This document shows positions 1-64,000 of a DNA stretch of 64,000 nt, one piece after another. The notes beneath the pieces were generated by a model. That model saw nothing but the letters and a program-made list of their open reading frames with translations, was not told where the DNA came from and made no database searches. Numbering within the stretch: position 1 is the stretch's first letter; each line of letters starts with the position of its first letter. The DNA comes from a virus. The stretch lies in the IMG/VR virus record IMGVR_UViG_3300032282_001282, positions 22,284 through 86,283 of that record. One strand, 5' to 3'. Made by a program: the position numbers and the translations under genes.

Positions 1-536
1 TGAAACACCTGTCCTAATTGCCAGTCGGTTAACATAATAGCAAAGCGTCGATAGACTTCGGGGTTTTCGTCAAACTTAGTGACCTTAAAACTATTTTCAC
101 GTATAGGATTACCGGGAAAGTTATCTATGTGTGTAACTAACATCTGTCCTGTACGTTGATTGTGGAAGTTAACGTCAGCTCTAGTAAGACCTAATATGTC
201 TCGGATCATACTAAACACACCAACGTTTGTTACGTTTTTGCGATCGTAAATTTCCATTTTAGGATCAGCACCGGCACGTATTAAATCAGCTTCTTCGGCA
301 CTGGCGGTATACAACTCGCCTTTTACTTTGTGTTTGTTACGGTCAGCCCAACCTGTTGCTTTCGATGTTGGCGTACATTGTTGTATAGCCGCTGTAAAAT
401 CGTAATTAAAACGACAAACGTATGTATAACTGTCCTTACCCGGCTCAGGAGGCCGAGTGGGATCAAAATGCCAACGACTTGTAGCCTTTGTGCCTTCCCA
501 ACGGCTACCGTTCCAATCTAAATATTTTTCTGTCAT
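1..536 (-). CDS. 2OG-Fe(II) oxygenase-like protein, runs off the window edge; paralog of 5634..6368
   Basis: Not in the ORF track. Manual translation from ATG at 536: MTEKYLDWNGSRWEGTKATSRWHFD...HNQRTGQMLVTHIDN...RRFAIMLTDWQLGQVF. Has an HxD motif and aligns with HVQKTGQMFTAHID...RATVMLEDWKPGQF of 5634..6368. Confidence 0.7.
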   Translation of the reverse strand, partial: MTEKYLDWNGSRWEGTKATSRWHFDPTRPPEPGKDSYTYVCRFNYDFTAAIQQCTPTSKATGWADRNKHKVKGELYTASAEEADLIRAGADPKMEIYDRKNVTNVGVFSMIRDILGLTRADVNFHNQRTGQMLVTHIDNFPGNPIRENSFKVTKFDENPEVYRRFAIMLTDWQLGQVF

Positions 537-1496
537 TTATTTTGTGGAGAGCGATTTAATTAACGGATTAAAAGTTTTTCTTAAATCTTCAACATGACTT
601 TTAATACCTTGTGGGTATAACTCTTCTTCAACGTAGAATACAAAGTTTAAGTCAGCATATTCTTTATACTCTGGACTACGTATTGCATCTGCAAAAACAC
701 GTTGATACCAATCGACTATGTCCTTGGGTGCATTCGGTGGCAACAACAAACTCCATCCGCCATAGATATTAATGTTTCCTACTGAATCTCTTAGTAGTGG
801 GACATTTGGTAACTGTGGCAACTTTTTATTACCAGTTAAGCCGATGAATTTAATTTTGCCTGCTTCAGCCAACGGCCTTGCAACAGCACTAGGTAATACG
901 CCAAACTCAATACCGGCATCACTGGCAACACTGGTTACAACCTGCGCCGGTCCTTGAAATTGAATATACTGTACCTGTTGATTTCCATTGGCTTTAAGCA
1001 TCATGTATTCGTAGACCATACGATGTGCTCCGCTACCAACTCCAACGTTAATAGGATTTTGTGTAGTCTGTAGTCTCTTTACAAATTCAGCCGGAGTGTT
1101 TGTTCGGCTGTCGGCTTTTGCAACCAAGGCCAGTGGACTCTTGCCAATGGTCATTATGTCGGTGAAACTATTGTAATTAAATTTTTTAACATCCGCTTGC
1201 CAAATATCGTTAGTAACATAGATACTCATTTGACTGGGAATTAAAATAGTATAACCGTCAGCTGGCGTAGTTACAAAACTGTTGAGAGCCACTACTCCAT
1301 CTGCGCCAACTTTGTTTTCAAATATAAATTTAACATCAGGGTTGCGTTTAGAAATAATGTTTGCAATAGCTCTGAATGTAAGTTCATTACCTGTGCCTGG
1401 GCCATAACCTATCACTACGTTAATTGGTTTAGTGGGTTCCCAAGCAAATGCGGCCAATGGAAATAGCAATAATGCTAATAGAAGTTTTTTTATCAT
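537..1496 (-). CDS. Bug/TctC tripartite tricarboxylate transporter substrate-binding protein
   Basis: Signal peptide; P.KPI.V.IGYGPG.G motif; ENKVGADG; ADGYT; AGKIKFIG; typical Bug-family layout. Confidence 0.85.
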   Translation of the reverse strand: MIKKLLLALLLFPLAAFAWEPTKPINVVIGYGPGTGNELTFRAIANIISKRNPDVKFIFENKVGADGVVALNSFVTTPADGYTILIPSQMSIYVTNDIWQADVKKFNYNSFTDIMTIGKSPLALVAKADSRTNTPAEFVKRLQTTQNPINVGVGSGAHRMVYEYMMLKANGNQQVQYIQFQGPAQVVTSVASDAGIEFGVLPSAVARPLAEAGKIKFIGLTGNKKLPQLPNVPLLRDSVGNINIYGGWSLLLPPNAPKDIVDWYQRVFADAIRSPEYKEYADLNFVFYVEEELYPQGIKSHVEDLRKTFNPLIKSLSTK

Positions 1497-1542
1497 TTTG
1501 ATTGAAATTCTGATGTGCCTAATACTTATACTAGTTTCTACA

Positions 1543-1571
1543 AGTATAAACTGTTATTTTATCAAAGTCAA
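1543..1571 (-). promoter_or_regulatory. sigma70-type promoter for the TctC gene
   Basis: Minus strand TTGACT-N17-TATACT. Confidence 0.6.
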
Positions 1572-1626
1572 GCCATGACCTAAATAATTTAGTAGACACC
1601 ATGTCTACTATTTCAAGGAGGCAAAT

Positions 1627-2394
1627 TTGTCCAAACGACAACGAGGTAATAGAGCAGAGGCTCTAATTGTAGATAATCACAGTAGTTTTAGTAGTAATAA
1701 TACAGTAAGGTTGGACTTGTATCAGAAACCTAGTAAGTTTCAACAACGCCCAATTACGCTGATCCCAAAAAGTCTTGCCCAAGAGACCTATATTGACCTA
1801 TTAACCGATCCCGAAAAACTTATAGTGTTTGCCACAGGCCCAGCGGGCACAGGCAAAACAATGCTGGCTGTACTGGCCGCACTCAAAGCATTTAGGGATG
1901 GCAAAATAGAACGTATAGTCGTAACAAGACCTGCTGTGGGAGTCGATGATGAAGAACATGGGTTTTTACCCGGAGACTTAAATGAAAAGATGGCTCCGTG
2001 GACTAGACCTATATTTGACATAATCGGCGAATACTACCGCCAAACAGAAATCGTACGTATGCTAGATGAAAATCAAATTGAGATCAGTCCCCTAGCCTAT
2101 ATGAGAGGTAGAACATTTAAAAAATCGTGGATTATTGCAGACGAAATGCAAAACGCGACACCAAGTCAGATGAAAATGTTACTCACACGATTAGGGGAAG
2201 GCAGTAAAATGATCGTTACAGGTGATACACGCCAAGCAGATAGACAGGAGGACGACAACGGATTGTTGGATTTCCAGCGTTTAGTAGAGGATTATCAACG
2301 CTGTAAATATGTGTCTGGAATCGAGTTCGATCACAGAGATATTCAACGACACCCTGCTGTGCTTGAAATTCTTAAAATTTACAAGGAGGTCTAG
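1627..2394 (+). CDS. phoH: PhoH-like ATPase
   Basis: GPAGTGKT Walker A; RPAV; GFLPGDL; PLAYMRGRTF; DEMQN; LTRLGEGSK; GD..Q.D. Confidence 0.95.
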   Translation: MSKRQRGNRAEALIVDNHSSFSSNNTVRLDLYQKPSKFQQRPITLIPKSLAQETYIDLLTDPEKLIVFATGPAGTGKTMLAVLAALKAFRDGKIERIVVTRPAVGVDDEEHGFLPGDLNEKMAPWTRPIFDIIGEYYRQTEIVRMLDENQIEISPLAYMRGRTFKKSWIIADEMQNATPSQMKMLLTRLGEGSKMIVTGDTRQADRQEDDNGLLDFQRLVEDYQRCKYVSGIEFDHRDIQRHPAVLEILKIYKEV

Positions 2395-2415
2395 TTTATA
2401 CAAATTAGATAGAGT

Positions 2416-2439
2416 AAACCCGGGATCTTCCCGGGTTTT
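2416..2439 (+). terminator. intrinsic terminator hairpin after phoH
   Basis: aaacccggga-tct-tcccgggttt followed by T-rich sequence. Confidence 0.7.
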
Positions 2440-2557
2440 GTTATACCCCCCACTAAATACTATAAATATTTCAAGTATGCCTTGCTGTGCCCCCCAAATT
2501 CACAAACATTATTTAATTAAGGCATAAATATGTTTATATCACTAGGAGATTTACAAT

Positions 2558-3595
2558 ATGTCAGACCGCAGAAAAATTCGTTGGTTAATTGCCCACTTTC
2601 CGGTACACCTATTTCAAAGAACTGCCGAAGCATTTGGCCGCGAACTAGAAACTTTGTGCCCAGGACAATTTGAACTCGAAATCCACACTTTAGATACTTT
2701 TGCAGAAAAGTACAGCGACAAGTATAGCAATATCAATAAGCGTATGCCACGCTTGCCAGGCTTAGAAGATAAGCAAGGAATTGCAAAGAAGCATGCCGCT
2801 ACTGACGTTAAAGAAATGTACGAAAAATGGGATACATTCTTTGATGGTTTGCGTGAAGGCGATTTCGAAATGAGCCAAACACAAGTATTTACAGTTGCTG
2901 AAAAATTACATAATAAAGATTTTGCCGCACTAGATTTACCATTCTTGTTTGACAATCACGACCACGTTAGCCGTGTATTAGATGGCGAAATTGGTGACGA
3001 GCTATGCAAAGGCCTAGAAAATGAAAAGATTCGTGGTTTAGCATTTACTTACTCCGGTGGTTATCGCATTATCGGTAGCACAAATGGTCTAAGCAACCTT
3101 AGTGATTTAGCACACACAGATTTGATCGTTGCTAACCGTCCAAGCGAAGTATTGTTTGGCAATGGTTTTGGAACTCCAATCCTACGTCGCTCTGAAGTTG
3201 CTAACGCTAGTTTAGCTGAAGGTGTAAATGACGGCATGGCTGTTGAAACTACATACATTCGCTTTACTGGTAAGCACGTATTAAAAACAAATCACAGTAT
3301 TTTCATGACAACTATCTTAACTGGTACTAAGTTCTTAGATAGTTTAACAGAAGACCAACGTAATGCATTTATGGTTGCCGCAAAGCGTGTAGCTAAGATC
3401 GAACGTGAGTGGTCTGTTGCAGATGCTGAAAAATACGAACGCGATGCTGTAACCAATGGTGTTACAATCATTGACTTGTCTGAAGAAGACCAGGCGTTGT
3501 TACAGAAGCGAGCAAAACTAAGCTATCGCCATGTTGAAGACATGGGTATCGATGTAAACTTAGTAAAACGTATTATTGAACGTCGTAAAGATTAA
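2558..3595 (+). CDS. TRAP DctP-like solute-binding protein without signal peptide
   Basis: ALDLPFLFDNHDHV.RVLDGEIG and GLAFTYSGGYR motifs; no hydrophobic N-terminus. Confidence 0.75.
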   Translation: MSDRRKIRWLIAHFPVHLFQRTAEAFGRELETLCPGQFELEIHTLDTFAEKYSDKYSNINKRMPRLPGLEDKQGIAKKHAATDVKEMYEKWDTFFDGLREGDFEMSQTQVFTVAEKLHNKDFAALDLPFLFDNHDHVSRVLDGEIGDELCKGLENEKIRGLAFTYSGGYRIIGSTNGLSNLSDLAHTDLIVANRPSEVLFGNGFGTPILRRSEVANASLAEGVNDGMAVETTYIRFTGKHVLKTNHSIFMTTILTGTKFLDSLTEDQRNAFMVAAKRVAKIEREWSVADAEKYERDAVTNGVTIIDLSEEDQALLQKRAKLSYRHVEDMGIDVNLVKRIIERRKD

Positions 3596-4719
3596 ATATC
3601 ACCCACGTAATAACGTGGGCTGTATTTAGGAATAGTGCCCCGGCCGTTGAGAAACTCCGGGGCTATATTTTTGGCTAGATAATCTGCACCTTGTGCCCAA
3701 ACATCACGTGCTCGACTAAACTGTTTTGTATTATAGAACCAAGTATCAAACTCATTGTCCCAATCGCTCTGCGGCTTGTCGACCTGGAACCACGTATTGT
3801 CCCATGTTGTTTGATACACAACTCCACGTAAGATCTTTTCCTTGGCAGTTTTAAATATACTGTTAGTACTAGACCAAATACGCTGATAGGTAGGATTGAC
3901 TTGTAAGAATCGTAAGAAGGTATGACATTGTTTAGCAAGTATATCGCAAGCTTCAGGCGACCAGTAAAAGAATTCTACTGTGCTGTTATCGTATTCACCA
4001 AAGTTTGGATTGATGTTAATGTTATTAGCTGGCTTGTCTATAAACTGTAGATAGAGTTTGCCGTCAACAATAGTACACGGCGGCTTATCAATGCCTAGTA
4101 TAATACCAATGTTTTGTCGGCTGTCAATACGTGAACGTACTTCTTTAACGTGGTAATAATTGTAACGTTGATTACCGCCAGGATTAATAACATCACGACT
4201 GTCTAACACCCAAGACTCGTCACGTGCTTTTAAGTAATAGGTTAAGATGTCTTTGCTAGAATCGTATACTGTAACCTTAGTATTAGGCATATTATCTGCA
4301 ATCCATTGCATCTTATCCTTGACTGTTAGTTCATACTCGGCGTTTTGATTCCACGTTTCTGTAATTGCGGGATCTAGTACTAGGAAGTCAGTTTTACTTG
4401 CTTCAAAGATCCAGTTAGTAATAATTTCATCAATGTGCAGACCTTGACGATAGAATGACATTAGGATATTATGACTGTCTGCACCACCTGAGTAACTTAG
4501 GATAATGTAATCATATTGTTCACGTAGTTCACGTGCCCTACGATCATATAGTGCATCTAATGACAGTTCTGGTTCATGACTAAAATCGTACGCATCAAAT
4601 ACATCATTGTTAAACACCCATTCAACAGGCAGTTTATTTTGTGTAGCGTGTAGCAAACAGCGGGCTTTGCTGGCAAATGCTTGATTGCCAGCAATATAAT
4701 ATCCTAAGGATTTATTCAT
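3592..4719 (-). CDS. PP-loop (adenine nucleotide alpha-hydrolase) family protein
   Basis: ILSYSGGADS PP-loop motif; paralog of 41990..43105. Confidence 0.7.
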   Translation of the reverse strand: MNKSLGYYIAGNQAFASKARCLLHATQNKLPVEWVFNNDVFDAYDFSHEPELSLDALYDRRARELREQYDYIILSYSGGADSHNILMSFYRQGLHIDEIITNWIFEASKTDFLVLDPAITETWNQNAEYELTVKDKMQWIADNMPNTKVTVYDSSKDILTYYLKARDESWVLDSRDVINPGGNQRYNYYHVKEVRSRIDSRQNIGIILGIDKPPCTIVDGKLYLQFIDKPANNININPNFGEYDNSTVEFFYWSPEACDILAKQCHTFLRFLQVNPTYQRIWSSTNSIFKTAKEKILRGVVYQTTWDNTWFQVDKPQSDWDNEFDTWFYNTKQFSRARDVWAQGADYLAKNIAPEFLNGRGTIPKYSPRYYVGDI

Positions 4720-5624
4720 TATTGTAGTGGCTTAACTTTTGCGGCTTGCTCGCGCCAGAACTTAACCTGTTGGTTAAACCAGCTAACTGTTTGTGCCCAG
4801 GTAAAATCTGCTGGTGTTGAAAACTCTCTAGCATAACCAGCTTGTACATCCGGTGCCCGGTTAGCTACACGTAGTAGCTCATATAGCTCTCGAACTTTTT
4901 CTGCAGGCATCTCAGTACTAGCAACAATAACAGTATTGGTACTTACATTTTCAAATCCTTTGATACCTTGGCTTGCTAAAGTTGGGTGGCCTTTGATGCT
5001 ACGTGTTCCTGTTAGGCCTAGCACACTTGTCAAATTTGCGTCAACTGCGCCTTCAATTTCACTTAACCAGTTCCAACCAGTATCAATATGTCGACCTAAT
5101 ACATCTTTATTGGCATCTACTAAACTAGTGTAATTAACAATACGAACACCGCTATAATGTTCGCCTAAAATACTTCCCATTAAATTACTGTGGCTACCAT
5201 AACCGCTGATTGATGTCGTAAACCCATAGTCTTTCTTTATATCTTTGACGCTTTTGTATTGTGTACTAAAGAGTGCAACTGGTGCGCCAAGGGTTTGAAC
5301 TAATACTGGTTGAAAACTTTCTGCGGCATATCCTGTTTCTTTATCAAAGTTTGGCCGAATAAAGAACGTGCTTGTGCCACCGAGTAATGTATTCTTAGGA
5401 TTATCCAATATATACTTTGCGGCTACTGCACCACCTGCACCAGGTTTAGTTTCAAAAACAAACTCGTACTTGGTTTGATTCTTATTAAGATCTGCTACCA
5501 TAGCACGATAAAAGTTTGCTTGGTTAGCGGCAGGACTAAAACCCCAGACTAAGGTAATTCTTTCTGCGGCCATTGCCGTGACTGAAGCGGCCATAAGTGC
5601 GGCCAACACTATTTTTTTAAACAT
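4719..5624 (-). CDS. Bug/TctC-like substrate-binding protein
   Basis: Signal peptide; ETKPGAGGAVAA; PTLASQGIKGF. Confidence 0.75.
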   Translation of the reverse strand: MFKKIVLAALMAASVTAMAAERITLVWGFSPAANQANFYRAMVADLNKNQTKYEFVFETKPGAGGAVAAKYILDNPKNTLLGGTSTFFIRPNFDKETGYAAESFQPVLVQTLGAPVALFSTQYKSVKDIKKDYGFTTSISGYGSHSNLMGSILGEHYSGVRIVNYTSLVDANKDVLGRHIDTGWNWLSEIEGAVDANLTSVLGLTGTRSIKGHPTLASQGIKGFENVSTNTVIVASTEMPAEKVRELYELLRVANRAPDVQAGYAREFSTPADFTWAQTVSWFNQQVKFWREQAAKVKPLQ

Positions 5625-5633
5625 TTAATTTTC

Positions 5634-6368
5634 CTATTTGAAATTTCTTACATTGAACTTGGGATCAGTACGATCTGTTCTAAGTCCAGTTACTTGCAAA
5701 GTCATGCGGCTATGCTCACTTGCATTGGCTGTGGCGTGTGGAACATTTGGCCAATCATGCATATGAACTTCTCCGGCTCTCCATTGTTGATATACAGAGT
5801 TACCATATATCATAAACTGTCCGGGCTTCCAATCTTCTAACATAACAGTAGCACGGACAATATCTAAAGGATCGTAACCATAGTCCTGGTTATCAGGATT
5901 ACCATTACCATCCCGGTAAAACAATCTTTGTATTGGGTCTATGTGTGCTGTAAACATTTGCCCAGTTTTTTGTACATGACAACGAGAGTGTGTCACACTA
6001 AAATTAAAACTGTCAATAACTTTTTGTAATTCAGGAAACTCTGTAAAGTCATCAAAGACATCAGTTAATTCGATTTGATCGAGATTGCCACCGCCCCGAG
6101 CAATATCAGACTTGCGTTTGTCGATGCCCAGTACAATTTGCTTGGAACCACCTGTATAGGTAATGTTGTTCCAAGTGGCAGAAAAACTGCGATTGCGTAT
6201 AACAGGAAGGTAGTCGTTCCACGTTACTGGAACACTACCTAATACCATAAATGTTGAGTTGGGTCTGTCTTGTTTAAAATTATCAAAGTGGTAAGAGCTT
6301 TTTGTCTTTGACCACTCCCATACGCTATCGTAATCTGCTAGAGTTTTTGGTTTATTTGAGTTTTCCAT
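5634..6368 (-). CDS. 2OG-Fe(II) oxygenase-like protein
   Basis: AHID (HxD), distal H in VPHATAN, and R.TLQVTG at the end of a DSBH fold. Confidence 0.7.
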   Translation of the reverse strand: MENSNKPKTLADYDSVWEWSKTKSSYHFDNFKQDRPNSTFMVLGSVPVTWNDYLPVIRNRSFSATWNNITYTGGSKQIVLGIDKRKSDIARGGGNLDQIELTDVFDDFTEFPELQKVIDSFNFSVTHSRCHVQKTGQMFTAHIDPIQRLFYRDGNGNPDNQDYGYDPLDIVRATVMLEDWKPGQFMIYGNSVYQQWRAGEVHMHDWPNVPHATANASEHSRMTLQVTGLRTDRTDPKFNVRNFK

Positions 6369-7314
6369 TTGTTAATTGATCAAGCAGTCCTGAGCTAAAA
6401 TAAGTGTTAAACTTATTATACAGTCCTGCTGTTGCAGATACAAATTTTTCTTTTTCATTTGCAGTCATGCGTACAGTAGGAATGCCTTGCTCAGCGGCAC
6501 GTTTTTGAATTACAACATTATCGGCTAGGCTATGATCACGTTCGATTTGAGCGGCTCTCATAGCGGCACGAGCAAAAATGCCCTGTACCTTTTCACCTAA
6601 GGCTAACCAAGTTTGTTGGTTGATAATTAAACTGGTTAGGAACAAGCTGTGTTCGTTATCATTAATATGTGTAGTTTGCTTATCGTGGCCTAGTACAAAG
6701 AAACGAGTGTAAGTAGTTTCACCACCATCAACACGACCAGTTTCTAAACTAGCTTCTAAGTCTTCGATAAACATTGGAACTGGAGTAGAGCCAACGGCCT
6801 TGAAAGTTTCAACTGCTACTGGGTTATTACCACAGCCGATATTCATACTAGCAAAATCGCCAATGGATTCGATTGCACGATTACTTGGAACAATACGGAA
6901 ACCACCTGAGTAAGTAAATGCTAGTCCACGGATATTGCTATTATCAGCAACTTTGGCCAACATGTGTTGCCCAACTGGACCATCAATAACTTGACGTGCT
7001 TGCTCATCGCTGTTGAATAAGAATGGCATTGTTAGTGCATACATATCTTTGTCAACACGACCTAAAGTACTTGCATAAACTGTAGCCATGTCAATAATAC
7101 CATTATCAACTAAACCGATAACACGCTCACGGTCTGTAGTGTGTTCTGTTAAATTATCTTTAGCAATAGCGTTCCATTCTTTAAGATCTAGAACATTAAT
7201 TGTATATTGACCGTTGGTTTCTGTATAAACTTCTTCGGCAAAGCTCTTAGCGGCTTCAATAAAAACATGGTAAGGCTCATGGGCCAATACCCAGTTTAGG
7301 GTGTACTTTTGCAT
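6352..7314 (-). CDS. TRAP DctP-like solute-binding protein without signal peptide
   Basis: MPFLF; IRGLAFTYSGGFR; G.VDGGE; paralog of 2558..3595. Confidence 0.75.
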   Translation of the reverse strand: MQKYTLNWVLAHEPYHVFIEAAKSFAEEVYTETNGQYTINVLDLKEWNAIAKDNLTEHTTDRERVIGLVDNGIIDMATVYASTLGRVDKDMYALTMPFLFNSDEQARQVIDGPVGQHMLAKVADNSNIRGLAFTYSGGFRIVPSNRAIESIGDFASMNIGCGNNPVAVETFKAVGSTPVPMFIEDLEASLETGRVDGGETTYTRFFVLGHDKQTTHINDNEHSLFLTSLIINQQTWLALGEKVQGIFARAAMRAAQIERDHSLADNVVIQKRAAEQGIPTVRMTANEKEKFVSATAGLYNKFNTYFSSGLLDQLTNGKLK

Positions 7315-7349
7315 TTTGGGGTCTCCTGTTGGACTGCTACTTGATATAA

Positions 7350-7946
7350 TTATTTATCTACAGGACCGGCAATAATACTATAAACTTCTTCCCAGTTTTT
7401 AACTGTACGCACACCATCGTGATAGTGATTCATATTATGCCCGTGTTCCATTAACAGAGCATTTAATCCCAAATTTGCACCCAATTCAGCGTTTTGCGGT
7501 TTATCTTCAATCCACCAGCAACCTGTGTCGCGGTATGGGTATAGTGCTTCATCTTTGTCTGCGCCTGTGGCCAAACAAACAACACGTTGGAATACCGTAT
7601 CTCCAAATAGTTTACTTAGATTCATTTCCCTAAGTCGTTGTGCATTTGGGTCTGTGCTTAGGCTAGTAATACAATGGAAAACATACCCATGTTCTTCGTG
7701 TAGCTTTTTAACATAGTGTATGGCATCACGTAACGGAGGCAAGAAACCAATTGCGGCACTTTCGTTAAACATCTTAATTAGACGTTTGCCTTGGTCCTTA
7801 CTAATACCGTACCTTGTGCCAATATCATAGTTAAATTCACCACCGGGTAGTTTTTCAAATCCGTGTGTTTCTAACCAAATATTAAATGCGTACTCCCAAT
7901 TGAGTAACACACCATCTGCATCTACTAATATAACTGATTCTTTCAT
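7350..7946 (-). CDS. HAD-superfamily hydrolase, 5'(3')-deoxyribonucleotidase-like
   Basis: DADGVL motif I; ITS motif II; IEDK motif IV. Confidence 0.75.
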   Translation of the reverse strand: MKESVILVDADGVLLNWEYAFNIWLETHGFEKLPGGEFNYDIGTRYGISKDQGKRLIKMFNESAAIGFLPPLRDAIHYVKKLHEEHGYVFHCITSLSTDPNAQRLREMNLSKLFGDTVFQRVVCLATGADKDEALYPYRDTGCWWIEDKPQNAELGANLGLNALLMEHGHNMNHYHDGVRTVKNWEEVYSIIAGPVDK

Positions 7947-8398
7947 TCTGCTCCTTTTGTTAGTTCACATACTAACATAAAATGATCGTATGCTTGTCTA
8001 ACACTTTCATGTTTCAATAGTTTGTCTGCTTCTGCTTGCATAGCGTGTACACCAGCTTCGGCACAATCACGGATGCTGAGTCCTTGTAGTGTACACAGCT
8101 CGTCACCAAAGGCTTCAGCAAGAGCATGCCAAGCTCGTTTCTGCTCTGGGGTAACAGTCGCCTGTTTTGGGCGTAGTTCACTGGCCTTTTGTATAGCCTT
8201 ACATATAGCATCTTCTGCTATACGGCTAGCGGCTATCATTGGTGCGTAAGCAGGATCGACATTATACCTACGACTAGAACCACCTGGGTATACACTTAGC
8301 AAGTGATGGCCTTTGGGTAATGCGTCCATTAGTTCAGTATCGTACTCATATACTGGAACATATCGACGGCCTTCTTTTTTGTAATACAACTGCTTCAT
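7943..8398 (-). CDS. hypothetical protein
   Basis: ORF translationally coupled to its neighbours. Confidence 0.6.
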   Translation of the reverse strand: MKQLYYKKEGRRYVPVYEYDTELMDALPKGHHLLSVYPGGSSRRYNVDPAYAPMIAASRIAEDAICKAIQKASELRPKQATVTPEQKRAWHALAEAFGDELCTLQGLSIRDCAEAGVHAMQAEADKLLKHESVRQAYDHFMLVCELTKGAE

Positions 8399-9066
8399 AG
8401 TACTTTTACATAATTTAGATTTGTAACACGAGCATTACCGCGGTACTTGTCTTTGTTATGTGCTTTAACTTTACCTTGGATACGGCCTGCTTCAATAATT
8501 TTCTTATTGTCCTTAGCCCAATAAAAAATCAAATCCCCATTGTCGTCATTGCCGTATACTGCATAACAATCCATACTAGGGACATATCGGCTTTCAATAA
8601 TTGAAAAATTTACAACAATTTTTTCGCCAATTTTGCCAACAAAATTACTTTGGTGTTCGTAACGAGCACTTACTTCGCGGATCTGATCTTTTTTCTTTTG
8701 ATCGTGGGCAAGTTTTGGAGCCCATGCAAGTAGCCCAATATCTCGTATGTTGAGATTTTCGTTGCCGAGTATTTCTGCAATTTTATGAAGGAATTGATTT
8801 GAGCTACCCTTGGTCAAGGTTTGCATTATATGTGTCTGTTGCAGGAAAGACACAATGTCTTCGGCTTCAGCACGATGCGAATCTTTAATTTCAAAATTTG
8901 ATGTTTGATTTAGCACACCAAGGATAATTTCTCTGTTGGGTGCTAGTTTTTCTGGGCCGTTGGCATCACGAACAACTTTTTGTTGGTTGTGTTCAAAGGC
9001 GGCAACTGCTACTGCAAGAGCCTGAATAGTAGAAAAATGTTTTTGCTTATTCACAGGCAACTCCAT
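8395..9066 (-). CDS. hypothetical protein with possible C-terminal OB-fold
   Basis: FVGKIGEKI...GKVKAH..YRG..VTNLNYVK; directly downstream of an early promoter. Confidence 0.55.
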   Translation of the reverse strand: MELPVNKQKHFSTIQALAVAVAAFEHNQQKVVRDANGPEKLAPNREIILGVLNQTSNFEIKDSHRAEAEDIVSFLQQTHIMQTLTKGSSNQFLHKIAEILGNENLNIRDIGLLAWAPKLAHDQKKKDQIREVSARYEHQSNFVGKIGEKIVVNFSIIESRYVPSMDCYAVYGNDDNGDLIFYWAKDNKKIIEAGRIQGKVKAHNKDKYRGNARVTNLNYVKVL

Positions 9067-9082
9067 ATTTAAGATATGCTAT

Positions 9083-9111
9083 ATTATAGCATATTGGGAA
9101 TATTGGGTCAA
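9083..9111 (-). promoter_or_regulatory. early sigma70-type promoter with conserved TTCCCA spacer
   Basis: TTGACC-CAATATTCCCAATATGC-TATAAT. Confidence 0.75.
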
Positions 9112-9353
9112 CCTTTTTTGATCTGGGAAATGTAGCGGTGTAGCTCGCTTAAATAGGCACTTTGATTGCTCATTTTGCCTTCTAAATCACGTACCCTGCG
9201 ATTTAAGTTTTGGTTTTCAGACTGCAATTGGTCCATGGTAACTTTGTTATCTTTAAGTACTTTTTCGTGACTTAGTAAGTTAGGGCGTGGTGGCGCATTA
9301 GGGTCCACCGGACGCTTCTTCTTTACCTTGTACATACTTTTGATATCTATCAT
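9108..9353 (-). CDS. hypothetical coiled-coil protein
   Basis: ORF with heptad-like C-terminal half. Confidence 0.55.
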   Translation of the reverse strand: MIDIKSMYKVKKKRPVDPNAPPRPNLLSHEKVLKDNKVTMDQLQSENQNLNRRVRDLEGKMSNQSAYLSELHRYISQIKKG

Positions 9354-9673
9354 ACGTAATATTTATCGCCTAGTACACTTGGTACCTTGATACAAACGGT
9401 ATAGGTATCTTCTAAATATACACATTCAAGAGTTTCTCCTGCCCTAACTTCGAATATATCACCTTTGACAAAATGCTCGCCGTTGGCAATAACATGTCCT
9501 TCGGTGATTAAACTTAGTTCTTTGGCAATTTTATGAACGTGCTTGGGGCTAATATCATCCTTAGGGTTAAACTGATAACTTACTTCAAACTTGTCAGTTT
9601 TCCAGATAGCACGATCAAATGCACCAATGAACCAGCCACGGTCACCGCTTTCACTCAGCTTGAACCGTTTCAT
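9350..9673 (-). CDS. cupin-fold protein
   Basis: KHVHK...E.SLITEG...KGDIF cupin pattern. Confidence 0.65.
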   Translation of the reverse strand: MKRFKLSESGDRGWFIGAFDRAIWKTDKFEVSYQFNPKDDISPKHVHKIAKELSLITEGHVIANGEHFVKGDIFEVRAGETLECVYLEDTYTVCIKVPSVLGDKYYV

Positions 9674-10019
9674 CTTTCTTTTCTTCTTCTTTAGGAATAA
9701 ATTGTTCTAGGTAGGCCAAATCTAATTCAGCCATTACTGTGGCTACTTCTTTTGGATAACCCTCTAAGAAGTATTTAAAAAGACTATCAAAGTCTTTTTG
9801 TTCAGTGTCGTAGCGATTTTGTACAACAGTTTTTTTATTAAGATTTAGTACAACTCCAGCGTACTGTTGATCTTTACCGGACAGGCCTTTGGTAAACTCA
9901 ACACGTTCGTCGAATTGAATATTCTTTGGATCTTTATTCCAGCCAGGTTGTTCTGTGCGAACTCCGCGGCGTGGTTTCATTACATAAAATGCTACAAGGT
10001 GTAGGTCTTTGATTTTCAT
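9651..10019 (-). CDS. hypothetical protein
   Basis: ORF coupled to the clamp loader gene. Confidence 0.55.
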   Translation of the reverse strand: MKIKDLHLVAFYVMKPRRGVRTEQPGWNKDPKNIQFDERVEFTKGLSGKDQQYAGVVLNLNKKTVVQNRYDTEQKDFDSLFKYFLEGYPKEVATVMAELDLAYLEQFIPKEEEKKDETVQAE

Positions 10020-10933
10020 AGTTGTGTAAGCTCGATTAAAGTTGCTGATAAGTTAATTTCAGGATCAGCACACATTGGGTGATTAACCAATCCTTTGCGG
10101 ATTGCCAAGATAGCTTGGTCTTGTTTTTCTGGATCCTTAGACCACAGTTCCAAATTGTCGTACATCCAACGGAATAACCCGTCCATATCTTCCATACTGG
10201 CTTGTGTACAAATTGCTTGTCGACCTTCTCTAATTTTTCCAGCCTTAAACAATTCTACAGCACCAAGACGCCAGTCTTTAACAGCACGATCATTTTCACC
10301 GGGCTTGTCTAGACGTCCTGTAGTTGAGTTTGCTTGTACAAGATTTAGACATTTACGCAGATCTGGATATGTTGCTTTGACATAGCTGTCAAGCGTATCC
10401 AAATCAAACTCAACATTTTCTGATACCAAGATAGTGGCAATACGAGCAGTAAATTCTGTCAAGTCTGTTTTATCGATATGGAAACCTTGACAACGACTGT
10501 GTAAAGCATCCATAATTTTATGTGGTTTGTTACAAGTTAAAATAAATCGAACTTGTGCCGCATACTGTTCTAATGCACCACGCAACAATGCTTGACTGTT
10601 CGGAGTCAAATAGTCTGCTTCGTCTAGCAAAACAATCTTTAAATGTCCAAACGGCATAGTACTAGCAAAACCCAGTACCTTGTCACGCATGTCATCAACT
10701 TTGGTTTCATTAGATGCATTAATATGCAATACATCATAATCATCAATGCCCAACTCGTTGATAAGAACTTTGGCTAGCGTAGTTTTACCTGTGCCCGGAC
10801 TACCGCTTAGTAGAATATGTGGAATTGATTTTTCTTTTACCCAAGATTCAATTTGCTGTTTTTGTCCAGCGTCAGTGAACACATAATCTTGTATCGTTTT
10901 GGGACGATACTTTTCTGTCCAGAGTTCTTTCAT
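10016..10933 (-). CDS. sliding-clamp loader AAA+ subunit (T4 gp44/RFC small subunit-like)
   Basis: LWTEKYRP; GSPGTGKTT; INAS; LDEADYL; SRC motif. Confidence 0.92.
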   Translation of the reverse strand: MKELWTEKYRPKTIQDYVFTDAGQKQQIESWVKEKSIPHILLSGSPGTGKTTLAKVLINELGIDDYDVLHINASNETKVDDMRDKVLGFASTMPFGHLKIVLLDEADYLTPNSQALLRGALEQYAAQVRFILTCNKPHKIMDALHSRCQGFHIDKTDLTEFTARIATILVSENVEFDLDTLDSYVKATYPDLRKCLNLVQANSTTGRLDKPGENDRAVKDWRLGAVELFKAGKIREGRQAICTQASMEDMDGLFRWMYDNLELWSKDPEKQDQAILAIRKGLVNHPMCADPEINLSATLIELTQL

Positions 10934-11093
10934 TTATTACCTTTAAAAAATTTGATTAAGTTGTAAAAGCGTGCCTTGTAAGGACTATCCATAATTTGTT
11001 GCGCCAGGCTCGGAACGTGAGGGCAACGTCCTTGTTTCCAATCGCAAGTGTCTTCAATGACTCGGCGACAAACGCTACATTTAGGTGGCTTTT

Positions 11094-11327
11094 TTACTGC
11101 GGCTGTTTGGATTTTAGTATCTGCAATACTCTGTCTTGTTCCCATTTATCTTCCCCGACAAAAGTTGGTAGTTGGTCATATTGATCGTCTAGCCAACATT
11201 TTAGCATATATAATTCATGCTTACAAGACATTTGAGTATATCCGTCGTTGTAGGCGCTATGTATTTCGCCCAAACTTGTGCGAATAGCGGCATAGGCTTG
11301 ATCTAGATTAGGTTTACGAAATCCCAT
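11094..11327 (-). CDS. hypothetical protein
   Basis: ORF in a co-oriented operon. Confidence 0.5.
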   Translation of the reverse strand: MGFRKPNLDQAYAAIRTSLGEIHSAYNDGYTQMSCKHELYMLKCWLDDQYDQLPTFVGEDKWEQDRVLQILKSKQPQ

Positions 11328-11476
11328 TAGCTAGGAATCATGTGTGGGAGATAAGGAACGTTACGAGGACCGTGACGTTGTTCAAATAGCCGTTTTGCTT
11401 CTTGAGCATTAGCCGCATACACTCGATCTTTCTTTTCGCCCTCGGGTGTCTTTACGGTTGTTTCGTACATTGGCAT
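11327..11476 (-). CDS. small hypothetical protein
   Basis: Likely start MPMYETTVK just after the GroES stop. Confidence 0.5.
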   Translation of the reverse strand: MPMYETTVKTPEGEKKDRVYAANAQEAKRLFEQRHGPRNVPYLPHMIPS

Positions 11477-11480
11477 AGAT

Positions 11481-11855
11481 TTACCAGCGTGACTTGCTGT
11501 CGATCTGAGTTGCGTTGGAAAGTGTATCATCGCCTTCGGGCTCCTCGTCTGATACTAATAGTATATCATTTGGATCAATACGACGTATAGTTACTTCGCC
11601 TGATTGGTCTTCAATAGTAACACCGCGGGTCCAACGACCATGTGCTACTAGGATCCATTGTCCAATTTTAATATCTTCTTGCTCTGGGCCTGTAGCATAC
11701 ACCCTGGCCCAACGTGGACGAATACCGGCGCCACGTCCATCATCATTTAGCAAGTAAATACCACTGCTTAATTTACGTTCTTTGAAATTCATATCTGCTA
11801 CTAACACATGATCATTAAGTGCTCGTAAGCTGTCTATTTTGATTGGTTTAAACAT
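11481..11855 (-). CDS. groES: GroES-like co-chaperonin
   Basis: LRALNDHVLV; SSGIYL; V.ATGP; IKIGQ.IL; NDILLV. Confidence 0.8.
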   Translation of the reverse strand: MFKPIKIDSLRALNDHVLVADMNFKERKLSSGIYLLNDDGRGAGIRPRWARVYATGPEQEDIKIGQWILVAHGRWTRGVTIEDQSGEVTIRRIDPNDILLVSDEEPEGDDTLSNATQIDSKSRW

Positions 11856-11857
11856 AA

Positions 11858-12304
11858 TTATATTCTAGTCGGTCCAGTTTTCTTATTCGGCTTTGGCAAT
11901 GGTTTCTGTACCACAGTAGCAGTTTTGGCTACAGCACTTGCCAGGCTACCACGTACTAAAGGAGCCGCAGGTTCTTCGGTTGCTATTTCTTCTTTGATAG
12001 GTTCGGTTAAATTAGCACCAAGGTTAAACAATTCTTGAGCTTGATTTTTAGCAATAGCCGCTTCACGTGCCGCAAATATAGCAGGATCATTTGGGCTATA
12101 TGTTTGTACAGGTGCATCAACACCAACAGCATAGGCTTTGTCCATGAGCTCATTACGACCAACTGCAACACCAGCACCGGGACCTAATAGATCACCGCGG
12201 GCATTGACTTTCATGTTACCAACTGCAATAGTATTTTCATTGGCTAGTTTGATTTTATCCAAATCAACAGCCCTACCTCGAGCAGTTTTGTATATTTTCG
12301 ACAT
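11858..12304 (-). CDS. hypothetical protein
   Basis: ORF with SD AGGAG and a TATAAATA late-type promoter upstream. Confidence 0.6.
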   Translation of the reverse strand: MSKIYKTARGRAVDLDKIKLANENTIAVGNMKVNARGDLLGPGAGVAVGRNELMDKAYAVGVDAPVQTYSPNDPAIFAAREAAIAKNQAQELFNLGANLTEPIKEEIATEEPAAPLVRGSLASAVAKTATVVQKPLPKPNKKTGPTRI

Positions 12305-12345
12305 TAGAAATTCTCCTTAACGCACATATTTATAAACGGCGTAGT

Positions 12346-12873
12346 TTACTTTAAAAATTCTTCGATTGGTAAATCATAGTATAAACTATTGACTTTGTGT
12401 ACACCAATTAAGTATAGCACATAACTGGCTACACTACTACCTCTACCTAGTCCCCAAACCACATTGTTTTCACGCATGGTGTCAACAAAGTATTTTAGAA
12501 ACTTTAACAAATTAAACGCATTGCGTTCTTGAAACAACAATAGCTCTTGGCCAACTCTTTGTAGTTCTTCTTCTGTGACACATTTGCTCAGCACATATTG
12601 GGCTATATCTAATTCTTTATAAGAGTCGGGCATGTGCCAATGCTGTTGCTGTGACCAATCAAATAATTCAATTGGTACTTCTTCCCTAGCATTAATAGGA
12701 ACGTAGGATTTTACAGTTGGGAAGTCTGCATAAGTTTTGTGTACAGATTTATTGTACACACCCGGCTGATCCGAAACTTGGAATCTAGTTAAATCTAAAT
12801 TGGGGTTTTGATAAAGCATATCACAGAGTTCATCTTCTGTAGTATATGCTTGACCATACACGTCATATTTCAT
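12346..12873 (-). CDS. standalone fragment of DNA polymerase III alpha (DnaE)
   Basis: RV..EL; VVWGLGRGSSVASYVLYLIGV...YDL..EEFL; ends before the catalytic PD.D motif. Confidence 0.75.
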   Translation of the reverse strand: MKYDVYGQAYTTEDELCDMLYQNPNLDLTRFQVSDQPGVYNKSVHKTYADFPTVKSYVPINAREEVPIELFDWSQQQHWHMPDSYKELDIAQYVLSKCVTEEELQRVGQELLLFQERNAFNLLKFLKYFVDTMRENNVVWGLGRGSSVASYVLYLIGVHKVNSLYYDLPIEEFLK

Positions 12874-13106
12874 TGAATGTCGATGATTTTTTTGAACTGT
12901 TTAGAATTCTTTTCCATCTCTTCTAACTGTCGACGATTTCTTTCGTCAAGTTCTCGTTGATAATCACCCAGTAGTAATTGTAGTTGCTGAACCATATCCG
13001 CACGGCCCATACGGTATGAAGTGTTTAGGCGTTTGACTAACTCACTGTGCTTAGTGGTTAATTCATCCATTGTTAATTTAGAAAGGTCTGGGGTTAACGG
13101 GTGCAT
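12870..13106 (-). CDS. hypothetical coiled-coil protein
   Basis: Probable start MHPLTPDLSKL overlapping the upstream stop (TAATG). Confidence 0.55.
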   Translation of the reverse strand: MHPLTPDLSKLTMDELTTKHSELVKRLNTSYRMGRADMVQQLQLLLGDYQRELDERNRRQLEEMEKNSKQFKKIIDIQ

Positions 13107-13399
13107 TAGTTTGGTATCAAAACAGTTCTGTAGCATTGACAATTACTGTCAAGTATCTGTTCCCAGTGATACCCAACTGGTGGAGTATATACCGTTGGCG
13201 CTGGTTGTTGAACTATAACAGGCTGTTGTTGAACGACTACAGGTGGATAATAATATGGTTGCCGAGCTAGACTATAACCAACTACCCCGCCAATTACAGC
13301 AGGGCCTACCCAATATCCGCCTCTCCAGTAACCGTGTCCGTGTGCATTAGCAGAACCGATTACAGCAAATAAACTGAGTGCAATTAAAATCTTTTTCAT
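13106..13399 (-). CDS. small secreted Gly/Tyr/Pro/Val-rich protein
   Basis: Signal peptide (ANA cleavage); YYYPPVVVQQQPVIVQQP; strong SD AGGAGG. Confidence 0.7.
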   Translation of the reverse strand: MKKILIALSLFAVIGSANAHGHGYWRGGYWVGPAVIGGVVGYSLARQPYYYPPVVVQQQPVIVQQPAPTVYTPPVGYHWEQILDSNCQCYRTVLIPN

Positions 13400-13430
13400 A
13401 GCAACCTCCTATATGGTAGTATACTATATT

Positions 13431-13460
13431 TAACGCACCAGGTCAACCTTTAGTTGACAG
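13431..13460 (-). promoter_or_regulatory. ECF-sigma-like promoter
   Basis: CTGTCAACTAA-N12-TGCGTTA, same motif and spacing as 32469..32498 (AAC-N17-CGT). Confidence 0.55.
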
Positions 13461-13462
13461 GG

Positions 13463-15049
13463 TTAAACTCTATACCAAACGTTCGAAGCAAATCCATTTA
13501 TGGTGCTTGCAAACTGTAAAGTAATTGAAGTGTTACCAGAAATATTTGGGAAGGTACTTGATACATCCGATTTTGGCAAATATTTAATAACTGGACTACC
13601 AAAACTTCCAGGATAAATGTTTGCGCCACCATTTAAACCATTACGTGTAATGTTGGCCAGGAACACCATCTTAACTGTTTGTCCGTGTACTGGGCGACGT
13701 GGTAATTCGATGTTAGCATAAGTTAGGTTAGCATTGATACCATCAGTGTCAATAATAACTGTACTGATGTTGTCTGGAATAACATAAGTGTTGCCAGAGT
13801 TATTATTACTAATAAAACTTTGAACAGTAAAGCCAGTGTCAACTTTACGACCTGTTGTAGCTATGTTACCATTGATAGTGACATTACCGTAGAAGGTTGT
13901 ACTTTGATCGTTTTCAATTCCAACAGCTTGTTTTAAGAAACCAGCACGACCATCTGGTGAGGTCATCATAACAATGTTACCACCTAGGCCGCCCCAGGCA
14001 TTAGCACCCTTGGCAAAAAAGTTGATACTGGCTTCTTGTGCAATGGTTACTGTATTAGTATTTGTAGTTAAGTCGTGATAGTTGCTATAAGCGTATGAAC
14101 CAAAATAACCTAGGTAGTCGCCATTTTGTACAACCTGTACATTGGCGTTGGCTAAGAATCCACGTGCGGCTGTAACGCTGTAGCCAGCTACTTGTCCGCC
14201 GCCACCGGCTAATTCGTTATAGCTTACATTGGCAGTTGATAAGTTGCCAATGGTAACACTATTAATAGAACCGTTGGCACTGATACGATCGCCGCCAGTT
14301 TCGAGAGCCAACACCGGCTCAAAGCCATCACCGTAGCCAACTAGTAGTGTAGGCAATACGGTATTGTTAAAATATAATTCTGGGTCACGGAAACTTACAC
14401 GATTACGTGATACGTCAAAAATTTGATAAGAGTCACCGCCGTCAATTGAGCTAAAGTCAAAAATGTAGTCGCCTTCTACGTCAAATTTAATTGTGTGTGA
14501 AAGATCTAGGTTTTCTGTAGAACCTGCAATGTCTGATACACCAACGTTGATTTTTGGATCTAGGGTAATAGTGTGGTATCTATTATTAATCTTAATCCAA
14601 ACACGCATAACACCATAACCAAGAGCACCATTACCAAAGTTGTTTTGTCCAGGCCAACCAATTAACTGAATATTAATAGTACCTTCATCATCACTGATAG
14701 GTGTAGCAAGTTTCTGGAAGTTAGCACCGTTACTAGATGCACCTGTACTACCAAAATCTAAAATTGTTGTTTGTCCTAAAAGAATAGTTCCTTTGTCAAT
14801 TAAACTTTGTGTCCATGCAGTTAATTGAGGACGCTTAATTTGCGAACCAGCCATATCATTGTTTAGAGTCTGGCCATTTAAAGCACTGGTTAAAATTGCT
14901 TTGTTTTGTAGGTCGCTAATTTCGTTTTCAGCGTAGGTAAAGTTATTCTTAATGTTTGTGAAATTATCACGGAAACCTTGGCTGGAATTGTCTTGCCCTG
15001 CTACTGGGAAAGTACCGTCAATGTTATATGGGTTAATGTTTGATGCCAT
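13463..15049 (-). CDS. putative virion structural (tail/baseplate) protein
   Basis: Asn/Gly/Thr-rich; N-terminal domain shared with 15096..15692; lies in the structural block. Confidence 0.65.
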   Translation of the reverse strand: MASNINPYNIDGTFPVAGQDNSSQGFRDNFTNIKNNFTYAENEISDLQNKAILTSALNGQTLNNDMAGSQIKRPQLTAWTQSLIDKGTILLGQTTILDFGSTGASSNGANFQKLATPISDDEGTINIQLIGWPGQNNFGNGALGYGVMRVWIKINNRYHTITLDPKINVGVSDIAGSTENLDLSHTIKFDVEGDYIFDFSSIDGGDSYQIFDVSRNRVSFRDPELYFNNTVLPTLLVGYGDGFEPVLALETGGDRISANGSINSVTIGNLSTANVSYNELAGGGGQVAGYSVTAARGFLANANVQVVQNGDYLGYFGSYAYSNYHDLTTNTNTVTIAQEASINFFAKGANAWGGLGGNIVMMTSPDGRAGFLKQAVGIENDQSTTFYGNVTINGNIATTGRKVDTGFTVQSFISNNNSGNTYVIPDNISTVIIDTDGINANLTYANIELPRRPVHGQTVKMVFLANITRNGLNGGANIYPGSFGSPVIKYLPKSDVSSTFPNISGNTSITLQFASTINGFASNVWYRV

Positions 15050-15095
15050 TTAGCTGTATCCTGTTTATTAAGTATTTATCACGTATTTTGGCACA

Positions 15096-15692
15096 TTAAC
15101 TTAATGTAACGTTGGCCCATTTGGTACCATTGTACACCTGTATATTGCCAGTGGTATAATTGTATACAGTCATTCCGCGGGATGGATTGATTGCATTAAC
15201 CTGTGCTGTTGTTAGATTTGCAAACTGAATAGCACTAGATAGAGTAATTGTATTGGCTCCAATATTGCCAGTATATGTAGGCAAATAAGATCCAGTAGCT
15301 ATTGCCGCATTAGCCGCTGTTACGTTAGCTTGTACCCCTGTAATCAAATTAGTCAGGGTAGAACTCAAGCTGACGTTGTTTGCCAAACTTTGATCAATTT
15401 CTAATAAAGTATCTAATGCTAATGGAGCACCTGCAATAAGGTCAGTTACAATAGTCTGCATTGATGTAACACTGGATTGTAAAGATCCAACGTTTGCAAT
15501 AATATTGCCCATGCCGCTGATAGTACTGTTTATAGTAATAACATTACTTTGTATGTCTGTAATTTCTTTTGCCGCAGTTGCAAAATTGTTTTTAATGTTA
15601 ATATAGTTGGTTCTAAATCCCTGCGTGTCGTTGTCTTGACCTGCAATCGGGTAAGTTGCGTCTATATTAGAAGGATTGATCTGTGATGCCAT
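15096..15692 (-). CDS. putative tail fibre-associated structural protein
   Basis: Shared N-terminal domain; coiled coil; GAP.ALDTL.EI motif; GMTVYNYTTG..QVYNGTKW fibre motif. Confidence 0.65.
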   Translation of the reverse strand: MASQINPSNIDATYPIAGQDNDTQGFRTNYINIKNNFATAAKEITDIQSNVITINSTISGMGNIIANVGSLQSSVTSMQTIVTDLIAGAPLALDTLLEIDQSLANNVSLSSTLTNLITGVQANVTAANAAIATGSYLPTYTGNIGANTITLSSAIQFANLTTAQVNAINPSRGMTVYNYTTGNIQVYNGTKWANVTLS

Positions 15693-18600
15693 TAGTTAAA
15701 CACTCCATATTGTGGGAATTTAACATATTTATCCTGAGTATTAGGCTCGTAATATTTGTCCCTAAAGTTAAAGAATCGTGTACCACCTTTATTAAAGGTT
15801 GTTCGAGTAGCAATAGTATTTGCCGCTTGGTAACGATATACTTCGTAAAACGGTACGTTTTGTCCCGGTTTTAAATTCAAGCTGTAGAATACAATAGCAC
15901 TAGTATATGTCTTACCACTTAAGATTCTAATGTGACGATTTAATTCAACAGTTTGTACAAAGAATAAGTTTACAACATCATTAACAATTTGTATTTCCCA
16001 GATACCTCCACGTTGGTTCTCAACTTTATAGTAACTAACAATTCCGTTACCTGAGTCAGCATTACCAGCAGATGTAGCAACAAATCTATCGCCAGCATTA
16101 ATAACACCATTGATGTTGGGTTTAGCACCAAGTGTTGCAAAATTGGTTGTACCTATACCTTCGATAGTGTATGTAATACCAGGGACAACGTCGCTGGCGC
16201 TGATAACAGTTTTAGATTGTGCGTGTTCTAAGAAACCCGGAACAATCTTGTATTGGTCAAATGGAACGGCACCGTAGCCTTCAACAGTTGAGGTAGTAAT
16301 ATCATCACCGCCATATAATTCTGTATAATCGACCCAGCCATCATATGTGCCGGCATTGTTAAATTTTTCTTGCTGTATGAATACTAGTCGTTGGCCACTA
16401 AAGAAGTTATCAAGTCCGTCGATACCACCATTGGCCTGGATGTATTCTAAAGGACGACCGTTGATTTCACTGAAAGGTACAGTAACGCCGTAGTCAACTG
16501 TGTAGTCAATGGATCCAATGTTTTTATTTGGTAAAGAATCAAACGTAGTCTCAGTACTTGTTTTGTATGTGTCTGTTGCTGGATCAAAGTTTGTACTATA
16601 GAAGTCATCAACAATATATCGGTCAGACTTAAATTCGATTCGATTAAAGTTAATGCCCGAGTTTCTTAGACGATATGCAATTAGATTACTCTTTCCAGGC
16701 TTGGTGTGAGCTATTACAATACCTTTAGTAAATCCCAACGGAGTTTTAAATTTGTTTGGGCTTGTTGGATCTGGTTGGTTGCTGGTCATCCACTCAGGTA
16801 AACTGTTTTGGTCTTCGTAGTTAACACCTGCAATTAATCTTGCTATCATATCTTTTGTAGTGTTTGGATATACTACCGTATGAGTTACGCCATTGCTGTC
16901 CACATAAGGATTTTTTACAAACAAATCAATTTCTAGCCCAGGGCCTTGTCCTTGTAAATTTTCTTCAGGATCTAACACTTCGAGATACACAACTTCGTAC
17001 TTAGGAACATATTTGTCATCGAGTACTACGGCTGTTTTAATATCGCCGAATGTATATGTTTTAGTATAATGGTTCTTTTGCATCGCGGCTGTAAATTCAG
17101 CCATCACCTTAGACTTTAATCCAGGAAGAAATAACATTTCTAAATTTTTATTAATACCAAACCAAGGATCATCTGGTCTATAAATTAAATCGTAATCTGT
17201 TTCGTTAGTAAAATAATTTTTGTTTGTAACTACAGATGTATAAATCTGTCGTTGATCAAATGTTGGCATGGCACGTAGATACAAATTCTTATATGGATTT
17301 GGATCTATTACATTCAATGTTAGTGTAAATTCTTTAAGAGCATATACCGTTGCTAGTGTGTCATCTAAACTGTCAGCAACCTTAACAGTAAAGTTAAATG
17401 TGCGATCAACAGTTAATTTATTACCATCAAATGTAGTAGCATAGTCATCTAAGGTAAATGCTTCAAAACTTACACGGCCACTAATTTCGCCACTTGGTAA
17501 TAACTGTAACCCCTGTGGTAATTCCACCAAGGTACCCGATCGGTCAAATAGTTTGTAATATAATTTTTTACCAATGGTGCTAGTTGCAGAAATTGCTAGT
17601 TCACTAATAGATCCATTGTTAATAGTTCCGAGATTAGTAGGACTATTCCAAACAATATTATTGTTAATGTCGCCGTAGACTGGTAGTGTAAAGAATACTG
17701 TTTTACTACTGTATGTTTGTCCGTTCTGTACCTTGCTTACAAAAACACCAAAGGTATATTCTTGATATGGGGTTGTCTGGGCACTTAGTTTTCCATAAAC
17801 CCAACCAGAGCCAGCGTCAAGTTGTACACCGGGCAAGTTACTAATACCAGTACTACCATCCACATAACTACTAAAACCAACACCACTACGTAAACCTGTG
17901 TCAGTTGAAAATCCAGCGCCGCCTTCATCACCACCACCGACACCTGCACCACCGTAGTCAAAACCTGCATCAATGCCGGCTACATAAGCATCAAAGGTTC
18001 CAATGGTATTGGATATGTTGTAGGCCAATTCTCTACCTTGGAAATCGTACCCATCAATTTTAAAAGCATAGTTACTGTTTTGTCGCCCAGCTGGTAATAC
18101 AGTACTGGTATTTCTAATAACAGGTACATATACATCACCGATGTCGGCTGTTAGTTGTGTATTGTTTAATGGCAAGTCACTATCAGCAGTCCAACTGTTT
18201 CTTCCTACAATTTGTAGTATGTATTTTTGTTTAACGTAGTCAGCGCCATCATAAGCACGTATTGTAAAACTGTAACTCTCTGATTGATTTATATTGTTAA
18301 AGTCGTATGGGCCAAAGTCGTAATCTTGTTCTGCGGTAATAATGCCAGTGTCAAACCCGCTAGGAGTTTTATAAGTAACATCTCCGTCGTATCCATCAGG
18401 TCCCCACGGACCAACGTTTTGAACAGGATTAATGTATCCGCTTATTATACCATCCGCTGACAAAGTAACACCCGGTGGGAGTTCTCCATCATCTAATGTC
18501 CACTCAATTCGAGCGTTAGGATTTAATTCAATTAATTTTAATTGTTGATAATAAAACGCACCATCAACTGCACTACCTAAGTCATATGGTTCAACTCGTA

Positions 18601-19576
18601 TAGCATCTTTTGCCGGTGGACGTCTTGGTAAAATAATTGGTTCTGTTTTATTTGTAATTGTAAATGCAAATGATCTATCAGTAACAAGGTTAGCAGTATT
18701 AGTTGCACGAATTGTGAATCTAAATTCTTCTTCTTTGATGTTTTGTGTTTCAGTAATAGTTGGAGTACCTTGTAAGTATCCATTGGTATAAACAACACCT
18801 CCGCTGACATAATCACCAAAGTCAGTGCGTCCGTTAACAGGATTTAGTAAGAGACTATCGTAATATAATTCAAAATAAGGACTTGCACCTGGTGCCACAT
18901 CCGCCAATGGTTGCACTGGTAATCCGTTGTCTTTGTTAATGCCCAACATCTTAACATAGTACTTGTTACCATTTAACTCTGTTGTTCCAGTAAGACCTTT
19001 GAAGTGTACAATTTGTCCATAGAAAAAATTAACATCAACTGCGGCACGAACAATCATTGGATTTGTTTTTAGTACAGCTCTAATGTTATGTGATTTAGCA
19101 GTGACTAATTGTAAGCCCGACGGCAATTGCCCAGATATAAAACTATATTGTATAGCTGAATTGTTGCTGTCTACTGCTTCAAGTTCTTGACTAAAGAAGC
19201 CCGAATCGGATGTATATTTGCCAACAGATCCGCCTGCGGTTACCCAAGTTATTTTGTTAGCATTAGTATAATTTGTAACTTCTATGTTAAATGCACAGTC
19301 AGCATATTTTCCTGATATTGGATCTAATGCTCTGATAGTAAAGTTATAAGTTTGTGTAGAATAGTATGTGCCGCTTGGTGCCGCAAAACTTGGGATACCC
19401 GATATAACACCAGTGCGACCTAATGTTAGTCCAACTGGAAGTTTACCACCAATTAGTACGTAGGTTAAATCTCTATTACTAACTGTGTCTACAGCTGATA
19501 CAGTAATAGTCGTAGTTTGACCTATGACAGCCCTTGCAAGCGGTCCAGGGGCAGTATTCCAAATTAAGTTTACCAT
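15692..19576 (-). CDS. large virion protein with putative Ig (He_PIG-like) repeats, baseplate-wedge-like
   Basis: Repeated G.LP.GL.L...G.ISG and Y.FTIRA motifs; 1294 aa. Confidence 0.7.
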   Translation of the reverse strand: MVNLIWNTAPGPLARAVIGQTTTITVSAVDTVSNRDLTYVLIGGKLPVGLTLGRTGVISGIPSFAAPSGTYYSTQTYNFTIRALDPISGKYADCAFNIEVTNYTNANKITWVTAGGSVGKYTSDSGFFSQELEAVDSNNSAIQYSFISGQLPSGLQLVTAKSHNIRAVLKTNPMIVRAAVDVNFFYGQIVHFKGLTGTTELNGNKYYVKMLGINKDNGLPVQPLADVAPGASPYFELYYDSLLLNPVNGRTDFGDYVSGGVVYTNGYLQGTPTITETQNIKEEEFRFTIRATNTANLVTDRSFAFTITNKTEPIILPRRPPAKDAIRVEPYDLGSAVDGAFYYQQLKLIELNPNARIEWTLDDGELPPGVTLSADGIISGYINPVQNVGPWGPDGYDGDVTYKTPSGFDTGIITAEQDYDFGPYDFNNINQSESYSFTIRAYDGADYVKQKYILQIVGRNSWTADSDLPLNNTQLTADIGDVYVPVIRNTSTVLPAGRQNSNYAFKIDGYDFQGRELAYNISNTIGTFDAYVAGIDAGFDYGGAGVGGGDEGGAGFSTDTGLRSGVGFSSYVDGSTGISNLPGVQLDAGSGWVYGKLSAQTTPYQEYTFGVFVSKVQNGQTYSSKTVFFTLPVYGDINNNIVWNSPTNLGTINNGSISELAISATSTIGKKLYYKLFDRSGTLVELPQGLQLLPSGEISGRVSFEAFTLDDYATTFDGNKLTVDRTFNFTVKVADSLDDTLATVYALKEFTLTLNVIDPNPYKNLYLRAMPTFDQRQIYTSVVTNKNYFTNETDYDLIYRPDDPWFGINKNLEMLFLPGLKSKVMAEFTAAMQKNHYTKTYTFGDIKTAVVLDDKYVPKYEVVYLEVLDPEENLQGQGPGLEIDLFVKNPYVDSNGVTHTVVYPNTTKDMIARLIAGVNYEDQNSLPEWMTSNQPDPTSPNKFKTPLGFTKGIVIAHTKPGKSNLIAYRLRNSGINFNRIEFKSDRYIVDDFYSTNFDPATDTYKTSTETTFDSLPNKNIGSIDYTVDYGVTVPFSEINGRPLEYIQANGGIDGLDNFFSGQRLVFIQQEKFNNAGTYDGWVDYTELYGGDDITTSTVEGYGAVPFDQYKIVPGFLEHAQSKTVISASDVVPGITYTIEGIGTTNFATLGAKPNINGVINAGDRFVATSAGNADSGNGIVSYYKVENQRGGIWEIQIVNDVVNLFFVQTVELNRHIRILSGKTYTSAIVFYSLNLKPGQNVPFYEVYRYQAANTIATRTTFNKGGTRFFNFRDKYYEPNTQDKYVKFPQYGVFN

Positions 19577-19579
19577 GTG

Positions 19580-22447
19580 TTACTCTAAACCTAAATGACG
19601 TTTAATGTCTTTCAATTCGCGTCTTAATTCTTTGATACCTTCAATTAGTAATGGAGCAAACTTTTCGTAACGTACAGTCAAGTACTGTTCATCAATTGGG
19701 GCAGGTGCTACAATCTCTGGCATCTGACGTAGTGTATCTTGAGCCGACACACCAACTTCGCGTTTAACTTCATAACCTAATGCTTGTGCTGTTTCGTTGG
19801 CTTCATAGTAGAAACCAGTTAACTGATCAATCTTGTCTAGGGCATTATCAATAACACCTAAACGTGTTTTTAATCTGTCGTCTGAGTAGTAAGCAGTAAT
19901 GTTGTTAGTAGCACGTATCTCACCAGTTGTTCCACTGGCCGCTGTACCAACACCTAAACTAGCATGTTGTACACTTGCTGTAGTAGAGATATTTTGTATA
20001 GCAACAGAAGTCAATCCAGTAACTCGACCAAAGGTATCAGTGCTAACAACAGGCACAGCAGTTGTACTACCAGCAGTTGTGACTCCGGGGCCTATAGTAG
20101 TTAATGTAATGTTGCTACCGCTGAGTGTTAGGTTACCTGTGCCAGTTGTAGTACTAATTACACGATTACCATTGTCAAATAATCTTGTAGCACGTAGACC
20201 AATGTTACTGTTCCAGTCGCTATTAGAAGAATTTAATGTTATAGAACCAAATGGTGTTATAAAACCTGCGCCATTGGCAGCATTAAGAGAAACTGCATTG
20301 GCCGCCGCTACATAATATAAATCATTTGTAGTTACAGCAGTTGCATCAACGGTAGTAGTTACACCATTGACCCACAGGCTACCGCCAATATAAACATTGT
20401 TGGTAAAGTATGAACCTGGTGTTGTTACTGTTAAGTTACCAGCAACAACATTATTACCAGTTAAAATACTTGTTCCAGTTAAGGTTGTTGTACCGCTGAC
20501 ACCTAGACCAGTTAGTGTACCGAGGCTAGTAATGAAAGGTTGTGCATTGCTTAGAGTGCCAATAGTACCAGTTAATACTGTTCCGGTATTACCGATAGTC
20601 GGAGCTGTAACACTACTACCGACTAAGAATGGAGCCTGTACGTTTTGTAAAGCAATTAAACTGGTCGTACCAATTTGGTTAGTAATTGTTAAACTACCAA
20701 ATGTTGGTGTTCCAGTATTTCTTAAATCCTGGCCCATGGTAAGGTTGAAAGTACCATTACCAACAGTAGTAACAATACCGTTAGTAGATGTAATTGCCAA
20801 GTTACCACCAACGAATACGTTACCTGTACCGTTAGAACCAACTAAGGTAATTGGACTAACTTGTAGTAACTGAGCTTGTGTAGCACGACCCTTAGAGTCA
20901 AATGTAACTTGTGGTATGTAGGTAGTAGTACCATAGCTTCCGGCAATAATACCAGTAGGAGTAAGATTGAAACCTGTGTTCCAACCACTGACTAAATTAG
21001 ATGTAATCTCAGAAGTGTTAGCGTATGTGACTGTAATGTATGGAACACCGTTGGCAAATCTATGACCGTCGGAATATAAATTAGTAATTACAGCACTAGT
21101 AGCATTAAGGTTACCATTTAATGTTGGTGCACCAATGTTACCGGCTACACTCAATGATGACAATGTACCAAGACTTGTAATCAGTGGTTGTGCTGGTAAT
21201 GCTACTAAACCTTGTAGCGTTCCGTTGAATTGTGTTGCGGCAATGTTGGCAACAGCAACGTTACCTGACGCTGTAAATGTTTGGAATGATACAGTACCAC
21301 CAGTGGCAGTTAAACTATTAACACCGACACTGGTAGCTTGAATACTGTTTGCTGTCAGTGTAGGTAGTACACCGAGGCTGGTAATGTTTGGTTGATCTGG
21401 AGTTTGAATTTGACCCCATAGTGGTCCAACTAAAATACCTGCAGAAATATTTCCAAGTACACTTAGGCCGCCGTCGATACGAACAGCACCAGACCCTAGT
21501 CCAGTACTTTGTGTAACAGATAAGAAACGTGTATCACCAGTGATTAGGCCGCCTTGATAGAAAGTACCAAAGCCAACCATGTCAGTAGTAACAACTACAC
21601 CTGATCCAGAGCCAACAGTAATAAAACCATCAACGTGTACGTTACCGTTGATACTGCCTGATACGTTTAAGTTTTGAATATTAGCACGTTGGCTATTAAT
21701 ATTACCAAAGGCAGTTCCGTAGATAATTGAGTTGCCGGACATGATCAACGCATTGGCTGTTCCGACGTTACTTAAGAATAAACTACCAACGTGTATGTTA
21801 CCATAGACACCACCAGACACAACACTATTAGCTGATATACTTACATCGTAATCGACTACTTTATAAATGAAGTCATTGGTTTGATATTGCAAACCAAAAT
21901 AAGCATAGGCATTTGAACTGTTTTTATTGTACTTGCCCAATACACCAATATCTTTAATATCGCCCGGGGACAAGTTAGCGTGTAGTAATAAAATACCAGC
22001 ATCACTAGAAGCCGCAACCTGTGTGGATGAAATAACTTTACCAGCGTAAATGTTACCAAAGAAGTGTGTTGGGCTACCTAAGTTTTGTACTGAGTTACCC
22101 GATGGAACAATATCAGTATGCGGTACAATATAGTTGTAAAAGTCAGCTTGTCCTGTTGCTACTAGGTTAGCAGTAACATTAACCGTTGGAGCATTTAGAG
22201 TATTGACAAATAAGTTTGATGTAAAAGCACCATTGTTACCAATAGTATTACCAACAACTAGGTTACTTAGTGTACCGTTGTTGGCCTTTATAGAAGGAAA
22301 CTCAACAAGATCGCTACTTAAATATGTGTTAAGTTCTTGAAAGTTTTCGTCAGTGTAAATAAACGCTGTTCTAATTTCATCACCGGTACCATCATTGGGC
22401 GATACGCCAACGTTAATACTTGTAATAGAAGAGTTCCATTTTGCCAT
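19580..22447 (-). CDS. tail fibre protein with C-terminal intramolecular chaperone (peptidase S74-like)
   Basis: N-terminal INVG..PNDGTGD..R.AF; QP.ITSLG.L repeats; C-terminal YSDDRLK...GVSAQ...LLIEGIKEL. Confidence 0.85.
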   Translation of the reverse strand: MAKWNSSITSINVGVSPNDGTGDEIRTAFIYTDENFQELNTYLSSDLVEFPSIKANNGTLSNLVVGNTIGNNGAFTSNLFVNTLNAPTVNVTANLVATGQADFYNYIVPHTDIVPSGNSVQNLGSPTHFFGNIYAGKVISSTQVAASSDAGILLLHANLSPGDIKDIGVLGKYNKNSSNAYAYFGLQYQTNDFIYKVVDYDVSISANSVVSGGVYGNIHVGSLFLSNVGTANALIMSGNSIIYGTAFGNINSQRANIQNLNVSGSINGNVHVDGFITVGSGSGVVVTTDMVGFGTFYQGGLITGDTRFLSVTQSTGLGSGAVRIDGGLSVLGNISAGILVGPLWGQIQTPDQPNITSLGVLPTLTANSIQATSVGVNSLTATGGTVSFQTFTASGNVAVANIAATQFNGTLQGLVALPAQPLITSLGTLSSLSVAGNIGAPTLNGNLNATSAVITNLYSDGHRFANGVPYITVTYANTSEITSNLVSGWNTGFNLTPTGIIAGSYGTTTYIPQVTFDSKGRATQAQLLQVSPITLVGSNGTGNVFVGGNLAITSTNGIVTTVGNGTFNLTMGQDLRNTGTPTFGSLTITNQIGTTSLIALQNVQAPFLVGSSVTAPTIGNTGTVLTGTIGTLSNAQPFITSLGTLTGLGVSGTTTLTGTSILTGNNVVAGNLTVTTPGSYFTNNVYIGGSLWVNGVTTTVDATAVTTNDLYYVAAANAVSLNAANGAGFITPFGSITLNSSNSDWNSNIGLRATRLFDNGNRVISTTTGTGNLTLSGSNITLTTIGPGVTTAGSTTAVPVVSTDTFGRVTGLTSVAIQNISTTASVQHASLGVGTAASGTTGEIRATNNITAYYSDDRLKTRLGVIDNALDKIDQLTGFYYEANETAQALGYEVKREVGVSAQDTLRQMPEIVAPAPIDEQYLTVRYEKFAPLLIEGIKELRRELKDIKRHLGLE

Positions 22448-22505
22448 AAGCTCAAAATCCTATATATAGCTTATTTATCGGATCGAGCTAAAGGTCTGTT
22501 TTCGG

Positions 22506-22832
22506 CTATGCTGGGCTAAAACTTGATCCGCATCCGCAGGTTGTTTGTGCGTTGGGGTTTTTGATAGTAAAACTAGCACCATAAAGATCATCTTTATAGT
22601 CTATTTCTGCACCAGTTAAGTACTGGCTACTCATTGAATCTACCAGGATATGTACGCCGTTTATGTCCAGGTCAAAGTCGTCTTCGTTGGCCATTTCGTC
22701 TAAGGTAAATCCGTACTGCATACCCGAGCATCCGCCACCTTGGACAAATACACGTAATTTAATTGCTGGGTTATTTTCTTCAGCAATTATGTCTTGAATT
22801 TTTTCTTTTGCGGTTTCTGTAATTGTAATCAT
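22506..22832 (-). CDS. erpA: A-type Fe-S cluster carrier (ErpA/IscA/HesB)
   Basis: [16 protein letters not shown]; [14 protein letters not shown]. Confidence 0.92.
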
Positions 22833-22833
22833 A

Positions 22834-23238
22834 TTAATTTTCGGGTCCTAGGCTTGCTCTATAAGCTGATGCAATATCCCACCATTCTCCGGGGAAAAAT
22901 TCTACTTCTAATATTGCAGACGGTACTGCTTTTGGTACTATAATTTCGTTGTCATCGCGTTCAATACCGTTGGGATTTTCAGGGTATGCACCAAACAGTT
23001 GAACTAAATCTGCCCAACGAGCACGAAACATAGTAGCTTCTGATTTGTCTACGTGATAGTAACAGTCTGCTGGATCGTAGGCAAAGTAAACTCCAGGTCC
23101 AGCATAACCTGTTTTGCTTGGTCTTAGGCCGTGTTGTGCTACGCTGTTTAACCCTTGACTTTGGTCAGGCAAGTAGCTGGCATGATAAACATATTCGCCA
23201 GGTTGTCGACTTTCTCTAAAAATATCTCGTATTCTCAT
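22834..23238 (-). CDS. putative ADP-ribosyltransferase-fold protein
   Basis: YVYHAS...GL.P....AGPGVYFA...NEIIV pattern, matching the H/Y/E-type ART fold. Confidence 0.5.
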
Positions 23239-23777
23239 AGTCTTCTATTAACGGCGTCCCAATCAATAATGCGCCAAATGTTATCTAGGTACTTGGCTTT
23301 GTTAGAACCATACTGTTCTTGCCAAGCGTGTTCCCACATATCTACTAGTAGAGCTATGTCGGTACGTTTTTGATGATTGCGTATGGTTTTAATAACCCCA
23401 CTTTTACTAAGATAAATCCAGCCCGATCCTTGGACTTTCATTGCTTCTTCTTTGAAGTGCTTTTTGAAATCAACAAAATTAGTGTGATGTCTATTAATAA
23501 TATCCAAAATAGTGCCATGTGGTCTACTTACTCCTGGTCGTTTAAATTGACTAAAGAATATAGCGTGTAGATAAGCACCAGCTTCGTTAAAGCGGTCATC
23601 ACCTTCACCTTTGTTGTAACGGTCAACATAGCCTTTGTAGAGTTTGCCGTAATGTAAATCAATCAAGGCACTACTCATAACAGGGCTAAGGCCCGACTTA
23701 CTGTAAGGCAATTTTATTTGCTTTAACTCAGTTTTGTTTTTAGATTCTAATAGATCAATGGTATCGCGTATATCCAT
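23235..23777 (-). CDS. Fe/Mn superoxide dismutase family protein
   Basis: LPY..L.PVMS; LH.GK; LH..FF; QGSGW; DMWEHA; IDWD.V. Confidence 0.88.
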   Translation of the reverse strand: MDIRDTIDLLESKNKTELKQIKLPYSKSGLSPVMSSALIDLHYGKLYKGYVDRYNKGEGDDRFNEAGAYLHAIFFSQFKRPGVSRPHGTILDIINRHHTNFVDFKKHFKEEAMKVQGSGWIYLSKSGVIKTIRNHQKRTDIALLVDMWEHAWQEQYGSNKAKYLDNIWRIIDWDAVNRRL

Positions 23778-23781
23778 ACTA

Positions 23782-24006
23782 CTATTTAGTGCGATATACC
23801 ACCCGTCCTCTAGTAAGGTCGTATGGACTCATTTCTACTTCTACTGAGTCACCCATTAATATGCGTATATTATGCTGTCTTAGTTTGCCACCGATTGTGG
23901 CTGTGATTTTTGATTTTTGTTCATTGTCTAGAATAACTCTGAACATTGCGTTTGGTAGTACTTCATCAACGGTTCCGCTGAATCGTAGCAGGTCTTCTTT
24001 GCTCAC
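23782..24006 (-). CDS. infA: translation initiation factor IF-1
   Basis: KED..; LPNAMFRV.L; GK.R...[19 protein letters not shown]. Confidence 0.95.
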
Positions 24007-24040
24007 TTGTAAAATTATCTCCTTAAAAAGTGCTTAGTAT

Positions 24041-24445
24041 TTAGCGGCGCATCCTGCTGATATCAACCGCTTCTTCATCAGAGAAAATTGGCACAGCATT
24101 AGATTTGTGCATAGTACCAATACCTTTGATTTTAGTGCCAGTATAGACTTTGTCGGCGGGCTTGGGACAAGGGCCACCTGTAAAAGGCAAACTGTTGATC
24201 TTTTGTGTCACTCGCCCTGGGGGAATAGTAAGCGAGTAGACGTCTTGGAGCTCAGTGGGTTTTTTGGTAACTGTAACAGTTTTGCCACTGAATCGCGGAG
24301 CCTCTTTATCAAACTTACGCAACCGTTCTTCCCAGTCACGTTTTAGATTCTCCGCTTGGCGTTTAGCTTCTGCACTGGCCCACTTGCGTTTGCCTTTCTT
24401 TTTGCCGGTAGTACTAAGCCACGGGCCTTCGAGATGCATAGTCAT
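24041..24445 (-). CDS. conserved phage hypothetical protein
   Basis: C-terminal YTG...GI.TMHKSNAVP motif, recalled from T4-like phages. Confidence 0.6.
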   Translation of the reverse strand: MTMHLEGPWLSTTGKKKGKRKWASAEAKRQAENLKRDWEERLRKFDKEAPRFSGKTVTVTKKPTELQDVYSLTIPPGRVTQKINSLPFTGGPCPKPADKVYTGTKIKGIGTMHKSNAVPIFSDEEAVDISRMRR

Positions 24446-24460
24446 ATATGTATAGTGTAG

Positions 24461-24817
24461 TTAAGAAGAAATACGGTCAGTACCTTTGCGTGGCTCCCAG
24501 CCAGTGCCTTCGGCAATAAAATGCTCTGAAGGCAAATAAAAGATATGTTTAGGAAATCGTTGTTTTAGTCGCTCGATAATTTCTTCGTGGTTGCGACCCT
24601 GCGCCAAAAATTCATTGTCGTCATCATCGTACCAAAGTATATGATCATCGGTGATTTTTTCTTCGCGGACACGGTGTACAATATTGTCAAGATGCTTACG
24701 AATTTTGTCTTCAAATTCTTTAGTATCGCCCTTAACAGCATCTAGCATACCAATAATGATATTGGCTAAAAACCAAGTCGAAACCGCCCAAATTAGATAA
24801 AATGTAAAATCATCCAT
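24461..24817 (-). CDS. membrane-anchored hypothetical protein
   Basis: N-terminal hydrophobic helix. Confidence 0.55.
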   Translation of the reverse strand: MDDFTFYLIWAVSTWFLANIIIGMLDAVKGDTKEFEDKIRKHLDNIVHRVREEKITDDHILWYDDDDNEFLAQGRNHEEIIERLKQRFPKHIFYLPSEHFIAEGTGWEPRKGTDRISS

Positions 24818-24845
24818 GTTTGTATTTACTAGTTATTGAGCATTT

Positions 24846-24874
24846 ATTATAACATATTGGGAATTAATGATCAA
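24846..24874 (-). promoter_or_regulatory. early sigma70-type promoter with TTCCCA spacer
   Basis: TTGATC-N17-TATAAT containing AATTCCCAATATG. Confidence 0.65.
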
Positions 24875-25082
24875 CTTCATCTACACGATCTAGCACTTGT
24901 TTGGCGTACCAGCCCATACGCCCTTCTGGGTCCATACGCTGTATATCTTCCAGGCCAATCCGCATCAACTCCATTTGTTGCTCAGCACGATATACACGAT
25001 TACGTAGGTTGCTGGCTTGCATCCACGACATGAGCATAGATATAAACTTGGCAATAAGAATATTCCAATTGATCATAGCCAA
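24864..25082 (-). CDS. hypothetical protein
   Basis: ORF in a dense small-gene array. Confidence 0.5.
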   Translation of the reverse strand: MAMINWNILIAKFISMLMSWMQASNLRNRVYRAEQQMELMRIGLEDIQRMDPEGRMGWYAKQVLDRVDEVDH

Positions 25083-25309
25083 CGCAACCTAAAATGTACA
25101 AGATCACGGGCATCTTCAAATCTAAAACTAAAGCCTACTGTGCTTTCGTATCCGTGTATGTGGTAACGTCCACCCGGTGCTGTTTCTAACCATTTAAGTA
25201 TTTCTCTAATAGGGTAGTGTGGCCCTTCTAGTACATCACGCCAGAGTACGATAGCCTCAAACCAATGTTTGGGTGGCGGCCATAGTTGGTCTGATGGAAC
25301 GTGTATCAT
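25073..25309 (-). CDS. small protein, F..D..F.LRW family
   Basis: C-terminus FRFEDARDLVHFRLRWL. Confidence 0.6.
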   Translation of the reverse strand: MIHVPSDQLWPPPKHWFEAIVLWRDVLEGPHYPIREILKWLETAPGGRYHIHGYESTVGFSFRFEDARDLVHFRLRWL

Positions 25310-25563
25310 TTAAATTTTAGACTAAAGATAGTAGCATCTTTTCCATCGATAAAGTAAAACGCGGCAACTTCATCAAACATAGCACTGACATCAGCTGTTT
25401 CTACTATCTCTGAATATATTAAACTTAGATTTTGTTCACGGCACCAACGTTTCATTTGCCAAAGGCGAAACGCAGGATCGCCAACTAGGACCTGATGGCA
25501 TCGGTCTAAAACTTCTTTAGGCGGAACTGGAATACTATGATTGTTTACGTACATTATGACCAC
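25306..25563 (-). CDS. small protein, F..D..F.LK family
   Basis: C-terminus FYFIDGKDATIFSLKFK. Confidence 0.6.
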   Translation of the reverse strand: MVIMYVNNHSIPVPPKEVLDRCHQVLVGDPAFRLWQMKRWCREQNLSLIYSEIVETADVSAMFDEVAAFYFIDGKDATIFSLKFK

Positions 25564-25826
25564 CTCAATGACATTAGAGTATAAAGTCTTTCGTGTACAT
25601 CAAATGTATCTAGCACACGATAACGGTACTGTGAAGTAGTATGCTCATACCACAGGTTGTTTTCTTGCTCACGTATCCAAGGAGTAACCCTGGGTTCAAC
25701 ATGAACTACAAACCATTTTTCTCCATCAACTACCGCAGAGTCAACAACTTCAAAACGATTCCGTTGCACGGCACGTGGCACAACGGTTGCTCGATTGGTT
25801 AATGCACGTTTCTTTTTCATCCCCAC
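25554..25826 (-). CDS. small protein ending in LRW
   Basis: C-terminus LYTLMSLRWS. Confidence 0.55.
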   Translation of the reverse strand: MGMKKKRALTNRATVVPRAVQRNRFEVVDSAVVDGEKWFVVHVEPRVTPWIREQENNLWYEHTTSQYRYRVLDTFDVHERLYTLMSLRWS

Positions 25827-26119
25827 CTCAGCAAAAACATAGTGCGGTCGGCATCATGGTTAAAATGTAAAACCATGCCTTCTTGTCTAATACCTGGATA
25901 CTGACCCATCCACTTTTCTATAGCCTGTTGATTATTAACCCAATGTACATAGTCCTCAATAATCAACAATAGCTCGCCATCTGTTGGACTTTTAGCCGGA
26001 ATAAACTTTCCGCCAGTGGTCATTTGTATTACCCCGTTAAGAAACGTAAGTTCCTGCCCGTTGTGTTCTACAGTAACCTGTGTCAGCGTGGGAGTAATTT
26101 CTTTGTAGGTCTTTTTCAT
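25817..26119 (-). CDS. small protein, F..D..F.LRW family
   Basis: C-terminus LHFNHDADRTMFLLRWG. Confidence 0.6.
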   Translation of the reverse strand: MKKTYKEITPTLTQVTVEHNGQELTFLNGVIQMTTGGKFIPAKSPTDGELLLIIEDYVHWVNNQQAIEKWMGQYPGIRQEGMVLHFNHDADRTMFLLRWG

Positions 26120-26433
26120 ACCAAAGATTCGATATCTTTACAAATAAGTTTGAGCCACACTAGTTCTTGTTCGTCAACTCGATCCCAGCCCAGCTCGGAT
26201 ATCGGCCCTTTGATCAAGCTGGTACCATTGGCATTTTCTAGCCACACACGTCGACTATGTGTTTGTGCTTCTTCGTGCAAATGGCGCCAACCTATAGTAT
26301 CAGGTTTAAGATCTGTAATGCTCAGATATCTAATGTCTTGTCCAAAGACTGTAGTATCTTCGTAAATTTCGTAATAGTAGTTGATCATTTTTCTACCCAC
26401 TGCTCGCATTTCATACGTGCTGTTGGTTCCCAT
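26116..26433 (-). CDS. hypothetical protein
   Basis: ORF; the true start may be internal (MINYY). Confidence 0.5.
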   Translation of the reverse strand: MGTNSTYEMRAVGRKMINYYYEIYEDTTVFGQDIRYLSITDLKPDTIGWRHLHEEAQTHSRRVWLENANGTSLIKGPISELGWDRVDEQELVWLKLICKDIESLV

Positions 26434-26642
26434 TCTTCATTGTATAGAAAATATTCAGCCTGGCTACCATTGTCGCCATCTTCCTGCATCATTTTGCTAA
26501 TTTCAGGAAAGTAGTTTAGGAATGCTTGGCCAAACCTATAGTCTGGTGCTTGCAGACGTGTCCATACCAAGTGTTTAAGAAACTCTTCGTATCGTTCTCG
26601 TGTTATTTTATACTGATAAGGGTTTGCTTTATACTCTGGCAT
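26385..26642 (-). CDS. hypothetical protein
   Basis: RFGQAF.N motif common in small phage proteins. Confidence 0.55.
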   Translation of the reverse strand: MPEYKANPYQYKITRERYEEFLKHLVWTRLQAPDYRFGQAFLNYFPEISKMMQEDGDNGSQAEYFLYNEEWEPTARMKCEQWVEK

Positions 26643-26886
26643 TCATGCCCCATTTTAACTTAAAAAATGTGCAGTCTTTTTCTTCTAGATGACCTACTAT
26701 GTCGACTCGGTATCCATAGCTTTCAGGATCGGGTATACAATGAAATACTATTTCTCCTACAGCGTGGTCCATTACCCACTGACCATGTTCTGTCTGTTGC
26801 CACTCGTGTATAGGGAAGCCTGCATACAAATATGGGTCTTCAACATCGCCCATTTTAAAAGAATAAAGGCGTAACTTAACTGTCAT
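26629..26886 (-). CDS. small protein, F.LKW family
   Basis: LEEKDCTFFKLKWG. Confidence 0.6.
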   Translation of the reverse strand: MTVKLRLYSFKMGDVEDPYLYAGFPIHEWQQTEHGQWVMDHAVGEIVFHCIPDPESYGYRVDIVGHLEEKDCTFFKLKWGMNARV

Positions 26887-27137
26887 TACACCAATCTTCT
26901 ACCGACAAATTCCACAGCAATTTCATCTTCACTACGTCGCCGTCCTGCAGTCTTAAGTTGAAACATAAGTGCATCCTGCTCATCGTCAAAGGTAAAATCC
27001 ATAAAATTTTCTGTGGGATGAAACTGCATACGCTCGCCGGGTAAGCCAAAGGTCTCCACAGTCCATGCCAGTAGTTCGTTCCACATATGATCTTTATCAT
27101 ATGGATTTTCCCAAGGTACTCTAATTGTTATCGACAT
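26886..27137 (-). CDS. small protein, F..D..F.LK family
   Basis: W..ETFG...FTFDDEQDALMFQLK. Confidence 0.6.
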   Translation of the reverse strand: MSITIRVPWENPYDKDHMWNELLAWTVETFGLPGERMQFHPTENFMDFTFDDEQDALMFQLKTAGRRRSEDEIAVEFVGRRLV

Positions 27138-27363
27138 GCTGTTCCTTTAGTATTTCCCAGGCACTATTGTGCCAATCTCTAAGCCACGGAGTACCATCAC
27201 ATTCTTCAACGTGCCGCATCACTGCAACACGACCAGCTGTTTCCATGGCCTCACCCAAAAAGAAACTGAACAATCGTTCGCCGTTCTTGTTAATTACTAT
27301 TGACATAGAGCCCGGTTCTATGTTCCAGGAATAATTATCTATTGCCATTTTAATCGAAACCAA
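27121..27363 (-). CDS. hypothetical protein
   Basis: ORF in the small-gene array. Confidence 0.5.
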   Translation of the reverse strand: MVSIKMAIDNYSWNIEPGSMSIVINKNGERLFSFFLGEAMETAGRVAVMRHVEECDGTPWLRDWHNSAWEILKEQHVDNN

Positions 27364-27527
27364 TTGGCTTTTTTTGTGTCGTTAAATGAAAAGGTATACA
27401 CTGGGCGTAAATCAGCCATGTGTAAATTCCAATCGTCTCTGTTGATATGTGATTGACACCACTCAGATGCCGCATTACATTTATCAACGCCGTTAATTAC
27501 AACTGTATAAGGTAAGTTTGTGTTCAT
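27339..27527 (-). CDS. small protein, F..D..F.LKW family
   Basis: WC...FSFNDTKKANWFRLKWQ. Confidence 0.6.
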   Translation of the reverse strand: MNTNLPYTVVINGVDKCNAASEWCQSHINRDDWNLHMADLRPVYTFSFNDTKKANWFRLKWQ

Positions 27528-27547
27528 ACCTTATTATACATTATTTG

Positions 27548-27940
27548 CTATTTCTTGTCAGCGTTTTCGGCAGAACAACATAGTGCTTCAAGAGTTTTAT
27601 AGTGTTCGTATGCTTGTTTGAGAGCTTCAAATTCTTTGAGCTTTTTTGGGTCCGGTACAAGTATGGCAAGTCGATCTTGCAAGGTCTTTAAGGTCTCTCG
27701 GAGGCTCATACCATCTAGTTCAATATCTGATTCGGTTATTTTAACTTTACCTACAGTCATATTTGGGCTTGTTTGTGTAGTCCAACTTGGAGCATATCCG
27801 CTGGTACCAGAGCCCGAAATAATATATGGACTAGTTAATACTGTTCCGCTACCCCCACCAGCTATTGTTATATTACCTGTGTATGGGCCGGCGTTGACTG
27901 TATATGTAGGTGGTATTGTTATATTTGAGTAATTTGCCAT
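27548..27940 (-). CDS. hypothetical protein
   Basis: Gly/Thr-rich N-terminal half; RLAIL.P...ALKQAYEHYKTLE C-terminal half. Confidence 0.55.
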   Translation of the reverse strand: MANYSNITIPPTYTVNAGPYTGNITIAGGGSGTVLTSPYIISGSGTSGYAPSWTTQTSPNMTVGKVKITESDIELDGMSLRETLKTLQDRLAILVPDPKKLKEFEALKQAYEHYKTLEALCCSAENADKK

Positions 27941-27960
27941 TGTGTTCTTTCTGGCCAAGA

Positions 27961-27988
27961 AAAAGCCTATACGGTTAAGTATAGGCTC
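27961..27988 (-). terminator. terminator after the porin gene
   Basis: agcctatac-ggttaa-gtataggct hairpin with a U-tract on the minus strand. Confidence 0.65.
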
Positions 27989-28010
27989 TTTGCGTTACGT
28001 TGTCAACTGA

Positions 28011-29168
28011 TTAGAAGCGATGTGTCATACCAACCACATAAGCGTTTTGAGTAGTTCCTGTAGAAGCTACCACGCTTGGGTATGTTGCTGTTCCGTATAG
28101 TGAACCATAGTTTGCACCACCAGCACCATATGGAGCAAATCCACTAGTACCTTTGTTGGCAGTAGAAGCTACACCAATGTAAGCAGTGGTACGCTTGCTA
28201 AAGTTGTAGTCACCCACTAGACTCCAGGTTTGCGAACCATTAGCAGAACTGATATTGTCTTTGAGATTGTAATAACCAGCAGTCACATCAACCTTGGAAG
28301 TTGCATTATACTTGACACTTACTTGACGTAGATCAAAGTCTGTGTTAGCGGCATTGGCACCATTTGGGTTTTGGAAGTTTGCCCAACCAGCGGCTACCTT
28401 GAACTTGTCAATGGTGTAGTTACCACCGATAGTTGTTGTTTCAGCAGTTGCTAACCCAGCGGCACTATTAGATGTCTGATAACTGGCAGAACCATTAAAC
28501 GCACCACGAGTATAAGCCAATGCATACAAACGACGGCTACTTGCATCCAACGCACCAAAAGTTGTGTTATCGGCTACACCGCCAGTTGTGTATTGTACAG
28601 AACCTTTGAAGCCTGCAATCACTGGAGTGTCTAAACGAACAGCGTTACTCAGGAATGTTGTACCAGTCATGGTAGCAAGACCAGTCTTGGCTGTGCTTGT
28701 GCCACCAAAGGTAGAACCATCATTCCAGTAGTTCAAAGAACCACCAAAGTTACGGCCTGCGTTAACGTCACCAACTGCAAATGATTCAAATGCCAAGTTG
28801 TCTTGACGACCTAGAGTCATACGACCCAAGCCGGTGTTGTCTAGATAAACGTTTGCGCCACGGCTGAACACGTTGTTTGCTGTGCCCGAACTTGAACTTG
28901 CACCTTGGCTACCATCGGCTGGATTGATCTGTGATTCAATTTTGAATCCAGCTTTTGTACCGCCACCTAAATCTTCTGTACCAGTAAAACCAATACGGCT
29001 GGTCCACATTGGTGAACTGAGGACTTGGGTCGCGTTTTGACCTGCTGTTCCAACGTTGGTTGCGTTAACAACACCAATGTCCATGATACCATAGACACTA
29101 ACGTTTGATTGAGCGTGGGCGATGCCAAAACTTAAGGCAAGGCTTACCGCTAATAGTAGTTTCTTCAT
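28011..29168 (-). CDS. outer-membrane trimeric porin (betaproteobacterial type)
   Basis: Signal peptide; AQS.V.VYG..D; SRIGF.G.EDLGGG; YNFSKRT..Y; C-terminal G.THRF. Confidence 0.92.
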   Translation of the reverse strand: MKKLLLAVSLALSFGIAHAQSNVSVYGIMDIGVVNATNVGTAGQNATQVLSSPMWTSRIGFTGTEDLGGGTKAGFKIESQINPADGSQGASSSSGTANNVFSRGANVYLDNTGLGRMTLGRQDNLAFESFAVGDVNAGRNFGGSLNYWNDGSTFGGTSTAKTGLATMTGTTFLSNAVRLDTPVIAGFKGSVQYTTGGVADNTTFGALDASSRRLYALAYTRGAFNGSASYQTSNSAAGLATAETTTIGGNYTIDKFKVAAGWANFQNPNGANAANTDFDLRQVSVKYNATSKVDVTAGYYNLKDNISSANGSQTWSLVGDYNFSKRTTAYIGVASTANKGTSGFAPYGAGGANYGSLYGTATYPSVVASTGTTQNAYVVGMTHRF

Positions 29169-29323
29169 TGTAAAATTTTCCTTTTTTTATTAAGATCGAT
29201 AGTTAAACTATCTTGGTTGATATTAACATAACTGTAGTCGTTATGTCAATAGACTGCTTTTTTATTTAGTGGTAGTTGGCTATACCAGTTTAAAAAAGAT
29301 TCTTTTTTGGCGTAATTTGGCCA

Positions 29324-30103
29324 TTAACTACTACTATAACTAGCTTTTAATGTATTTTCTAGTTTAGTTGTATCAGCACAAGTATAGGCTTGGTAACTGT
29401 TTTTTAGTTCGGCGGGCATTGGAACAACATCAATGGGTACATCAAATAATTGAGCTACACTATAAAAACTTCTTGGTTGACCAGTACCTACGTTCCATAC
29501 TCCGGACTCTTTAACGTTTAAAAACTTCATGTGCGTATCTACAACACGACCAACGTGAATAAAATCTCTACAGTATTTTTCACTGTTTTCAAAAACTTCA
29601 ATTCGACCTAGAGTCTTGGCCTGCTGTTGGAATTGCATAAAAGGACTTGCTTGGTTGCCTTTGTGTTCTTCGCCGTTGGGACCATAGACATTAAAGTATC
29701 GAAACCCTTGTGCTGTAAAACTACTAGGATTGTTTTGCACATAGCGTTCAAACAAATACTTTGACCAAGCATAAGGTGTGCGTGGATCAACAGGAGCATC
29801 TTCTTTAAAAGTACTTACTAGACCGTAGACGCTTGCAGAGCTTGCATATTGAAATTTTACTCTAACACTTTTACAATCTTCGTAAAGCTGAATACTAAAA
29901 TCTAAATTTTGTCTAAGTACTTTTTCAATGTCACGCTCAGTAGTGCTACTAATAGCACCAAGGTGTATACACCAGTTGTGTCCTGATATTTGTGGATAAG
30001 GATCTCCCCACTCGTATGTAGTAACTTCGTGACCTTCGGCTTGCAGTCTAAGTAACATATGGCCACCAATGAAACCACGGTGGCCTGTTAATAAAATTTT
30101 CAT
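29324..30103 (-). CDS. hldD: ADP-L-glycero-D-manno-heptose 6-epimerase-like SDR
   Basis: TG..GFIG; HLGAISSTTE; YASSASVYG; YAWSK; RYFNVYGP..EHKG; RDFI; YQ.YTCAD. Confidence 0.8.
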   Translation of the reverse strand: MKILLTGHRGFIGGHMLLRLQAEGHEVTTYEWGDPYPQISGHNWCIHLGAISSTTERDIEKVLRQNLDFSIQLYEDCKSVRVKFQYASSASVYGLVSTFKEDAPVDPRTPYAWSKYLFERYVQNNPSSFTAQGFRYFNVYGPNGEEHKGNQASPFMQFQQQAKTLGRIEVFENSEKYCRDFIHVGRVVDTHMKFLNVKESGVWNVGTGQPRSFYSVAQLFDVPIDVVPMPAELKNSYQAYTCADTTKLENTLKASYSSS

Positions 30104-30459
30104 CGCTGACTATCGCCCTTGCCTACTCGGTAATTGTCCTCTACAGAGTCTGGCGTAGAAACTTCAATAACTGTACCTGCTTTAATACATTCTAATTGAT
30201 GCGGCATACAAGGAGTATTATGCCAAGTATCGCCTTCATTTAATTCTACTTCATAAACCGAAGCATCCTTGGTATCAATATGTCGGACAATAAATTTACC
30301 CGATTGTATATACCAAGTTTCTTCTTTGTCTTTATGGAAGTGCATACTAAATTTACAACCTGTTTCAAAGTTCATAAACTTGCCGCAATATTTGTCGTTA
30401 GTGGCCCAGATAAATTCTGAACCCCACCCCTTTGGTACTAAACCTTTTAATTTTGTCAT
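30100..30459 (-). CDS. cupin (sugar isomerase-like)
   Basis: KGWG.E; SMHFH..K.ETW; PHQL; EVST. Confidence 0.75.
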   Translation of the reverse strand: MTKLKGLVPKGWGSEFIWATNDKYCGKFMNFETGCKFSMHFHKDKEETWYIQSGKFIVRHIDTKDASVYEVELNEGDTWHNTPCMPHQLECIKAGTVIEVSTPDSVEDNYRVGKGDSQR

Positions 30460-31208
30460 TTGATTTCCTCTAAAGTAGGCGCATAGTTTCCTAGGTGCTG
30501 TACTGTAACTGCACTGGCACGTATAGCAAACTCAATTGCCTGTTCCATATTTTTTGTATTTAGATATTCATATGTAAGGGCAGACAAGAATGTATCTCCT
30601 GCGCCACATACATCGGCAACTTCAACGGGTTCAGCGTCAAAGTCAAAGCCATTCCAAAAAGCACCTTCAGCACCCATTGTAATAATTAGGTACCCGGGGT
30701 CTGGAACGCTTGTAACAAGACCTGCTTCTAGTTGGTTGATTTTAATATAGCAACCATTGATAGATTTTAAGTCTGTTTTCTTAGTGTCAACAAATATAGG
30801 GCCAACAAATTCCTTACGCAATTCTTCTATTAATTCGTAACTAACTGTGCCCTTATTATAATCGCTAATAACTATAGCATCGTAGATGTCGGGGATTTCG
30901 CTGGCAAAACTAAGCGGACTAGATACTTGATCATCGTCAATGCGAACTATATGTTGTTTGCTACGACTATCAATCAGTCTAGTCTTAGTAGATGTTTTAC
31001 CATGTAGGAAGTTTACATTACATCCAAGTGCTACTAGGTTAGCATATACATTACCAGCCATACCAGGCTTAGAGTCTGTGCCGCGTGGTACAAACACCGG
31101 TACAGGTGCTTCGGGACTAACACGATCTACAGTACCGTACTGATATACGTCTGTGCAGTTATCCCCGATTAATAATATGTTGAATTTTTTTTGTGCTTGA
31201 GTACTCAT
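30456..31208 (-). CDS. heptose-7-phosphate kinase (RfaE domain I/HldA-like, PfkB family)
   Basis: RVSPEAPVPV; G.AGNV; ISDYNKG; DVCGAGDTF. Confidence 0.85.
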   Translation of the reverse strand: MSTQAQKKFNILLIGDNCTDVYQYGTVDRVSPEAPVPVFVPRGTDSKPGMAGNVYANLVALGCNVNFLHGKTSTKTRLIDSRSKQHIVRIDDDQVSSPLSFASEIPDIYDAIVISDYNKGTVSYELIEELRKEFVGPIFVDTKKTDLKSINGCYIKINQLEAGLVTSVPDPGYLIITMGAEGAFWNGFDFDAEPVEVADVCGAGDTFLSALTYEYLNTKNMEQAIEFAIRASAVTVQHLGNYAPTLEEIK

Positions 31209-31581
31209 CGATTCTTTCAAAAAATACAATTTGTGGGCATACCTCTTCCCCCACTATAGGCTTTCCTCGATAGTCACTACCTTTAACCATTATACTACAG
31301 TTCTTGATAATGTCAACTAGCTCTGCGTCGGTGCCAAAAATTTTAACTTCGTCAACAGAACGCAAATTTTCTAATAGAGTTTTTCTTTCTACTTCATTGT
31401 TAACTGGCCGTGAGGGACCTTTTAGACTGCGTACACGGCTATCGGAATCAATGGCTACAACTAGATAATCACCAAGGGATTTAGCATAATTTAATAATGC
31501 TAAGTGCCCGAGGTGCAATACATCAAAGGTACCATTTACTACTATTTTGACTGCTCTGCTAATTCTTTGTACCCTGCCCAA
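31159..31581 (-). CDS. heptose-1-phosphate adenylyltransferase (RfaE domain II/HldC-like)
   Basis: NGTFDVLHLGH; SDS.V..LKGP.RPVN; VKGSDY; YSSTK. Confidence 0.85.
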   Translation of the reverse strand: MGRVQRISRAVKIVVNGTFDVLHLGHLALLNYAKSLGDYLVVAIDSDSRVRSLKGPSRPVNNEVERKTLLENLRSVDEVKIFGTDAELVDIIKNCSIMVKGSDYRGKPIVGEEVCPQIVFFERIDEYSSTKKIQHIINRG

Positions 31582-31940
31582 CTTGGGTGAATGCCATCTG
31601 GCTGTAGTTGCTTAATTGGCAATACTACATCGCCATAATATGCGGCTACCTTTTTAACTGTTTCTTGGATGTCGGGTTTAATAGCCGGCAAAATCCAATA
31701 GACCCTTTCAGCTTTAGTCAGCTGACGAATAGTGCGTAATTCTGTTTCAGTCTTAACATACTTGTGATCATTTGATCCTAGACTAATAATAACAGTCTTA
31801 GCTTCGTACGGTGCTTTGTCAACGTTCTTATTAACCCATTGATAACTATTGATTCCGCCCTTGGCAATTACACTACATTCTTTTTTAAACTGATGGGTAC
31901 CAACAGCAATACTGTCGCCCATTATTAAACACTCTAACAT
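31542..31940 (-). CDS. SGNH/GDSL hydrolase
   Basis: GDSI; LGSND; DGIHP..AGY. Confidence 0.8.
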   Translation of the reverse strand: MLECLIMGDSIAVGTHQFKKECSVIAKGGINSYQWVNKNVDKAPYEAKTVIISLGSNDHKYVKTETELRTIRQLTKAERVYWILPAIKPDIQETVKKVAAYYGDVVLPIKQLQPDGIHPSWAGYKELAEQSK

Positions 31941-31973
31941 TATACGTAACTTTCTTCAATTTGATGTAATAAT

Positions 31974-32002
31974 AGTATATAGTAACTTGACAAAATAGTC
32001 AA
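31974..32002 (-). promoter_or_regulatory. sigma70-type promoter upstream of the SGNH/heptose operon
   Basis: TTGACT-N17-TATACT. Confidence 0.6.
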
Positions 32003-32196
32003 GAAAAAACCTGAGGTTTTATCCCCAGGTTTCTTCATACTTCATAAGTGCTAACTGTCTAGCTAACCATAATCTAAATTTTACACGATCCGATAATTCA
32101 ATGTCCTCTTGGACTAGCTTACCAAAATCTTTACTTCTTAGATTACGACCAAAGGTGACATCATCATCGACAATAATGTCATCATTGTCTTCTAGA

Positions 32197-32421
32197 TTAC
32201 TTAGCGGCCGGCTTAGCTTCAGCCTTAGGTGCGTCTTTCTTAACAGAGTTGCTTTTTGTGGCATCTTCTGCTTTTTTGTGCTCCTTCTTGGCTTCTGGTT
32301 TAACTTCTGCCTTAGCTGGTGCTGAAGCGGCAGGCGCAGGATTTGCAGGAGCCTTGGCAGGTTCTGCGGCAAATGCTGTTAGTGCCAATGCTGAAACGAT
32401 GGTTGCGATAAGTGCTTTCAT
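32197..32421 (-). CDS. small secreted Ala/Lys/Pro-rich protein (acid-shock-protein-like composition)
   Basis: Signal peptide ending in AFA; PAKA repeats; SD AAGGA. Confidence 0.7.
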   Translation of the reverse strand: MKALIATIVSALALTAFAAEPAKAPANPAPAASAPAKAEVKPEAKKEHKKAEDATKSNSVKKDAPKAEAKPAAK

Positions 32422-32468
32422 TTTGAATTTCCTTTTAGGTTATACACAATTCTCACTGTGTACATATA

Positions 32469-32498
32469 TAACGCATGGACCAACTGGTTAGTTGACAG
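32469..32498 (-). promoter_or_regulatory. ECF-sigma-like promoter
   Basis: CTGTCAACTAA-N12-TGCGTTA, matching 13431..13460. Confidence 0.55.
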
Positions 32499-32510
32499 CG
32501 TTATATAAAA

Positions 32511-33341
32511 TTATACATCAAAACTAAAACTTGGATCAAATTGTTCAGCACGATCTTCGTAGTACTTGTAACCACGTGGGTTGCAAAGAACACGAGTTGA
32601 ACCAAGCATATAATCAAACGTATCGTGAGTATGTCCGTGAGTCCACACTTTAATCTGTGGGTTATCCAGGATAAACTCGCTTAGGTCCGAACTGTAGCCA
32701 CCATTGGTTAAATGGTCACCTTGGTAACGTGGTTTGATACTGACCTTGCTAGGTGCATGGTGTGTTACTACCACAAACTTACGATCTACTTTACCTTCAA
32801 CAGTTTCGCGAATAAAGTTACGGGTTTTCCAATGATCTTCCTCAGTGCGTTCTGGAGTAAGACGGTGGTACACCGACTTAGCTTCGTTAAACATAGTTAC
32901 TTGACGATAGTCGTTCATGTAGTTTTGCAAATGAAAGCGAGTATGCGGATCACCCTTGTTCATATCAGTCCACAATGTTCCGCCAACAAAAGTAACATCT
33001 TCTAGATCGTAAGTTTCGTTTTCTAGTAGATGTATGTTGCTAGGCAACTGCTCTTTGATATGATTGTAGGTCTTTTGGTATTGGAAACCATAGTGTTCGT
33101 GGTTACCCATAACATAAATGACTTCTTTATACTTGCTACATTCTTCCTCAAGGAAGCGAAAGAAACGATCAGGTCGTTGATCGGTACGCTCGTGCTCAAG
33201 CAAGACCATGTCCCGATTGTACATTTCTTTTTTGATACGTTTTGCTTCGCACACATCACCAGACAAGATTAAGACATCGCCACCGGGCAATGTAAGGTCC
33301 GCAAATTCGAGATGCAAGTCCGACATTAAATTGATACGCAT
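32511..33341 (-). CDS. calcineurin-like metallophosphoesterase
   Basis: SDLHLE; GD; GNHE; THH.P; HGHTH. Confidence 0.9.
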   Translation of the reverse strand: MRINLMSDLHLEFADLTLPGGDVLILSGDVCEAKRIKKEMYNRDMVLLEHERTDQRPDRFFRFLEEECSKYKEVIYVMGNHEHYGFQYQKTYNHIKEQLPSNIHLLENETYDLEDVTFVGGTLWTDMNKGDPHTRFHLQNYMNDYRQVTMFNEAKSVYHRLTPERTEEDHWKTRNFIRETVEGKVDRKFVVVTHHAPSKVSIKPRYQGDHLTNGGYSSDLSEFILDNPQIKVWTHGHTHDTFDYMLGSTRVLCNPRGYKYYEDRAEQFDPSFSFDV

Positions 33342-33342
33342 T

Positions 33343-34020
33343 TTAGTCCCATAGATTTTGATAATATTTTCCAAACAACACGAAGCCGTTTTGGATACGC
33401 TTTTGTACTTTTTCGATGCCTTTCCAATCGTACTTTAAAGTATGATTAGGTCCGTCTTGCATCTGGAACATAGTGGCCTTACCGTTCTCATCCCACTCGC
33501 AGGCTACAGTTTTATAGTCTGCTACACCAGAACGATATGCTTCTTGCCAGTCATCGTTGAGCTTGTGTTCAAACGCAAAGATCATTTCGTCTAGTACCCA
33601 ATCCCAACGCTTAAAGTGATTAGCATCGGTGTCCCACTCGTTTTCCTTAGGAGGTGCTTCTGTGCTACGCAGGCCTAGCCCTTTAGGAACATCCTTGTCA
33701 TCAACGTGAGGTGCACCATGTTTGGTTTCCTTTAGCTGTTTTAGCATAGGTAGTGCAATTTGTCCTAGAGTATGATCCATTGACCAAGTATCGTAACGAT
33801 CAATTTTAACATAGTCAATCTTTGGGTGTACAAAGTCTAAAAACTTTTGCAACGCAGAGCAAATAGGATTTAAGCGATCAACCCACTTGGTATACGTGTG
33901 GTTAGGTTTGTCTTCGTGGTTATAAAAGACGTCATCATCTTTTTCCCAGAAGCAAACTTTCTTTAGAATAGTATATGGTGACAGCCAATGATCACGATAA
34001 TTCGAGAAATAGACTTTCAT
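33343..34020 (-). CDS. conserved phage hypothetical protein
   Basis: DTWSMD.TL; W.WVLDEMI.AF; G..LFGKYY..LWD. Confidence 0.65.
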   Translation of the reverse strand: MKVYFSNYRDHWLSPYTILKKVCFWEKDDDVFYNHEDKPNHTYTKWVDRLNPICSALQKFLDFVHPKIDYVKIDRYDTWSMDHTLGQIALPMLKQLKETKHGAPHVDDKDVPKGLGLRSTEAPPKENEWDTDANHFKRWDWVLDEMIFAFEHKLNDDWQEAYRSGVADYKTVACEWDENGKATMFQMQDGPNHTLKYDWKGIEKVQKRIQNGFVLFGKYYQNLWD

Positions 34021-34072
34021 TGAAATTCCTTAGTTGACAATATGTTATTATATGATATTTTGAATTACTTGT

Positions 34073-34465
34073 CTACGGTAATTCAACAAATCTTCTAGTT
34101 GTTAGCAACCATCCAATTTGTCCAAAATCAGTTTCGATTTCTTCGGTAACGTAACTTTCTTCAACAAAACCTGCAAAGTCTATGCCTTTGAATCCGGTAC
34201 CTGAGCAGTACCAATCTATGTAACTTTCGTCTTCTCGAATTTCAGAAACTAGATCTGCCGCATAACGCCAATTACAGTCCCACGTAATGTTTTTGAGTAT
34301 TCCCCAGACATCTTTGGGTACGTAAGAGTTGTTACACAATGCCGCATACAAATTTTGAGCGTAAATTTCACGCTTACGAACTTTTGTTGTTATCCAGTCC
34401 GTACCCCGTATATCTCGCTCTAAGTTAAAAACTTTGCGTGGCATAATACTATTTAAGCCATGCAA
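34073..34465 (-). CDS. hypothetical protein, paralog of 35739..36122
   Basis: YAQNLYAALCN...W.C.WR.A...Y.DWYCSG. Confidence 0.65.
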   Translation of the reverse strand: MHGLNSIMPRKVFNLERDIRGTDWITTKVRKREIYAQNLYAALCNNSYVPKDVWGILKNITWDCNWRYAADLVSEIREDESYIDWYCSGTGFKGIDFAGFVEESYVTEEIETDFGQIGWLLTTRRFVELP

Positions 34466-34470
34466 AACAA

Positions 34471-34494
34471 AAAAGGCGCACTAGGCGCCTTTTT
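34471..34494. terminator. bidirectional intrinsic terminator
   Basis: aaaaggcgc-acta-ggcgcctttt, flanked by A/T tracts. Confidence 0.65.
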
Positions 34495-34511
34495 GACAGT
34501 ATTTAAACTGA

Positions 34512-34805
34512 TTAGGCTACTAGGCCAGCTGCCATTGCTTTGTAAGCGATAGCAACCATTTTACGGCTAGCTTCACCATGGCGATACTCAGTTACTTTAA
34601 CGCCATTGCCAGCAGTACGTTGGTTGCCATAGATAGCATAACCACGGGCACGGATGTCGCTAATAGTAGCGGTTGGGTTCTTGATACCAAAACGCTTAGA
34701 AATTTGAGCTGGGCTCAAAGTTTCGCGATTGATTACCAATGCCTGGAACAATTTACCTTGCTTAGTTTTAAGATCAAACTTCTTTAGTTTTACAGAAATA
34801 GACAT
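34512..34805 (-). CDS. winged helix-turn-helix DNA-binding protein
   Basis: LSPAQISKRFGIKNPTATISDIRARGYAI. Confidence 0.65.
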   Translation of the reverse strand: MSISVKLKKFDLKTKQGKLFQALVINRETLSPAQISKRFGIKNPTATISDIRARGYAIYGNQRTAGNGVKVTEYRHGEASRKMVAIAYKAMAAGLVA

Positions 34806-34889
34806 GATGTCTCCTTTTAAGTTAATACGCTGTCATCAACAGCATTTACGTATTATGCACGAATTTTTTGCATTGTGCAACAACTATTT

Positions 34890-35501
34890 TTACCGAACCT
34901 TAATACCTTTACCCAGAATTGTACCATAAATGGGTGCTTCGTGTGTAAACAATACTTCAAACCCGTGATTCAGTAAAAACGGAACTGCCGCACCCGACTT
35001 TCCTGTGTAGTGCCCAAAATAAGGATTGTACCAAGTATCATCGCATATGACAATACTTACAGGAGCCAAGGCCTTCAAGGCCAACTCGGCCTGCCGCAAA
35101 TGGGCACGTTGGCTATTAACATTATTCATTTCTAAACCCAGTTCAGAATAACGTTGTTTTTGTTCTTCAATGAAATCAATTTTTTTGTCTGGGTGCCAAT
35201 CCCAATCAAAATTGTCTAAGTACAATAGACTAATAAAACCAATGTGTGCAGGAAACTGCTGTAAGAAGTCTTCGCCTGTGCTGTTTACAACATCAACTGT
35301 GGGCAAGTCTAACAAGCGAATGATATCACAGTGATGTGGGTCAACATCGACTGTAGTCAAAAACCTTCCACGCATTTCGCCCCATTTGGCCAGCACTTGT
35401 GTACTGCCGTCATCACCTGACCGTCCTGTGCCAATCTCTACCCAGACGCCTTTGGTTAATTGATCTAGGTATTGTTCTGCGTGTTTAAATACCTGGCCCA
35501 T
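34890..35501 (-). CDS. class I SAM-dependent methyltransferase
   Basis: WVEIGT; TVDVD; LLYLD; ICDD. Confidence 0.65.
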   Translation of the reverse strand: MGQVFKHAEQYLDQLTKGVWVEIGTGRSGDDGSTQVLAKWGEMRGRFLTTVDVDPHHCDIIRLLDLPTVDVVNSTGEDFLQQFPAHIGFISLLYLDNFDWDWHPDKKIDFIEEQKQRYSELGLEMNNVNSQRAHLRQAELALKALAPVSIVICDDTWYNPYFGHYTGKSGAAVPFLLNHGFEVLFTHEAPIYGTILGKGIKVR

Positions 35502-35749
35502 TACTTTTTAAGTTCTTCTAGTACCAGTCGTTTGCTACGTTCAACATCTTCGTCGGCCATTGCTTTAATAAAGCGGCCGCCAAAAATATTAACTAGATCT
35601 AATACAGCTTCTTTGCCTTGATCAGTTAAATGACAATAATCATGACCCACATTTGAATGATAAAAATACTTTGAATCTTGTAGTAACTCTTTGATACTGC
35701 CAACCATCATTTTTTCAACATCGTTTGATCGCATACGTTTAATCCTCAT
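35501..35749 (-). CDS. hypothetical protein
   Basis: ORF; start chosen at MRIKR. Confidence 0.5.
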   Translation of the reverse strand: MRIKRMRSNDVEKMMVGSIKELLQDSKYFYHSNVGHDYCHLTDQGKEAVLDLVNIFGGRFIKAMADEDVERSKRLVLEELKK

Positions 35750-36122
35750 CCTTAGGCCACTCACTTGGATGCCAACCCAGAGTTGCAAAATCTTTAAGTA
35801 TTTCATCTGTTACAGTTCCTTCGCCCACATAGCCCTTGGTGCCACTTTCATCACCATTGCCTAATCCACTGCCCATTCCCGAGCAGTACCAATCCATGTA
35901 GTCTCCTCCACGGCCCTGAAATTGTGCCACAATACCACCAGCACTACGCCAACTACATGACCAGTAGTCATCTTTAAGTACTGGCCACACTTCAGCTTTT
36001 TGCCAGCGTATGTTGCACATGGACGCATATACGTTCTGTGCGTAGGTTTCGCTGGATCTTATTTTATCTAAAAACCATTGACAGTTACTTAGATCTTTAA
36101 ATAAATCTTGTTGCTCTTGCAT
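35739..36122 (-). CDS. hypothetical protein, paralog of 34073..34465
   Basis: YAQNVYASMCN...WSCSWRSAGG...YMDWYCSG. Confidence 0.65.
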   Translation of the reverse strand: MQEQQDLFKDLSNCQWFLDKIRSSETYAQNVYASMCNIRWQKAEVWPVLKDDYWSCSWRSAGGIVAQFQGRGGDYMDWYCSGMGSGLGNGDESGTKGYVGEGTVTDEILKDFATLGWHPSEWPKDED

Positions 36123-36295
36123 TAATCAATTACTTTACTAACTACAATACGACCTTGTTCTACTTGCCAAAGCAGAGTATCGCCTTCACGCCAACCAGCA
36201 TGAATTAAAACATCGTCCGGCAATGGCAAAATTAGATCTCCAGTTTCGGGATCTTCTTCGACTGTAACAGTCCATGCTCGTTCATTATTTTCCAT
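36122..36295 (-). CDS. AbrB/MazE/SpoVT-like small DNA-binding protein (57 aa)
   Basis: Not in the ORF track. MENNERAWTVTVEEDPETGDLILPLPDDVLIHAGWREGDTLLWQVEQGRIVVSKVID. Confidence 0.65.
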   Translation of the reverse strand: MENNERAWTVTVEEDPETGDLILPLPDDVLIHAGWREGDTLLWQVEQGRIVVSKVID

Positions 36296-36590
36296 CAATA
36301 ACCTTTATCTCTAGTACATTGGCGACTCGAAAGCTACGCCATTCGTTTTTATCCAGGCAAAACACACTTAAAGTTTCGGGCTTGTATAAACGAGTTTGGT
36401 GAAACTCGTTGGCATCACGCTGTGGCATTGCCGCTTCACGTAGAGTGCAGGGCATAGTGCGTACAGTACCATCTACTTTAGTAAATGTTACTTCGCAGTC
36501 GTGTTCGTGTAGCAAATGACGCAGTTCTCTATTTCTAGAATCTAGATCTAAAAAATCAGCAGGCTCGTTGTATCTGATACCGTATGTCAT
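36285..36590 (-). CDS. WYL-like/SH3 beta-barrel protein
   Basis: VTFTKVDG..R.M.CT...D..EWRSFR..NV. Confidence 0.65.
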   Translation of the reverse strand: MTYGIRYNEPADFLDLDSRNRELRHLLHEHDCEVTFTKVDGTVRTMPCTLREAAMPQRDANEFHQTRLYKPETLSVFCLDKNEWRSFRVANVLEIKVIDGK

Positions 36591-36754
36591 TATTCTTCCT
36601 TGCCGCGACTACGACTTCCTTTAACACGGGCCGCAAGTTCTTCAACTCTAACATGGTCCTTGATAAACTGACGTCGATGTTGCGGGTTCATAATTGTTGC
36701 CGCAATACGTTTAACTGATTTTGAAATTTTTACAGCACGTGGATCATACGACAT
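36590..36754 (-). CDS. small basic hypothetical protein
   Basis: Probable start MSYDPRAVKISKSVKR. Confidence 0.5.
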   Translation of the reverse strand: MSYDPRAVKISKSVKRIAATIMNPQHRRQFIKDHVRVEELAARVKGSRSRGKEE

Positions 36755-36992
36755 TGCGAATCCTTTCTTCATCTTTTGAGTGCATTCTACCCGGCTCTCT
36801 ATTAGTATAAAACTTTTCATCAGGAATTGCAACCACCATAATTTGATCCATTGTATTGCAATATGGGTCAAGTGGATTAGCATACTTAATAATAGCACAC
36901 TTAGTTTCTTCACCTTCTTCAAATCGTTCTAGCTTAGCCAATAGGGTAAGTAGGTTACGCTTTGACAGATAAATTCTTTCTTCAGGGTACAT
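36744..36992 (-). CDS. hypothetical protein
   Basis: ORF with SD upstream. Confidence 0.55.
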   Translation of the reverse strand: MYPEERIYLSKRNLLTLLAKLERFEEGEETKCAIIKYANPLDPYCNTMDQIMVVAIPDEKFYTNREPGRMHSKDEERIRNVV

Positions 36993-37178
36993 AATAGTCC
37001 TTAAATTACTGGTACATTACTGCTGGTTAAATGTATAAACAACAATACCGTTATTGCAACACAAAAAACACAGTCAATCATACAACGAGTCCAATCAATA
37101 GGCCGAGGCCAAATGACATAATACATACCCACATTAGTGCAAGTGGGTACCAAATATGATGCTCTAAGATTTTTTTAA

Positions 37179-38489
37179 TCAAATCTTTTCGCCTGCTTCA
37201 AATCCACGGAAGCCTTTAAAGCGGGGGAACCTTAGACTGTACGATCCGTCTTGGTTTTGTGTAACAGCGTCTGCACGTACTTCGACAATATTACCAACAA
37301 GGTTATCCCGACTGGCCCAATAAGTAATGCGATTATCATCTGTAAGTCCGCTTCCGACATTGGTGCGAATAAGTTTACCATCATCCATTCCTTCGACAAT
37401 TAATGCACCCAGTCGGCCTACGTTCTTACCTGTACCTTCTTCAGTGCCTACTACAGTTAGTGAAACTTCAATAAAGGGTTTAAGTTTAAGCCATGCCACG
37501 CTACGCTTACATTCGTAAATAGCATCAGGATCTTTGATCATAATACCTTCGTAGCCACCGGCAACTGCCTGTGCGTTAATCATTTTAAATCGTTCTTGGC
37601 CTTTAATAGTGTCAAGGTCAACAAGTTCTTGTCCCAGCACACTGACGTTGGGCATAAACTCTTTAAGGGGGTCATACCAAATCTTTAGTGCATTACTACG
37701 TTCACGCTGGCTAACATGACCAATGCCTTCTTTAAACTCACGCAAAGTAATGATATCAAACAAATTAAGTACAGCATCATTGGCATTGACATCACTCTTA
37801 CGATGCACCTGACGCATAAGGTCTTGGAAACTGCTAGACATTACTTCGCCGTCAAATACCATTGGCTCTTGCAAGTATTTGGCATGACGTGCAAACTGAT
37901 CTTTGATGTGCGGAAAGTTTACCAGTTCCTTACCATTTCGACTATACTGATCAACATGGCCACTAGGAAAAACGATAGTGATAACCCGTACCCCATCAAG
38001 TTTAACTTCCACCAATCTGGATCCTTGTACTTTACTTTCATGATTTGCACTATCATGTGCAAGCTGGCAACTAAAGACAGGAATAACAAAATTTGCATTG
38101 ATTTTCTCCACCATCTTGTTAATGGTTTTTTCACTTACACCACAACGTAGGTCTTTAATAAGAATAAGTCTGTACCACTTATTCCATTCGTCCTCACGAG
38201 CATTTAGACGCAAAAAGTTTACAGCAGTACGAGCCGCATCGCCGGTAAGTTCACGCTTGCTCAATTGTTCAGCAATACGCCAAAAGTTATCGGGACTAAT
38301 ACCTTTACCGTTGCCGGACTTTTCTTCTACTTGTTTAATACCAAAAGTAATCATAGAGTCCAATGCGGCACGGGCACCGCGGAAGAACTCAACATTGTTG
38401 GCTTGAGCTTCACGCTCAACAACAGATTCTTTGAACAAGCGACTGTTATCGCTTTCAAGTTCTTGTACAACTTCCCAGGGTTTCAGCAT
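37179..38489 (-). CDS. lig: ATP-dependent DNA ligase
   Basis: KLDGVR motif I; FDGE; EGIMIK; WLKLKP; VGSG; SLRFPRF. Confidence 0.95.
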   Translation of the reverse strand: MLKPWEVVQELESDNSRLFKESVVEREAQANNVEFFRGARAALDSMITFGIKQVEEKSGNGKGISPDNFWRIAEQLSKRELTGDAARTAVNFLRLNAREDEWNKWYRLILIKDLRCGVSEKTINKMVEKINANFVIPVFSCQLAHDSANHESKVQGSRLVEVKLDGVRVITIVFPSGHVDQYSRNGKELVNFPHIKDQFARHAKYLQEPMVFDGEVMSSSFQDLMRQVHRKSDVNANDAVLNLFDIITLREFKEGIGHVSQRERSNALKIWYDPLKEFMPNVSVLGQELVDLDTIKGQERFKMINAQAVAGGYEGIMIKDPDAIYECKRSVAWLKLKPFIEVSLTVVGTEEGTGKNVGRLGALIVEGMDDGKLIRTNVGSGLTDDNRITYWASRDNLVGNIVEVRADAVTQNQDGSYSLRFPRFKGFRGFEAGEKI

Positions 38490-38514
38490 TGGAGCTCCTA
38501 ATTAATATACAGTT

Positions 38515-38543
38515 ATTATAGCATTATGAACAATACGGGTCAA
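38515..38543 (-). promoter_or_regulatory. sigma70-type promoter for the ligase
   Basis: TTGACC-N17-TATAAT with extended TG. Confidence 0.7.
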
Positions 38544-38821
38544 GCAGATAGCATGGCCCACATTGTGGTTTGTTCCAAATCTTTTTCAAACTCTGGATAG
38601 ACTTGGTCCAAATTATTTTTGTCTACTTTACGATATCCTTTATCGGATTTTTTATAAATCAACTTATCAAGGTCTCGTGAAGTTCCGGTGAATGCTTTGG
38701 TTTGCAATTTCTTACCACGTCTACCCCAAACGGTAGTGTAGTTATTCTTACCTAGTTCAAGTACAATCCACACTTTGTCGTGGTTGTCTTCTTTGCACCA
38801 ACCAATCCAACGATAGTCCAT
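38540..38821 (-). CDS. WGR-domain protein
   Basis: HDKVW...WGRRG...KKSDKGY. Confidence 0.7.
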   Translation of the reverse strand: MDYRWIGWCKEDNHDKVWIVLELGKNNYTTVWGRRGKKLQTKAFTGTSRDLDKLIYKKSDKGYRKVDKNNLDQVYPEFEKDLEQTTMWAMLSA

Positions 38822-39366
38822 TATTTCTCCTCAGGGGGATTGTGCGGTGTAAGTCCAGTTTCTTCTACACCTTCTTTGTACCATGTAGTAACTTCGTCTT
38901 CGTTTTCAGCTTCCCATTCAGCCATTGACTCACTGATGCAGTATGCGTCATCTAATTCTTGCGGTAATTGTTGTACTACATCACTAGAGCTCATGCTGGA
39001 TAAGTCGTAATAGTCGTCGCTTCCGTTTTCCCACACGCCAGCAAATGCCGAACCAGACTCATAATATGTTGCATAAACTGTAAAGCCTAAGTCAATAAAT
39101 TTCTCATAGGCCGCAATGGGCGGCGACCATGCAGAGTCAAAGTAAAAAACAATTTCGTTATCGTCCCAAGTTTGGATACCGTTACCATCGCCCACGTCCC
39201 ACTTAGTGCCCCAATTGGCCACAGACCAGTCATAGTCCCATTCACCAGTTGGGTTGGGGATAAACTCGTTTAAGAACTTACCTTCGGCAAATGCCGCTTT
39301 AGCACGAACAATCATTGCAGGATCGTCGTGTGTAAGAGTTAGCGTATTACCGCACCAATTAGGCAT
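38821..39366 (-). CDS. YubB/DUF1281 ferredoxin-like protein
   Basis: MPNWC.N; NWGTKWD; FDSAWSPP; YYE.G. Confidence 0.7.
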   Translation of the reverse strand: MPNWCGNTLTLTHDDPAMIVRAKAAFAEGKFLNEFIPNPTGEWDYDWSVANWGTKWDVGDGNGIQTWDDNEIVFYFDSAWSPPIAAYEKFIDLGFTVYATYYESGSAFAGVWENGSDDYYDLSSMSSSDVVQQLPQELDDAYCISESMAEWEAENEDEVTTWYKEGVEETGLTPHNPPEEK

Positions 39367-39803
39367 TATGCAGTCTCCTGTGTTGACTTAATTACAGCTT
39401 CGTGCAAAGGCGTAAACTCTTTACGATATGCACTCACATACCAAACACCTGAATCCATAATGTAGTAGAATTCGGCGCCCGAGCCATCGTAATAGTCCAT
39501 CCATTCCGCTTCGCTACCAAAGCTCTTAAACTCAGTACCTTCTTCGCCGCGGTCACGGCCGTAAAATGTAGTCCAGGTGGCTTCTTCACTGCCCTCTACA
39601 GCACGTAGATCGAATGAATGTTGCAGACCAATTTCTTCACGAAGGCTACTGATGTCACCTAGTGCTACCAGGTTGTTGGCCTTGGCGCTGTTATAGTGCT
39701 CAAGCAAGATAGCACCGTTATGTTCAATATAACCATCCCAATGGCAATAAACTGCCTTAATGCGATCACCGTGTTTTACAGCAATAGTTGAACGAGTACC
39801 CAT
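39366..39803 (-). CDS. conserved phage hypothetical protein
   Basis: MGTRS.I; YCHWDGY; YGRDRGE. Confidence 0.65.
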   Translation of the reverse strand: MGTRSTIAVKHGDRIKAVYCHWDGYIEHNGAILLEHYNSAKANNLVALGDISSLREEIGLQHSFDLRAVEGSEEATWTTFYGRDRGEEGTEFKSFGSEAEWMDYYDGSGAEFYYIMDSGVWYVSAYRKEFTPLHEAVIKSTQETA

Positions 39804-40147
39804 TATGCAATCTCCTTAACATGTTTACAATCGCCACGGAATGTATATCCGGGACAGCTACATTTTAGCATATTGTCGATTTTTTCAACAACATACACAT
39901 CACCTTTAGAACCAGTAAATTCCCACTTTTCAGTTTTTACATCGTCTAAACTTACTTCACCTAACTCACGCACTTCACGAAATGTTCTACGACGTGCATC
40001 AAACGTGTACGGCTTCTTGAATACTGTTACTTCTTCTGTACCTGCCTTAAGGTAACCGTACATCTTACTTTTATCTGTGGTTAGTAGATAAATGTGATTG
40101 GGCGTAGGGCTTGCCCAATCTGCGGTTGTTTCTTTGTAGAACTTCAT
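39803..40147 (-). CDS. SWIM zinc-finger protein
   Basis: CSCPGYTFRGDCKH. Confidence 0.75.
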   Translation of the reverse strand: MKFYKETTADWASPTPNHIYLLTTDKSKMYGYLKAGTEEVTVFKKPYTFDARRRTFREVRELGEVSLDDVKTEKWEFTGSKGDVYVVEKIDNMLKCSCPGYTFRGDCKHVKEIA

Positions 40148-40491
40148 TAGTCTAAACGGCTACCAGCGTATGCACGGAAACCATATTTCTCAAAAACCTT
40201 TGCCGCGGCACGAGCACCTTCTTCTTTGGTGTCAATGTTTTGGCAATGCAAATCGCTAGGGTTCCAAATACTGAAGGCCTTGTTATAGTTCTGCTCCAAA
40301 CCTGCGGCCTTGAGCGTCTTGCCCAATTTGGTATTACCTTTGACGCCAAAAATTTCAACCCAGGCAAAGCCACAAGCAAACTGATCTTGACCGCCCAAAC
40401 GTTCTTGGAAAAACTTTTCAGCGGCTTCGCGAGCGGCTTGTTTAGCTTCGGCTACAATAGCAACAACTTGATCTTTAGTGTAATCCATCAC
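40147..40491 (-). CDS. conserved phage hypothetical protein
   Basis: CGFAWV...Q....KE.GA.A.A.V...YG..AY..SRLD. Confidence 0.65.
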   Translation of the reverse strand: MMDYTKDQVVAIVAEAKQAAREAAEKFFQERLGGQDQFACGFAWVEIFGVKGNTKLGKTLKAAGLEQNYNKAFSIWNPSDLHCQNIDTKEEGARAAAKVFEKYGFRAYAGSRLD

Positions 40492-40517
40492 AGGCTCCTT
40501 TTAATTACGATACACAT

Positions 40518-40546
40518 AGTATAACATTTTGGGAATTTCGGGTCTA
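40518..40546 (-). promoter_or_regulatory. early promoter with TTCCCA spacer
   Basis: TAGACC-CGAAATTCCCAAAATGT-TATACT. Confidence 0.65.
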
Positions 40547-40554
40547 CCGAAATC

Positions 40555-40833
40555 TTACATGGACCAATATGTTTCACTTGCAGGACTGCAACAATTTGGG
40601 GTATTAACATCTTCCTCAAATGTCTTGCCCGTCATTAGGTTAGTACGGGTAACCATACGGGGTTTATAACTGTCACGAGTAATAATTTGAAGTTGGTTAG
40701 CACTCCAACCTGCTTTATTAATCAAACGGGTTACTGTAGCCTTTGCGGCACCCCAAGTCTTGTATGCACGAGTCTTGTTTGGGCCGTCTGTAACAATAAG
40801 ACCAGTACCCTTAGAAACAATGTAAAAACTCAT
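40555..40833 (-). CDS. hypothetical protein
   Basis: Start MSFYIV with SD AGGAG; C-terminal TP.CCSP.SETYWSM. Confidence 0.6.
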   Translation of the reverse strand: MSFYIVSKGTGLIVTDGPNKTRAYKTWGAAKATVTRLINKAGWSANQLQIITRDSYKPRMVTRTNLMTGKTFEEDVNTPNCCSPASETYWSM

Positions 40834-40863
40834 TTTCAGCTCCTTTTTACTTACTATACCCAT

Positions 40864-40892
40864 ATTATAGCATTTTGGGAATTTAGGGTAAA
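40864..40892 (-). promoter_or_regulatory. early promoter with TTCCCA spacer
   Basis: TTTACC-CTAAATTCCCAAAATGC-TATAAT. Confidence 0.7.
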
Positions 40893-40908
40893 CCAAAATT
40901 TTAGGTAT

Positions 40909-40933
40909 AAAAAAGCCCCTTTTACGGGGCTTT
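40909..40933 (-). terminator. terminator after TctC, immediately upstream of an early promoter
   Basis: aaaaaagcccc-ttttac-ggggcttt. Confidence 0.7.
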
Positions 40934-40958
40934 AAAGTGTGGGTTTTTCGCAACAATA

Positions 40959-41927
40959 TTATTGTACGTTTTTCTTGGTTTTTTCTAATATTTTAAATGT
41001 CTTATTCTGTATTGTACGCAAATCCTCAAACGAGCCACCGGCGTTTATAACGCCCGATGTTTTGAGTCTTTCTGCGTATACAGGATTTTTCAACCCTTCC
41101 TCAACCACGAGATGTATTCTAGCCACAGTTGCTAAATCAGTACCAGCCGGCGCAAATAGTCCATACCAAATGTTCATGTCTAATTCGGGGTGCTTCTTGG
41201 ATAACGCTGGTAATTTAACAGAAGGATTTAATTCGTTGACCGTATGGCTTCCTTCGGGAGTCAGTGCGGCAATAAATTTAATTTTTCCAGCCTGCCATTG
41301 TGGCTTTAGTGTACCCAGTGAATCAATTGAAAAATCCACATTGCCGGCCATCAAATCAATCAGTGCTGGGCCGCCACCTTTGTAGTTGATAATCTGTGGT
41401 GCTGGTAATTTTTCCAATTTGGCCCAGTATGTAAACAAGTTGGCATTGTGATTGGACCAGTGTGCTATGTTGAATTTGTTGGGATTTTTGCGTACATAGT
41501 CCTTGAGTTCTTCATAGTTGTTAACAGGACTGTTTGCAGGAACAGCAAGAATAAATGTGGCAATACCCATTGGGATAATTGGAGAGAAACTGGCCGGTGT
41601 ATATTCTATATTTTCTTGTGCAGTCTTGAAAACAATATTACTGTCCAAGGTACCTTGACTGACCATGAATACTGTGTGTCCGTCTGGATTGGCCTTGGCC
41701 ACATAGTTGGCGGCAATCACAGTATCAGCACCGGGCTTGTTTACAACTGTAGCTCGCCAGCCGTGATTGTTAATAATTTCTTCAACAATACGAGCAAGTC
41801 GGTCTGTGTTTCCGCCTGGTGCAAACCCTACCACAATTTCAATTGGTTTTTTTGTTGGATCAAAATCAGCTAGAGCTGAAAAAGATAACATTGATAGTAC
41901 GGCTGTGATAAAAAGTCGTTTAAACAT
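40959..41927 (-). CDS. Bug/TctC substrate-binding protein
   Basis: Signal peptide; KPIEIVVGFAPGG.TD..AR; NKPGA; PDGHT; YKGGGPAL.DL.AG; WYGLFAPAGT. Confidence 0.9.
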   Translation of the reverse strand: MFKRLFITAVLSMLSFSALADFDPTKKPIEIVVGFAPGGNTDRLARIVEEIINNHGWRATVVNKPGADTVIAANYVAKANPDGHTVFMVSQGTLDSNIVFKTAQENIEYTPASFSPIIPMGIATFILAVPANSPVNNYEELKDYVRKNPNKFNIAHWSNHNANLFTYWAKLEKLPAPQIINYKGGGPALIDLMAGNVDFSIDSLGTLKPQWQAGKIKFIAALTPEGSHTVNELNPSVKLPALSKKHPELDMNIWYGLFAPAGTDLATVARIHLVVEEGLKNPVYAERLKTSGVINAGGSFEDLRTIQNKTFKILEKTKKNVQ

Positions 41928-41989
41928 GATTTGAATGGTCCTTATTTTTAAAAATTTCAATGATTGCGTTGTATAGTTTTTCTAGCACG

Positions 41990-43105
41990 TTATTCTCCTA
42001 GACTGTATTTCTTAGAGTATATGTCCTTGATGTTTAGTAGTGCGTGTGTACGGCCTAATGCGTTTTCGTTAAGCCAATTGAAGAATGGTTTGTCTCCGCG
42101 TAGGTTATAAAACCCTTTAACATAATTTATTGCTGTCGGGTCACCGAGTTTTAATTTTGCGGCCAACATAGGTTCACCAGTTAGGTTAGCAAAATCTTCA
42201 AAGTTGGCATCAGGATCAAATTGAGTACGGTATATACGTCCGTTGGCTGTTTTTTGATTAAAGCTGGCACCTTTGGTCAATTCAGGATGCCGACCTACTA
42301 GTCGAGACCAGGCTGTATAACTAAACGGGCTGGCATCTCTGGCAACCCAAGTTTGACTAAAATTGTCATAAACTCCTGATTTGTGTAATCGCTTCAAGGC
42401 ATTTTTAGCCATATGACTTTGTTTTAAGTTAACTAATGGATCAAGAAAAAAACATTCTACATTAGGATGTCCCATTGTTGTACGTATATTTCTGTCAGTT
42501 TGGCATGTAACCCATTGTCCATTCTCATGGAAAATTGTCGGCTTTTCTAATCCCAATGTAATACCCCAACGGTAACCGTTATGATTGCGTTCACAATGTT
42601 CTATGGTGGCATCGCTCATTGCCGACTGTCCGTATTTTAATAAATCGCCGCTGGTTTCAAAGATCCAGTTTTCGTCACGGACTACCAACTTGCGAATATT
42701 TGAATCGTATTCGTTCCACGGAGTGATTACTGTAGACTTATCGTAGCAGTTGTCTATCATCCATTGTACATGCCACTCGGGGTACGGGTCTCCAGCAATG
42801 TCTTGGCTATACTTGATAATAATTTCATCAATGTGAATGTTATTGGCTTTGAAGATGTTATACATAGTGTGGCTGTCTGTGCCACCGGACCACATAAAGA
42901 TCAGCCGCTCGTACTTGTTTCGTAAATTGCGGGCATGGATTCCCATGAGTTCATCAAAACTAGCTGTGGGTTCTTGAGTCCAATCTAGTCGGTCATTTTC
43001 TGCGTCTAAGCAGTAAAGCTCAACAGGTCGGTTTGAGGTAAAAGATTCGTATAACGCAACATACACGTTGTAAAAAATCTTACCATTGCATAGGTAATGG
43101 GTCAT
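41990..43105 (-). CDS. PP-loop family protein, paralog of 3592..4719
   Basis: LR.KY..L..MWSGGTDSH...HIDEII; G.EKP; ECFF; KQ.H. Confidence 0.7.
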   Translation of the reverse strand: MTHYLCNGKIFYNVYVALYESFTSNRPVELYCLDAENDRLDWTQEPTASFDELMGIHARNLRNKYERLIFMWSGGTDSHTMYNIFKANNIHIDEIIIKYSQDIAGDPYPEWHVQWMIDNCYDKSTVITPWNEYDSNIRKLVVRDENWIFETSGDLLKYGQSAMSDATIEHCERNHNGYRWGITLGLEKPTIFHENGQWVTCQTDRNIRTTMGHPNVECFFLDPLVNLKQSHMAKNALKRLHKSGVYDNFSQTWVARDASPFSYTAWSRLVGRHPELTKGASFNQKTANGRIYRTQFDPDANFEDFANLTGEPMLAAKLKLGDPTAINYVKGFYNLRGDKPFFNWLNENALGRTHALLNIKDIYSKKYSLGE

Positions 43106-43129
43106 TGAATATTCATTCTAATAGATTAA

Positions 43130-43362
43130 CATAATGATAGGTTTATTCTGTTACGAGGAAAACCTATCAAAACCCTAAGTGGCTGTTAGGCCGCTAATGC
43201 GAACTGTTCGTCGTTTGCGTTTACGTTTTTTGCTTCTGCGACCGAGCTACGTCTTTCTATGCTATGGGCATAGCGACTACAGTTACCTCAATCCTAACGG
43301 GTTTCACATTCCCGTGTTGTCTGCTTGTCTACTTATCACCCTGTCGAAACCATAGCAGGCCC
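43130..43362 (-). ncRNA. ssrA: tmRNA coding piece of a circularly permuted ssrA (5' acceptor strand plus tag reading frame)
   Basis: Starts GGGCCTG...GGTTTCGAC; tag ORF 43218..43186 encodes ANDEQFALAA-stop; ends in a gataggttt...aaacctatc hairpin (43136..43168). The 3' boundary is approximate. Confidence 0.9.
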
Positions 43363-43363
43363 A

Positions 43364-43732
43364 TCATAAAGAAACTTGTTTGAGATACTGCTCACCTTCG
43401 CCGGTTACATACCAATACTCATCATCGTTGACTATGTATCCAGCATCAGCCAAACTGTCCATAGCATTGTCAAATGCTTGGGTGCGTGACTCATCTTCTA
43501 CATAGTCTAATCCTGACATGATGGCAGTATAGATTCCTTTTAGTATTAGAATTTTACCTAATCCCTTGCCTTGAAAGGTTGGCTCTAATTCTACTAAACT
43601 TCTTCCACTAACTGCATCATATTGAAATGTTCCTGCATATTGCCCATCTACACTTATTTCAACGCCAATAGTATTACTACCTTTTGTTGTTTTGAAACTT
43701 AGTTTCGGATTAGCAATTTCAGTGATACGCAT
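43364..43732 (-). CDS. GNAT-like protein encoded in the tmRNA intervening segment
   Basis: ELEPTFQGKGLGK resembles acetyl-CoA-binding motif A; SD TAAGGAAG directly after the tmRNA CCA; N-terminus MRITEI. Confidence 0.65.
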   Translation of the reverse strand: MRITEIANPKLSFKTTKGSNTIGVEISVDGQYAGTFQYDAVSGRSLVELEPTFQGKGLGKILILKGIYTAIMSGLDYVEDESRTQAFDNAMDSLADAGYIVNDDEYWYVTGEGEQYLKQVSL

Positions 43733-43744
43733 CAAACTTCCTTA

Positions 43745-43809
43745 TGGTGGACCTGGCGGGAGTCGAACCCGCGTCCAGAATGCCTTTCGGCTCACTTCAT
43801 ACAACAATA
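43745..43809 (-). ncRNA. ssrA: tmRNA acceptor piece (T-arm plus CCA) of permuted ssrA
   Basis: CTGGACGCGGGTTCGACTCCCGCCAGGTCCACCA; CAGGTCC pairs with GGGCCTG at 43362, giving G3-U70 and A73; TATAAT at 43816..43821 upstream. The 5' boundary is approximate. Confidence 0.9.
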
Positions 43810-43824
43810 ACTTACATTATATAC

Positions 43825-45330
43825 TTATTTGACTAGCGTGTCAAACGGGGTTAATTTGGATTTTTTGTAAGTTTCTATGGCCGCATACACTTCTTTGATT
43901 TTGTTACCAAATAATGTTTTATCAAAAGTTCCATTTATAACATCTTTGATATCGATTCCTAATCCAACTATTTCCGACACTTCCCACATAGCAGTTACAC
44001 CATCATTCCAGTTGTGTATAACTTTGCCAAACTTCTTTCTGTACTGATCTGTTTCTTTGTTTAACTGTTTTGCGATGGCCAATGCTGTATCTACATCCAT
44101 AAATTTGTTTTTCCAGTTTACAATGTCGATGTCTTTTTTAAATGTGCCTTTGTCTACAGTTTCTGCATCTTTTGTAGTGTAGTCCCATTTTTCATAGTTC
44201 TTCTCAAACTCACTTAATCTAGTCATTGCATTTTTACGCAACACCAATCCAAACCATTCCCATTTATCAAATACTTCAAAGTTCTGGTCGATAAACCATT
44301 GCTGGCTATCAAGTATGCTTTTTAATGATTCGCCGGGCAGTCCTACAATCATTCCTGTGTATGTATAGATGTCGCGATTCTTTTTTAGTTGTCTAACAGC
44401 GTCAAGTTGACGTTCAGTATCCATGCCCTTGCCAATGGCTTTTTTAGCCTCAGGATGGAATGATTCTATCCCAAAGGTACCGGCAATAAGTCCTGTGTCG
44501 GCCAACATTGATATTGTTTCAGGATATCTGGCCATTAAGTCTGCACGTAAGAATGCCGAGTAAGTTAGTTGAACTCCGCTTTGTGCAATAGCTTCGGCAA
44601 CGTATTCTAGTTTAACTATGTTGTCGTTAAATGTATCGTCTTGGAATGTGTAGTTAGTGATACCCCACATTTCGTAATTGCGTTTGAATTCATCGGCTAA
44701 ATTTCCTTTGTGTCGTATGTAGTCATTTTTCTTTTTACCAAGCAAAGGAAATTGGCAAAAGGTACATCTAAATATACAGCCACGACTAATTTCAACAGGC
44801 AAGAAGTTAAATTTAATTTGATCTTCGGGCAACCATTTGATTGTTAAATCAGTGTCATCATTCTTGTAAAATTCTTCAGCATTAACTGCCAGGGTTTCTC
44901 TATATGGTACCCATTGTAGGTTGTCTAATCGTTTACCCGTAATGTATTTTAAGTAATGTAATACTGCTTCTTCGGCGTAGCCCCAGATAATTCTATCTAC
45001 TAGAGCTGTATCTAATCCAGCCAGTGCAGATTCGTTACCGCCAATGAGTGTTTGTACTCCGGGATAGGTTTCTTTGACATGTTTGAATAAGGTATTAATT
45101 TTTTCAAAGTCGTACAAGAATGTAATGCTAATGCCAACAAACAAAGTATCTTTTGTGATATACTTTGCACATACTTGTTTTAATTCGTCTATAGAAAAAT
45201 GACTAAAGTAATCAACTACTTCAATGTTGAACCCATGTGGTTCCAAGAATGTCCTAATTCTAGTTGCACCGGCAGGCCTAGTTAAGGTCTTGGTTTTATC
45301 CATGCCAGTGAAGATTATTCCGTGTGTCAT
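43825..45330 (-). CDS. B12-binding-domain radical SAM enzyme (class B-like)
   Basis: N-terminal VGISITF/IGG/GYAE domain; EISRGCIFRCTFC; DDTFND; GIES; IVGLPGE. Confidence 0.85.
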   Translation of the reverse strand: MTHGIIFTGMDKTKTLTRPAGATRIRTFLEPHGFNIEVVDYFSHFSIDELKQVCAKYITKDTLFVGISITFLYDFEKINTLFKHVKETYPGVQTLIGGNESALAGLDTALVDRIIWGYAEEAVLHYLKYITGKRLDNLQWVPYRETLAVNAEEFYKNDDTDLTIKWLPEDQIKFNFLPVEISRGCIFRCTFCQFPLLGKKKNDYIRHKGNLADEFKRNYEMWGITNYTFQDDTFNDNIVKLEYVAEAIAQSGVQLTYSAFLRADLMARYPETISMLADTGLIAGTFGIESFHPEAKKAIGKGMDTERQLDAVRQLKKNRDIYTYTGMIVGLPGESLKSILDSQQWFIDQNFEVFDKWEWFGLVLRKNAMTRLSEFEKNYEKWDYTTKDAETVDKGTFKKDIDIVNWKNKFMDVDTALAIAKQLNKETDQYRKKFGKVIHNWNDGVTAMWEVSEIVGLGIDIKDVINGTFDKTLFGNKIKEVYAAIETYKKSKLTPFDTLVK

Positions 45331-46103
45331 TTGTTCTTATTAATGTAACGCTGTTTTAGTGCTTCAAAAAACTCACGATCATCATCAGTTAATTCAACTG
45401 CATCAATTTGTTCACGTTGATATCTAACAAAATTTTGTAGTGCTTCAAAGTCGCCTTCATACTTAAAGTTGTTGGTAATCTTTTTAGTATCGTAAACGTC
45501 CATGATAATATGATAACGATCTTCATCTGAGTCATTGCGAATTTGGTGCCATAGGTTAGTCCAAATAATGTATGGACGACCATCGGCTTCCATGTACAGA
45601 CGATCCCCATCACAGATGTGTACGCATTGGTCGTTAGTCCACAATGGAATATGTAGTCTAGCCATATACTCAGTTGTGTCTGCGTCTTTGTGTACTAGGC
45701 TTTTACAATGTGCTTGTAAGCAGGTAATCCTGGCACGTCTAGGATAAAAACCCAACTCCATTAAATGATCAATTATTTTTTTAATTTCGCCTACATAGGC
45801 CTGTGTGGGCTTGTCGTGTTCTAAACTGTGGGAAATATTAAAATGTTTAAAGGACTTGTATATTAGTTCTGTTGTAGGTAAAAATGATTCAAGTGACGTA
45901 CCGGCTTCTGTTTGTATTGCTTCCCAACCATCTTGCCAGTCTGCACTACGGCTTAACAAACTCCACCCGCCAAATCCGTGATACTGTGGTGTTTCAAATT
46001 CTTCGCCTTGGATTACTTGGTTGCCCAATGTAAATACACTTTCGCGAACTTCTTTGCGAAGTTTATCAATATCAAATTGAACGTCTAATTTTTCGTACCA
46101 CAT
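45327..46103 (-). CDS. Asp/Asn beta-hydroxylase-like 2OG-Fe(II) oxygenase
   Basis: RARIT.L; HKD; RLHIPL.TN; H...N.S.EDRYHII.D. Confidence 0.8.
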   Translation of the reverse strand: MWYEKLDVQFDIDKLRKEVRESVFTLGNQVIQGEEFETPQYHGFGGWSLLSRSADWQDGWEAIQTEAGTSLESFLPTTELIYKSFKHFNISHSLEHDKPTQAYVGEIKKIIDHLMELGFYPRRARITCLQAHCKSLVHKDADTTEYMARLHIPLWTNDQCVHICDGDRLYMEADGRPYIIWTNLWHQIRNDSDEDRYHIIMDVYDTKKITNNFKYEGDFEALQNFVRYQREQIDAVELTDDDREFFEALKQRYINKNK

Positions 46104-46111
46104 ATTATTCC

Positions 46112-46687
46112 TTAAATGTTATTTGTTTCTTTGAGCATTTGGTATACATCATTATATGTATACTTTTTTGTTCTGAGAGCTATAGCTTTTCTAACAGCAA
46201 ATTCTTCTACCGGGATCACGTTGTGTATTTGCGATACATCTAGTAACCAAGCCTCGCCTTCTTCGGCAATAAAACTATCTATTTCTTCTACATCATCTAA
46301 ATCGTATACGGCTTTTACATAAGCAACTTCTTGGTCTTCTTCAAGACGACTTTTAGGACGGGTAATTACATTTTCTAATTGATGATAAGTTGAATTGTCT
46401 TTGGCACGATAAAATACCGTGCGACACTTTGTAGTCTTAATGTAAAAATTAATTGTAGTTACTAAATCATTATCAACGTGCGGTAACAGTACAGAATTAA
46501 TAGTCATCAGCGTTAGATAAAAATCATCTTTATACTGTTTAGGTACCACAGAATAAATTGCGTCTATGTCCGGGCTCCAAATTTTATTATGATATACACC
46601 CTTACCGTCTAGGCCAGCAAAAGACTCTAGTCCACTGATGTTAGTGTACAAAGGTGTTTCAAATCGATTTGTTAAGCGAGCAAACAT
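46112..46687 (-). CDS. 2OG-Fe(II) oxygenase-like protein
   Basis: LPHVD; TINFY; LDVSQIHNV; RKAI; paralog of 47330..47860. Confidence 0.7.
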   Translation of the reverse strand: MFARLTNRFETPLYTNISGLESFAGLDGKGVYHNKIWSPDIDAIYSVVPKQYKDDFYLTLMTINSVLLPHVDNDLVTTINFYIKTTKCRTVFYRAKDNSTYHQLENVITRPKSRLEEDQEVAYVKAVYDLDDVEEIDSFIAEEGEAWLLDVSQIHNVIPVEEFAVRKAIALRTKKYTYNDVYQMLKETNNI

Positions 46688-47340
46688 AGCGTCTTATAAT
46701 TAAAATAGTCAGACCCAGATTCAATTATTTGTCTTAGTCTCGGAATGTCTATTTGTTCAATCTTATTAGTATAACCTATTTCGACAGAATATGCAATCAT
46801 ATCTTCGGATAGTTTTTCCAATAGCTGTGTTTGGTTATAGAACTGTGAGTATCCACGCCCTACACAAGCAAGTACATTAACTGCATCCGATTTTAATTCA
46901 AAATTGTTAACGTCTACAATCTCTACAATGTTCATTGGCTTTGCAATACCCAACGCTTCATAACATAATTCTCCCGAAGACTTAGTGTCAATTACTGGAT
47001 ATCGTTTTGTTAATTTTTTACAAACGCTGTCAAAATAATAAGGACTGCCTGGTGCTAGATACGCATACTTAGAATCTCGGGGTAGTGATTTAATAACATC
47101 AATGACCTTCTTGGCAACACTAAATCCATCGATCCTTTTGTTATTTTCTACCCAGGCATTTAATGTAATTATCTTGTGTCCACGTTCTTTAATATACCGA
47201 TAACCGTAATAGTCGGGATAAGATGCCGATGCTACAACACAAGTAATCTTTTGATCAAAGAATGTATAAAACTCTTTGGTAGCAGATTCTTGAGTAATCG
47301 GCACACCCACGACAGTAATGTCGCGAGACTTAAACCACAT
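46672..47340 (-). CDS. tetrapyrrole-methylase-fold (class III) SAM methyltransferase-like protein
   Basis: ITVVG; AYLAPGSPYYFDS (G.P motif); SS.E.CY..LGI, resembling PG.S..D....LGID. Confidence 0.5.
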   Translation of the reverse strand: MWFKSRDITVVGVPITQESATKEFYTFFDQKITCVVASASYPDYYGYRYIKERGHKIITLNAWVENNKRIDGFSVAKKVIDVIKSLPRDSKYAYLAPGSPYYFDSVCKKLTKRYPVIDTKSSGELCYEALGIAKPMNIVEIVDVNNFELKSDAVNVLACVGRGYSQFYNQTQLLEKLSEDMIAYSVEIGYTNKIEQIDIPRLRQIIESGSDYFNYKTLCLLA

Positions 47341-47860
47341 TGCCGGTCTCTTTAAGCATTTCAACAACATTGTCATAAGGATGTATAAATGTACCTAAGG
47401 TTACTGCCTTACGCAGACCGATGGTACCTTGTACGCTGTGTATTTTCTTAACGTTCAAGCACCATATTTCAAAGTCCTGTGCTACAAAACTATCTACTTC
47501 TTCAAGCTCATCTTCAAAATAAATGTGACCATCAATTTGATTTTCTATTTGCAAGGTCCTTGGATTATCTACTGTAGGTCGATAAAATACAGTTTTAGCT
47601 CCGCTGGTTTCAATATAAAAATTGATAGTAGTAATAATTTCTGTATCTGTATGTGGAGGTATTGGGCGATTGATAGTCATAACAGTTAAATGAAAATCAG
47701 ACCAATAACGTTTAGGCAATACGCTGTAGAGTTTTTCGGCGTCGGGCGACCATATCTTTTTATAGTCAATGCCTTGGTTGTCAACGCCTGTGAATGTCTT
47801 TAGCCCCTGTGTTACTGTGTACAGTGGTTTTTCAAAGGTGCTGTTAAGACGTACAAACAT
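47330..47860 (-). CDS. 2OG-Fe(II) oxygenase-like protein
   Basis: IPPHTD; TINFY; LNVKKIHSV; RKAV. Confidence 0.7.
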   Translation of the reverse strand: MFVRLNSTFEKPLYTVTQGLKTFTGVDNQGIDYKKIWSPDAEKLYSVLPKRYWSDFHLTVMTINRPIPPHTDTEIITTINFYIETSGAKTVFYRPTVDNPRTLQIENQIDGHIYFEDELEEVDSFVAQDFEIWCLNVKKIHSVQGTIGLRKAVTLGTFIHPYDNVVEMLKETGNVV

Positions 47861-48546
47861 TATTTCCACTCTTTAATTTTGCTCATGCGTCCAGCCCAGG
47901 ACTTTAGAATTACAGTATTTTCATAGTTAGGATCAACTACCTTACGTAAATCTGTGCTTAGGCTAATGCGTAGGTCCGAGGATTTGTTTTGGTCTACGCC
48001 GTGTAGTACATAGCTAGGGAAAAATATTAGTCTACCTTCTACTGGTTTAAATCTACGCTCACGCACATAGGGACTGCCACTAACAGTATTGCGATCCCAA
48101 TTGATTGCTCCTGCTGTGTCATAGCATACTAAATCGCCACAGCCTTCTTTTGCTTGGATATAGTATGTAGCCGCAATGGCAGATTCTGTGTGTCCGTGTA
48201 CTTCCAATGATTCACCGGGCTCACGCACATTAACCCAGCCCATAAAATGCTCGCACCCTTTGAGGTTAAGCAACCTAATCTCGGGTACTTCTCTAGTGAT
48301 TGTTTTAGTAACAATATCAACGATTTCTTGTTTAAGTATGTCTAAGTTAGGACGACTATAATCCCAAATACTATCACCGGGCTTACGGTCAAGGCCCAAT
48401 ACAATGTCTTTGCCTATACTGTATATTTCGTCAAGCAAGGCAGTATTGAACTCTTCATCAAATCGTGTTTGTACTTCCCATATTGGGCTTTTCCAAAATA
48501 AGTTTTGTGCGTTTTGATACCAGTGGTATCTTTCTTTATCGTCCAT
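47860..48546 (-). CDS. putative 2OG-Fe(II) oxygenase (TIGR02466-like)
   Basis: WVNV; H.H; YY; P.EG.LIFFPSY.LH.V..N.S...RISLS. Confidence 0.8.
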   Translation of the reverse strand: MDDKERYHWYQNAQNLFWKSPIWEVQTRFDEEFNTALLDEIYSIGKDIVLGLDRKPGDSIWDYSRPNLDILKQEIVDIVTKTITREVPEIRLLNLKGCEHFMGWVNVREPGESLEVHGHTESAIAATYYIQAKEGCGDLVCYDTAGAINWDRNTVSGSPYVRERRFKPVEGRLIFFPSYVLHGVDQNKSSDLRISLSTDLRKVVDPNYENTVILKSWAGRMSKIKEWK

Positions 48547-48547
48547 A

Positions 48548-49150
48548 CTATCTGTCCACTATTAAATTTAATTGTTTAAATTTGTCTACTACTGTTTCCC
48601 ATTTAGGCATATCAGGCAAGCGTGGGCCTAACCATGCTCGTACACTAATTGCCCAACGACCTTCACTACCACATTCAATGGCGTGTGGTTTGTCTGTACG
48701 ACACAATACCATTCCCGAGTTTATTTGTTTTCTATCTATTTCAACTAGCTGTCTAGTATCCCACTCGCGATAGCCGTAGTCGTTAAGGTCGGGATGATAT
48801 TCATCAACATCTTTGCCGGGATCATCATACCATGTCATGTAGGATGTTGTATTATTAAATGTCCAGTTCATTGCCCACGTTGTAGTACCAATGGAATCTA
48901 TATCCCAATGGGCTCTGTTGGATTTTAAATACGGTGCTTTGTAAAACAACATGATCAACCCTTTGAGATAAATTCCTTTATCTTCAAATTGGTCAATCCA
49001 CTCTTGTTTGAAAATTTGGTCGGCTGAATAACGCCAACTCTTTTGAACTAACGGTTCTGGGGGAAATTTAAAATCGTCAAGTAATGCGTGTTCTGAGTTA
49101 GCATTAATATCGTACCAGGAGTAATTTAATTCCCTTGTTGACTTTTCCAT
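48548..49150 (-). CDS. 2OG-Fe(II) oxygenase-like protein
   Basis: AHWD; AMNW; RTDKPHAI; RWAISVR. Confidence 0.65.
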   Translation of the reverse strand: MEKSTRELNYSWYDINANSEHALLDDFKFPPEPLVQKSWRYSADQIFKQEWIDQFEDKGIYLKGLIMLFYKAPYLKSNRAHWDIDSIGTTTWAMNWTFNNTTSYMTWYDDPGKDVDEYHPDLNDYGYREWDTRQLVEIDRKQINSGMVLCRTDKPHAIECGSEGRWAISVRAWLGPRLPDMPKWETVVDKFKQLNLIVDR

Positions 49151-49461
49151 TCATTGTATTGTTGTAATAGAGCATTTGACTCTGTATCTTTTTCAACCCA
49201 AGGTAAACCATCATCTTGTCCCTCGGATGCAGATTTAAGCAATGCAGTCTGCCCAAGCAACATACGTGCTTCAGGCGGAATAATTGCTTCAACAATATCA
49301 TGATATTCAGTCATCATTTGAAAGTATCTGGCTTTGTCTGTTTCGCTCAAGGCCATAATACGTTGATACATTTGATTGTTGAAAAAGTCGTGCAGGTGAT
49401 CTTTGTTGTAAACTACAACTTCACCGTTTTCGTTTGTAATTGTAATATTCTCTTCGCTCAT
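49126..49461 (-). CDS. hypothetical protein
   Basis: Coupled to the Cys-rich gene. Confidence 0.55.
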   Translation of the reverse strand: MSEENITITNENGEVVVYNKDHLHDFFNNQMYQRIMALSETDKARYFQMMTEYHDIVEAIIPPEARMLLGQTALLKSASEGQDDGLPWVEKDTESNALLQQYNEWKSQQGN

Positions 49462-50333
49462 GCTGTTACACCTTTAAATTTTAATGTTTCAAATAGTTGA
49501 CCAACAGCAACGATACCTCTGAATGCAACAAATACAGCTACCAATGAAATGCCTTTGATAAACCCGGCTGGCTTAGTACTAGGACCAACTAAACGTTGCC
49601 ATAGTCCAACTGCTTTACAAATAGGTATGCCAGCGGCAGTTAACATTTTACCTGTAATAGATCCTTGGTCAGTTTTGCCCATACTATAGGCCATTTCTTC
49701 TGCCCACGGTGTAGCAATATCCTTGGCCCAAGCAATAGCCCAATCTTTAAGAATTTGTTGACTACGAGATTCTGGCAACCACGGTAAGATATTAGGACCA
49801 CTGCCATCCATCCAGTCAACTACAATTTCAGCCCAAGCACGATATCCGTTGTAGATATCCGGGCGTTCTTTAATTAGTTTAGCACCAAACTCTTGATCAG
49901 CTAAGAAGATTTCAGTTGGTAGTAGTCCAAGACTGTGTAGTTTTGTACAGATAATCTTAGAGCAGTTACAATCGTGTGTAAAGCAATTTACTGTATCGCA
50001 GTTGTAAGTACAAGCACAATTACAGTTTGCCTGTAGCCAGTTTTGAGCATCGCAGTTGGCGCAATTAATCGCTGTACAATTTGCTGTGTTACAGTTACAT
50101 TGGCCGCAGTTACAATTACCGTATGCGCCGTTATTGCCGTTATTGCAATTGCCTTGGTTGTTATTTTTAAAGTATGTTAGGCCGTAGAACGAACCCATGT
50201 TTGGACTTGTAGGTCTGATATTTGACTTAATCAGTCCGTTGAGAAAGTTTAAATCTGCAGAATAGTTTGCGGCCTGTCCAATTTCTTGGTTAACGTCGCT
50301 GACTGCAATTTGTCCAGATGTTTGTAGCGTCAC
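49458..50333 (-). CDS. Asn-Cys-repeat protein with virion-like N-terminus and C-terminal KIICT domain; candidate modification substrate
   Basis: MTLQTSGQIAVSDVNQEIG N-terminus; 15 Cys in residues 63-124; KIICTKL...ADQEFG...YNGY..WA domain; hydrophobic tail. Confidence 0.7.
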   Translation of the reverse strand: MTLQTSGQIAVSDVNQEIGQAANYSADLNFLNGLIKSNIRPTSPNMGSFYGLTYFKNNNQGNCNNGNNGAYGNCNCGQCNCNTANCTAINCANCDAQNWLQANCNCACTYNCDTVNCFTHDCNCSKIICTKLHSLGLLPTEIFLADQEFGAKLIKERPDIYNGYRAWAEIVVDWMDGSGPNILPWLPESRSQQILKDWAIAWAKDIATPWAEEMAYSMGKTDQGSITGKMLTAAGIPICKAVGLWQRLVGPSTKPAGFIKGISLVAVFVAFRGIVAVGQLFETLKFKGVTA

Positions 50334-50353
50334 ACTTGCCCCTTTTCTTATAT

Positions 50354-51808
50354 TTATGCATCAGCAAGCTGTGATTTACCGTAGACTGTAACCCCGTCAA
50401 TTTCGCCTATTGTTTCGTGTACTACTTTAATTGGAATAATGCGTTTTGTTGGTTCTTCTTTGTGTTCAAAAATAGTACCAAATATGTCTTGACGATCTAT
50501 GGGCAATGTATCGCTCTTAATTAATGTAGGGATATAACCCCCAGTAACTTCAGCAATAGCTAAAGCAAACATGGCCACGTTGTCGGAGTAGGCATTGGCA
50601 CAACTGATATCCCAGAACTTTTTGTCCAGGAACATACAAGCACCTTTACATAAATGTAGCACAGGACACTCAGGGCATTCTTTACGCTTAGACCAATGTG
50701 TTACTGATGTAAGTTTAACTTCATCAAATTTATCTAGTGTACCGCCTAGGTGTGGCTCACCATTCTTAGACATTTCTAACGCACTTACGTTTTGGCAAGT
50801 TAATACATTGCCTCGCAAGTCTACAGCAATGGTATTCTCATCATCCATACCGCATTTTTGTCCTACAAATTTAGCATCAACACGGTTCAGTAAGTTCTGT
50901 GCAAAGCCACCAATCTTTTGAATTTGGCCTAGGAAACCAATCTTACCATCTGTAGTCCAGATGTCGGCAAATGCTTGACGTCTAAATTCAAAGTGATCTT
51001 GTTTAGTTATTAAGCTGTTAACAATACCTTCTTCGTCATAGGCATCGACAATACCGCCTTCGCCTAACTGTACATTTTCATCACCAGTTAGATCAACAAA
51101 CCAATCGTAAATTTCTTTGCGTGATCTGTTCTTGCTGTTAAGCATAGCATTGAAACTAAATCCTTGTTTCAATCGGGTCATCATACGATAAAACCCAAGT
51201 ATACGTTCTTTTTGTTCTGGATCATCAAAAGGATCTGGTCCTCGCACACTTTGTCCCGGACCGTCATGACTAATAGCAACAGTGAAGTTATACTGCATTA
51301 ACCAATCAATCATTTCGTCTGTTAGAATTGATCCGTTGGTAATAACACTAAACCTAGGTTTTGTTTTCCAGTGGCTAAATTTTTTATAAATTGTTTCAGC
51401 CAGTGGCTTCATTGTTTTCCAATAAACAAATGGCTCGCCGCCACAGAACTCTACCTTGAGTCCTCGCTGTTCATCGAAGTTTAAATTTTCTAGTTTTTGC
51501 ATGAAAGCATCAATGTCTTTCATGTTAGTTTCTGGTGCCCGCTCAACAAACTTTTGTGAGCAATAGTCACAAGAATAGTTACAGCTCAAACCCATTTGGA
51601 TTTTAAGATGTGTAATGTCTCGAGATTTTAACATCGGTGTGTCGATGTCAAATGATGTATATGGTGTGAATGAGTCGGTTAAATTTTTATCGGCGTTGCC
51701 AAATTCAAATACAGTACCATCGCTTGTGGTTAATGTATTAGACATATTGTCGTAGTAAAAGACAGCTTTATCCGTGGAGCTTTTTTCTCCGTGTATTTCA
51801 AAAATCAT
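50354..51808 (-). CDS. radical SAM/SPASM-domain enzyme
   Basis: CNYSCDYC; GGEP; ITNGS; ISHDGP; CG...VDLRGNVLTC; CPECPVLHLCKGAC...C. Confidence 0.9.
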   Translation of the reverse strand: MIFEIHGEKSSTDKAVFYYDNMSNTLTTSDGTVFEFGNADKNLTDSFTPYTSFDIDTPMLKSRDITHLKIQMGLSCNYSCDYCSQKFVERAPETNMKDIDAFMQKLENLNFDEQRGLKVEFCGGEPFVYWKTMKPLAETIYKKFSHWKTKPRFSVITNGSILTDEMIDWLMQYNFTVAISHDGPGQSVRGPDPFDDPEQKERILGFYRMMTRLKQGFSFNAMLNSKNRSRKEIYDWFVDLTGDENVQLGEGGIVDAYDEEGIVNSLITKQDHFEFRRQAFADIWTTDGKIGFLGQIQKIGGFAQNLLNRVDAKFVGQKCGMDDENTIAVDLRGNVLTCQNVSALEMSKNGEPHLGGTLDKFDEVKLTSVTHWSKRKECPECPVLHLCKGACMFLDKKFWDISCANAYSDNVAMFALAIAEVTGGYIPTLIKSDTLPIDRQDIFGTIFEHKEEPTKRIIPIKVVHETIGEIDGVTVYGKSQLADA

Positions 51809-51826
51809 TATGTTTCCTAATGTGGT

Positions 51827-51916
51827 TTACTTGTCAAACCAGTCTTTGGCTTCTATCATCAGATAGACTACCACGGAACCTATAACGAGAATACTTAACC
51901 ATCCGAAGAAAGACAT
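51827..51916 (-). CDS. 29-aa single-TM peptide
   Basis: MSFFGWLSILVIGSVVVYLMIEAKDWFDK; start overlaps the upstream stop (TAATG). Confidence 0.45.
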   Translation of the reverse strand: MSFFGWLSILVIGSVVVYLMIEAKDWFDK

Positions 51917-52107
51917 TAATTATAACCTTTTACTACATTGTTATCTATTTTTGGATTACCGCGACCGGCGGCACGTTGATGTGCTTGTCGCTTTTCTTGA
52001 TCTTGTATCTCTCTATTACGTTCTGGTGGTAATGGACCACAGCCTAGTCTATCCCACTCTTGTTCGGAGTAGTAATATCCTTCTACGGGCTTCTTCTTGT
52101 GTTCCAT
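51916..52107 (-). CDS. small hypothetical protein
   Basis: Probable start MEHKKKP after a CTAAATA motif. Confidence 0.5.
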   Translation of the reverse strand: MEHKKKPVEGYYYSEQEWDRLGCGPLPPERNREIQDQEKRQAHQRAAGRGNPKIDNNVVKGYN

Positions 52108-52119
52108 AGTAATAGTATT

Positions 52120-52640
52120 TAGTATGCTCTGCGAACCCCGGTGGTAATTATACCGCATCAGAAATTTGGTCAGGTTACCCCAATTAGTCTTTCATCACAC
52201 ACGGCTTCCACCCACTTCCCGACGGGTTCCGTTCTCGCATTGCCAGCGGCCTTTCGGTTTAAAGACTACCACCCACGGGGCACGACCACCGTTTCTCCTT
52301 CATGCGGGTCACACTAGCCCAGCGTTACCCGGGCGGGTCCTTTACAACGTATTCGTCGTGGGTGGTTTTGGGAAGTGACACCACGATTCACTTGCGGGTT
52401 TTGTAGAGAGTTTTTCAAGTGAGCGTTACCGCCTCTACAGGAACGCACTTGTCCCTTCTCACTTAATATTTACAGCAATATTGGAAAATGTTTGAGTGCC
52501 AATTTATGCGTCGGGTGCTTCCCGGCAACAGCGTATGGCTAGTTATATCAGGACCTGTTCCACGCCAGTTAGGCCCGTATAGTCAGTACGTCTACTAACG
52601 ATACCTATGTTTCCATCTCAAACACTTACCAATATTGCCG
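52120..52640 (-). ncRNA. candidate large structured non-coding RNA(s)
   Basis: GC-rich intergenic stretch with no credible ORF; many hairpins; 22-bp closing stem at 52475..52638. Confidence 0.55.
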
Positions 52641-52665
52641 GGGGTTTTACCCCCCAGCAACATTA

Positions 52666-53004
52666 TTACTCAGCAACTTCTTCTTTAGAAGACTTAGTAG
52701 CACGAGCTTTAATAGCCTCAAGCGAAGGCTTAACCTTAGCACCTTTAGCTTTAACAACTCCCACGCCGTTGTACTTGGCGTCAGCCGCATCAATTGCGGC
52801 ACGGAAATTGGCATTAGCATACAAGTCAGTGGACTTCAAGAAAGTCACCAACTCAGGCTTAGTCATTGCACTAGGCAATTCCACAAGATTGATATCGCTA
52901 TCAGTCTTAGCCAAGATTTTGACACGAGTCATGTCAGATGCAAAACGCACCTTGTATTGACCTTTAGTCTTAGAAACACCACCAACTTTAAATTGCTTAT
53001 CCAT
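52666..53004 (-). CDS. hypothetical protein with basic Lys/Ala-rich tail
   Basis: KVRFA.D..R.K.L.K....DI.L.ELP..MTK; sigma70 promoter at 53067..53095. Confidence 0.65.
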   Translation of the reverse strand: MDKQFKVGGVSKTKGQYKVRFASDMTRVKILAKTDSDINLVELPSAMTKPELVTFLKSTDLYANANFRAAIDAADAKYNGVGVVKAKGAKVKPSLEAIKARATKSSKEEVAE

Positions 53005-53128
53005 TTTAAAACACTCCGTTTAGTTAAGTTACAAATTTATGCTGGACACACTCCAACATATTTCATATTATAGATTAATTCAAATTAACGGTCAACCTAA
53101 ATATGAAACTCTTTTGCCAAAAATTGGC

Positions 53129-53290
53129 TTAATCCTTTTTACCACTCATCTTGTCTTTGGTCCATTCGGCCGCACCTGTGATGTCCTTACCGGCACCGGC
53201 TACAGTACTGCAACCAGACAGCAACACACACGAAACGGCTAGACCGATAACAGCAACTTTGATCCCAACCATAATGAGTATATCTTTCAT
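53129..53290 (-). CDS. entericidin EcnA/B-like lipoprotein (53 aa)
   Basis: Not in the ORF track. ...VLLSGC lipobox, then STVAGAGKDITGAAEWTKDKM. Confidence 0.7.
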   Translation of the reverse strand: MKDILIMVGIKVAVIGLAVSCVLLSGCSTVAGAGKDITGAAEWTKDKMSGKKD

Positions 53291-53415
53291 TTTGCGGCTT
53301 CCTTAGCAACTTCTTGAACCTTAGTGACACCGTGATCCAACATCCGAGCAATGCCCGTTAGACCAACAGTACACAATGCAATACCAAAAACAGTTCCAAT
53401 GATAAAGCCTCTCAT
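53287..53415 (-). CDS. small membrane protein (42 aa)
   Basis: MRGFIIGTVFGIALCTVGLTGIARMLDHGVTKVQEVAKEAAK; ATGA overlap with the next gene. Confidence 0.55.
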   Translation of the reverse strand: MRGFIIGTVFGIALCTVGLTGIARMLDHGVTKVQEVAKEAAK

Positions 53416-53417
53416 GA

Positions 53418-53612
53418 TTAACCCTTCCGTGTCACGGTAGTTTTAAACAAGCCGCCAATGCAAAGAGCGGCAACCCAAGTTTCAATCGTATACGGTATTA
53501 CCAAGACAGGGAATAGCGTATTCAGTGACCAAATAGTAATAAACGGTCCTGCAATAATCAGAAACACTACAAAAATTGCTACCAAAATGGTAGTAGAAAA
53601 ACCATTAAACAT
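53418..53612 (-). CDS. small membrane protein
   Basis: Two hydrophobic segments. Confidence 0.6.
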   Translation of the reverse strand: MFNGFSTTILVAIFVVFLIIAGPFITIWSLNTLFPVLVIPYTIETWVAALCIGGLFKTTVTRKG

Positions 53613-53896
53613 TATACAGCCTCCAACATGTTAGCGGGCACTCGGTAAATACCGACGTGGGTGCGGACATTGACGTATTTGATAGCAATCTTTTCGACTG
53701 TACCAGTATACACCATTCCGTTACGGTTGCTGGTAAACTTAACAGTATCACCTTTAGCAAACGAACGAATCTTTTGTTTAGTCATCTGAGTACGAGCAAA
53801 TTGCACGGCACTGATGATGCTAGACAACTCTGTGTTAGTAAACTCACCAAACATGATAGATTGGTTGATTTGTTGAATAGTACTGAGACGTTCCAT
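53612..53896 (-). CDS. hypothetical protein with SH3/KOW-like C-terminus
   Basis: GDTVKF...GTVEKIA.K.V.V....YRVPANML. Confidence 0.6.
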   Translation of the reverse strand: MERLSTIQQINQSIMFGEFTNTELSSIISAVQFARTQMTKQKIRSFAKGDTVKFTSNRNGMVYTGTVEKIAIKYVNVRTHVGIYRVPANMLEAV

Positions 53897-53905
53897 AATA
53901 TCCCC

Positions 53906-54130
53906 TTAAACGTAAAAATCTGACTTAAAACTGCAGGCGTCGTAAACAATTTCACGAACCATAGTATCCATCACTTCGCCATACTGGTCCGGATCGGAGT
54001 CAGCTAGTACCTGCATCATTTTATATGTGTCAGGCCAATTTAACTTTGCAGTCTTGGCAAGTGCTACCAATTGGCCAACTGCCTCGTTGCCACGATCTGT
54101 AAACATACCAAAACTTTTAACTGCATTCAT
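53906..54130 (-). CDS. hypothetical protein
   Basis: SD AGGAG and early promoter upstream. Confidence 0.6.
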   Translation of the reverse strand: MNAVKSFGMFTDRGNEAVGQLVALAKTAKLNWPDTYKMMQVLADSDPDQYGEVMDTMVREIVYDACSFKSDFYV

Positions 54131-54160
54131 CGCAAACTCCTTTTTACTTACTATGCCACA

Positions 54161-54189
54161 ATTATAGCATTATGGGAATTATGGGTCAA
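54161..54189 (-). promoter_or_regulatory. early promoter, consensus copy
   Basis: TTGACC-CATAATTCCCATAATGC-TATAAT. Confidence 0.8.
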
Positions 54190-54193
54190 CCAC

Positions 54194-54508
54194 TTAATGT
54201 GTATTAAGGGCTGGTTGATACTGACGAATCAGCTCACGCTCGCGGGCATGGGCCGGCTTGCGTCCACGTACAATTTCGAGCAAGCCATAAACATGGTTTT
54301 CGGGACCATATTCACGAATACTGTGGCATAAATCCCACACTTTGTTTTCAGTTAATGCACGGCGAACGTGCTTCTGAATACGCACTTTTAGGGCTTTACG
54401 AATTTGGTTGCCGCAAACGGTAATACCAATGTATTGCTCGCCGGTTACTGTATTTGTAATACAGTAGACAGCGTGTTTTGTATCTTGTCTGCGTTTTCTT
54501 TTTACCAT
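54194..54508 (-). CDS. GIY-YIG nuclease-family protein
   Basis: AVYCITN..TGEQYIG.T; R..H; E...I......LN. Confidence 0.8.
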   Translation of the reverse strand: MVKRKRRQDTKHAVYCITNTVTGEQYIGITVCGNQIRKALKVRIQKHVRRALTENKVWDLCHSIREYGPENHVYGLLEIVRGRKPAHARERELIRQYQPALNTH

Positions 54509-54514
54509 ACCATA

Positions 54515-54543
54515 ATTATAGCATTATGGGAATTATGGGTCAA
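54515..54543 (-). promoter_or_regulatory. early promoter, identical to 54161..54189
   Basis: TTGACC-CATAATTCCCATAATGC-TATAAT. Confidence 0.8.
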
Positions 54544-54549
54544 TCCGCT

Positions 54550-54571
54550 AAGTTAGTGCCCACTAACCAAG
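54550..54571. repeat. palindromic 22-bp element, inverted copy at 62938..62959
   Basis: AAGTTAGTGCCCACTAACCAAG; 21/22 identical to the reverse complement of 62938..62959. Confidence 0.7.
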
Positions 54572-54675
54572 GGAATTTACTATAAATATTATGGGAATTA
54601 TAAGTCAACCGTAATTTTGGTTTTTTTGCAACATTTAGCCCCGAGCATAAATACATTATCACAAGGAATTTTCAA

Positions 54676-55290
54676 ATGGCAATAGTAGAAACAAAAACTA
54701 AAACAAGACCCAACGCAAGTGTTGAGTTTTTTAGAAATGCTAGTCCAGCGGTAGCGGCTACACAAGCGGTCACGGCTCCACTAAAGTCTGCAGGGAAAAT
54801 TGTAGTAGAGTACACATACCCTGACACTTTTGCAAACCTACACCAAACTGAAACTATAACTATCGACAGTCTAGAAACATTTGGACTAATGGATACTGCA
54901 AAAACTATTGAGTTTGATAAAGCATTTATTGACTACTACGACACACACGAATTTGAACATTACTTTGTAAACGCAGTCGGTACAGGCGATAGATATACCT
55001 TAACCGGTATCCCAGATCCATTTTATTGTACAACCGTATATAATTTCCCGACAGAAAATGATGCTTACATTGCTATTATGGCACGTAGTTTAGAAATTGC
55101 GTATGATCACAAAGGCAAGTTAGTTGATACGATTGTTACAACAAACAGCATTACCGTGGTACATCAATACAACGATGATACAGATTTTAAAATCAACCAT
55201 TACAATGATTTGTTGGCCTATGTGCCACAATTGGCCACAAAAAATGCTACACGAACAATTACATATACTTCCGGAACTTATACAAAATAA
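54676..55290 (+). CDS. hypothetical protein
   Basis: CATAAATA late-type motif and SD AAGGA upstream. Confidence 0.6.
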   Translation: MAIVETKTKTRPNASVEFFRNASPAVAATQAVTAPLKSAGKIVVEYTYPDTFANLHQTETITIDSLETFGLMDTAKTIEFDKAFIDYYDTHEFEHYFVNAVGTGDRYTLTGIPDPFYCTTVYNFPTENDAYIAIMARSLEIAYDHKGKLVDTIVTTNSITVVHQYNDDTDFKINHYNDLLAYVPQLATKNATRTITYTSGTYTK

Positions 55291-55335
55291 TCACTCAGTG
55301 AGCTGGATAGAGTAAAACAACAATAACATATCAAT

Positions 55336-55360
55336 AAAAAACCCGCCTAGTGCGGGTTTT
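55336..55360. terminator. bidirectional terminator between convergent genes
   Basis: aaaaacccgc-ctagt-gcgggtttt. Confidence 0.75.
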
Positions 55361-55363
55361 GTT

Positions 55364-55561
55364 TTATTTCTTTTTGCCGGCTTTCATATTAGCACACCAG
55401 TGATACATCTTACCTCGTTCTCCGCCCTGTTTGGCTTTCTTACGTAATGATGTAACACTACCACTACAACTCGCACCAGCACGTTTTACACGACCCGGGC
55501 GGCTTTTGCCTTTTACCTTACCGTCGTGGAAGTTTTCTGTAACAAACTCTTTAGCTCGCAT
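55364..55561 (-). CDS. small basic protein with capsid-targeting-like N-terminus
   Basis: MRAKEFVTE, then a K/R-rich body. Confidence 0.6.
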   Translation of the reverse strand: MRAKEFVTENFHDGKVKGKSRPGRVKRAGASCSGSVTSLRKKAKQGGERGKMYHWCANMKAGKKK

Positions 55562-55562
55562 A

Positions 55563-56969
55563 TTAGTGGAACATCAAGAAACTGTTTTCAACGTCTAGTC
55601 TATTAGCGGCACGATCCCCATGACCGGCCGGAAATATAACTACGTTCCATTTAGGTTTAGGTCCTTCGGGAATAGTCAACATCTGATCGTATGTAATAAT
55701 GGTGTCGGGATCAATCTTGTACTTAGCGGCAAGATTCTGTTTGAACTGATTCCACTCTGCTTCGCCTTTGATTTGTGTGCGACCTTTTTCATCTTTAACG
55801 TATTTGCCTTTGGCATCAGTTACAAACAAACCACGGAACATATCTTTAGGCAATGTTAGGCCTTGCTTAACAGTATTGCCAGCAGACTTGTGTATTTCAA
55901 TCTTTTTGTCTTGGCCACGTTTTGCACCAGAGCTAAAATTGATAATAAAGTTAGCAGGCTTTGAGCCAGTAGCAACATCAGCCATCTTTGTATAGGCATA
56001 AAACTTAACATCAGGGTTGGCATTGGCAACCCCGTATGCTAGATCTAAATATTCTTTAGAGAAGAAGTCACCGGCATCGTGCCAACGAACAACTAACTGG
56101 ATACCAGCTTTGTCTGTTTTACCTTTAACTTGTTTAATCTCTTGATTAACACGAGCTGTATATCCTTCTGGATCATTGACTAAGAAGTTTAATGCTTGTG
56201 CGGCACTCATTGAACTAGCAGGGAACATAACGTATCCGCCTTTACGTGCATAGCAAAACAATTGGCACTCACCTGCACCAGGACAAGTAGTAATTTCTAC
56301 AAAGTCGCCAGTTTCTTCATCGACAACAATACCGCTTAATGCTGGTAAAGTTAAATCGTATACAATTTCACCTTCTGTTTTACTTTTTTCCATCTTGGCA
56401 TTAGTACCAAGGATAGCACGTGGGCGAGTTGTAATTTGACGAGCTAGGTCATCTAAGTCCCATGCTTCGCCCGAGTCAGTAACGATAGCTTTAATGTTGC
56501 TACCGTGTATAATAGGATTGAATCTATCTTTTTTAGTTTTGGTTCCTGACTTGATACGGTCAGCATAACCTTGTAATTCATCGCGGCTCCAGTTACGTTG
56601 CGGAGCATTTAGTTTAATTGCTTCTGATAAACCTTCTAGATCTTCTGCTGGCCAGCTTTGATATGTTTTACCGTTAATATCACCAGCACGTACAACAAAC
56701 ACACCACCATTGTCATAGCCTTCGTCTTGACCAACTTCCCAACCCATTGCGGCTAGCGTTTGTTCGGCACGTGGATCTTCATCACCGTTCCACCATTGTG
56801 CGGCTAATTGATGTAGTAGTTCGTCTTCGTTGGGTTCGCGATCATCACCACCGGGTGGCGCAAATTCTTGAACATCTTCTGCGTCTTGATCTTGGATATG
56901 CACAGGCTTGACTGCAAAGCCGCCTAGTGTACGTTCTGTAATTTGTTGTTTAAATTCAAAGAATCTCAT
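55563..56969 (-). CDS. GP88-like protein with N-terminal extension
   Basis: N.KM.K; LPA; TCPGAG.C...CYA; VRWHDAGDFF; FYAYTK. Confidence 0.65.
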   Translation of the reverse strand: MRFFEFKQQITERTLGGFAVKPVHIQDQDAEDVQEFAPPGGDDREPNEDELLHQLAAQWWNGDEDPRAEQTLAAMGWEVGQDEGYDNGGVFVVRAGDINGKTYQSWPAEDLEGLSEAIKLNAPQRNWSRDELQGYADRIKSGTKTKKDRFNPIIHGSNIKAIVTDSGEAWDLDDLARQITTRPRAILGTNAKMEKSKTEGEIVYDLTLPALSGIVVDEETGDFVEITTCPGAGECQLFCYARKGGYVMFPASSMSAAQALNFLVNDPEGYTARVNQEIKQVKGKTDKAGIQLVVRWHDAGDFFSKEYLDLAYGVANANPDVKFYAYTKMADVATGSKPANFIINFSSGAKRGQDKKIEIHKSAGNTVKQGLTLPKDMFRGLFVTDAKGKYVKDEKGRTQIKGEAEWNQFKQNLAAKYKIDPDTIITYDQMLTIPEGPKPKWNVVIFPAGHGDRAANRLDVENSFLMFH

Positions 56970-57029
56970 AGTTAGTCATAAAAATAGGGTAACGATTGGT
57001 TACCCTAATATTTATCGCAAGATAGTTAA

Positions 57030-57851
57030 TTAGTCTGCCGAAGCTGACGAACCGCATTTAGCACGTTTGGCATTGGTCAATGCACCAAAGTCTACTCGCC
57101 ATTCTTGTCCAGGTGCTAGTTCTCGAGCATTAGCCGGGAATTTAAAATCAACGCCGGCTGTTTTTTCAATTTGTGCGATTGGTAAGCGGAATTTAGTTAG
57201 GTCATTGCCTAGGTTAGGATACGGTGCTGTATGTGGAAATGCCCAACCAGCAATTTCACCGGTAGCTTGGTTAATAACAATCTTATAAAAACCGTGCGGA
57301 ACAACTACACCCTTGCCAATTTTCTTATCATTAGCATCATATATACCACCAGCAATGATTGTGTATACCTGATTACGCTGTACTGCCCAACCACGTACAC
57401 TAGTTTCTAGTAATTTCCAGATACCACGATTTAAGCTACCAGCTTGTGGGCTCATGTTAGTCATTAAGAATGACTCAAATTCTACTTGTACGTCCCAACT
57501 TAGGTCACCATCGGGTGCCATATGTCCTTTATCGTAGCCTGTGCCAGCATAATCATCGGGAACTGGACCATTGGCAATACTTTGGTCTGCGGCAAACGCA
57601 TTAGTACGTGCTACGCAACCTAATGCGTTAGGTGGTGTTAATGTATAGGCTACATAGTTTGGTAACTTTGCGGCCGCATCATAGGCAACCAAGTATGCTT
57701 GTCGGCAAATAGGCTGTAGTTGACGTGCTGTTTGTGCAAAGCCATATGGCTGATGTACTCGACAAGCATCAACTGGATTAGGGGCTCGTTGTGTCCACGC
57801 AAATGTGGAGGTGGATAGTGTAAGTGCTAGAATAGCAATAATATGTTTCAT
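57030..57851 (-). CDS. secreted DNA/RNA non-specific endonuclease (NucA-type)
   Basis: Signal peptide; YDKGHMAP; SFLMTNMSPQ...LNRGIW..LE; VP..FYKIV. Confidence 0.9.
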   Translation of the reverse strand: MKHIIAILALTLSTSTFAWTQRAPNPVDACRVHQPYGFAQTARQLQPICRQAYLVAYDAAAKLPNYVAYTLTPPNALGCVARTNAFAADQSIANGPVPDDYAGTGYDKGHMAPDGDLSWDVQVEFESFLMTNMSPQAGSLNRGIWKLLETSVRGWAVQRNQVYTIIAGGIYDANDKKIGKGVVVPHGFYKIVINQATGEIAGWAFPHTAPYPNLGNDLTKFRLPIAQIEKTAGVDFKFPANARELAPGQEWRVDFGALTNAKRAKCGSSASAD

Positions 57852-57869
57852 TGAAAATCTCCGTTTGTT

Positions 57870-58811
57870 TTATTTATCGTAAGGGACTAATGCAGGTATG
57901 GTCTCTAATCCCCTGGCCCTAGCGGCTGTGGCACGGTGATTCCCATCTAAGACCCATCCTTCAGCGTCAGTAACAATGGGCTTATTTTTAATATCTTGTA
58001 AATGTATGTCTTCAACGTGATCCCAATTGATGTCAATGACTCGACGATAAGGATCATCCTGGTGTACATACTCGGGTGTCTTTAAACTACTAACAGGCAC
58101 GTTACGCAATACCCAAGTTTTGTGTTTTAGTATAGGCTTGGGCATATGATATTCATTATGTATGCCCTGTACATATTTTAAAACCTGGCGGCTTGTGTAA
58201 AGATTGCCTTCTTTACTGCTAACAGCATCTGCATCTTCTTCGAATACTGCCATTTCCATTTTAGTTGGCTCAACTTTGCCAAGCAATGCGGCATTTAGTT
58301 TATGTAATACCTGTTTATACTTTTCAGGTTTGTAAAGAATACCAATACCCCCATTGGCTTCCCACAGTTTGATGTTTGTGTCCCAATCATCAATTAGTAT
58401 GTTAGGTGTTCCATCAGCTTGTTTAGCAAATTTATACTTTTCGTGGTCAAATATAACTGCCTGGGGTTGGTGATTTTTTAAGTGTCGTTGAAGCCATTGC
58501 ATTTTTTCTTTGCTAGACTCCTCAACATTACTCATTAAGGGACTGCTAAGAATACTATACTTGCCGGCCAGTTGCACTATGCCCTTCATTAAGTTCATAG
58601 CATTTGGTAGCACAGGCAGGCCAGCAAAAAATTCAGGCTGTCTTGCTATCTGATCAATGCCTAGATCTTTACGATGTATTTCGCGCCAGTACGCAACATC
58701 GTGTTCACGTGCTACTTCACCAAAGAAATCAGCAAGAACACCATCCATGTCAACATACACTATTGGACGGGATCTTTCTTCTGTACCGGATTCAAATTGA
58801 AAAGACCTCAT
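57870..58811 (-). CDS. HAD 5'-nucleotidase fused to a ParB/Srx-like domain
   Basis: YVDMDGVLADF; ILSSP; ILIDD; C-terminal PIV....VLDGNHR..AA. Confidence 0.75.
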   Translation of the reverse strand: MRSFQFESGTEERSRPIVYVDMDGVLADFFGEVAREHDVAYWREIHRKDLGIDQIARQPEFFAGLPVLPNAMNLMKGIVQLAGKYSILSSPLMSNVEESSKEKMQWLQRHLKNHQPQAVIFDHEKYKFAKQADGTPNILIDDWDTNIKLWEANGGIGILYKPEKYKQVLHKLNAALLGKVEPTKMEMAVFEEDADAVSSKEGNLYTSRQVLKYVQGIHNEYHMPKPILKHKTWVLRNVPVSSLKTPEYVHQDDPYRRVIDINWDHVEDIHLQDIKNKPIVTDAEGWVLDGNHRATAARARGLETIPALVPYDK

Positions 58812-58837
58812 TAAGTATTTATAAGGTCTTTAACGTG

Positions 58838-58945
58838 TTACTTGTAAAGTTTTTGTGCGTCTTTCCAGCGACCTTGACGGGTGTGGTAGCAAGCGGCACG
58901 AGCTTGGCCTATTGCTTCAAAAAATTTCCAGATTGCCTTGATCAT
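58838..58945 (-). CDS. 35-aa small protein
   Basis: MIKAIWKFFEAIGQARAACYHTRQGRWKDAQKLYK; ATGA overlap. Confidence 0.45.
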   Translation of the reverse strand: MIKAIWKFFEAIGQARAACYHTRQGRWKDAQKLYK

Positions 58946-59112
58946 AGTCCACGACCCCAGTATTGTGCTTCGCTGTCGTATTGACGTTGCCAGTAGTCTA
59001 CTTCTGCGGCATTGGTTGGATTTTTGCTGTTGATATACTGTTCCAAACGAGTTTGATAAGCCTGTTTTGGAAACATCTCTGCCAGACGTTCTAATATTCG
59101 TTCTAATAACAT
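58942..59112 (-). CDS. 56-aa small protein (DUF3563-like)
   Basis: Not in the ORF track. MLLERILERLAEMFPKQAYQTRLEQYINSKNPTNAAEVDYWQRQYD; SD AGGA upstream. Confidence 0.55.
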   Translation of the reverse strand: MLLERILERLAEMFPKQAYQTRLEQYINSKNPTNAAEVDYWQRQYDSEAQYWGRGL

Positions 59113-59205
59113 TTTGTGTTTTTCCTATATTTTTGTAGAGACTCATGGTTTCTACTTAGATATTTATGCTGTAGAGCAACACAAAATGTTAAAGTTTTAT
59201 GACAC

Positions 59206-59796
59206 CTATCTGCGAGTGATAATTTCATCTACTAGTCCATAAGCCAGTGCTTCTTCGGCACTCATAAAGAAGTCGCGTTCCATGTCCATGGCAAATTCTT
59301 CGTATGTTTTACCTGCAGAGTTATGGTCAACATAAATCTGTGTCAGGTAATGCTTCATCTTCAAGATTTCCTGGGCCTGGATCTGTATATCAGTTGCTTG
59401 ACCACGTGCTCCACCGCTAGGTTGATGAATCATATGACGTGCATGGGGCAACATTAGTCTTTTGCCTGCGGCTCCTGCGGTGCTAAGAAGACTTCCCATA
59501 GAGCAGGCCTGACCCATAACAATGGTGCTAACATCGGGTTTGATAAACTGCATTGTATCGTAGATAGCCATGCCTGCTGTAACTGAACCGCCTGGGCTAT
59601 TAATGTAGAATAGTATGTCGGCATTTGGATCTTCACTTTCTAAAAAGAGTAATTGAGCTACTAGTAAACTAGCAGAGTGTTCGTTAACATCCGTATCTAG
59701 CATTACAATACGGTCTTTGAGTAATCGACTATAAATGTCGTAGGCACGTTCGCCATTGCTTGTCTTTTCCAAGACTGTAGGTACAAAATTAGGCAT
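59206..59796 (-). CDS. clpP: ATP-dependent Clp protease proteolytic subunit
   Basis: [12 protein letters not shown]; YINSPGGSV; ACSMGS (catalytic Ser); MIHQP; MERD.FMSA.EA..YGLVD. Confidence 0.96.
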
Positions 59797-59848
59797 AATT
59801 TCCTTTATAGTGAATTATAGCTAATTATACGGGATTATAGTTGGGGTG

Positions 59849-60334
59849 TCAACACCTGCGGAAATCTTGGTGCGTAAACCAACGCTTACGTCCATAACTG
59901 GTTTTTAAACGCAGGCCATAGTAATCAAAGCGATCACGCCACATAAAAAAACTAGGACCGTGGGCGCCAGATTCTGGCATAACGCCATCGTACTCTTCAA
60001 AACGTGTAAAGTCCCACTGATACTGATGTACCATTTCGTGGGCCAGGGTTTGTACAAACCACTGTGGGCAAAACCATTTATCACTTAGTTTAATAATACA
60101 GTGGCTACCAGTCTCTTGCTTTTCTTTTTCCCAAGAGCAAAAGCCCCAAGTTTGGCGCCGACTGCCCTGTTCAATATATGGTTGTTTTAAGCGGTTGTCA
60201 AATAGGTAACGATTACATATATTATATACGTAGTTTATTTCGTCATAGCTAGGGCGAAACTGCAAACGTCGCTGGTACGTTATACTTGGAAGCGGTGCTT
60301 CCATATATGCCCTAATGGGATTTGGTCTAGCCAT
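59849..60334 (-). CDS. SprT-like zinc metalloprotease
   Basis: N..LFD; TLAHEMVH; HGPSF. Confidence 0.8.
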   Translation of the reverse strand: MARPNPIRAYMEAPLPSITYQRRLQFRPSYDEINYVYNICNRYLFDNRLKQPYIEQGSRRQTWGFCSWEKEKQETGSHCIIKLSDKWFCPQWFVQTLAHEMVHQYQWDFTRFEEYDGVMPESGAHGPSFFMWRDRFDYYGLRLKTSYGRKRWFTHQDFRRC

Positions 60335-60337
60335 GTA

Positions 60338-60380
60338 AATGCCCTCGCTAAGGTATTTACATACTCCTTAGGAGGGCATT
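60338..60380 (-). promoter_or_regulatory. RBS-sequestering hairpin with a late-type promoter in its loop
   Basis: aatgccctc-ctaagg-[agtatgtaaata]-ccttag-c-gagggcatt just before the SprT ATG. Confidence 0.6.
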
Positions 60381-60411
60381 AAACTACTAGATTATATAAT
60401 AATGTGCGTAC

Positions 60412-61095
60412 TTATTGAACCGTAACTTGGCCGATTACAGCACCAGGTTTTTGTAGTGCTTCATCACGCTTACGCTTGTATTCCTCATTATCCACGGGCA
60501 TTAGCGTAATACCACGACCCTGTGTAGGAGTAGCATCAGATACAGGGCGACCAGTAGTAACTTCGTCTAGTTCGCGGAAGGCTTCTGGGGCACGGCGTTC
60601 AGCATCTTTAGTGGACTTCATGATATTGGCTTGACCAATTGGCAATGCTACCAATACATAAGTGCGGATACGATTGCCATCGGCCACGTGTTTCATCTCT
60701 ACAGTTTCGACACCAGTAATATCCACGTCCGGACATAGACTGCGTACAGTCAACTCAGATTGTTCAATACTAGCATCGCCATTGTCGTTACGATACATCT
60801 TCATTTGGCTACGAACCTTACCGCCTGCGGCAGTACAGATCTTTGCGTATGCAATAGTCTTGGCTTTCAGGTCTGCCATTGACATATCAATACTGGTAGC
60901 GGTGCCGTTTTCATAAACAGCATTGACGCTCTTAGGCAACTTGCTCATCCATTCAGGTGCTTCAGCGATAGCAGACTTTGCTTGTTTTTCCTGACGCTCG
61001 TACTGCTCTTTATATTGTTGAGCGTGATTAGAACCAGTGGTTCCACAGGCACTCAACAAACCTGCGACAGCTACAGCAAGGGCTAACTTCTTCAT
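60412..61095 (-). CDS. lipoprotein (LPP20-like)
   Basis: LSAC lipobox; APEW; A..KA; YVLV. Confidence 0.7.
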   Translation of the reverse strand: MKKLALAVAVAGLLSACGTTGSNHAQQYKEQYERQEKQAKSAIAEAPEWMSKLPKSVNAVYENGTATSIDMSMADLKAKTIAYAKICTAAGGKVRSQMKMYRNDNGDASIEQSELTVRSLCPDVDITGVETVEMKHVADGNRIRTYVLVALPIGQANIMKSTKDAERRAPEAFRELDEVTTGRPVSDATPTQGRGITLMPVDNEEYKRKRDEALQKPGAVIGQVTVQ

Positions 61096-61142
61096 TTCAT
61101 TACCTTTCGGTTGGTTACAATAACTACAGTTTACATTAATGG

Positions 61143-61706
61143 CTAATATTTGTCAATTACTTGCCATCTCGAATCTGGACGTTGGTCCAGTTTGCACATC
61201 ACACCTTGATACAAATAAAGGTTTTGGTCCTTGCCTTGTCTTTCAACAAACAAGCGACATTGAGCACCTTTATAGTTAAAGTATGGACGTTCCGCCGGGT
61301 TAGTATGGATCTCAGTTTCGGATTCCCAAACCATTTCTCCAACTCGAACACGACGAACTCGAATTTCTGGCACATCACTACATACCATTTGTGTGTCAGC
61401 TCGTACCTGGCTTGGTTCAACTTCGAGCAAGACTGTGCCTAGTCCAACATCACTGGCACGTACACAGGCTTCGCTTTCGGTTTTGGCCACTGCTGATCCT
61501 TCGGCGGTATGCCATTCTTCGCCAATGTGTATACGATATTGTACACTACATTTGAATCCTTTAGGGTCTGGTGCAACTATTTTTTGATAGTCAGTAGGAC
61601 CAGCATTAATGCCTTGTCTAGATAACTTAATGTCAGACCTTACATAGCACTCGGCTGTGGCCACACTACTTGCTAGTGCCAAACACAAAATAGTTAGACG
61701 TTTCAT
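61143..61706 (-). CDS. secreted Cys-containing protein
   Basis: Signal peptide; co-transcribed with the lipoprotein. Confidence 0.6.
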   Translation of the reverse strand: MKRLTILCLALASSVATAECYVRSDIKLSRQGINAGPTDYQKIVAPDPKGFKCSVQYRIHIGEEWHTAEGSAVAKTESEACVRASDVGLGTVLLEVEPSQVRADTQMVCSDVPEIRVRRVRVGEMVWESETEIHTNPAERPYFNYKGAQCRLFVERQGKDQNLYLYQGVMCKLDQRPDSRWQVIDKY

Positions 61707-61987
61707 TTGTATCTGTTTGGATTACTACAGCCAACACGCAAAGCCCAAATTATAGACCTTGCCCGTAAATTAAATAGCCTGTCATCGTTGTTTAGTGTTT
61801 CGGGCTCGACATTTAGTATGCCACGCATACGCAACTGATTCTCTGCCCAATCAACTACTTGGTCAATACGGTTACAGTCTGCGCCTGTTACCCGAACACC
61901 ATTCATTTGTTCAAGGCTGTAAGGAGCATACTGTGCCGTGGCCACAGTTGATGTAACTGCAACGACAAAGGCTACTGCCCATTTCAT
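61703..61987 (-). CDS. secreted hypothetical protein
   Basis: Signal peptide. Confidence 0.6.
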   Translation of the reverse strand: MKWAVAFVVAVTSTVATAQYAPYSLEQMNGVRVTGADCNRIDQVVDWAENQLRMRGILNVEPETLNNDDRLFNLRARSIIWALRVGCSNPNRYK

Positions 61988-62223
61988 ACAGTTTTAACTT
62001 TATTCTTAAGTAGACCTTCGATATGATGTCTAACAATCTTGCTTTCAATCATACTGATCATGTTGTTGAATGGCCAGTCCAAATAAAACGGACAGCCATC
62101 ACGCCAACTTTGCTTTTGCAAAAAATATTTGTATTCAGCAAGATCTTCCTTTTTACCGGCATCAAACTCACGCTTGGGCCAGTGGACTGTACTTACTCTA
62201 AATCGGTTACTTGTAAATTTCAT
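61984..62223 (-). CDS. hypothetical protein
   Basis: W..GCPF.L.WP motif. Confidence 0.55.
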   Translation of the reverse strand: MKFTSNRFRVSTVHWPKREFDAGKKEDLAEYKYFLQKQSWRDGCPFYLDWPFNNMISMIESKIVRHHIEGLLKNKVKTV

Positions 62224-62281
62224 AGTCTTTCCTTTTACTAAAAAGATACATCATTGTAACAATACTGCATTTTTTTGTCAA

Positions 62282-62617
62282 TTAGACAATTTTGGCTCGG
62301 CCATGATTATACCGGTCACTGAAAATTTTGTTGCCACGGTCACGAATCAAATCTACAGCCGTTTGGGGCGAGTCATCAAACATTTGACGCAGGTCCCGTT
62401 CGGAAATGGTTTCATCGACATGGATAGTATAAATTTCATAATGTCGTTGTGGGTTGGCACGAGCACGAAGCATCATCATTGATACCATGGTTCCAATTTT
62501 ATAATCGGGTTGTTCCCCTTTGAGCGTAGACCACATGATCTCCTTTTCGGCATTGGATACATTAATGCAAGCTTCGAGACCTTCACAGTCCCAGCTCAAA
62601 AGGAATACATTACTCAT
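62282..62617 (-). CDS. hypothetical protein
   Basis: WDC.GLE; LRARANPQRHYEIY. Confidence 0.6.
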   Translation of the reverse strand: MSNVFLLSWDCEGLEACINVSNAEKEIMWSTLKGEQPDYKIGTMVSMMMLRARANPQRHYEIYTIHVDETISERDLRQMFDDSPQTAVDLIRDRGNKIFSDRYNHGRAKIV

Positions 62618-62618
62618 T

Positions 62619-62843
62619 TTATTTTTTCTCGTTTAGTTTATCACGTGTTTCAAGAATGCTGGCTTGTATTTGAATTAATTTATAAAAACAAATTGCCATA
62701 AGCAATGATCCAACGGTTCCAAAAAGTTGAATAGGGGTTGGGTCAATGTAATCTAGCACGAGTCTGATGGTAACAGATAATGCTATCATCGCTAGTGTAA
62801 ACCCTGCGACTTGTAGGGTTGCTTTTACTGTATACTTGTTCAT
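62619..62843 (-). CDS. two-TM membrane protein
   Basis: Two hydrophobic helices; early promoter at 62885..62913. Confidence 0.6.
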   Translation of the reverse strand: MNKYTVKATLQVAGFTLAMIALSVTIRLVLDYIDPTPIQLFGTVGSLLMAICFYKLIQIQASILETRDKLNEKK

Positions 62844-62884
62844 AAATTCCTTTTCCGAAGATTGTTTTACATTACTACAGTTAG

Positions 62885-62913
62885 ATTATAGCATTATGGG
62901 AATTATTGGACAA
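62885..62913 (-). promoter_or_regulatory. early promoter with TTCCCA spacer
   Basis: TTGTCC-AATAATTCCCATAATGC-TATAAT. Confidence 0.7.
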
Positions 62914-62917
62914 CCAT

Positions 62918-62940
62918 AAAAAAAGCCCCTTGCGGGGCTT
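62918..62940 (-). terminator. terminator directly upstream of the early promoter
   Basis: aaaaaaagcccc-ttgc-ggggctt. Confidence 0.7.
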
Positions 62941-62964
62941 GGTTAGTGGGTACTAACTTGGGAA

Positions 62965-63192
62965 TTACTTAGCCTTGGCTACTGCAAAAAACTTAGTAAA
63001 ATCTACAGATTTTGAGTTCTCTACTACTTGCTTGGCCAACTCTAAATTTGTATCATAGATGGTTTTTACGAAGTCAGCTTGTGCTTCTACTAGAGTTTCT
63101 AGGTTAGCACGGATTGCCTTGTCTTCAACGTATGTCAAAGGTTGTTTTGTTGCTTTTGCTACTGCGTCTACTGTTGATTTGAAATTGAACAT
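62965..63192 (-). CDS. phasin-like amphipathic helical protein
   Basis: Ala/Lys-rich helical 75 aa; TGC-N3-GCA palindrome upstream. Confidence 0.45.
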   Translation of the reverse strand: MFNFKSTVDAVAKATKQPLTYVEDKAIRANLETLVEAQADFVKTIYDTNLELAKQVVENSKSVDFTKFFAVAKAK

Positions 63193-63287
63193 TTTATTTT
63201 TCCTTTATTAAGCGAAATGTTATTACAAGACCTGAACCATTCGGCATCTTGTTTACTGCTATACTAAGTATCTAGTATAACATTATT

Positions 63288-63306
63288 TATGTTGCAACGC
63301 AACATA
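63288..63306. promoter_or_regulatory. perfect palindrome resembling a PhaR box
   Basis: TATGTTGC-AAC-GCAACATA overlapping CATAAATA. Confidence 0.55.
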
Positions 63307-63397
63307 TTATAACAGAATATTACTCGTTTTGGGCAAAATAGTTTACATTAATAACTGTGTCGCTAAATATTATATCTATTCGAATAGGAGATTTAAA

Positions 63398-63655
63398 ATG
63401 GATTTTTCTACAATCGTTATTATTGCAATCGTAGCCGTAGTTGCTTATACTTTTTATAAAGCATTTGCTAAAAAAGCCGACACCAACCATGATGGTGTTG
63501 TAACTGCTGAAGAAGCTAAAGCCGAAGTTAAAGCTGAAGTTGCTAAAGTAGAAGCCGAAGTTAAAGTTGTTGCTACCAAAGCTAAGGCGGCCGCTACCAA
63601 AGCCAAAACAACAGTTAAAAAAGCTACCACACGTAAGCCACGAGCTGTTAAGTAA
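63398..63655 (+). CDS. membrane-anchored protein with EF-hand-like loop and Lys/Ala-rich tail
   Basis: SD AGGAG; TM helix; DTNHDGVVTAEE; AKAKAAATK repeats. Confidence 0.65.
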   Translation: MDFSTIVIIAIVAVVAYTFYKAFAKKADTNHDGVVTAEEAKAEVKAEVAKVEAEVKVVATKAKAAATKAKTTVKKATTRKPRAVK

Positions 63656-63660
63656 TACTA

Positions 63661-64000
63661 ATGACAGAACGAGATCTTGGCGTTTACGTCCTGGATATTT
63701 CGGAACCTGTTTTTAGATATCACTTTAATGAACTAGTAGGTCCTGCTAGAAATAGTTGGACCTATTATTCTGAACGTGAGCAGTTTATCAACAGCGAGCA
63801 TGAACGCAAGGTTGCTTGTTTTCAAATTCCATATCCATACAACAATAGCGTCGAGAAAGAAATTGATGCTATATACGATCACTGCGACTGTATTATTATA
63901 CTAGGCAGTGAACTACACGCTCGTACTGTAGATTTTATGCGTAGGTTTGATAGACCTAAGATACGCTGGTTTGTCTGCGGTATGCTAAATCAAAGACTGC
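63661..64000 (+). CDS. hypothetical protein, runs off the window edge
   Basis: Open frame from ATG at 63661: MTERDLGVYVLDISEPVFRYHF... Confidence 0.5.
   Translation, partial: MTERDLGVYVLDISEPVFRYHFNELVGPARNSWTYYSEREQFINSEHERKVACFQIPYPYNNSVEKEIDAIYDHCDCIIILGSELHARTVDFMRRFDRPKIRWFVCGMLNQRL

Follow-up and report, generated by a model that had tools for sequence, protein, structure and literature searches.

A large freshwater phage carries, on the minus strand of its DNA, a permuted two-piece tmRNA gene whose two pieces are separated by a complete protein-coding gene. The window analysed here, a stretch of 64,000 nt taken as a whole, leads us to conclude that this is likely a working tmRNA gene in which the spacer, closed by a stem, is used as an exchangeable gene slot. 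The intervening segments of permuted tmRNAs have so far been treated as short disposable spacers, whereas the one described here holds a protein gene under selection, and across related phages the spacer takes the form of a standardised, exchangeable expression slot. A first-pass annotation, made from the letters alone, had proposed that the region 43130-43821 is a permuted two-piece tmRNA with a complete protein gene as its intervening segment. Each of the parts it named is present on the minus strand at the position given, and the proposal as a whole is borne out by a match of 101.2 bits to a permuted-tmRNA model, by the dN/dS of the open reading frame and by the homologs of its product.

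The two pieces of the tmRNA gene

Among the Rfam models for permuted tmRNA (RF04321 and RF01849-51), RF04321 aligns end to end (model positions 1-213) with 43806..43186 of the minus strand, at 101.2 bits and E = 1.5e-18 where the gathering score is 47. The beta-type model RF01850 matches only in part (43231..43139, 45 bits, model positions 214-304; gathering 84 bits), and the long insert may block its full alignment; a related Menderavirus tmRNA reaches 94.6 bits with the same model. The search with permuted models that the first-pass annotation had suggested thus recovers the whole unit, while ARAGORN, run on the whole window, returned no tRNA and no tmRNA, the long spacer being the likely cause. 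Loci of this kind are open to mis-annotation, the tmRNA being missed (as by ARAGORN) and the ORF called without its context.

A sigma-70-type promoter (43816..43844, minus strand) precedes the gene and agrees with the consensus at 12/12 positions, with TTGACA at 43844..43839 and TATAAT at 43821..43816 separated by a 17-nt spacer; promoter-like hexamers stand at an equal distance in four related loci (L005, L007, L012 and L013; alignment A1). The predicted transcription start, at about 43809, corresponds to the 5' end of the acceptor piece (43745..43808, minus strand), which is delimited by the RF04321 alignment and by pair counts in A1. This piece holds the 3' strand of P2 (43782..43776) and the T arm (stem 43772..43768 / 43760..43756, loop TTCGACT), both placed by the RF04321 alignment, then the 3' acceptor strand CAGGTCC (43755..43749), the discriminator A (43748) and an encoded CCA (43747..43745), and it terminates in ...GGTTCGACTCCCGCCAGGTCCACCA at 43745. 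The order is the permuted one, with the CCA-ending 3' half upstream of GGGCCTG (43362) on the same minus strand, and 382 nt of insert separate the encoded CCA from the G with which the coding piece opens.

The coding piece (43139..43362, minus strand), placed by the RF04321 alignment as far as 43186 together with the partial RF01850 match, opens with the 5' acceptor strand GGGCCTG (43362..43356), with a predicted RNase P site 5' of G43362, and contains the 5' strand of P2 (43343..43337), a pseudoknot region, the tag and the 3' region. The tag frame (43186..43218, minus strand), with GCA as its resume codon, reads GCA AAC GAC GAA CAG TTC GCA TTA GCG GCC TAA, that is, ANDEQFALAA and a stop, and nine relatives keep an AND......AA frame in which the middle residues differ. 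The piece has a terminal hairpin (43136..43168, minus strand; GATAGGTTT / AAACCTATC) with a loop motif, CCTCGTAACAGAA, that is conserved in A1; no T run follows the hairpin, and a search of the minus strand gave no terminator-like site. A conserved CCUCGUAACAGAA loop after the tag is a candidate for pairing with the 5' end of the acceptor piece, a pairing that could not be separated from the P2 extension of the Rfam model.

The two halves are joined by a 7-bp acceptor stem, GGGCCUG/CAGGUCC, with G3:U70 and then A73 and CCA, which are alanine identity elements, and by P2, in which CAGGGUG pairs with CAUUCUG; both helices had been recognised at the outset, and they are found in the sequence and in the Rfam alignment alike. 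In ten ORF-bearing copies, 99% of the cells of the helices that bridge the insert are paired, compared with 41-65% in slid controls. Within A1, P2 has compensatory changes in four of its seven pairs and the T stem, which is 100% paired, in one of five, and the acceptor stem is invariant in the ten copies with the exception of one unpaired cell. The tag frames are open and end in AA in 10/10 copies despite their sequence differences. Misassembly at the junctions, which would have undermined the original proposal, is ruled out because the same junctions recur in at least 13 independent IMG/VR contigs from different samples. An SmpB gene is absent from the 86-kb fragment, which says little because the record is only ~24% complete.

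The intervening segment and its protein

The intervening segment (IVS; 382 nt, 43363..43744, minus strand), which would be removed on maturation, consists of TAAGGAAG-TTTG-ATG, a 122-codon ORF, TGA and a single T (43363), after which GGGCCTG begins. Its ends form an 11-bp stem in which the 5' arm (43744..43734) pairs with the 3' arm (43377..43367); the Shine-Dalgarno sequence (SD) AAGGAAG (43743..43737) lies inside the 5' arm, and the 3' arm consists of the final sense codons, immediately ahead of the TGA. In the MFE fold of the precursor this stem is coaxial with the acceptor stem, with pair probabilities of 0.74-0.90 for the first seven pairs. Relatives with other cargo supply 59 distinct pairs of spacer ends, in which 94% of cells are paired, as against 44-63% when slid, and the stem has compensatory types of pair (at position 7, for example, AU 29, GC 14, UA 5 and CG 4). 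In most of the related loci listed, and irrespective of the cargo, a single base follows the stop codon before the spacer ends; in a minority of those listed the ORF either stops at least 12-13 nt short of that end or continues beyond it.

The ORF of the window (43364..43732, minus strand; ATG at 43732, TGA at 43366..43364) encodes 122 aa and is a real gene under purifying selection. Over 45 pairs its mean dN is 0.026, its mean dS 0.172 and its mean dN/dS 0.15, and there are 61 homologous protein clusters; a chance ORF is rejected on account of this ratio and these homologs.

The product is probably a minimal GNAT-fold protein, and a putative acyl-CoA binder, with a winged-helix-like C-terminus. 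In the searches made with its AF2 model (pLDDT 87.6), the listed Foldseek and VIA matches are almost all GNAT or MYST proteins (Z 6-8, TM ~0.5), and the N-terminal beta1-alpha1-alpha2 elements that canonical GNATs possess are missing from the model; in the ESM Atlas, the nearest clusters consist of small viral GNATs. The loop of motif A, Q/R-x-x-G-x-G/A, is present as Q54-G-K-G57-L-G59, and across 21 homologs G57, L58 and G59 do not vary, while residue 54 is one of Q, R and K. Minimal GNATs (PF14542 Acetyltransf_CG; E. coli YjdJ, 5i0c; Arabidopsis At1g77540, 1xmt) have a similar beta-sheet and motif-A helix (Z 6.8-8.0) and likewise the Q/R-x-x-G-x-G/A loop, yet the cut-offs of the family models are not reached by the cargo protein; MYST acetyltransferases resemble it in having a winged-helix-like C-terminal element after the core. 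At curated cut-offs no Pfam GNAT model matches the window protein, while sub-threshold matches to such models occur in 12-15 of the 21 homologs (best E ~1e-3) and sub-threshold matches to HTH_45 in all 21. The description of the protein as GNAT-like in the first-pass annotation is therefore upheld by fold and motif and not by the thresholds of the Pfam families. A profile search of the PDB gave weak matches, to an eS10-type winged helix (E = 0.003) and to serotonin N-acetyltransferase (E = 0.18), a tblastn search of 50,697 GenBank phage records gave no match, and no known counterpart was identified for the invariant EDESRT motif of the family. When the family was compared by profile with the GNAT carried in the slot of another locus (L206), only the motif-A stretch aligned, with a probability of 9%, and homology between the two is therefore not demonstrated. 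The locus also draws attention to a large family of mini-GNAT modules present in giant freshwater phages.

Exchange of the cargo and the proposed uses of one transcript

Comparison of spacers among related tmRNA loci, proposed together with the original reading, revealed swapped cargo ORFs: 91 related loci with the same junction hold ~40 unrelated cargo families in spacers of 62-494 nt. Thioredoxin, a DUF2061 protein and the Pfam-significant GNAT of L206 are among the cargo, and many of the families are membrane peptides of 20-40 residues. In empty alleles the spacer is a 25-30-nt hairpin, for example CCACCA-TAAGAGTATAATGTATTTTTATGAT-GGGCCTG, in which the 5' TAAG and 3' TTTATGAT ends are common to filled alleles, and the stem is kept without any ORF. 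The acceptor pieces of three ORF-bearing loci (L008, L012 and L016) are 100% identical to those of empty ones (L077, L091 and L103), and L019, which bears an ORF, shares 95% identity in the coding piece with empty L023 and L090. In two pairs of loci (L005/L006 and L015/L016), the ORFs are 99.2-99.7% identical and the tmRNA pieces just 56-77%. The genes that flank the tmRNA are unrelated from locus to locus. These sequence comparisons directly support the view that cargo can be exchanged between tmRNA genes of different phages. The earlier suggestion of a neutral insertion site for cargo genes thus holds for the slot itself, through filled and empty alleles, the diversity of cargo and the discordant divergence of ORFs and tmRNA pieces, but it does not hold for neutrality: judged by its sequence, the slot is not simply neutral, since the conserved SD and stop that it offers are paired within a stem that covaries.

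From the anatomy of this slot, stem-closed and running from SD to stop, we infer that the precursor would have two jobs, as the mRNA for the cargo protein and as the source of the tmRNA. From the single strong promoter, transcription would run through the acceptor piece, then the intervening segment and finally the coding piece; directly behind the CCA, the 5' arm of the slot would provide an SD, and the 3' arm would provide the final codons together with a TGA separated by a single base from the RNase P site. Processing of the tRNA type, with RNase P predicted to cut at G43362 and 3' trimming to stop at the CCA (43745), would then leave two tmRNA pieces held together by base pairing. Cargo would most likely move by recombination in the near-invariant flanks, that is, the acceptor-stem strands and the spacer stem, in the manner of morons or cassettes; for the slot in this phage, no encoded recombinase or nuclease was found that would explain mobility. 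In lake metatranscriptomes (Logan contigs), contigs of relatives cover the ORF at depths of 2-13, for which DNA carry-over is possible, and one such contig (X16 record 9) spans 43355-43774; parts of the tmRNA reach depths of hundreds to thousands, sums that include the tmRNAs of other organisms. Because these RNA data are assembled contigs, RNA ends, processing and strand cannot be read from them, and the coverage is not taken as evidence in favour of the model.

One may go a step further and ask whether a mechanistic link ties tmRNA maturation to translation of the spacer ORF, an addition to the explanation above that we regard as possible and put forward tentatively. While terminating at the TGA, a ribosome would sit over the 5' acceptor strand and open the spacer stem, so that maturation of the tmRNA would have to wait until translation has stopped; once excised, the stem-closed spacer would remain as a protected mini-mRNA. 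The position of the stop, one base before the spacer end in most of the loci listed and with any cargo, is consistent with such a link, as is the covarying stem, stacked on the acceptor stem, in which the SD and the final codons pair. This evidence is purely structural, however, and the minority of loci in which the ORF stops at least 12-13 nt early or runs past the spacer end speaks against the link, as do the empty alleles: since they keep the stem without an ORF, the stem may serve processing only. That the excised spacer is itself an mRNA that couples maturation to expression, as the first reading had it, is plausible from the anatomy; sequestration of the SD in the stem could make the mature excised spacer a poor template for translation. 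A more ambitious version, on which we would not bet, would make the phage tmRNA spacer a dedicated cassette system in which the helices are both recombination arms and expression signals, translation and maturation gate one another and the spacer is a mini-mRNA. Here acceptor-stem formation would be under the control of a ribosome that terminates a single base short of the RNase P site, and the excised, stem-closed spacer would be a protected mini-mRNA in which the stop beside the SD favours re-initiation.

The exchange of ORFs could also be pictured as the work of a selfish element, a homing-type mobile gene that invades empty spacers and serves its own spread and not the phage, and for which the spacer, being cut out of the RNA, is only a safe place. 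Such an element would account for an ORF that is present in some alleles and missing from others, for almost identical ORFs in divergent tmRNA genes and for the near-invariant flanks of the insertion site. It is nevertheless very unlikely: searches of the cargo by Pfam, PHROGs, PDB profile and fold revealed no nuclease, recombinase or transposase domain, the cargo domain is also embedded as one module in longer, non-mobile phage proteins, and the slot is common to ~40 cargo families that are unrelated to one another and many of which are membrane peptides of 20-40 residues, so that mobility is independent of this particular protein. That the insertion inactivated the tmRNA and left only the protein gene and its promoter functional is scarcely credible, for while the lack of an ARAGORN call and of SmpB in the fragment would suit a decayed gene, the insert sits exactly in the segment that permuted tmRNAs discard, the helices that span it stay paired through compensatory changes, the tag frames are open and AA-ending in all ten copies although their sequences differ, and the Rfam score is 101 bits.

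An exchangeable gene slot within a working tmRNA gene points to a previously undescribed route by which phages may carry and swap accessory genes. One transcript would serve as both messenger and stable-RNA precursor, and the locus offers a natural system in which to study translation versus tRNA-type processing on a single RNA.

Relation to known systems

Permuted two-piece tmRNAs occur in Caulobacter and other Alphaproteobacteria, some Betaproteobacteria and Cyanobacteria, as recorded in PMC9004378 (citing Keiler et al., 2000; Sharkady & Williams, 2004) and in PMC11915505. The phage gene is like them in its gene order, two-piece tRNA-like domain, CCA, alanine identity and tag; their spacer, however, is usually short and non-coding, whereas here it is a complete gene of 382 nt with SD and stop. 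As contents of intervening sequences, the 2025 tmRNA database paper gives only a "unique" tRNA-Ala gene and a repetitive element (PMC11915505). We found no published description of a protein-coding tmRNA spacer in the literature on two-piece tmRNAs.

Among phages, permuted tmRNAs have been described in the OM43 phage Melnitz and in pelagimyophages (PMC9004378). These and the tmRNAs of Stenotrophomonas Menderavirus (e.g. Marzo) are likewise phage-borne and permuted, often by early promoters or tRNA clusters, and over ~70 nt the acceptor pieces of Menderavirus share 83-84% identity with that of the window. Yet tmRNAs of this type are annotated at ~375 nt with short spacers, in contrast to the 382-nt coding spacer of the window.

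A protein gene within a removed part of a tmRNA gene is also seen in the group I introns of the tmRNA T loop, some of which carry LAGLIDADG homing endonuclease genes (PMC11915505). Group I introns self-splice, however, whereas the segment described here would be released by tRNA-type end processing, carries non-nuclease cargo and has its SD and stop provided by the slot. Morons, integron cassettes and the free-standing homing endonuclease genes of the T4 tRNA region are small exchangeable accessory genes that occupy a fixed site with conserved flanks. The slot is like them in holding small, individually expressed cargo whose presence varies among related genomes, and unlike them in being without an integrase, attC, a promoter and terminator of its own, or a nuclease. 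Instead, a stable-RNA gene provides its expression signals, and functional RNA helices form its flanks.

The permuted tmRNA gene and its insert

On the minus strand, a sigma-70 promoter of perfect consensus (TTGACA-17-TATAAT, 43844..43816) is followed by the 3' tRNA-like half of a tmRNA, comprising a T arm (GCGGG-TTCGACT-CCCGC), the strand CAGGTCC, the discriminator A and an encoded CCA that ends at 43745. Directly 3' of the CCA lies TAAGGAAGTTTG, and then the ATG (43732) of a cargo ORF of 122 codons, whose TGA (43366..43364) is separated by a single T from the 5' acceptor strand GGGCCTG (43362..43356); the P2 strand CAGGGTG and the pseudoknot region come next, before the tag frame GCA AAC GAC GAA CAG TTC GCA TTA GCG GCC TAA (ANDEQFALAA, 43218..43186) and a hairpin (43168..43136), the last element of the unit. 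The first-pass annotation had read this as a permuted tmRNA with a protein gene as its intervening segment, an observation that is confirmed, as all of its coordinates agree with the minus-strand sequence. The covariance-model check that it proposed came out in its favor: the Rfam model RF04321 (tmRNA_permuted) aligns end-to-end over 43806..43186 with 101.2 bits (gathering score 47; E = 1.5e-18) and treats the entire ORF as inserted sequence, with the CCA on one side and the 5' acceptor strand on the other. A further match, to the betaproteobacterial model RF01850, takes in the tag and 3' region (45 bits, 43231..43139); ARAGORN, the other program suggested, made no call in the window.

The same protein is encoded at fifteen IMG/VR loci, most of them with a permuted tmRNA spanning the ORF as judged with Rfam. 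In an alignment of ten ORF-bearing copies, 99% of the 300 cells in the helices that bridge the insert are standard pairs, compared with 41–65% for slid partners. Compensatory changes are seen in four of seven pairs of P2, a helix joining the two tmRNA pieces, and in one of five T-stem pairs, while the acceptor stem, including G3:U70, is invariant apart from a single unpaired cell. An open AND......AA tag frame with varying middle residues is present in each of the ten copies, the variants including ANDEQFALAA, ANDEKFLMAA, ANDSQFRVAA, ANDESFALAA and ANDSVYSLAA. The pattern is in line with a functional tmRNA, maintained rather than broken, with co-evolution of its two halves across the ORF.

The cargo protein and its modular relatives

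The cargo ORF is a genuine gene. A collection of 5.8 billion proteins contains 61 clusters homologous to it (75–100% identity for forms of ~122 aa, 56–70% for longer ones), and its mean dN is 0.026 against a mean dS of 0.172, a ratio of 0.15 (Nei-Gojobori, 45 pairs). An AlphaFold2 model made with 21 homologs (pLDDT 87.6, pTM 0.82) has four antiparallel strands, two helices, a beta-hairpin and a C-terminal helix. Nearly all Foldseek matches listed are GNAT or MYST acetyltransferases (Esa1, E = 8.6e-4, TM ~0.5), and a Foldseek-independent fold search returned mostly GNATs (Tip60, Z 8.0; the minimal GNATs YjdJ, Z 7.1, and At1g77540, Z 6.8) as well as a resemblance of residues 56–122 to winged-helix repressors. 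The motif-A loop is Q54-G-K-G57-L-G59, in which G57, L58 and G59 are invariant, and in the ESM Atlas the closest clusters consist of small viral GNATs. In Pfam, the window protein does not reach the GNAT cut-off and has a single weak match, to HTH_45; GNAT models match 12–15 of the 21 homologs, in each case below threshold. The cargo is described on these grounds as a putative minimal protein of GNAT fold whose tail is winged-helix-like, in keeping with the GNAT-like protein that the first-pass annotation had named. It is predicted that it probably binds acyl-CoA.

Homologs of 187–1396 aa lie outside tmRNA genes and are modular phage proteins with an MRAxEF-type N-terminus, VAE(G/N)(F)ADG-type linkers and often a widespread C-terminal module, KGKSRPGRVKRAGAS...MYHWCANMK; several contain further mini-GNAT modules. 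The very long phage ORFs (545–1396 aa; L017 1036..3921 (+), L272 389..4576, L270 and L260) are made up of small domains between (Q)GVAEG / VAENFADG linkers, one domain being the cargo homolog. Since these linkers recur regularly and contain Glu, the ORFs may encode polyproteins that a protease processes, perhaps proteins from inside the virion. A scan for P0047, with patterns that include the C-terminal module, matched IMG/VR contigs at more than 590 positions, and among these matches the module often tails modular proteins with mini-GNAT domains. A 65-aa ORF in the window (55364..55561, minus strand) consists of an MRAKEFVTE leader, an NFHDG linker and the C-terminal module KGKSRPGRVKRAGAS...MYHWCANMKAGKKK, and nothing else. 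Six ORFs of the 86-kb record start M[RK]x.[ED][FILV] (window 55364..55561 and 55563..56969, both minus strand, 43732, 23238 and 10019, and upstream of the window), and several unrelated spacer cargo proteins of other phages, together with the long modular homologs, begin alike (MRINE.., MRIKEL.., MRAxEF..). These proteins may have an N-terminal leader in common, which might serve for packaging or targeting or might set the context for initiation.

The spacer as a slot for exchangeable cargo

A search for CAGGTCCACCATAAGGA found at least 91 loci with a resolvable spacer, 62–494 nt long among the matches listed. All listed spacers start with TAAGGA, as the search pattern demands; a variant of TTTATGAT, not demanded by the pattern, closes nearly all of them, and in most of the listed loci the stop codon falls one base short of the spacer end. 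Swapped cargo ORFs in related ssrA spacers, which the earlier reading had suggested looking for, are abundant: single-linkage clustering of the matches listed gives at least 40 cargo families, many of them hydrophobic peptides of 20–40 residues, with Pfam matches to thioredoxin (75 bits), a DUF2061 membrane protein and one significant GNAT. Across 59 distinct end pairs, spacer positions 1–11 pair with positions -5 to -15 in 94% of cells (44–63% when slid), with compensatory types at position 7 (AU 29, GC 14, UA 5, CG 4). The minimum free energy structure of the window precursor has this spacer stem coaxial with the acceptor stem, and in the isolated window spacer its first seven pairs have probabilities of 0.74–0.90. 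As the stem pairs both spacer ends, the SD is paired with the last sense codons beside the stop.

Empty alleles, scanned for as two acceptor strands no more than 30 nt apart, were found in ~35 phage permuted tmRNAs; their spacers are mostly ~17–30 nt (for example, TAAGAGTATAATGTATTTTTATGAT) and have the 5' TAAG and 3' TTTATGAT in common with the ORF-bearing spacer. The acceptor pieces of the filled loci L008, L012 and L016 are 100% identical to those of the empty loci L077, L091 and L103, and the coding piece of filled L019 is 95% identical to those of empty L023 and L090. Between loci, nucleotide identity is 89–100% for ORFs, 73–100% for acceptor pieces and 52–96% for coding pieces; the respective values are 99.2%, 77% and 61% for L005 and L006, and 99.7%, 74% and 56% for L015 and L016. 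No relatedness of flanking genes between loci was seen at the DNA or protein level. Comparison of the loci shows cargo exchange between phages: the empty alleles, discordant divergence and diverse cargo bear out the earlier proposal of an insertion site for cargo genes, and at this comparative level the cargo slot is demonstrated.

In a related tmRNA on a contig from lake RNA libraries (X17 record 15, matching window 43336..43370 and 43740..43786), a 40-nt hairpin spacer, GCACTACA...TGTAGTGC, replaces the ORF, so that empty-type relatives share lake RNA data sets with ORF-bearing ones. Seven loci (L005, L015, L027, L044, L087, L099 and L100) have a non-canonical T loop in the T arm before CAGGTCCACCA, with GGCAGTG, GGCGGAA or GGCGGCA replacing TTCGAnT and the stem held by compensatory changes; it is found in filled and empty alleles alike.

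Proposed working, setting and known systems

The first-pass interpretation of the spacer as a protein gene is supported, and its other proposal, a coupling of tmRNA maturation to that gene, is plausible. We infer spacer processing and ORF translation as follows. One precursor would be made from the strong promoter, and the cargo would be translated while the SD is free, either with the 3' arm still untranscribed or with ribosomes holding the stem open. Once the spacer and acceptor stems have formed, cleavage by RNase P would fall 5' of G43362, and 3' trimming would proceed to the CCA at 43745. This would release both pieces of the tmRNA together with a spacer RNA closed by its stem, by analogy with Caulobacter-type tmRNAs, for which two-piece processing is established, as cited in passages of PMC9004378 and PMC11915505. 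Since many cargo types, tiny peptides among them, use the slot and none of those examined contains a nuclease gene, the simplest mechanism of exchange would be homologous recombination in the near-invariant flanks.

Upstream of the promoter, a co-oriented gene run adjoins directly (43825..51808, minus strand), which includes, among others, several 2OG-Fe(II) oxygenase-like genes. It also has a radical SAM-like gene of the B12-binding kind (43825..45330), whose stop codon falls between the -35 and -10 hexamers of the tmRNA promoter. Just downstream lies a 371-aa ORF (41990..43105, minus strand) of a multi-copy family, with three or four paralogs in the same record, including upstream of the window, and homologs in L005 (379..1539) and L006 (tblastx). 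No terminator separates the tmRNA hairpin from this ORF, so read-through is possible. The source record of 86,283 bp is ~24% complete (CheckV), which would imply a genome of several hundred kb; the tmRNA junction motif is also carried by contigs of 320–364 kb, and run metadata for the closest carriers point to freshwater or lake samples. A 333-aa ORF (40959..41960, minus strand) with a signal-peptide-like N-terminus presumably resembles, as read by eye, a Bug/TctC-type periplasmic solute-binding protein, a family expanded in Betaproteobacteria. A betaproteobacterial host is hinted at by this ORF, the ANDEQFALAA tag and the beta-type tmRNA match in combination.

Both bacteria and aquatic phages are known to have two-piece tmRNAs (PMC9004378). 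We found no description of a protein-coding tmRNA spacer in the full-text literature within the searchable collection. For the intervening sequence of permuted genes, the 2025 tmRNA database paper mentions just a tRNA-Ala gene that it calls unique, plus a repetitive element, and it reports protein genes only in T-loop group I introns (PMC11915505). The genes in those introns encode homing endonucleases, whereas in the window a GNAT-like gene occupies the spacer of a permuted gene.

Follow-up and report, generated by a model that had tools for sequence, protein, structure and literature searches.

The window is a 64,000-nt stretch of DNA from a large uncultured phage, which carries a ten-gene cassette on its minus strand at 43825-51808. 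The first-pass annotation had described a co-oriented, tightly coupled run, and all ten open reading frames were indeed found there, most of them overlapping. The cassette encodes a radical SAM/SPASM enzyme (g1), an Asn-Cys protein (g2), a small ORF (g3), four proteins of 2OG/Fe(II) type (g4, g5, g6, g8), a tetrapyrrole-methylase-like protein (g7), an AspH-family hydroxylase (g9) and a B12-type radical SAM enzyme (g10):

50354..51808, minus strand: g1, radical SAM enzyme with a complete SPASM domain, 484 aa (Pfam, PHROG, motif)
50351..50358, minus strand: CATAAATA box, read from the sequence; overlaps the g1 stop codon, 17 nt before the g2 GTG
49458..50333, minus strand: g2, Asn-Cys protein, 291 aa (Cys content, homologue alignment)
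50172..50333, minus strand: g2 residues 1-54, conserved N-terminal domain (alignment A1, 42 homologues)
49956..50171, minus strand: g2 residues 55-126, Asn-Cys-rich tract, proposed substrate (composition, shuffling)
49461..49955, minus strand: g2 residues 127-291, all-helical 'KIICTKL' C-terminal domain ending in a hydrophobic helix (AF2)
49126..49461, minus strand: g3, small protein, 111 aa (synteny, alignment A3)
48548..49150, minus strand: g4, oxygenase-fold-like protein, 200 aa (Atlas structural neighbours)
47860..48546, minus strand: g5, 2OG-Fe(II) oxygenase, 228 aa (Pfam 2OG-FeII_Oxy_5, 3e-17)
47330..47869, minus strand: g6, 2OG-Fe(II) oxygenase fold, 179 aa, paralogue of g8 (motif, AF2 model)
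46672..47376, minus strand: g7, tetrapyrrole-methylase-like protein, 234 aa (Atlas clusters)
46112..46687, minus strand: g8, 2OG-Fe(II) oxygenase fold, 191 aa, paralogue of g6 (49% identity, alignment A2)
45327..46103, minus strand: g9, Asp/Asn beta-hydroxylase family protein, 258 aa (Pfam Asp_Arg_Hydrox, 7e-10)
43825..45330, minus strand: g10, B12-binding-domain radical SAM enzyme, 501 aa, last gene of the cassette (Radical_SAM, 3e-19)

The g1 stop and the g2 start are separated by 20 nt; the genes overlap at the g2/g3, g3/g4, g5/g6, g6/g7, g7/g8 and g9/g10 junctions, with gaps of 1 nt at g4/g5 and 8 nt at g8/g9. The CATAAATA box ahead of g2 is a possible T4-type late promoter, a role that we infer from its sequence. 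Several other minus-strand ATAAATA boxes in the window precede ORF starts by about 5-40 nt, among them the start of the tail-fibre gene at 19580-22447. None of the listed sequencing runs holding this DNA is RNA.

The g1 product matched Radical_SAM (1.2e-10) and Fer4_12 in Pfam and phrog_1802 (1e-61) in PHROG. Its best NCBIfam rows are all SPASM peptide or protein maturases (PapB, QhpD, CcpM, anSME, SCIFF); the scores to these named families fall far below the curated cutoffs, so any reaction type assigned to g1 is tentative. PDB sequence matches comprised 8vpo, 5wgg and the anaerobic sulfatase-maturating enzyme 4k36. In an alignment of 36 homologues (A5), both the CX3CX2C motif (C76/C80/C83) and all seven SPASM cysteines (C319, C338, C378, C381, C387, C391, C403) are invariant.

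Of the 17 Cys residues in g2, 15 fall within residues 55-126, together with 21 Asn, and they form 12 Asn-Cys dipeptides; Cys frequency across the other long ORFs of the window is 0.9%. Shuffling of the segment gave 4.4 +/- 1.6 such dipeptides, with none of 20000 shuffles reaching 12. GNC (61-63), C112, C122 and C124 are invariant in alignment A1. AF2 assigned a pLDDT of ~54-79 to residues 1-54, ~33 to most of the tract and ~88 to the C-terminal domain. The N-terminal domain is shared with ~312-aa Gly-rich proteins that have the same C-terminal domain (L031, L036, L041) and no radical SAM gene nearby; by eye, the beginning of g2 also resembles that of 133-aa Asn-Cys proteins (L125-L130), which do adjoin a radical SAM gene. 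The helical domain following the tract is novel, as judged from its model, with no significant fold match in the PDB; among its BFVD matches is the C-terminal portion of a phage protein with DUF4815. The same domain terminates Gly-rich or fibre-like proteins of 240-2100 aa, usually preceded by poly-Gly. Because g2 itself matches no PHROG or Pfam family, tail fibre included, its place in the virion is deduced from relatives. It lies ~21 kb from the only ORF in the window matching tail-fibre families (19580-22447), and given the C-terminal hydrophobic helix it could be a membrane protein instead of a virion part.

Such a dense array of thiols might also serve mainly to bind a metal or an iron-sulfur cluster at the tip of a fibre, with g1 performing a different reaction, for example conversion of Cys to formylglycine as in anaerobic sulfatase-maturating enzymes. 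The tip of the T4 long tail fibre offers a comparison, with its iron-binding His-x-His repeats. A period of two would set all thiols on one face of a strand, and the anaerobic sulfatase-maturating enzyme is among the few families that align with g1 almost from end to end (TIGR03942, residues 72-391; PDB 4k36, residues 74-394). Metal binding has also been raised for the Cys-rich protein CrpA (PMC13692751). Yet g1 scores 59 bits against a TIGR03942 cutoff of 349, the sulfatase motif C/S-x-P-x-R is absent from the g2 sequence, and metal binding alone would need no dedicated enzyme that co-occurs so strictly. We regard this explanation as distinctly improbable.

Among the remaining genes, g3 comes after g2 in most sampled cassettes and is duplicated in some; it has no family match in Pfam, PHROG or NCBIfam, and its alignment (A3) shows a near-invariant Trp close to the C-terminus. 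Of the four oxygenases originally proposed, g5 is supported by Pfam, with further matches to phrog_81 (8e-25) and TIGR02466 (2.6e-14) and invariant H117, H119, H182 and R193 (A4). The paralogues g6 and g8 have no Pfam match and share an invariant HxD...H...R motif (H73, D75, H144, R153 in g6). The g6 model (pLDDT 92.4) adds fold evidence: nearly all 50 listed structural matches are 2OG oxygenases, headed in Foldseek by NO66, MINA53 and YcfD (E ~2e-4), with VIA Z values of 8-9.8 to proline hydroxylases, AlkB homologues, YcfD and AspH. The fourth, g4, stays an Atlas lead (TM 0.56), its structural neighbours including 2OG-FeII_Oxy_3/5 and JmjC clusters; HWD and PHA motifs were seen by eye.

The beta-hydroxylase assignment of g9 holds, its Asp_Arg_Hydrox score of 39.4 bits exceeding the 22.6 cutoff. 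For g10, called a B12-radical SAM enzyme, the radical SAM half is clear; the B12-binding domain (1.8e-6, 28.2 bits) falls below its 32.1 cutoff, and the best NCBIfam family, PhpK (6e-30), is far below cutoff. The label of g7 as class III methyltransferase-like comes down to an Atlas lead, with a feature score of 0.92 to PF00590 clusters and TM 0.73-0.74 to TP_methylase models with or without MazG; it has neither a Pfam nor a PDB sequence match, and its true start may be residue 13 (nt 47340). The suggested analogy of g7 to borosin enzymes gained no support: the clusters closest to it are those of tetrapyrrole-methylase domains, in some cases joined to MazG.

The expected co-occurrence of the enzymes with the Cys-rich gene was confirmed. 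Some 90 IMG/VR contigs retrieved with g1 or g2 as query (63-74% identity in g1) preserve the order g1-g2-g3-[oxygenases]-g9, and they do so within several kinds of flanking sequence; at its most compact (L082) the cassette is g1-g2-g3-g9. A reciprocal search from g9 recovered both g1 and g2 in 50 of the 51 loci whose upstream DNA extends for 3 kb or more. Since close relatives share ancestry, their synteny alone is weak evidence, and independent support has to come from distant loci, most of which lack g9 and g3.

To sample these without bias, DNA encoding (Asn-Cys)4 was scanned for. Among ORFs of 90 aa or more, 65 carried such a tail at their C-terminus, and a g1 homologue (23-59% identity) lay near 53 of them, compared with 4 of the 55 other matches (Fisher p = 2e-17); most of the 12 tailed ORFs without one are cut by the end of the stretch. 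These 53 homologues all share the strand of the tailed ORF; 50 follow it downstream, at a distance of 20-5400 nt. Eight of nine sampled tailed proteins matched PHROG tail-fibre families. In the cultured Achromobacter phage JWF, tail-fibre gp028 contains ...QNCNCDCNCNCSC and then a Hint domain, and a g1 homologue (47% identity) is encoded two genes further on; in Ralstonia phage RSP15, the side tail fibre ends ...NTNCQCGN near a g1 homologue (43% identity). The 133-aa proteins of L125-L130 end in (NC)7 directly ahead of the radical SAM enzyme. On these genomic associations, g1 and its homologues are genetically bound to proteins with Asn-Cys tracts.

The layout of g2, a leader-like N-terminus followed by a Cys-rich core, is also what would be expected of a true RiPP, in which the first 54 residues are a leader and the modified peptide is excised and released as a toxin, signal or antibiotic. 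Versions of 67-134 aa that stop right after the tract fit this idea, as do the RiPP maturases heading the family matches of g1. It is nevertheless very hard to credit: the tract in distant phages terminates proteins of 280-620 aa that match tail-fibre families, no RiPP recognition domain was detected in g1, and its first 60 residues match no family (Pfam, NCBIfam). Peptide release, the other outcome envisaged by the first-pass annotation, found no backing, as the cassette contains no protease, exporter or immunity gene by Pfam, PHROG, NCBIfam and synteny.

The oxygenases differ in number and kind between loci. For g4, tblastn gave 0 matches in related loci and blastp one distinct ORF; g7 occurs in two relatives only (L026, L027); g10 follows g9 in a subset (31 ORFs; 26 of 67 g9-anchored loci), and in one distant locus (L156) a g10 homologue (29% identity) is directly downstream of the SPASM enzyme. 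This variability, and the lack of g9 and g3 in most distant simple-tail loci, would suit a division of labour in which g1 modifies g2 and the oxygenases, AspH, g10 and g7 are auxiliary metabolic genes merely travelling along, with other targets such as lipids or sugars of the host envelope, nucleotides or small molecules. PhpK is, moreover, a small-molecule P-methyltransferase family, and phrog_81 is filed as an auxiliary metabolic gene. Genes of the 2OG-FeII_Oxy_5 and AspH types are frequent in aquatic phages, AspH being reported as core to pelagimyophages (PMC7029224), so some cassette oxygenases could serve another substrate. Against such a division, the oxygenases of sampled cassettes sit between g3 and g9 in a single overlapping same-strand run, just one of the 51 testable loci has the g9 subfamily but lacks g1/g2, and in Foldseek g6 comes closest to enzymes that hydroxylate proteins. 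Besides, 2OG-FeII_Oxy_5-type genes adjoin the g1 homologue in 13 of 51 distant simple-tail loci, even in lineages at ~45% g1 identity. We consider the division unlikely, though worth keeping in mind.

With moderate confidence, we favour the view that the phage encodes a protein-maturation cassette and that g2, a small protein of fibre type, is its substrate through the Asn-Cys-rich tract. The multi-enzyme pathway proposed at the outset is partly supported, as one dedicated to the Asn-Cys stretch in a protein of fibre or adhesin type; the support comes from the conserved gene order, the reciprocal g9 search and the tailed fibre proteins of distant contigs and JWF. Judging from sequence, g1 most likely cross-links Cys to Asn, the other enzymes hydroxylating or methylating the same tract. 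SAM would bind at the CX3CX2C cluster, and an auxiliary SPASM cluster would take up a Cys thiol; hydrogen abstraction from a neighbouring residue would then yield a thioether, as with NxxcB, PapB, CteB, QhpD and CrpC. The likeliest acceptor would be the Asn beta-carbon, because Asn is the constant partner of Cys, and repeated action could build a ladder of cross-links along the tract. The AspH-family g9 and the oxygenases g4, g5, g6 and g8 would hydroxylate its side chains; g10 and g7, in those relatives that have them, would add methyl groups; and g3 would be a partner with no assigned role.

A close parallel is the SPASM enzyme CrpC, which installs thioethers on the 28.8-kDa Cys-rich protein CrpA of Methanococcus voltae (PMC13692751, 2026). 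As with g1 and g2, the radical SAM gene adjoins that of a large protein with a leader-like N-terminus and C-terminal cysteines, and ranthionine cross-links are placed on a whole protein, not a peptide, with a product of unknown function. The Crp system, however, is archaeal, not viral; CrpA repeats a 17-residue Cys motif ten times in place of Asn-Cys pairs, CrpC has a predicted RRE domain, no oxygenase or methylase is named in the CrpA-CrpB-CrpC cluster, and g1 scores 41 bits to the CrpC family TIGR04463 (cutoff 525). Asn as native acceptor has been described only for NxxcB, which forms a Cys-Asn beta-thioether in a streptococcal RaS-RiPP (PMC9389541) and fits the constant pairing seen here; the likeness to g1 is one of described chemistry, with no NCBIfam model for NxxcB among the listed g1 matches. 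NxxcA is a short peptide encoded in a bacterial operon under quorum-sensing control, and its one NxxC motif has i/i+3 spacing, whereas Asn and Cys are adjacent in the phage protein. The two-chemistry logic of g1 with g9 and the 2OG oxygenases recalls QhpD/QhpC/QhpG, in which a radical SAM enzyme makes several Cys thioethers in a small protein that an oxygen-dependent hydroxylase then modifies (PMC7876137). TIGR03906 (QhpD) is among the best g1 rows (5e-17; 61.7 bits, far below the 453 cutoff), but QhpG is a flavoprotein, and the product is a cofactor subunit of quinohemoprotein amine dehydrogenase. PapB/freyrasin (NF047865) is the best g1 row of all (3.9e-22; 78.9 bits, cutoff 340), and CteB/SCIFF (TIGR03974; PDB 5wgg) is among the best PDB sequence matches (6.8e-10). 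Both act on Cys-rich substrates with repeated motifs, as proposed for g1; their substrates are ~45-residue peptides with Asp/Glu or Thr acceptors, and the g1 alignment to ranthipeptide maturases covers only the radical SAM core (residues 65-185).

We found no paper on a fibre-modifying system of this kind in phages. What follows the Asn-Cys tract is a stop codon, a Hint domain, a sequence like the S74 intramolecular chaperone (L258) or, in this window, the helical domain. Should Hint and S74 undergo self-cleavage here as in other proteins, the tract would form the end of the mature protein. Given the recurrence of this enzyme beside Asn-Cys-tailed fibres in many unrelated phages, such viruses probably modify a part of their fibres chemically, and the product would be a fibre or adhesin tip that is chemically hardened or tuned.

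The cassette consists of ten ORFs (g1-g10, numbered by order of transcription) that run in one direction on the minus strand of the window, with junctions that are mostly overlaps or gaps of 1-20 nt. The source virus record, linear and 86,283 bases long, is estimated to be 24% complete, so that the full genome should be much larger. A perfect TTGACA-17-TATAAT promoter lies directly after the g10 stop codon, where the block ends, and precedes a permuted tmRNA that spans a 123-aa ORF (43364-43735); together, promoter and tmRNA give the cassette a clear downstream border. The tmRNA was detected by Rfam and missed by ARAGORN, which reported neither tRNA nor tmRNA. The main features of the region are as follows.

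43825-51808, minus strand: cassette g1-g10
50354-51808, minus strand: g1, radical SAM enzyme
49458-50333, minus strand: g2, Asn-Cys protein
51827-51916, minus strand: 29-codon ORF
43844 to 43816: TTGACA-17-TATAAT promoter
43186-43806, minus strand: permuted (two-piece) tmRNA (Rfam, 101 bits against a gathering score of 47)
40959-43105 and 3592-4719, minus strand: TctC-family/SGGxDS entry, with a parallel at IMG/VR locus L028:11866-13843

A gene pair immediately downstream of the cassette and tmRNA encodes a solute-binding protein of the TctC family (Pfam 6e-34) and a 371-aa protein in which an SGGxDS PP-loop motif was recognized by eye. At L028, a 343-aa SGGxDS protein, with a 313-aa ORF before it, is found right after the Asn-Cys genes; a link between the TctC/SGGxDS genes and the cassette is possible. 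On the upstream side, the 29-codon ORF (MSFFGWLSILVIGSVVVYLMIEAKDWFDK, one hydrophobic helix) is located between an 80-aa ORF and g1, its ATG overlapping the stop codon of the upstream ORF (TAATG). Further upstream, Rfam at gathering thresholds returned no match in the ORF-poor stretch 52120-52660, for which the first-pass annotation had considered a structured RNA. Searching 50,697 phage records for near-identical DNA, we found no match to the cassette. The sequencing runs listed as containing window DNA include no RNA run; all are water metagenomes, with shares of at most 0.42 apart from the probable source sample.

The first gene, g1, encodes a radical SAM enzyme of 484 aa (Pfam PF04055, 42.2 bits against a cutoff of 29.5; phrog_1802, 1e-61). 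Its CX3CX2C motif (CNYSCDYC, residues 76-83) is invariant in 36 homologues of 34-70% identity (alignment A5), as are all seven cysteines of a complete SPASM motif, CX9-15GX4C...CX2CX5CX3C...C, which reads C319-X13-G-X4-C338, C378-X2-C381-X5-C387-X3-C391 and C403. The best NCBIfam rows were all SPASM maturases (PapB, geopeptide, QhpD, HxsB, CcpM, anaerobic sulfatase maturase, DynA and SCIFF), with scores far below every cutoff: 78.9 bits against 340 for PapB, the best, and 41-63 bits against 425-525 for the other named thioether maturases (CteB/SCIFF, QhpD, CcpM, TIGR04463). On sequence criteria, g1 is a separate SPASM family, phrog_1802. Among solved structures, the best sequence matches are 8vpo, 5wgg and the anaerobic sulfatase-maturating enzyme 4k36. 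Assignment of g1 itself as an anaerobic sulfatase-maturating enzyme is not supported, given a TIGR03942 score of 59 bits against 349 and the lack of CxPxR or SxPxR in g2.

Three parts can be distinguished in g2: a conserved N-terminal part (residues 1-54), the Asn-Cys tract (55-126) and a helical part (127-291), referred to as the KIICTKL domain after its first residues. The tract holds 15 Cys, 21 Asn and 12 Asn-Cys dipeptides, while shuffles of the same residues gave 4.4 +/- 1.6 dipeptides and reached 12 in 0 of 20000 cases; the Cys content of the phage's other proteins is 0.9%. In the predicted structure, residues 127-291 form high-confidence helices, the last one hydrophobic, and the tract is modelled at a pLDDT of about 33. 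Searches of g2 against PHROG and Pfam gave no match, and the fibre-relevant parts of the model are of low confidence. Foldseek of the model against the PDB returned nothing at E <= 0.001. The KIICTKL domain of g2 contains one invariant Cys, C129. In VIA-align, the three leading rows for model residues 119-291 all belonged to NEL E3-ligase domains, those of SspH1, SlrP and IpaH1880 (Z 6.0, 6.0 and 4.3). These values lie under the tool's stated noise level for helical domains, so no NEL-type assignment is drawn from them, though the rows agree in family.

The remaining genes comprise a small ORF (g3) and a set of putative tailoring enzymes. Among these, g5 matched 2OG-FeII_Oxy_5 (Pfam 3e-17, over cutoff). 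The paralogues g6 and g8 are 49% identical, have no family match and share invariant H73, D75, H144 and R153 (alignment A2). A Pfam scan of all 35 members of the g6/g8 family gave no consistent family, no hit came from a profile search of the PDB, and hhalign comparisons of the g6/g8 family with g5, and of g4 with each of these, were weak (probability at most 15%); the fold of g6/g8 was therefore taken from structure prediction. The g6 model (pLDDT 92) matched the ribosomal protein hydroxylases NO66, MINA53 and YcfD in Foldseek, and nearly all 50 VIA-align matches listed were 2OG oxygenases (Z 8-9.8). The fold, the HxD/E...H triad and the 2OG-binding Arg of 2OG-Fe(II) oxygenases were found for g5, g6 and g8, and g4 has an Atlas structural lead alone to the 2OG fold (TM 0.56). 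The AspH-family gene g9 matched PF05118 (Asp_Arg_Hydrox; 39.4 bits against a gathering score of 22.6), with H138, D140 and H186 invariant in alignment A6. The last gene, g10, combines a Radical_SAM match of 70 bits with a B12-binding match of 28.2 bits, under the 32.1 cutoff; its nearest family is PhpK-type (104 bits against 600). For g7, no match was found in Pfam or among PDB sequences, and the Atlas pointed to TP_methylase clusters, some fused to MazG (feature score 0.92, TM 0.73). The first-pass annotation had likened g7 to a borosin N-methyltransferase, and nothing borosin-specific was seen; its gene list was right overall, with g4 and g7 standing as leads. An RRE-like domain in g3 found no support, alignment A3 being poorly conserved and mostly helical with one near-invariant Trp.

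To survey relatives, IMG/VR was scanned with g2 and with g1, which yielded loci L003-L140. Where the flank permitted, loci with a g1 of 63-74% identity carried g1, g2, g3, variable g5/g6/g8-type oxygenases and g9, followed in a subset by g10; the smallest form of the cassette was g1-g2-g3-g9 (L082). Flanking genes vary between groups of these loci around the same block, so the cassette behaves as a unit. A reciprocal test anchored on a g9 profile recovered 67 new loci, 51 of them with at least 3 kb upstream, and g1 and g2 were both present in 50 of the 51, the lone exception being the most distant match. The first-pass expectation that the enzymes accompany the Cys-rich gene in relatives was thus borne out from both directions.

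Since close relatives share ancestry, distant lineages were examined. L125-L130 (g1 57% identical) encode, in this order, a fibre-like protein of 656 aa whose C-terminal sequence is chaperone-like, a g2-like protein of 133 aa and the enzyme; the g2-like protein ends NCNCNCNCNCNCNC and lacks the helical domain. L028 (g1 45%) encodes three Asn-Cys proteins, two of which, of about 100 aa each, end in CYNCNCNCNCNC. The tail fibre gp028 of Achromobacter phage JWF contains ...QNCNCDCNCNCSC and after it FPAGTMVLMADG..., where the annotated Hint domain of this protein starts; two genes further downstream is a radical SAM gene of 47% identity. Ralstonia phage RSP15 has a side tail fibre with the C-terminus ...NTNCQCGN, encoded near a g1 homologue of 43% identity.

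An unbiased scan for IMG/VR DNA able to encode (Asn-Cys)4 retrieved 120 stretches, including a tail class of 65 in which an ORF of at least 90 aa ends at most 12 residues from the run. A g1 homologue (23-59% identity) was found in 53 of the 65, on the same strand in 53/53 and 20-5400 nt downstream in 50/53, against 4 of the 55 remaining matches, which are short or low-complexity ORFs and giant-virus contigs (Fisher p = 2e-17). In most of the 12 tail-class stretches without a g1 homologue, the run lies near the stretch's downstream end. Eight of nine sampled Asn-Cys-tailed proteins matched PHROG tail-fibre families, some of them collagen-like. From gene neighbourhoods, we show that a SPASM enzyme is genetically coupled to Asn-Cys tracts on fibre-type proteins. 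What comes after the tract differs: a stop codon, a Hint domain, S74-like sequence (as in L258, where a g2-like tract precedes sequence resembling an S74 intramolecular chaperone) or, in the window, the helical domain.

The KIICTKL domain also forms the C-terminus of many phage proteins of 240-2100 aa, including Gly-rich and DUF4815/phrog_358-type proteins; against PHROG, seven of them gave one tail-fibre, one head/virion-structural and two phrog_358 matches.

L029-L066, e.g. L031:9998-10933 and L029:5069-10555: KIICTKL-domain proteins (sequence scan)

Nearly all non-Asn-Cys KIICTKL proteins examined have a run of 3-10 glycines before the domain, and no radical SAM gene is present near these poly-Gly proteins. 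The enzyme therefore tracks the Asn-Cys tract, not the helical domain. Candidate roles for this domain are those of a membrane anchor, an assembly helper or a chaperone that is cleaved off.

In its leader-like N-terminus and Cys-rich core, g2 resembles a RiPP precursor. A RiPP pathway is nevertheless very unlikely, as no protease, exporter or RRE was detected in the cassette, and elsewhere the tract is part of whole fibre-type proteins.

A further gene family was observed in simple-tail loci, i.e., distant loci with the tract on fibre-type proteins. Members of about 290 aa (roughly 215-410 aa, median 290) accompany the SPASM enzyme in 34 of 51 such loci, a set made up of 48 from the (Asn-Cys)4 scan together with RSP15, JWF and L125. 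Their usual position is between fibre gene and enzyme, and the members scanned against Pfam gave no significant match. The family is absent from the window, from g2-type loci and from JWF.

L147-L260, e.g. L178:8491-9300, L001:7314-8126 and L125:11481-12473: partner family (synteny)

Whether all enzymes share one substrate bears on a rival explanation, in which g1 acts on g2 while the oxygenases and the AspH-family, B12-type and methylase-like enzymes act on another target and merely travel along. The enzyme set does vary between loci, g4 and g7 being nearly unique to the window, yet the tailoring genes are part of the overlapping run, flanked by g3 and g9. Likewise, g9 and g3 are missing from most distant loci, but the g9 subfamily almost never occurs apart from g1 and g2. 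Oxygenases of this kind are common phage genes (PMC7029224); still, 2OG-FeII_Oxy_5-type genes lie beside the SPASM enzyme in 13 of the 51 simple-tail loci, and L156 has a B12-type radical SAM gene directly downstream of it. We consider separate targets unlikely, and retain the tract as the candidate substrate of the whole set.

With respect to timing, a CATAAATA box overlaps the g1 stop codon, 17 nt ahead of the g2 start.

7351, 12327, 15073, 15726, 22472, 50351, 57009, 57871, 58816 and 59161, minus strand: ATAAATA boxes (window sequence)

The heptamer is not enriched in the window overall (16 observed against 23.6 expected). Several minus-strand copies lie about 5-40 nt upstream of ORF starts, including that of the tail-fibre gene 19580-22447, and their placement suggests T4-type late promoters. 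The box ahead of g2 fits late expression of this gene, as a hint from sequence.

Hint and S74 domains cleave themselves off. By analogy, we infer that the Asn-Cys tract is the mature C-terminus of the protein and the g2 helical domain a removable or assembly-phase helper. The chemistry of g1 on the tract is likewise, we infer, thioether cross-linking: g1 would ladder the tract with thioethers, hydroxyl groups would be added by g9 and the 2OG enzymes, and methyl groups by g10 and g7. The nearest precedents are NxxcB, which makes a Cys-Asn beta-thioether (PMC9389541), CrpC, which introduces thioethers into a 28.8-kDa Cys-rich protein (PMC13692751), and QhpD, whose cross-linked protein is afterwards modified by an oxygen-dependent hydroxylase (PMC7876137). 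We tentatively propose that many phages, ranging from Achromobacter siphoviruses to giant aquatic myovirus-like phages, 'vulcanise' the ends of their fibres or adhesins. The SPASM enzyme would convert the Asn-Cys ladder at the terminus into stacked thioether rings, up to seven more enzymes would hydroxylate and methylate it in the lineage of the window, and the tract would be bared once the helper (Hint, S74 or helical domain) goes.

Work on enzymatic radical-SAM cross-linking has centred on small secreted peptides; a few whole proteins have been added only recently. Our literature search found no description of Asn-Cys tails or of radical-SAM modification of phage fibres, and no report of enzymatic radical-SAM cross-linking on a virus particle. 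A pelagimyophage paper merely mentions 'radical SAM cassettes' in a host recognition cluster (PMC7029224), and a cyanophage paper describes a gene of this kind as one for antibiotic synthesis (PMC12801897). SPASM maturation of a Cys-rich protein is already known; what appears new from the genes is the viral, fibre-type substrates and the unusually rich tailoring set. The system is directly testable, since its minimal form occurs in at least one phage in culture, Achromobacter phage JWF. If the proposal is true, a natural enzyme set (SPASM cross-linker, 2OG hydroxylases and B12-type methylase) would exist for one simple repeat, (Asn-Cys)n, and would be attractive for peptide and protein stapling. 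A virion part would carry natural-product-like chemistry, and the receptor-binding or tip structures of many phages would bear covalent modifications invisible to sequence and AlphaFold-type models, with a bearing on host-range prediction, fibre engineering for phage therapy and cryo-EM interpretation.

What the first reader, a model, noticed from the sequence alone, without database searches (positions are those of the whole stretch)
49458..50333. Tripartite protein: virion-type N-terminus, 12 Asn-Cys dipeptides, KIICT domain
Seen: residues 63-124 (about 49962..50150) hold 15 Cys, 12 of them as Asn-Cys (NCNC, NCANC, NCNCAC). They are followed directly by SKIICTKL and a ~160-aa helical domain ending in a hydrophobic segment. 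The N-terminus MTLQTSGQIAVSDVNQEIG resembles those I recall from phage tail-tip/adhesin proteins. Inference: a leader/core/follower layout, in which the KIICT domain may be an auto-processing or membrane-sorting module. The Asn richness matches the Asn-hydroxylase-like gene in the same operon.
Basis: partly seen in the sequence, partly recalled or inferred. Interest (0 to 1): 0.75.

Follow-up and report, generated by a model that had tools for sequence, protein, structure and literature searches.

The report
Phage Asn-Cys ladder protein, enzyme-matured
A large freshwater phage encodes a small fibre-associated-type protein whose asparagine-cysteine "ladder" is always encoded beside a radical-SAM enzyme of the kind that staples cysteines into cross-links, so the phage probably hardens one of its own proteins chemically; here the ladder also carries a swappable helical end-domain of unknown function.

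Summary
The ORF at 49458..50333 (-) has 15 Cys in residues 63-124, 12 of them as Asn-Cys (shuffle P about 1e-5). Eight NC pairs are conserved by position in 115 homologues.

The three parts are separable modules:
- Residues 1-125 (N-module plus ladder) also exist as stand-alone 125-160-aa proteins that stop exactly where KIIC begins.
- The KIIC domain (126-291) is a C-terminal end-module on about 800 clusters of phage fibre, spike and adhesin-like proteins.
- KIIC is nearly always followed by a small partner gene, here 49126..49461.

A radical SAM/SPASM gene flanks 86 of 87 ladder proteins with adequate flanks and 0 of 11 ladder-less KIIC proteins.

In Polynucleobacter and Paraburkholderia prophage-like regions, the stand-alone ladder gene directly follows a gp37-like tail-fibre gene.

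Best reading: the ladder is an enzyme-cross-linked (thioether) tip or accessory protein. The chemistry, virion location and KIIC function are inferred. KIIC self-cleavage is untested.

The Asn-hydroxylase link holds only in the KIIC-bearing lineage.

This scan has noted Asn-Cys ladder plus radical-SAM pairs, and the KIICT module, before on other DNA. I found no paper describing either.

The parts
50354..51808 (-). Radical SAM/SPASM enzyme (484 aa), the presumed maturase of the ladder
   Evidence: Pfam Radical_SAM 1.2e-10. CX3CX2C motif at C76/C80/C83. Seven-Cys SPASM pattern C319...GX4C338, C378X2C381X5C387X3C391, C403. Best NCBIfam hits are peptide or protein thioether maturases, all far below their cut-offs. 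Closest solved structures are 8vpo, CteB 5wgg and anSME 4k36. A homologue flanks 86/87 ladder genes.
50163..50333 (-). N-module, residues 1-57 (MTLQTSGQIAVSDVNQEIG...FYGLTYF)
   Evidence: pLDDT about 80. Conserved across the family. Its profile hits the N-termini of ladder-less phage proteins.
49959..50162 (-). Asn-Cys ladder, residues 58-125: 15 Cys, 12 as Asn-Cys
   Evidence: AlphaFold2 pLDDT <50. Stand-alone homologues end exactly here.
49461..49958 (-). KIIC end-module, residues 126-291: six-helix domain with invariant K126, I127, C129, A145-D146-Q147, and a hydrophobic last helix (residues 259-277 = 49503..49559)
   Evidence: Exhaustive phmmer: 794 cluster representatives, always at the extreme C-terminus, with the match starting at the K of KIIC. 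pLDDT >90. No Pfam, PHROG, NCBIfam or PDB match. Hydropathy.
49126..49461 (-). Small partner of the KIIC module (111 aa). Its start overlaps the stop of the ladder gene.
   Evidence: A profile built from 5 small ORFs that follow ladder-less KIIC proteins hits this protein at E 8.5e-8, and more than 30 other partners.
48548..49150 (-). 200-aa protein of unknown function, co-oriented
   Evidence: No family hit. No homologue in any related locus. Probably not a core part.
47860..48546 (-). 2OG-Fe(II) oxygenase (PF13759)
   Evidence: Pfam 3.1e-17, phrog_81 8e-25. Present beside 51/60 KIIC-type ladder genes and, more distantly, 11/17 stand-alone ones.
47330..47869 (-). Cupin/JmjC-like oxygenase (179 aa), with a paralogue at 46112..46687
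   Evidence: No sequence-family hit. AlphaFold2 pLDDT 92. Foldseek best matches are the protein hydroxylases NO66, MINA53 and YcfD (E 6e-5 to 1e-3, TM 0.4-0.5). Invariant H73-x-D75, H144, R153.
46672..47376 (-). 234-aa protein of unknown function
   Evidence: No family hit. Homologue in only 2 loci.
46112..46687 (-). Second cupin-like oxygenase (191 aa)
   Evidence: 48% identical to the 179-aa paralogue in alignment A5.
45327..46103 (-). Asp/Asn beta-hydroxylase-like protein
   Evidence: PF05118 7e-10. Beside 59/60 KIIC-type ladder genes and 0/17 stand-alone ones.
43825..45330 (-). B12-binding radical SAM enzyme (methyltransferase-like)
   Evidence: Radical_SAM 3.1e-19 plus B12-binding. Best NCBIfam hit is the PhpK family, below cut-off. 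Present in 16/60 related loci.

Best explanation
The 291-aa protein is a fusion of two independent units.

Unit 1 (residues 1-125) is a conserved 'Asn-Cys ladder protein'. It has an N-terminal module of a type that heads several phage fibre-module proteins, followed by about 65 residues with Cys spaced every 2-6 residues, most of them preceded by Asn. The radical SAM/SPASM enzyme encoded 20 nt upstream most likely uses this unit as its substrate. By analogy with NxxcB, PapB, QhpD and CrpC, an auxiliary Fe-S cluster would bind a Cys thiol. The 5'-deoxyadenosyl radical would abstract a hydrogen from an acceptor carbon, and a thioether would form. Asn C-beta is the obvious acceptor, because the core holds only 3 Asp and no Glu. 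This would turn an otherwise unstructured segment into a rigid knot that resists reduction and proteases. In this lineage the knot may then be hydroxylated or methylated by the co-transcribed 2OG/cupin/AspH-like oxygenases and the B12-radical SAM enzyme. Since stand-alone ladder genes sit directly after gp37-like tail-fibre genes, the product is probably a fibre-tip or fibre-accessory protein and not a secreted peptide.

Unit 2 (residues 126-291, with the 111-aa partner gene) is a swappable C-terminal end-module. Aquatic phages attach it after Gly runs, Pro runs, Hint domains or NC repeats at the ends of fibre, spike and adhesin-like proteins. I take it to be a docking, assembly or membrane-tethering module. 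Its function is not known.

Shown: the modularity, the conservation and the gene linkage. Inferred: the enzyme-substrate relation (strong), thioether chemistry (moderate), virion location (moderate) and the KIIC role (weak).
For: - Family conservation: 644 full-length homologues, with the NC pairs conserved by position.
- Stand-alone ladders: 103 clusters of 125-160-aa proteins cover residues 1-125 and end at ...NCNC or ...CACACW, some on contigs up to 234 kb.
- KIIC domain: found at the C-terminus of 794 cluster representatives of 100-1859 aa, including DUF4815, Gly_rich_2, He_PIG and Hint-containing proteins.
- Linkage among distinct proteins with adequate flanks (the underlying loci are):
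  - ladder + KIIC: 59/60 have the SPASM gene directly upstream (58-74% identity)
  - stand-alone ladder: 17/17 have it directly downstream (41-62% identity)
  - ladder with another C-terminal extension: 10/10
  - KIIC without a ladder: 0/11
- Enzyme features: the radical SAM and full SPASM Cys motifs are present. Nearest families and structures are thioether-forming maturases.
- Disorder: the ladder has pLDDT <50 while both flanking parts are confident.
- Fibre context: in Polynucleobacter sp. JS-Safj-400b-B2 and Paraburkholderia sp. BCC1886, the ladder gene's start overlaps the stop of a tail-fibre gene whose C-terminus matches 'long tail fiber distal subunit' PHROGs (2.9e-36 and 2.7e-29). 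The SPASM gene follows.
- Partner gene: the small partner family follows KIIC whatever the passenger.
- Precedents: a Cys-Asn beta-thioether made by NxxcB (PMC9389541) and SPASM-installed thioethers on a large Cys-rich protein, CrpC/CrpA (PMC13692751).
Against: - There is no biochemical or proteomic evidence of any kind.
- The enzyme falls far below the cut-off of every curated maturase family, so its reaction is not predictable.
- NxxC spacing is not conserved: median 4 per core, range 0-9.
- In this window the cluster is 27 kb from the only recognisable fibre gene and sits among auxiliary genes.
- The loci are phylogenetically related, so the linkage counts overstate independent events. Three gene orders and 41-74% enzyme identity do argue for long-term coupling.
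- A Cys-x-Cys-rich segment could simply bind metal.
- The KIIC role rests on context alone.
Confidence: 0.6

Rival explanations
1. The ladder is an unmodified metal-binding segment, either metallothionein-like or an Fe-S scaffold. It would bind Zn, Cu or Fe, for instance to feed the cluster's many Fe-S and Fe(II) enzymes or to stabilise a small knob. The radical SAM neighbour would act on something else.
For: - CxC and Cx2C spacings are dense.
- AlphaFold2 cannot fold the segment without ligands.
- The cluster is rich in Fe-S and Fe(II) enzymes.
Against: - The Asn before each Cys is conserved as strongly as the Cys itself, which metal ligation does not explain.
- The SPASM gene is adjacent in 86/87 ladder loci in three gene orders, and is the only enzyme common to all of them.
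- The segment contains conserved W, Y and F, which is unlike metallothioneins.
Confidence: 0.12
2. It is a true RiPP precursor. The N-module is a leader, the ladder is a core that is excised and released as a bioactive peptide, and KIIC is a follower that cleaves itself off or sorts the precursor to the membrane.
For: - The leader-like N-module is conserved, and CrpA/CrpB likewise share an N-terminal region used for enzyme engagement.
- The domain starts with an invariant Cys after flexible linkers, and some relatives place a Hint domain ending ...VHN right before KIIC.
- The tail is hydrophobic.
Against: - No protease, exporter or immunity gene was recognised.
- The N-module also heads ladder-less 300-400-aa phage proteins.
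- The core is conserved, not hypervariable.
- KIIC is absent from more than 100 clusters of ladder proteins. It occurs on 1000-1800-aa structural proteins that are plainly not RiPPs.
- KIIC is all-helical and has no conserved His.
- Stand-alone ladder genes lie inside tail-fibre modules.
Confidence: 0.08
3. The KIIC module plus its partner is mainly a selfish or exchangeable in-frame cassette. It inserts at the ends or break points of phage structural genes. Its presence on the ladder protein would then be incidental to ladder function.
For: - In L050, L067 and L072 the cassette sits at poly-Gly break points of Gly-rich domains whose remainder is encoded by the next gene. In L050 it occurs twice in tandem.
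- The passengers are highly diverse.
- Ladder proteins exist with KIIC, without it, or with other C-terminal extensions.
Against: - The fusion is stable across at least 83 distinct ladder+KIIC proteins down to about 40% identity, which suggests it is useful there.
- No nuclease or recombinase is associated with it.
Confidence: 0.25

Closest known systems
CrpC/CrpA of Methanococcus voltae (SPASM radical SAM enzyme installing ranthionine thioethers on a large Cys-rich protein; PMC13692751)
   Same: - A SPASM radical SAM gene sits next to a protein-sized, Cys-rich substrate, not a short peptide.
- There is a conserved N-terminal region and a repetitive Cys region that AlphaFold models poorly.
- Our enzyme hits the CrpC family model TIGR04463 weakly (41 bits).
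   Different: - The score is far below the family cut-off of 525 bits.
- The acceptor context differs: C-x-x-Q/D there, Asn-Cys pairs here with almost no acidic residues.
- The system here is phage-encoded, and linked to tail-fibre genes in relatives.
- Extra oxygenases and the KIIC module are present.
NxxcB/NxxcA of streptococci (radical SAM beta-thioether between Cys and an upstream Asn; PMC9389541)
   Same: It is the only characterised radical SAM reaction that joins Cys to Asn. Repeated N..C motifs are present: NCNC contains NxxC.
   Different: - The substrate there is a short quorum-regulated peptide.
- NxxC spacing is not conserved in the ladder (0-9 per core).
- No sequence-level membership was shown.
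QhpD/QhpC and ranthipeptide/sactipeptide maturases (PapB, CteB/SCIFF)
   Same: - QhpC is a protein subunit that is cross-linked and keeps working as part of a larger assembly.
- PapB, QhpD and SCIFF models are among the best hits, and CteB (5wgg) is the second-closest solved structure.
   Different: - All hits are below the curated cut-offs.
- Those acceptors are Asp, Glu or Thr, but the ladder core has 3 Asp and 0 Glu.
T-even phage gp38 (adhesin or chaperone encoded directly after the distal fibre gene 37); from general knowledge
   Same: The gene position matches. Stand-alone ladder genes start at the stop codon of a gp37-like distal fibre gene.
   Different: - No sequence or fold similarity was tested or found.
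- gp38 is not known to be enzymatically modified.
- In this window the ladder gene is not next to a fibre gene.
C-terminal intramolecular chaperone domains of phage fibres (Peptidase_S74) and Hint/intein modules
   Same: Like KIIC, they are C-terminal modules shared by many fibre proteins, and they are removed by self-cleavage.
   Different: - KIIC has no Pfam hit to these families.
- It is an all-helical bundle with a hydrophobic tail.
- It comes with a separate small partner gene.
- Cleavage is not shown.

Membership tests
Radical SAM/SPASM peptide or protein maturase system (sacti-/ranthipeptide-like) | Enzyme with a CX3CX2C radical SAM motif | tested here: met
   C76, C80, C83. PF04055 1.2e-10.
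Radical SAM/SPASM peptide or protein maturase system (sacti-/ranthipeptide-like) | SPASM seven-Cys motif for two auxiliary [4Fe-4S] clusters | tested here: met
   C319...G333X4C338; C378X2C381X5C387X3C391; C403. Alignments to CcpM, anSME and DynA extend to about residue 390-400. Pfam's own SPASM model gave no hit at E <=0.01.
Radical SAM/SPASM peptide or protein maturase system (sacti-/ranthipeptide-like) | Cys-rich substrate gene adjacent and co-inherited | tested here: met
   86/87 ladder genes against 0/11 ladder-less KIIC genes.
Radical SAM/SPASM peptide or protein maturase system (sacti-/ranthipeptide-like) | Score above the curated cut-off of a named maturase family (PapB NF047865, SCIFF TIGR03974, CrpC-type TIGR04463, CefB NF038107, QhpD TIGR03906) | tested here: not met
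   Best is 78.9 bits against a cut-off of 340 (PapB). TIGR04463 gives 41.4 against 525.
Radical SAM/SPASM peptide or protein maturase system (sacti-/ranthipeptide-like) | Thioether (-2 Da per link) actually formed on the substrate | not testable with these tools
   Needs co-expression and mass spectrometry.
Classical RiPP (leader removed, product exported) | Leader protease and/or exporter in the cluster; short hypervariable core | tested here: not met
   No such family among the 10 cluster genes. The core is conserved by position.
AspH substrates (EGF-like domains) | Consensus C-x-[DN]-x4-[FY]-x-C-x-C | tested here: not met
   0 of 115 family members. The consensus is quoted from general knowledge.
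Hint/intein-type self-processing domain (for KIIC) | All-beta Hint fold with an N-terminal nucleophile and a C-terminal HN | tested here: not met
   KIIC is a six-helix bundle with no Hint Pfam hit. True Hint domains occur upstream of KIIC in other proteins.
Tail-anchored membrane protein (for KIIC) | Single hydrophobic segment at the extreme C-terminus | tested here: inconclusive
   KD mean 2.07 over residues 259-277. It is >=1.6 in 89% of the family but only 58% of 150 diverse representatives. The segment contains Arg274, or K/E in relatives.
Virion (tail-fibre-associated) protein | Encoded in a tail-fibre module, or detected in virions | tested here: inconclusive
   Met for stand-alone homologues in two bacterial genomes and for KIIC passengers. 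Not met for this window's gene, which lies among auxiliary genes. No proteomics.

The most novel reading that the evidence does not exclude
Many aquatic and soil phages enzymatically cross-link a dedicated Asn-Cys ladder protein that caps or accompanies the host-binding tail fibre, and in one lineage also hydroxylate or methylate it. This would be a post-translational 'hardening' of a virion part by RiPP-type radical chemistry, with a Cys-to-Asn linkage pattern not seen before. Separately, the KIIC domain and its partner would form an undescribed exchangeable end-cassette that caps or splits phage structural genes.
Probability: 0.4. Interest if true: 0.85.

Novelty: new variant of a known kind. 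Interest (0 to 1): 0.66.

Why it matters
Radical SAM/SPASM cross-linking is known for small secreted peptides and for very few proteins (QhpC, and CrpA in 2026). If phages use it on one of their own fibre-associated proteins, that would be a new class of virion maturation. It would also be a new Cys-Asn-rich substrate type for enzymologists and a possible determinant of adsorption stability or host range.

The system is widespread: hundreds of clusters in freshwater, marine and soil phage sequences. It also occurs in prophage-like regions of cultured Polynucleobacter and Paraburkholderia strains, so it can be tested directly.

The KIIC module and its partner form a large phage-specific family with no name in Pfam, PHROGs or NCBIfam. 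Knowing what it does would help annotate many fibre, spike and baseplate genes that appear truncated or split.

Tried and rejected
- The 291-aa protein has no Pfam, PHROG or NCBIfam hit. A family profile has no PDB sequence hit.
- Foldseek against the PDB found nothing at E <=0.001. The VIA-align wide search put NEL E3-ligase domains on top (SspH1 Z 5.8, SlrP 5.6). That is below what helical bundles reach by chance, so I make no claim from it.
- A word-based search for long proteins sharing residues 1-60 found none. tblastn of residues 1-58 against phages gave only E 0.4-4. The link to other N-termini rests on the profile search.
- BLASTP of the 111-aa partner against the gene after the SynMITS9220M01 KIIC protein showed no similarity. 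So the partner family is not shown for that cyanophage.
- hhalign of the 179-aa family against the PF13759 oxygenase family was not significant (probability 0.3%). The cupin assignment rests on fold and invariant residues.
- The ESM Atlas could not read the window's own sequence. A homologue gave only unnamed viral clusters.
- Sequencing runs: no RNA holder is listed, so nothing can be said about expression.
- The window DNA has no megablast match in the phage collection.
- Literature searches for phage + radical SAM + tail fibre + Cys-rich found no relevant paper.
- The EGF/AspH consensus and PapB-type Cx3[DE] motifs do not fit the ladder.
- N-glycosylation sequons (NC[ST]) were considered. 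Only some NC pairs are followed by S/T, and no glycosyltransferase was recognised in the cluster.
Full report
**The object.**
Window 49458..50333 (minus strand) is a 291-codon ORF. It has a GTG start behind an AAGGGG ribosome-binding site, 20 nt after the stop of a 484-aa radical SAM gene. Its stop overlaps the start of a 111-codon ORF. The window is part of an 86-kb IMG/VR virus record judged 24% complete. It contains a T4 gp37-like distal tail-fibre gene at 19580..22447 and a DNA ligase. There is no close relative in the phage collection.

**Observation check.**
- Residues 63-124 hold 15 Cys, 12 of them preceded by Asn.
- Against shuffles of the same 69 residues, 12 NC dipeptides are seen where 4.6 are expected (P about 1e-5). 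The bias is directional.
- The family is large: 644 homologues of similar length.
- In 115 aligned members, eight NC pairs are conserved by position, along with the motifs NCD.Q.WLQ, YNC and NCNCSKIICTKL.
- AlphaFold2 with that alignment gives a moderately confident N-part (residues 1-57, pLDDT about 80). The ladder is unmodelled (pLDDT <50). Residues 128-288 form a very confident six-helix domain.
- The last helix is hydrophobic enough to be a membrane anchor by the Kyte-Doolittle criterion.

**The three parts are separable.**
*KIIC domain.* An exhaustive HMMER search with residues 125-291 found 794 cluster representatives.
- The domain is always at the extreme C-terminus of proteins of 100-1859 aa, and the match always begins at the K of KIIC.
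- The passengers include DUF4815 proteins, Gly_rich_2 proteins, He_PIG Ig-repeat proteins and proteins with an N-terminus resembling the T4 gp5 OB-fold (that resemblance is from my memory). There is also a 616-aa protein next to the 'fiber protein' of Synechococcus phage SynMITS9220M01, where 33 Pro and 8 Arg precede the domain.
- The junction is usually a Gly run (GGGGG|KIIC or GGGGC|KIIC). Sometimes it is NC/AC/DC repeats, and in several proteins it is a Hint domain ending ...VHN.

*Residues 1-125.* A search for short proteins with residues 1-125 found 103 clusters of 125-160-aa proteins, some on contigs up to 234 kb. They consist of the N-module plus the ladder and stop at ...NCNCNC...CACACW or similar, exactly where KIIC starts here. 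Ladder proteins with other C-terminal extensions also exist.

*N-module.* A profile of residues 1-57 hits the extreme N-termini of ladder-less 300-400-aa phage proteins. These include the Vibrio phage nt-1 'FG-GAP repeat protein' (E 2e-5) and the gene after the tail fibre of Rhizobium phage Pasto (E 2.5e-3).

**What is linked to what.**
I fetched about 200 related viral loci in three scans and mapped the window's cluster proteins onto them. The table counts distinct proteins with at least 1.6 kb upstream and 4.5 kb downstream.

| Protein type | SPASM gene adjacent | Position and identity |
|---|---|---|
| Ladder + KIIC | 59/60 | directly upstream, 58-74% |
| Stand-alone ladder | 17/17 | directly downstream, 41-62% |
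| Ladder + other C-terminal extension | 10/10 | upstream or downstream |
| KIIC without ladder | 0/11 | none of the cluster's enzymes present |

- The one exception among ladder + KIIC is probably L036, where a 45%-identical SPASM gene lies 4 kb downstream.
- The invariant pair is therefore ladder plus SPASM enzyme.
- The AspH-like gene and the cupin genes go with the KIIC-bearing lineage only (59/60 and 58/60, against 0/17 for stand-alone ladders). PF13759-type oxygenases accompany both forms.
- The loci are related, so these are not independent counts. Even so, three gene orders and the wide identity range indicate an old and maintained coupling.

**The enzymes.**
- The upstream enzyme has the CX3CX2C motif and a full seven-Cys SPASM pattern.
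- Its best NCBIfam hits are the PapB, geopeptide, nif11, QhpD, HxsB, CcpM, anSME, DynA, SCIFF and CefB maturases, and TIGR04463. All are far below cut-off.
- The closest solved structures are 8vpo, CteB (5wgg) and anSME.
- The 179-aa and 191-aa genes have no sequence-family hit. The 179-aa gene folds (pLDDT 92) as a cupin whose best matches are the protein hydroxylases NO66, MINA53 and YcfD. H-x-D, H and R are invariant.
- With PF13759, PF05118 (AspH-like) and a B12-radical SAM enzyme, the operon looks like a protein-tailoring set.

**Fibre context.**
A scan of bacterial genomes found stand-alone ladder genes in Polynucleobacter sp. JS-Safj-400b-B2 and Paraburkholderia sp. BCC1886.
- In both, the ladder gene's start overlaps the stop of a tail-fibre gene whose C-terminus matches 'long tail fiber distal subunit' PHROGs. 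The SPASM gene comes next.
- In Polynucleobacter the neighbours are lambda-like K, I and J tail-tip genes and an endolysin.
- This is the slot that gp38 occupies in T-even phages (general knowledge).

**The KIIC partner.**
In nearly every locus the gene after a KIIC protein is a small ORF with overlapping or abutting start.
- A profile of five such ORFs taken from ladder-less KIIC proteins recognises the window's 111-aa protein (E 8.5e-8) and more than 30 others.
- In L050, L067 and L072 the KIIC-plus-partner pair sits at poly-Gly break points of Gly-rich domains whose remainder is the next gene. In L050 this happens twice in tandem.

**Mechanism.**
*Shown:* the modular architecture, the conservation and the gene linkage.

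*Inferred:* the SPASM enzyme modifies the ladder. The most likely reaction is Cys thioether formation. Precedents are the Cys-Asn beta-thioether of NxxcB (PMC9389541) and thioethers on the large protein CrpA by CrpC (PMC13692751). Asn is the plausible acceptor because the core has 21 Asn, 3 Asp and no Glu. However, NxxC spacing is not conserved. The product is probably a rigid knob on or near a fibre tip. The KIIC role (docking, assembly, membrane tether or selfish cassette) is open.

**Comparison and novelty.**
The system works like a radical SAM/SPASM protein-cross-linking system (QhpD/QhpC, CrpC/CrpA), but the enzyme is not a member of any curated family. The substrate type (Asn-Cys ladder), the phage and fibre setting and the KIIC fusion are not described in any paper I could search.

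Earlier notes of this scan report the same pairing of Asn-Cys tails with radical SAM enzymes, and the KIICT module, in other genomes. I treated those as leads. I re-derived the key points here and took from them the CrpC paper and the 'split gene' idea.

**Verdict.**
This is a new variant of a known kind, of fairly high interest, and directly testable in cultured hosts.

Noticed in passing
window 19580-22447 (-): A 955-aa ORF whose C-terminal part matches T4-type 'long tail fiber distal subunit' PHROGs (2.5e-23). This is the same kind of fibre end that precedes stand-alone ladder genes in bacterial prophages. Here it is 27 kb from the ladder cluster and followed by a 1294-aa ORF with no family hit.
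   Followed up: partly
L036 9707-11360 and 14734-16071: Three paralogues share a different N-terminus (MT.Y..G....F.DGS...SA...WSQ.SG). One ends ...NCNCNCNCG followed by KIIC and a partner ORF. The other two (101 and 98 aa) end in NCNCNCNCNC with no KIIC. A 45%-identical SPASM gene lies a few kb downstream.
   Followed up: partly
L050 8033-11773; L067 10001-11592; L072 9548-11148: KIIC plus its partner ORF sits at poly-Gly break points of Gly-rich fibre domains whose continuation is the next gene. In L050 the cassette occurs twice in tandem. It looks like an in-frame cassette that splits genes.
   Followed up: partly
P0148, P0199, P0200, P0190, P0265 (metagenomic proteins): A Hint-like domain ending ...IVEGFIVHN sits immediately before KIIC. 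The +1 residue is mostly Lys, so C-terminal cleavage without splicing would release the KIIC module.
   Followed up: partly
L148-L151 about 7536-8687; P0147, P0149: 383-392-aa proteins start MFLGR(D/E)GF.WW.GVVE..DPL, which I recall as the T4 gp5 OB-fold N-terminus (from memory, not tested). They carry a poly-Pro/Arg linker and a KIIC domain, which would make it an end-module on a central-spike-like protein.
   Followed up: no
P0237, P0254, P0255, P0262, P0263, P0268: Distant KIIC-like domains (KVICAELHRQGL) occur on proteins with lipoprotein-type signal peptides and InlB B-repeats. So a cellular, exported version of the module may exist.
   Followed up: no
L001 6669-8519 (Synechococcus phage SynMITS9220M01, QJT70041): A 616-aa protein next to the 'fiber protein' has a Gly-rich region, then 33 consecutive Pro and 8 Arg directly before its KIIC-like domain. 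The 113-aa gene after it shows no BLASTP similarity to the window's partner protein.
   Followed up: partly
L052 10508-11848: The small-partner-like sequence (MKLTTEQKQELV..., as in L051) is here the N-terminus of a 446-aa protein. So the partner can be fused to the downstream gene.
   Followed up: no
L161, L164, L171, L176 and others (stand-alone ladder proteins): Many stand-alone ladder proteins end in a conserved C(A/D)C(F/L/W)(V/I)CACACW tail. The KIIC-bearing form lacks this tail.
   Followed up: no
L217 (Polynucleobacter sp. JS-Safj-400b-B2 contig, coverage 277) and L219 (Paraburkholderia sp. BCC1886, 286-kb contig): Cultured bacteria carry the gene order tail fibre - ladder - SPASM enzyme. 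These are ready experimental systems.
   Followed up: partly
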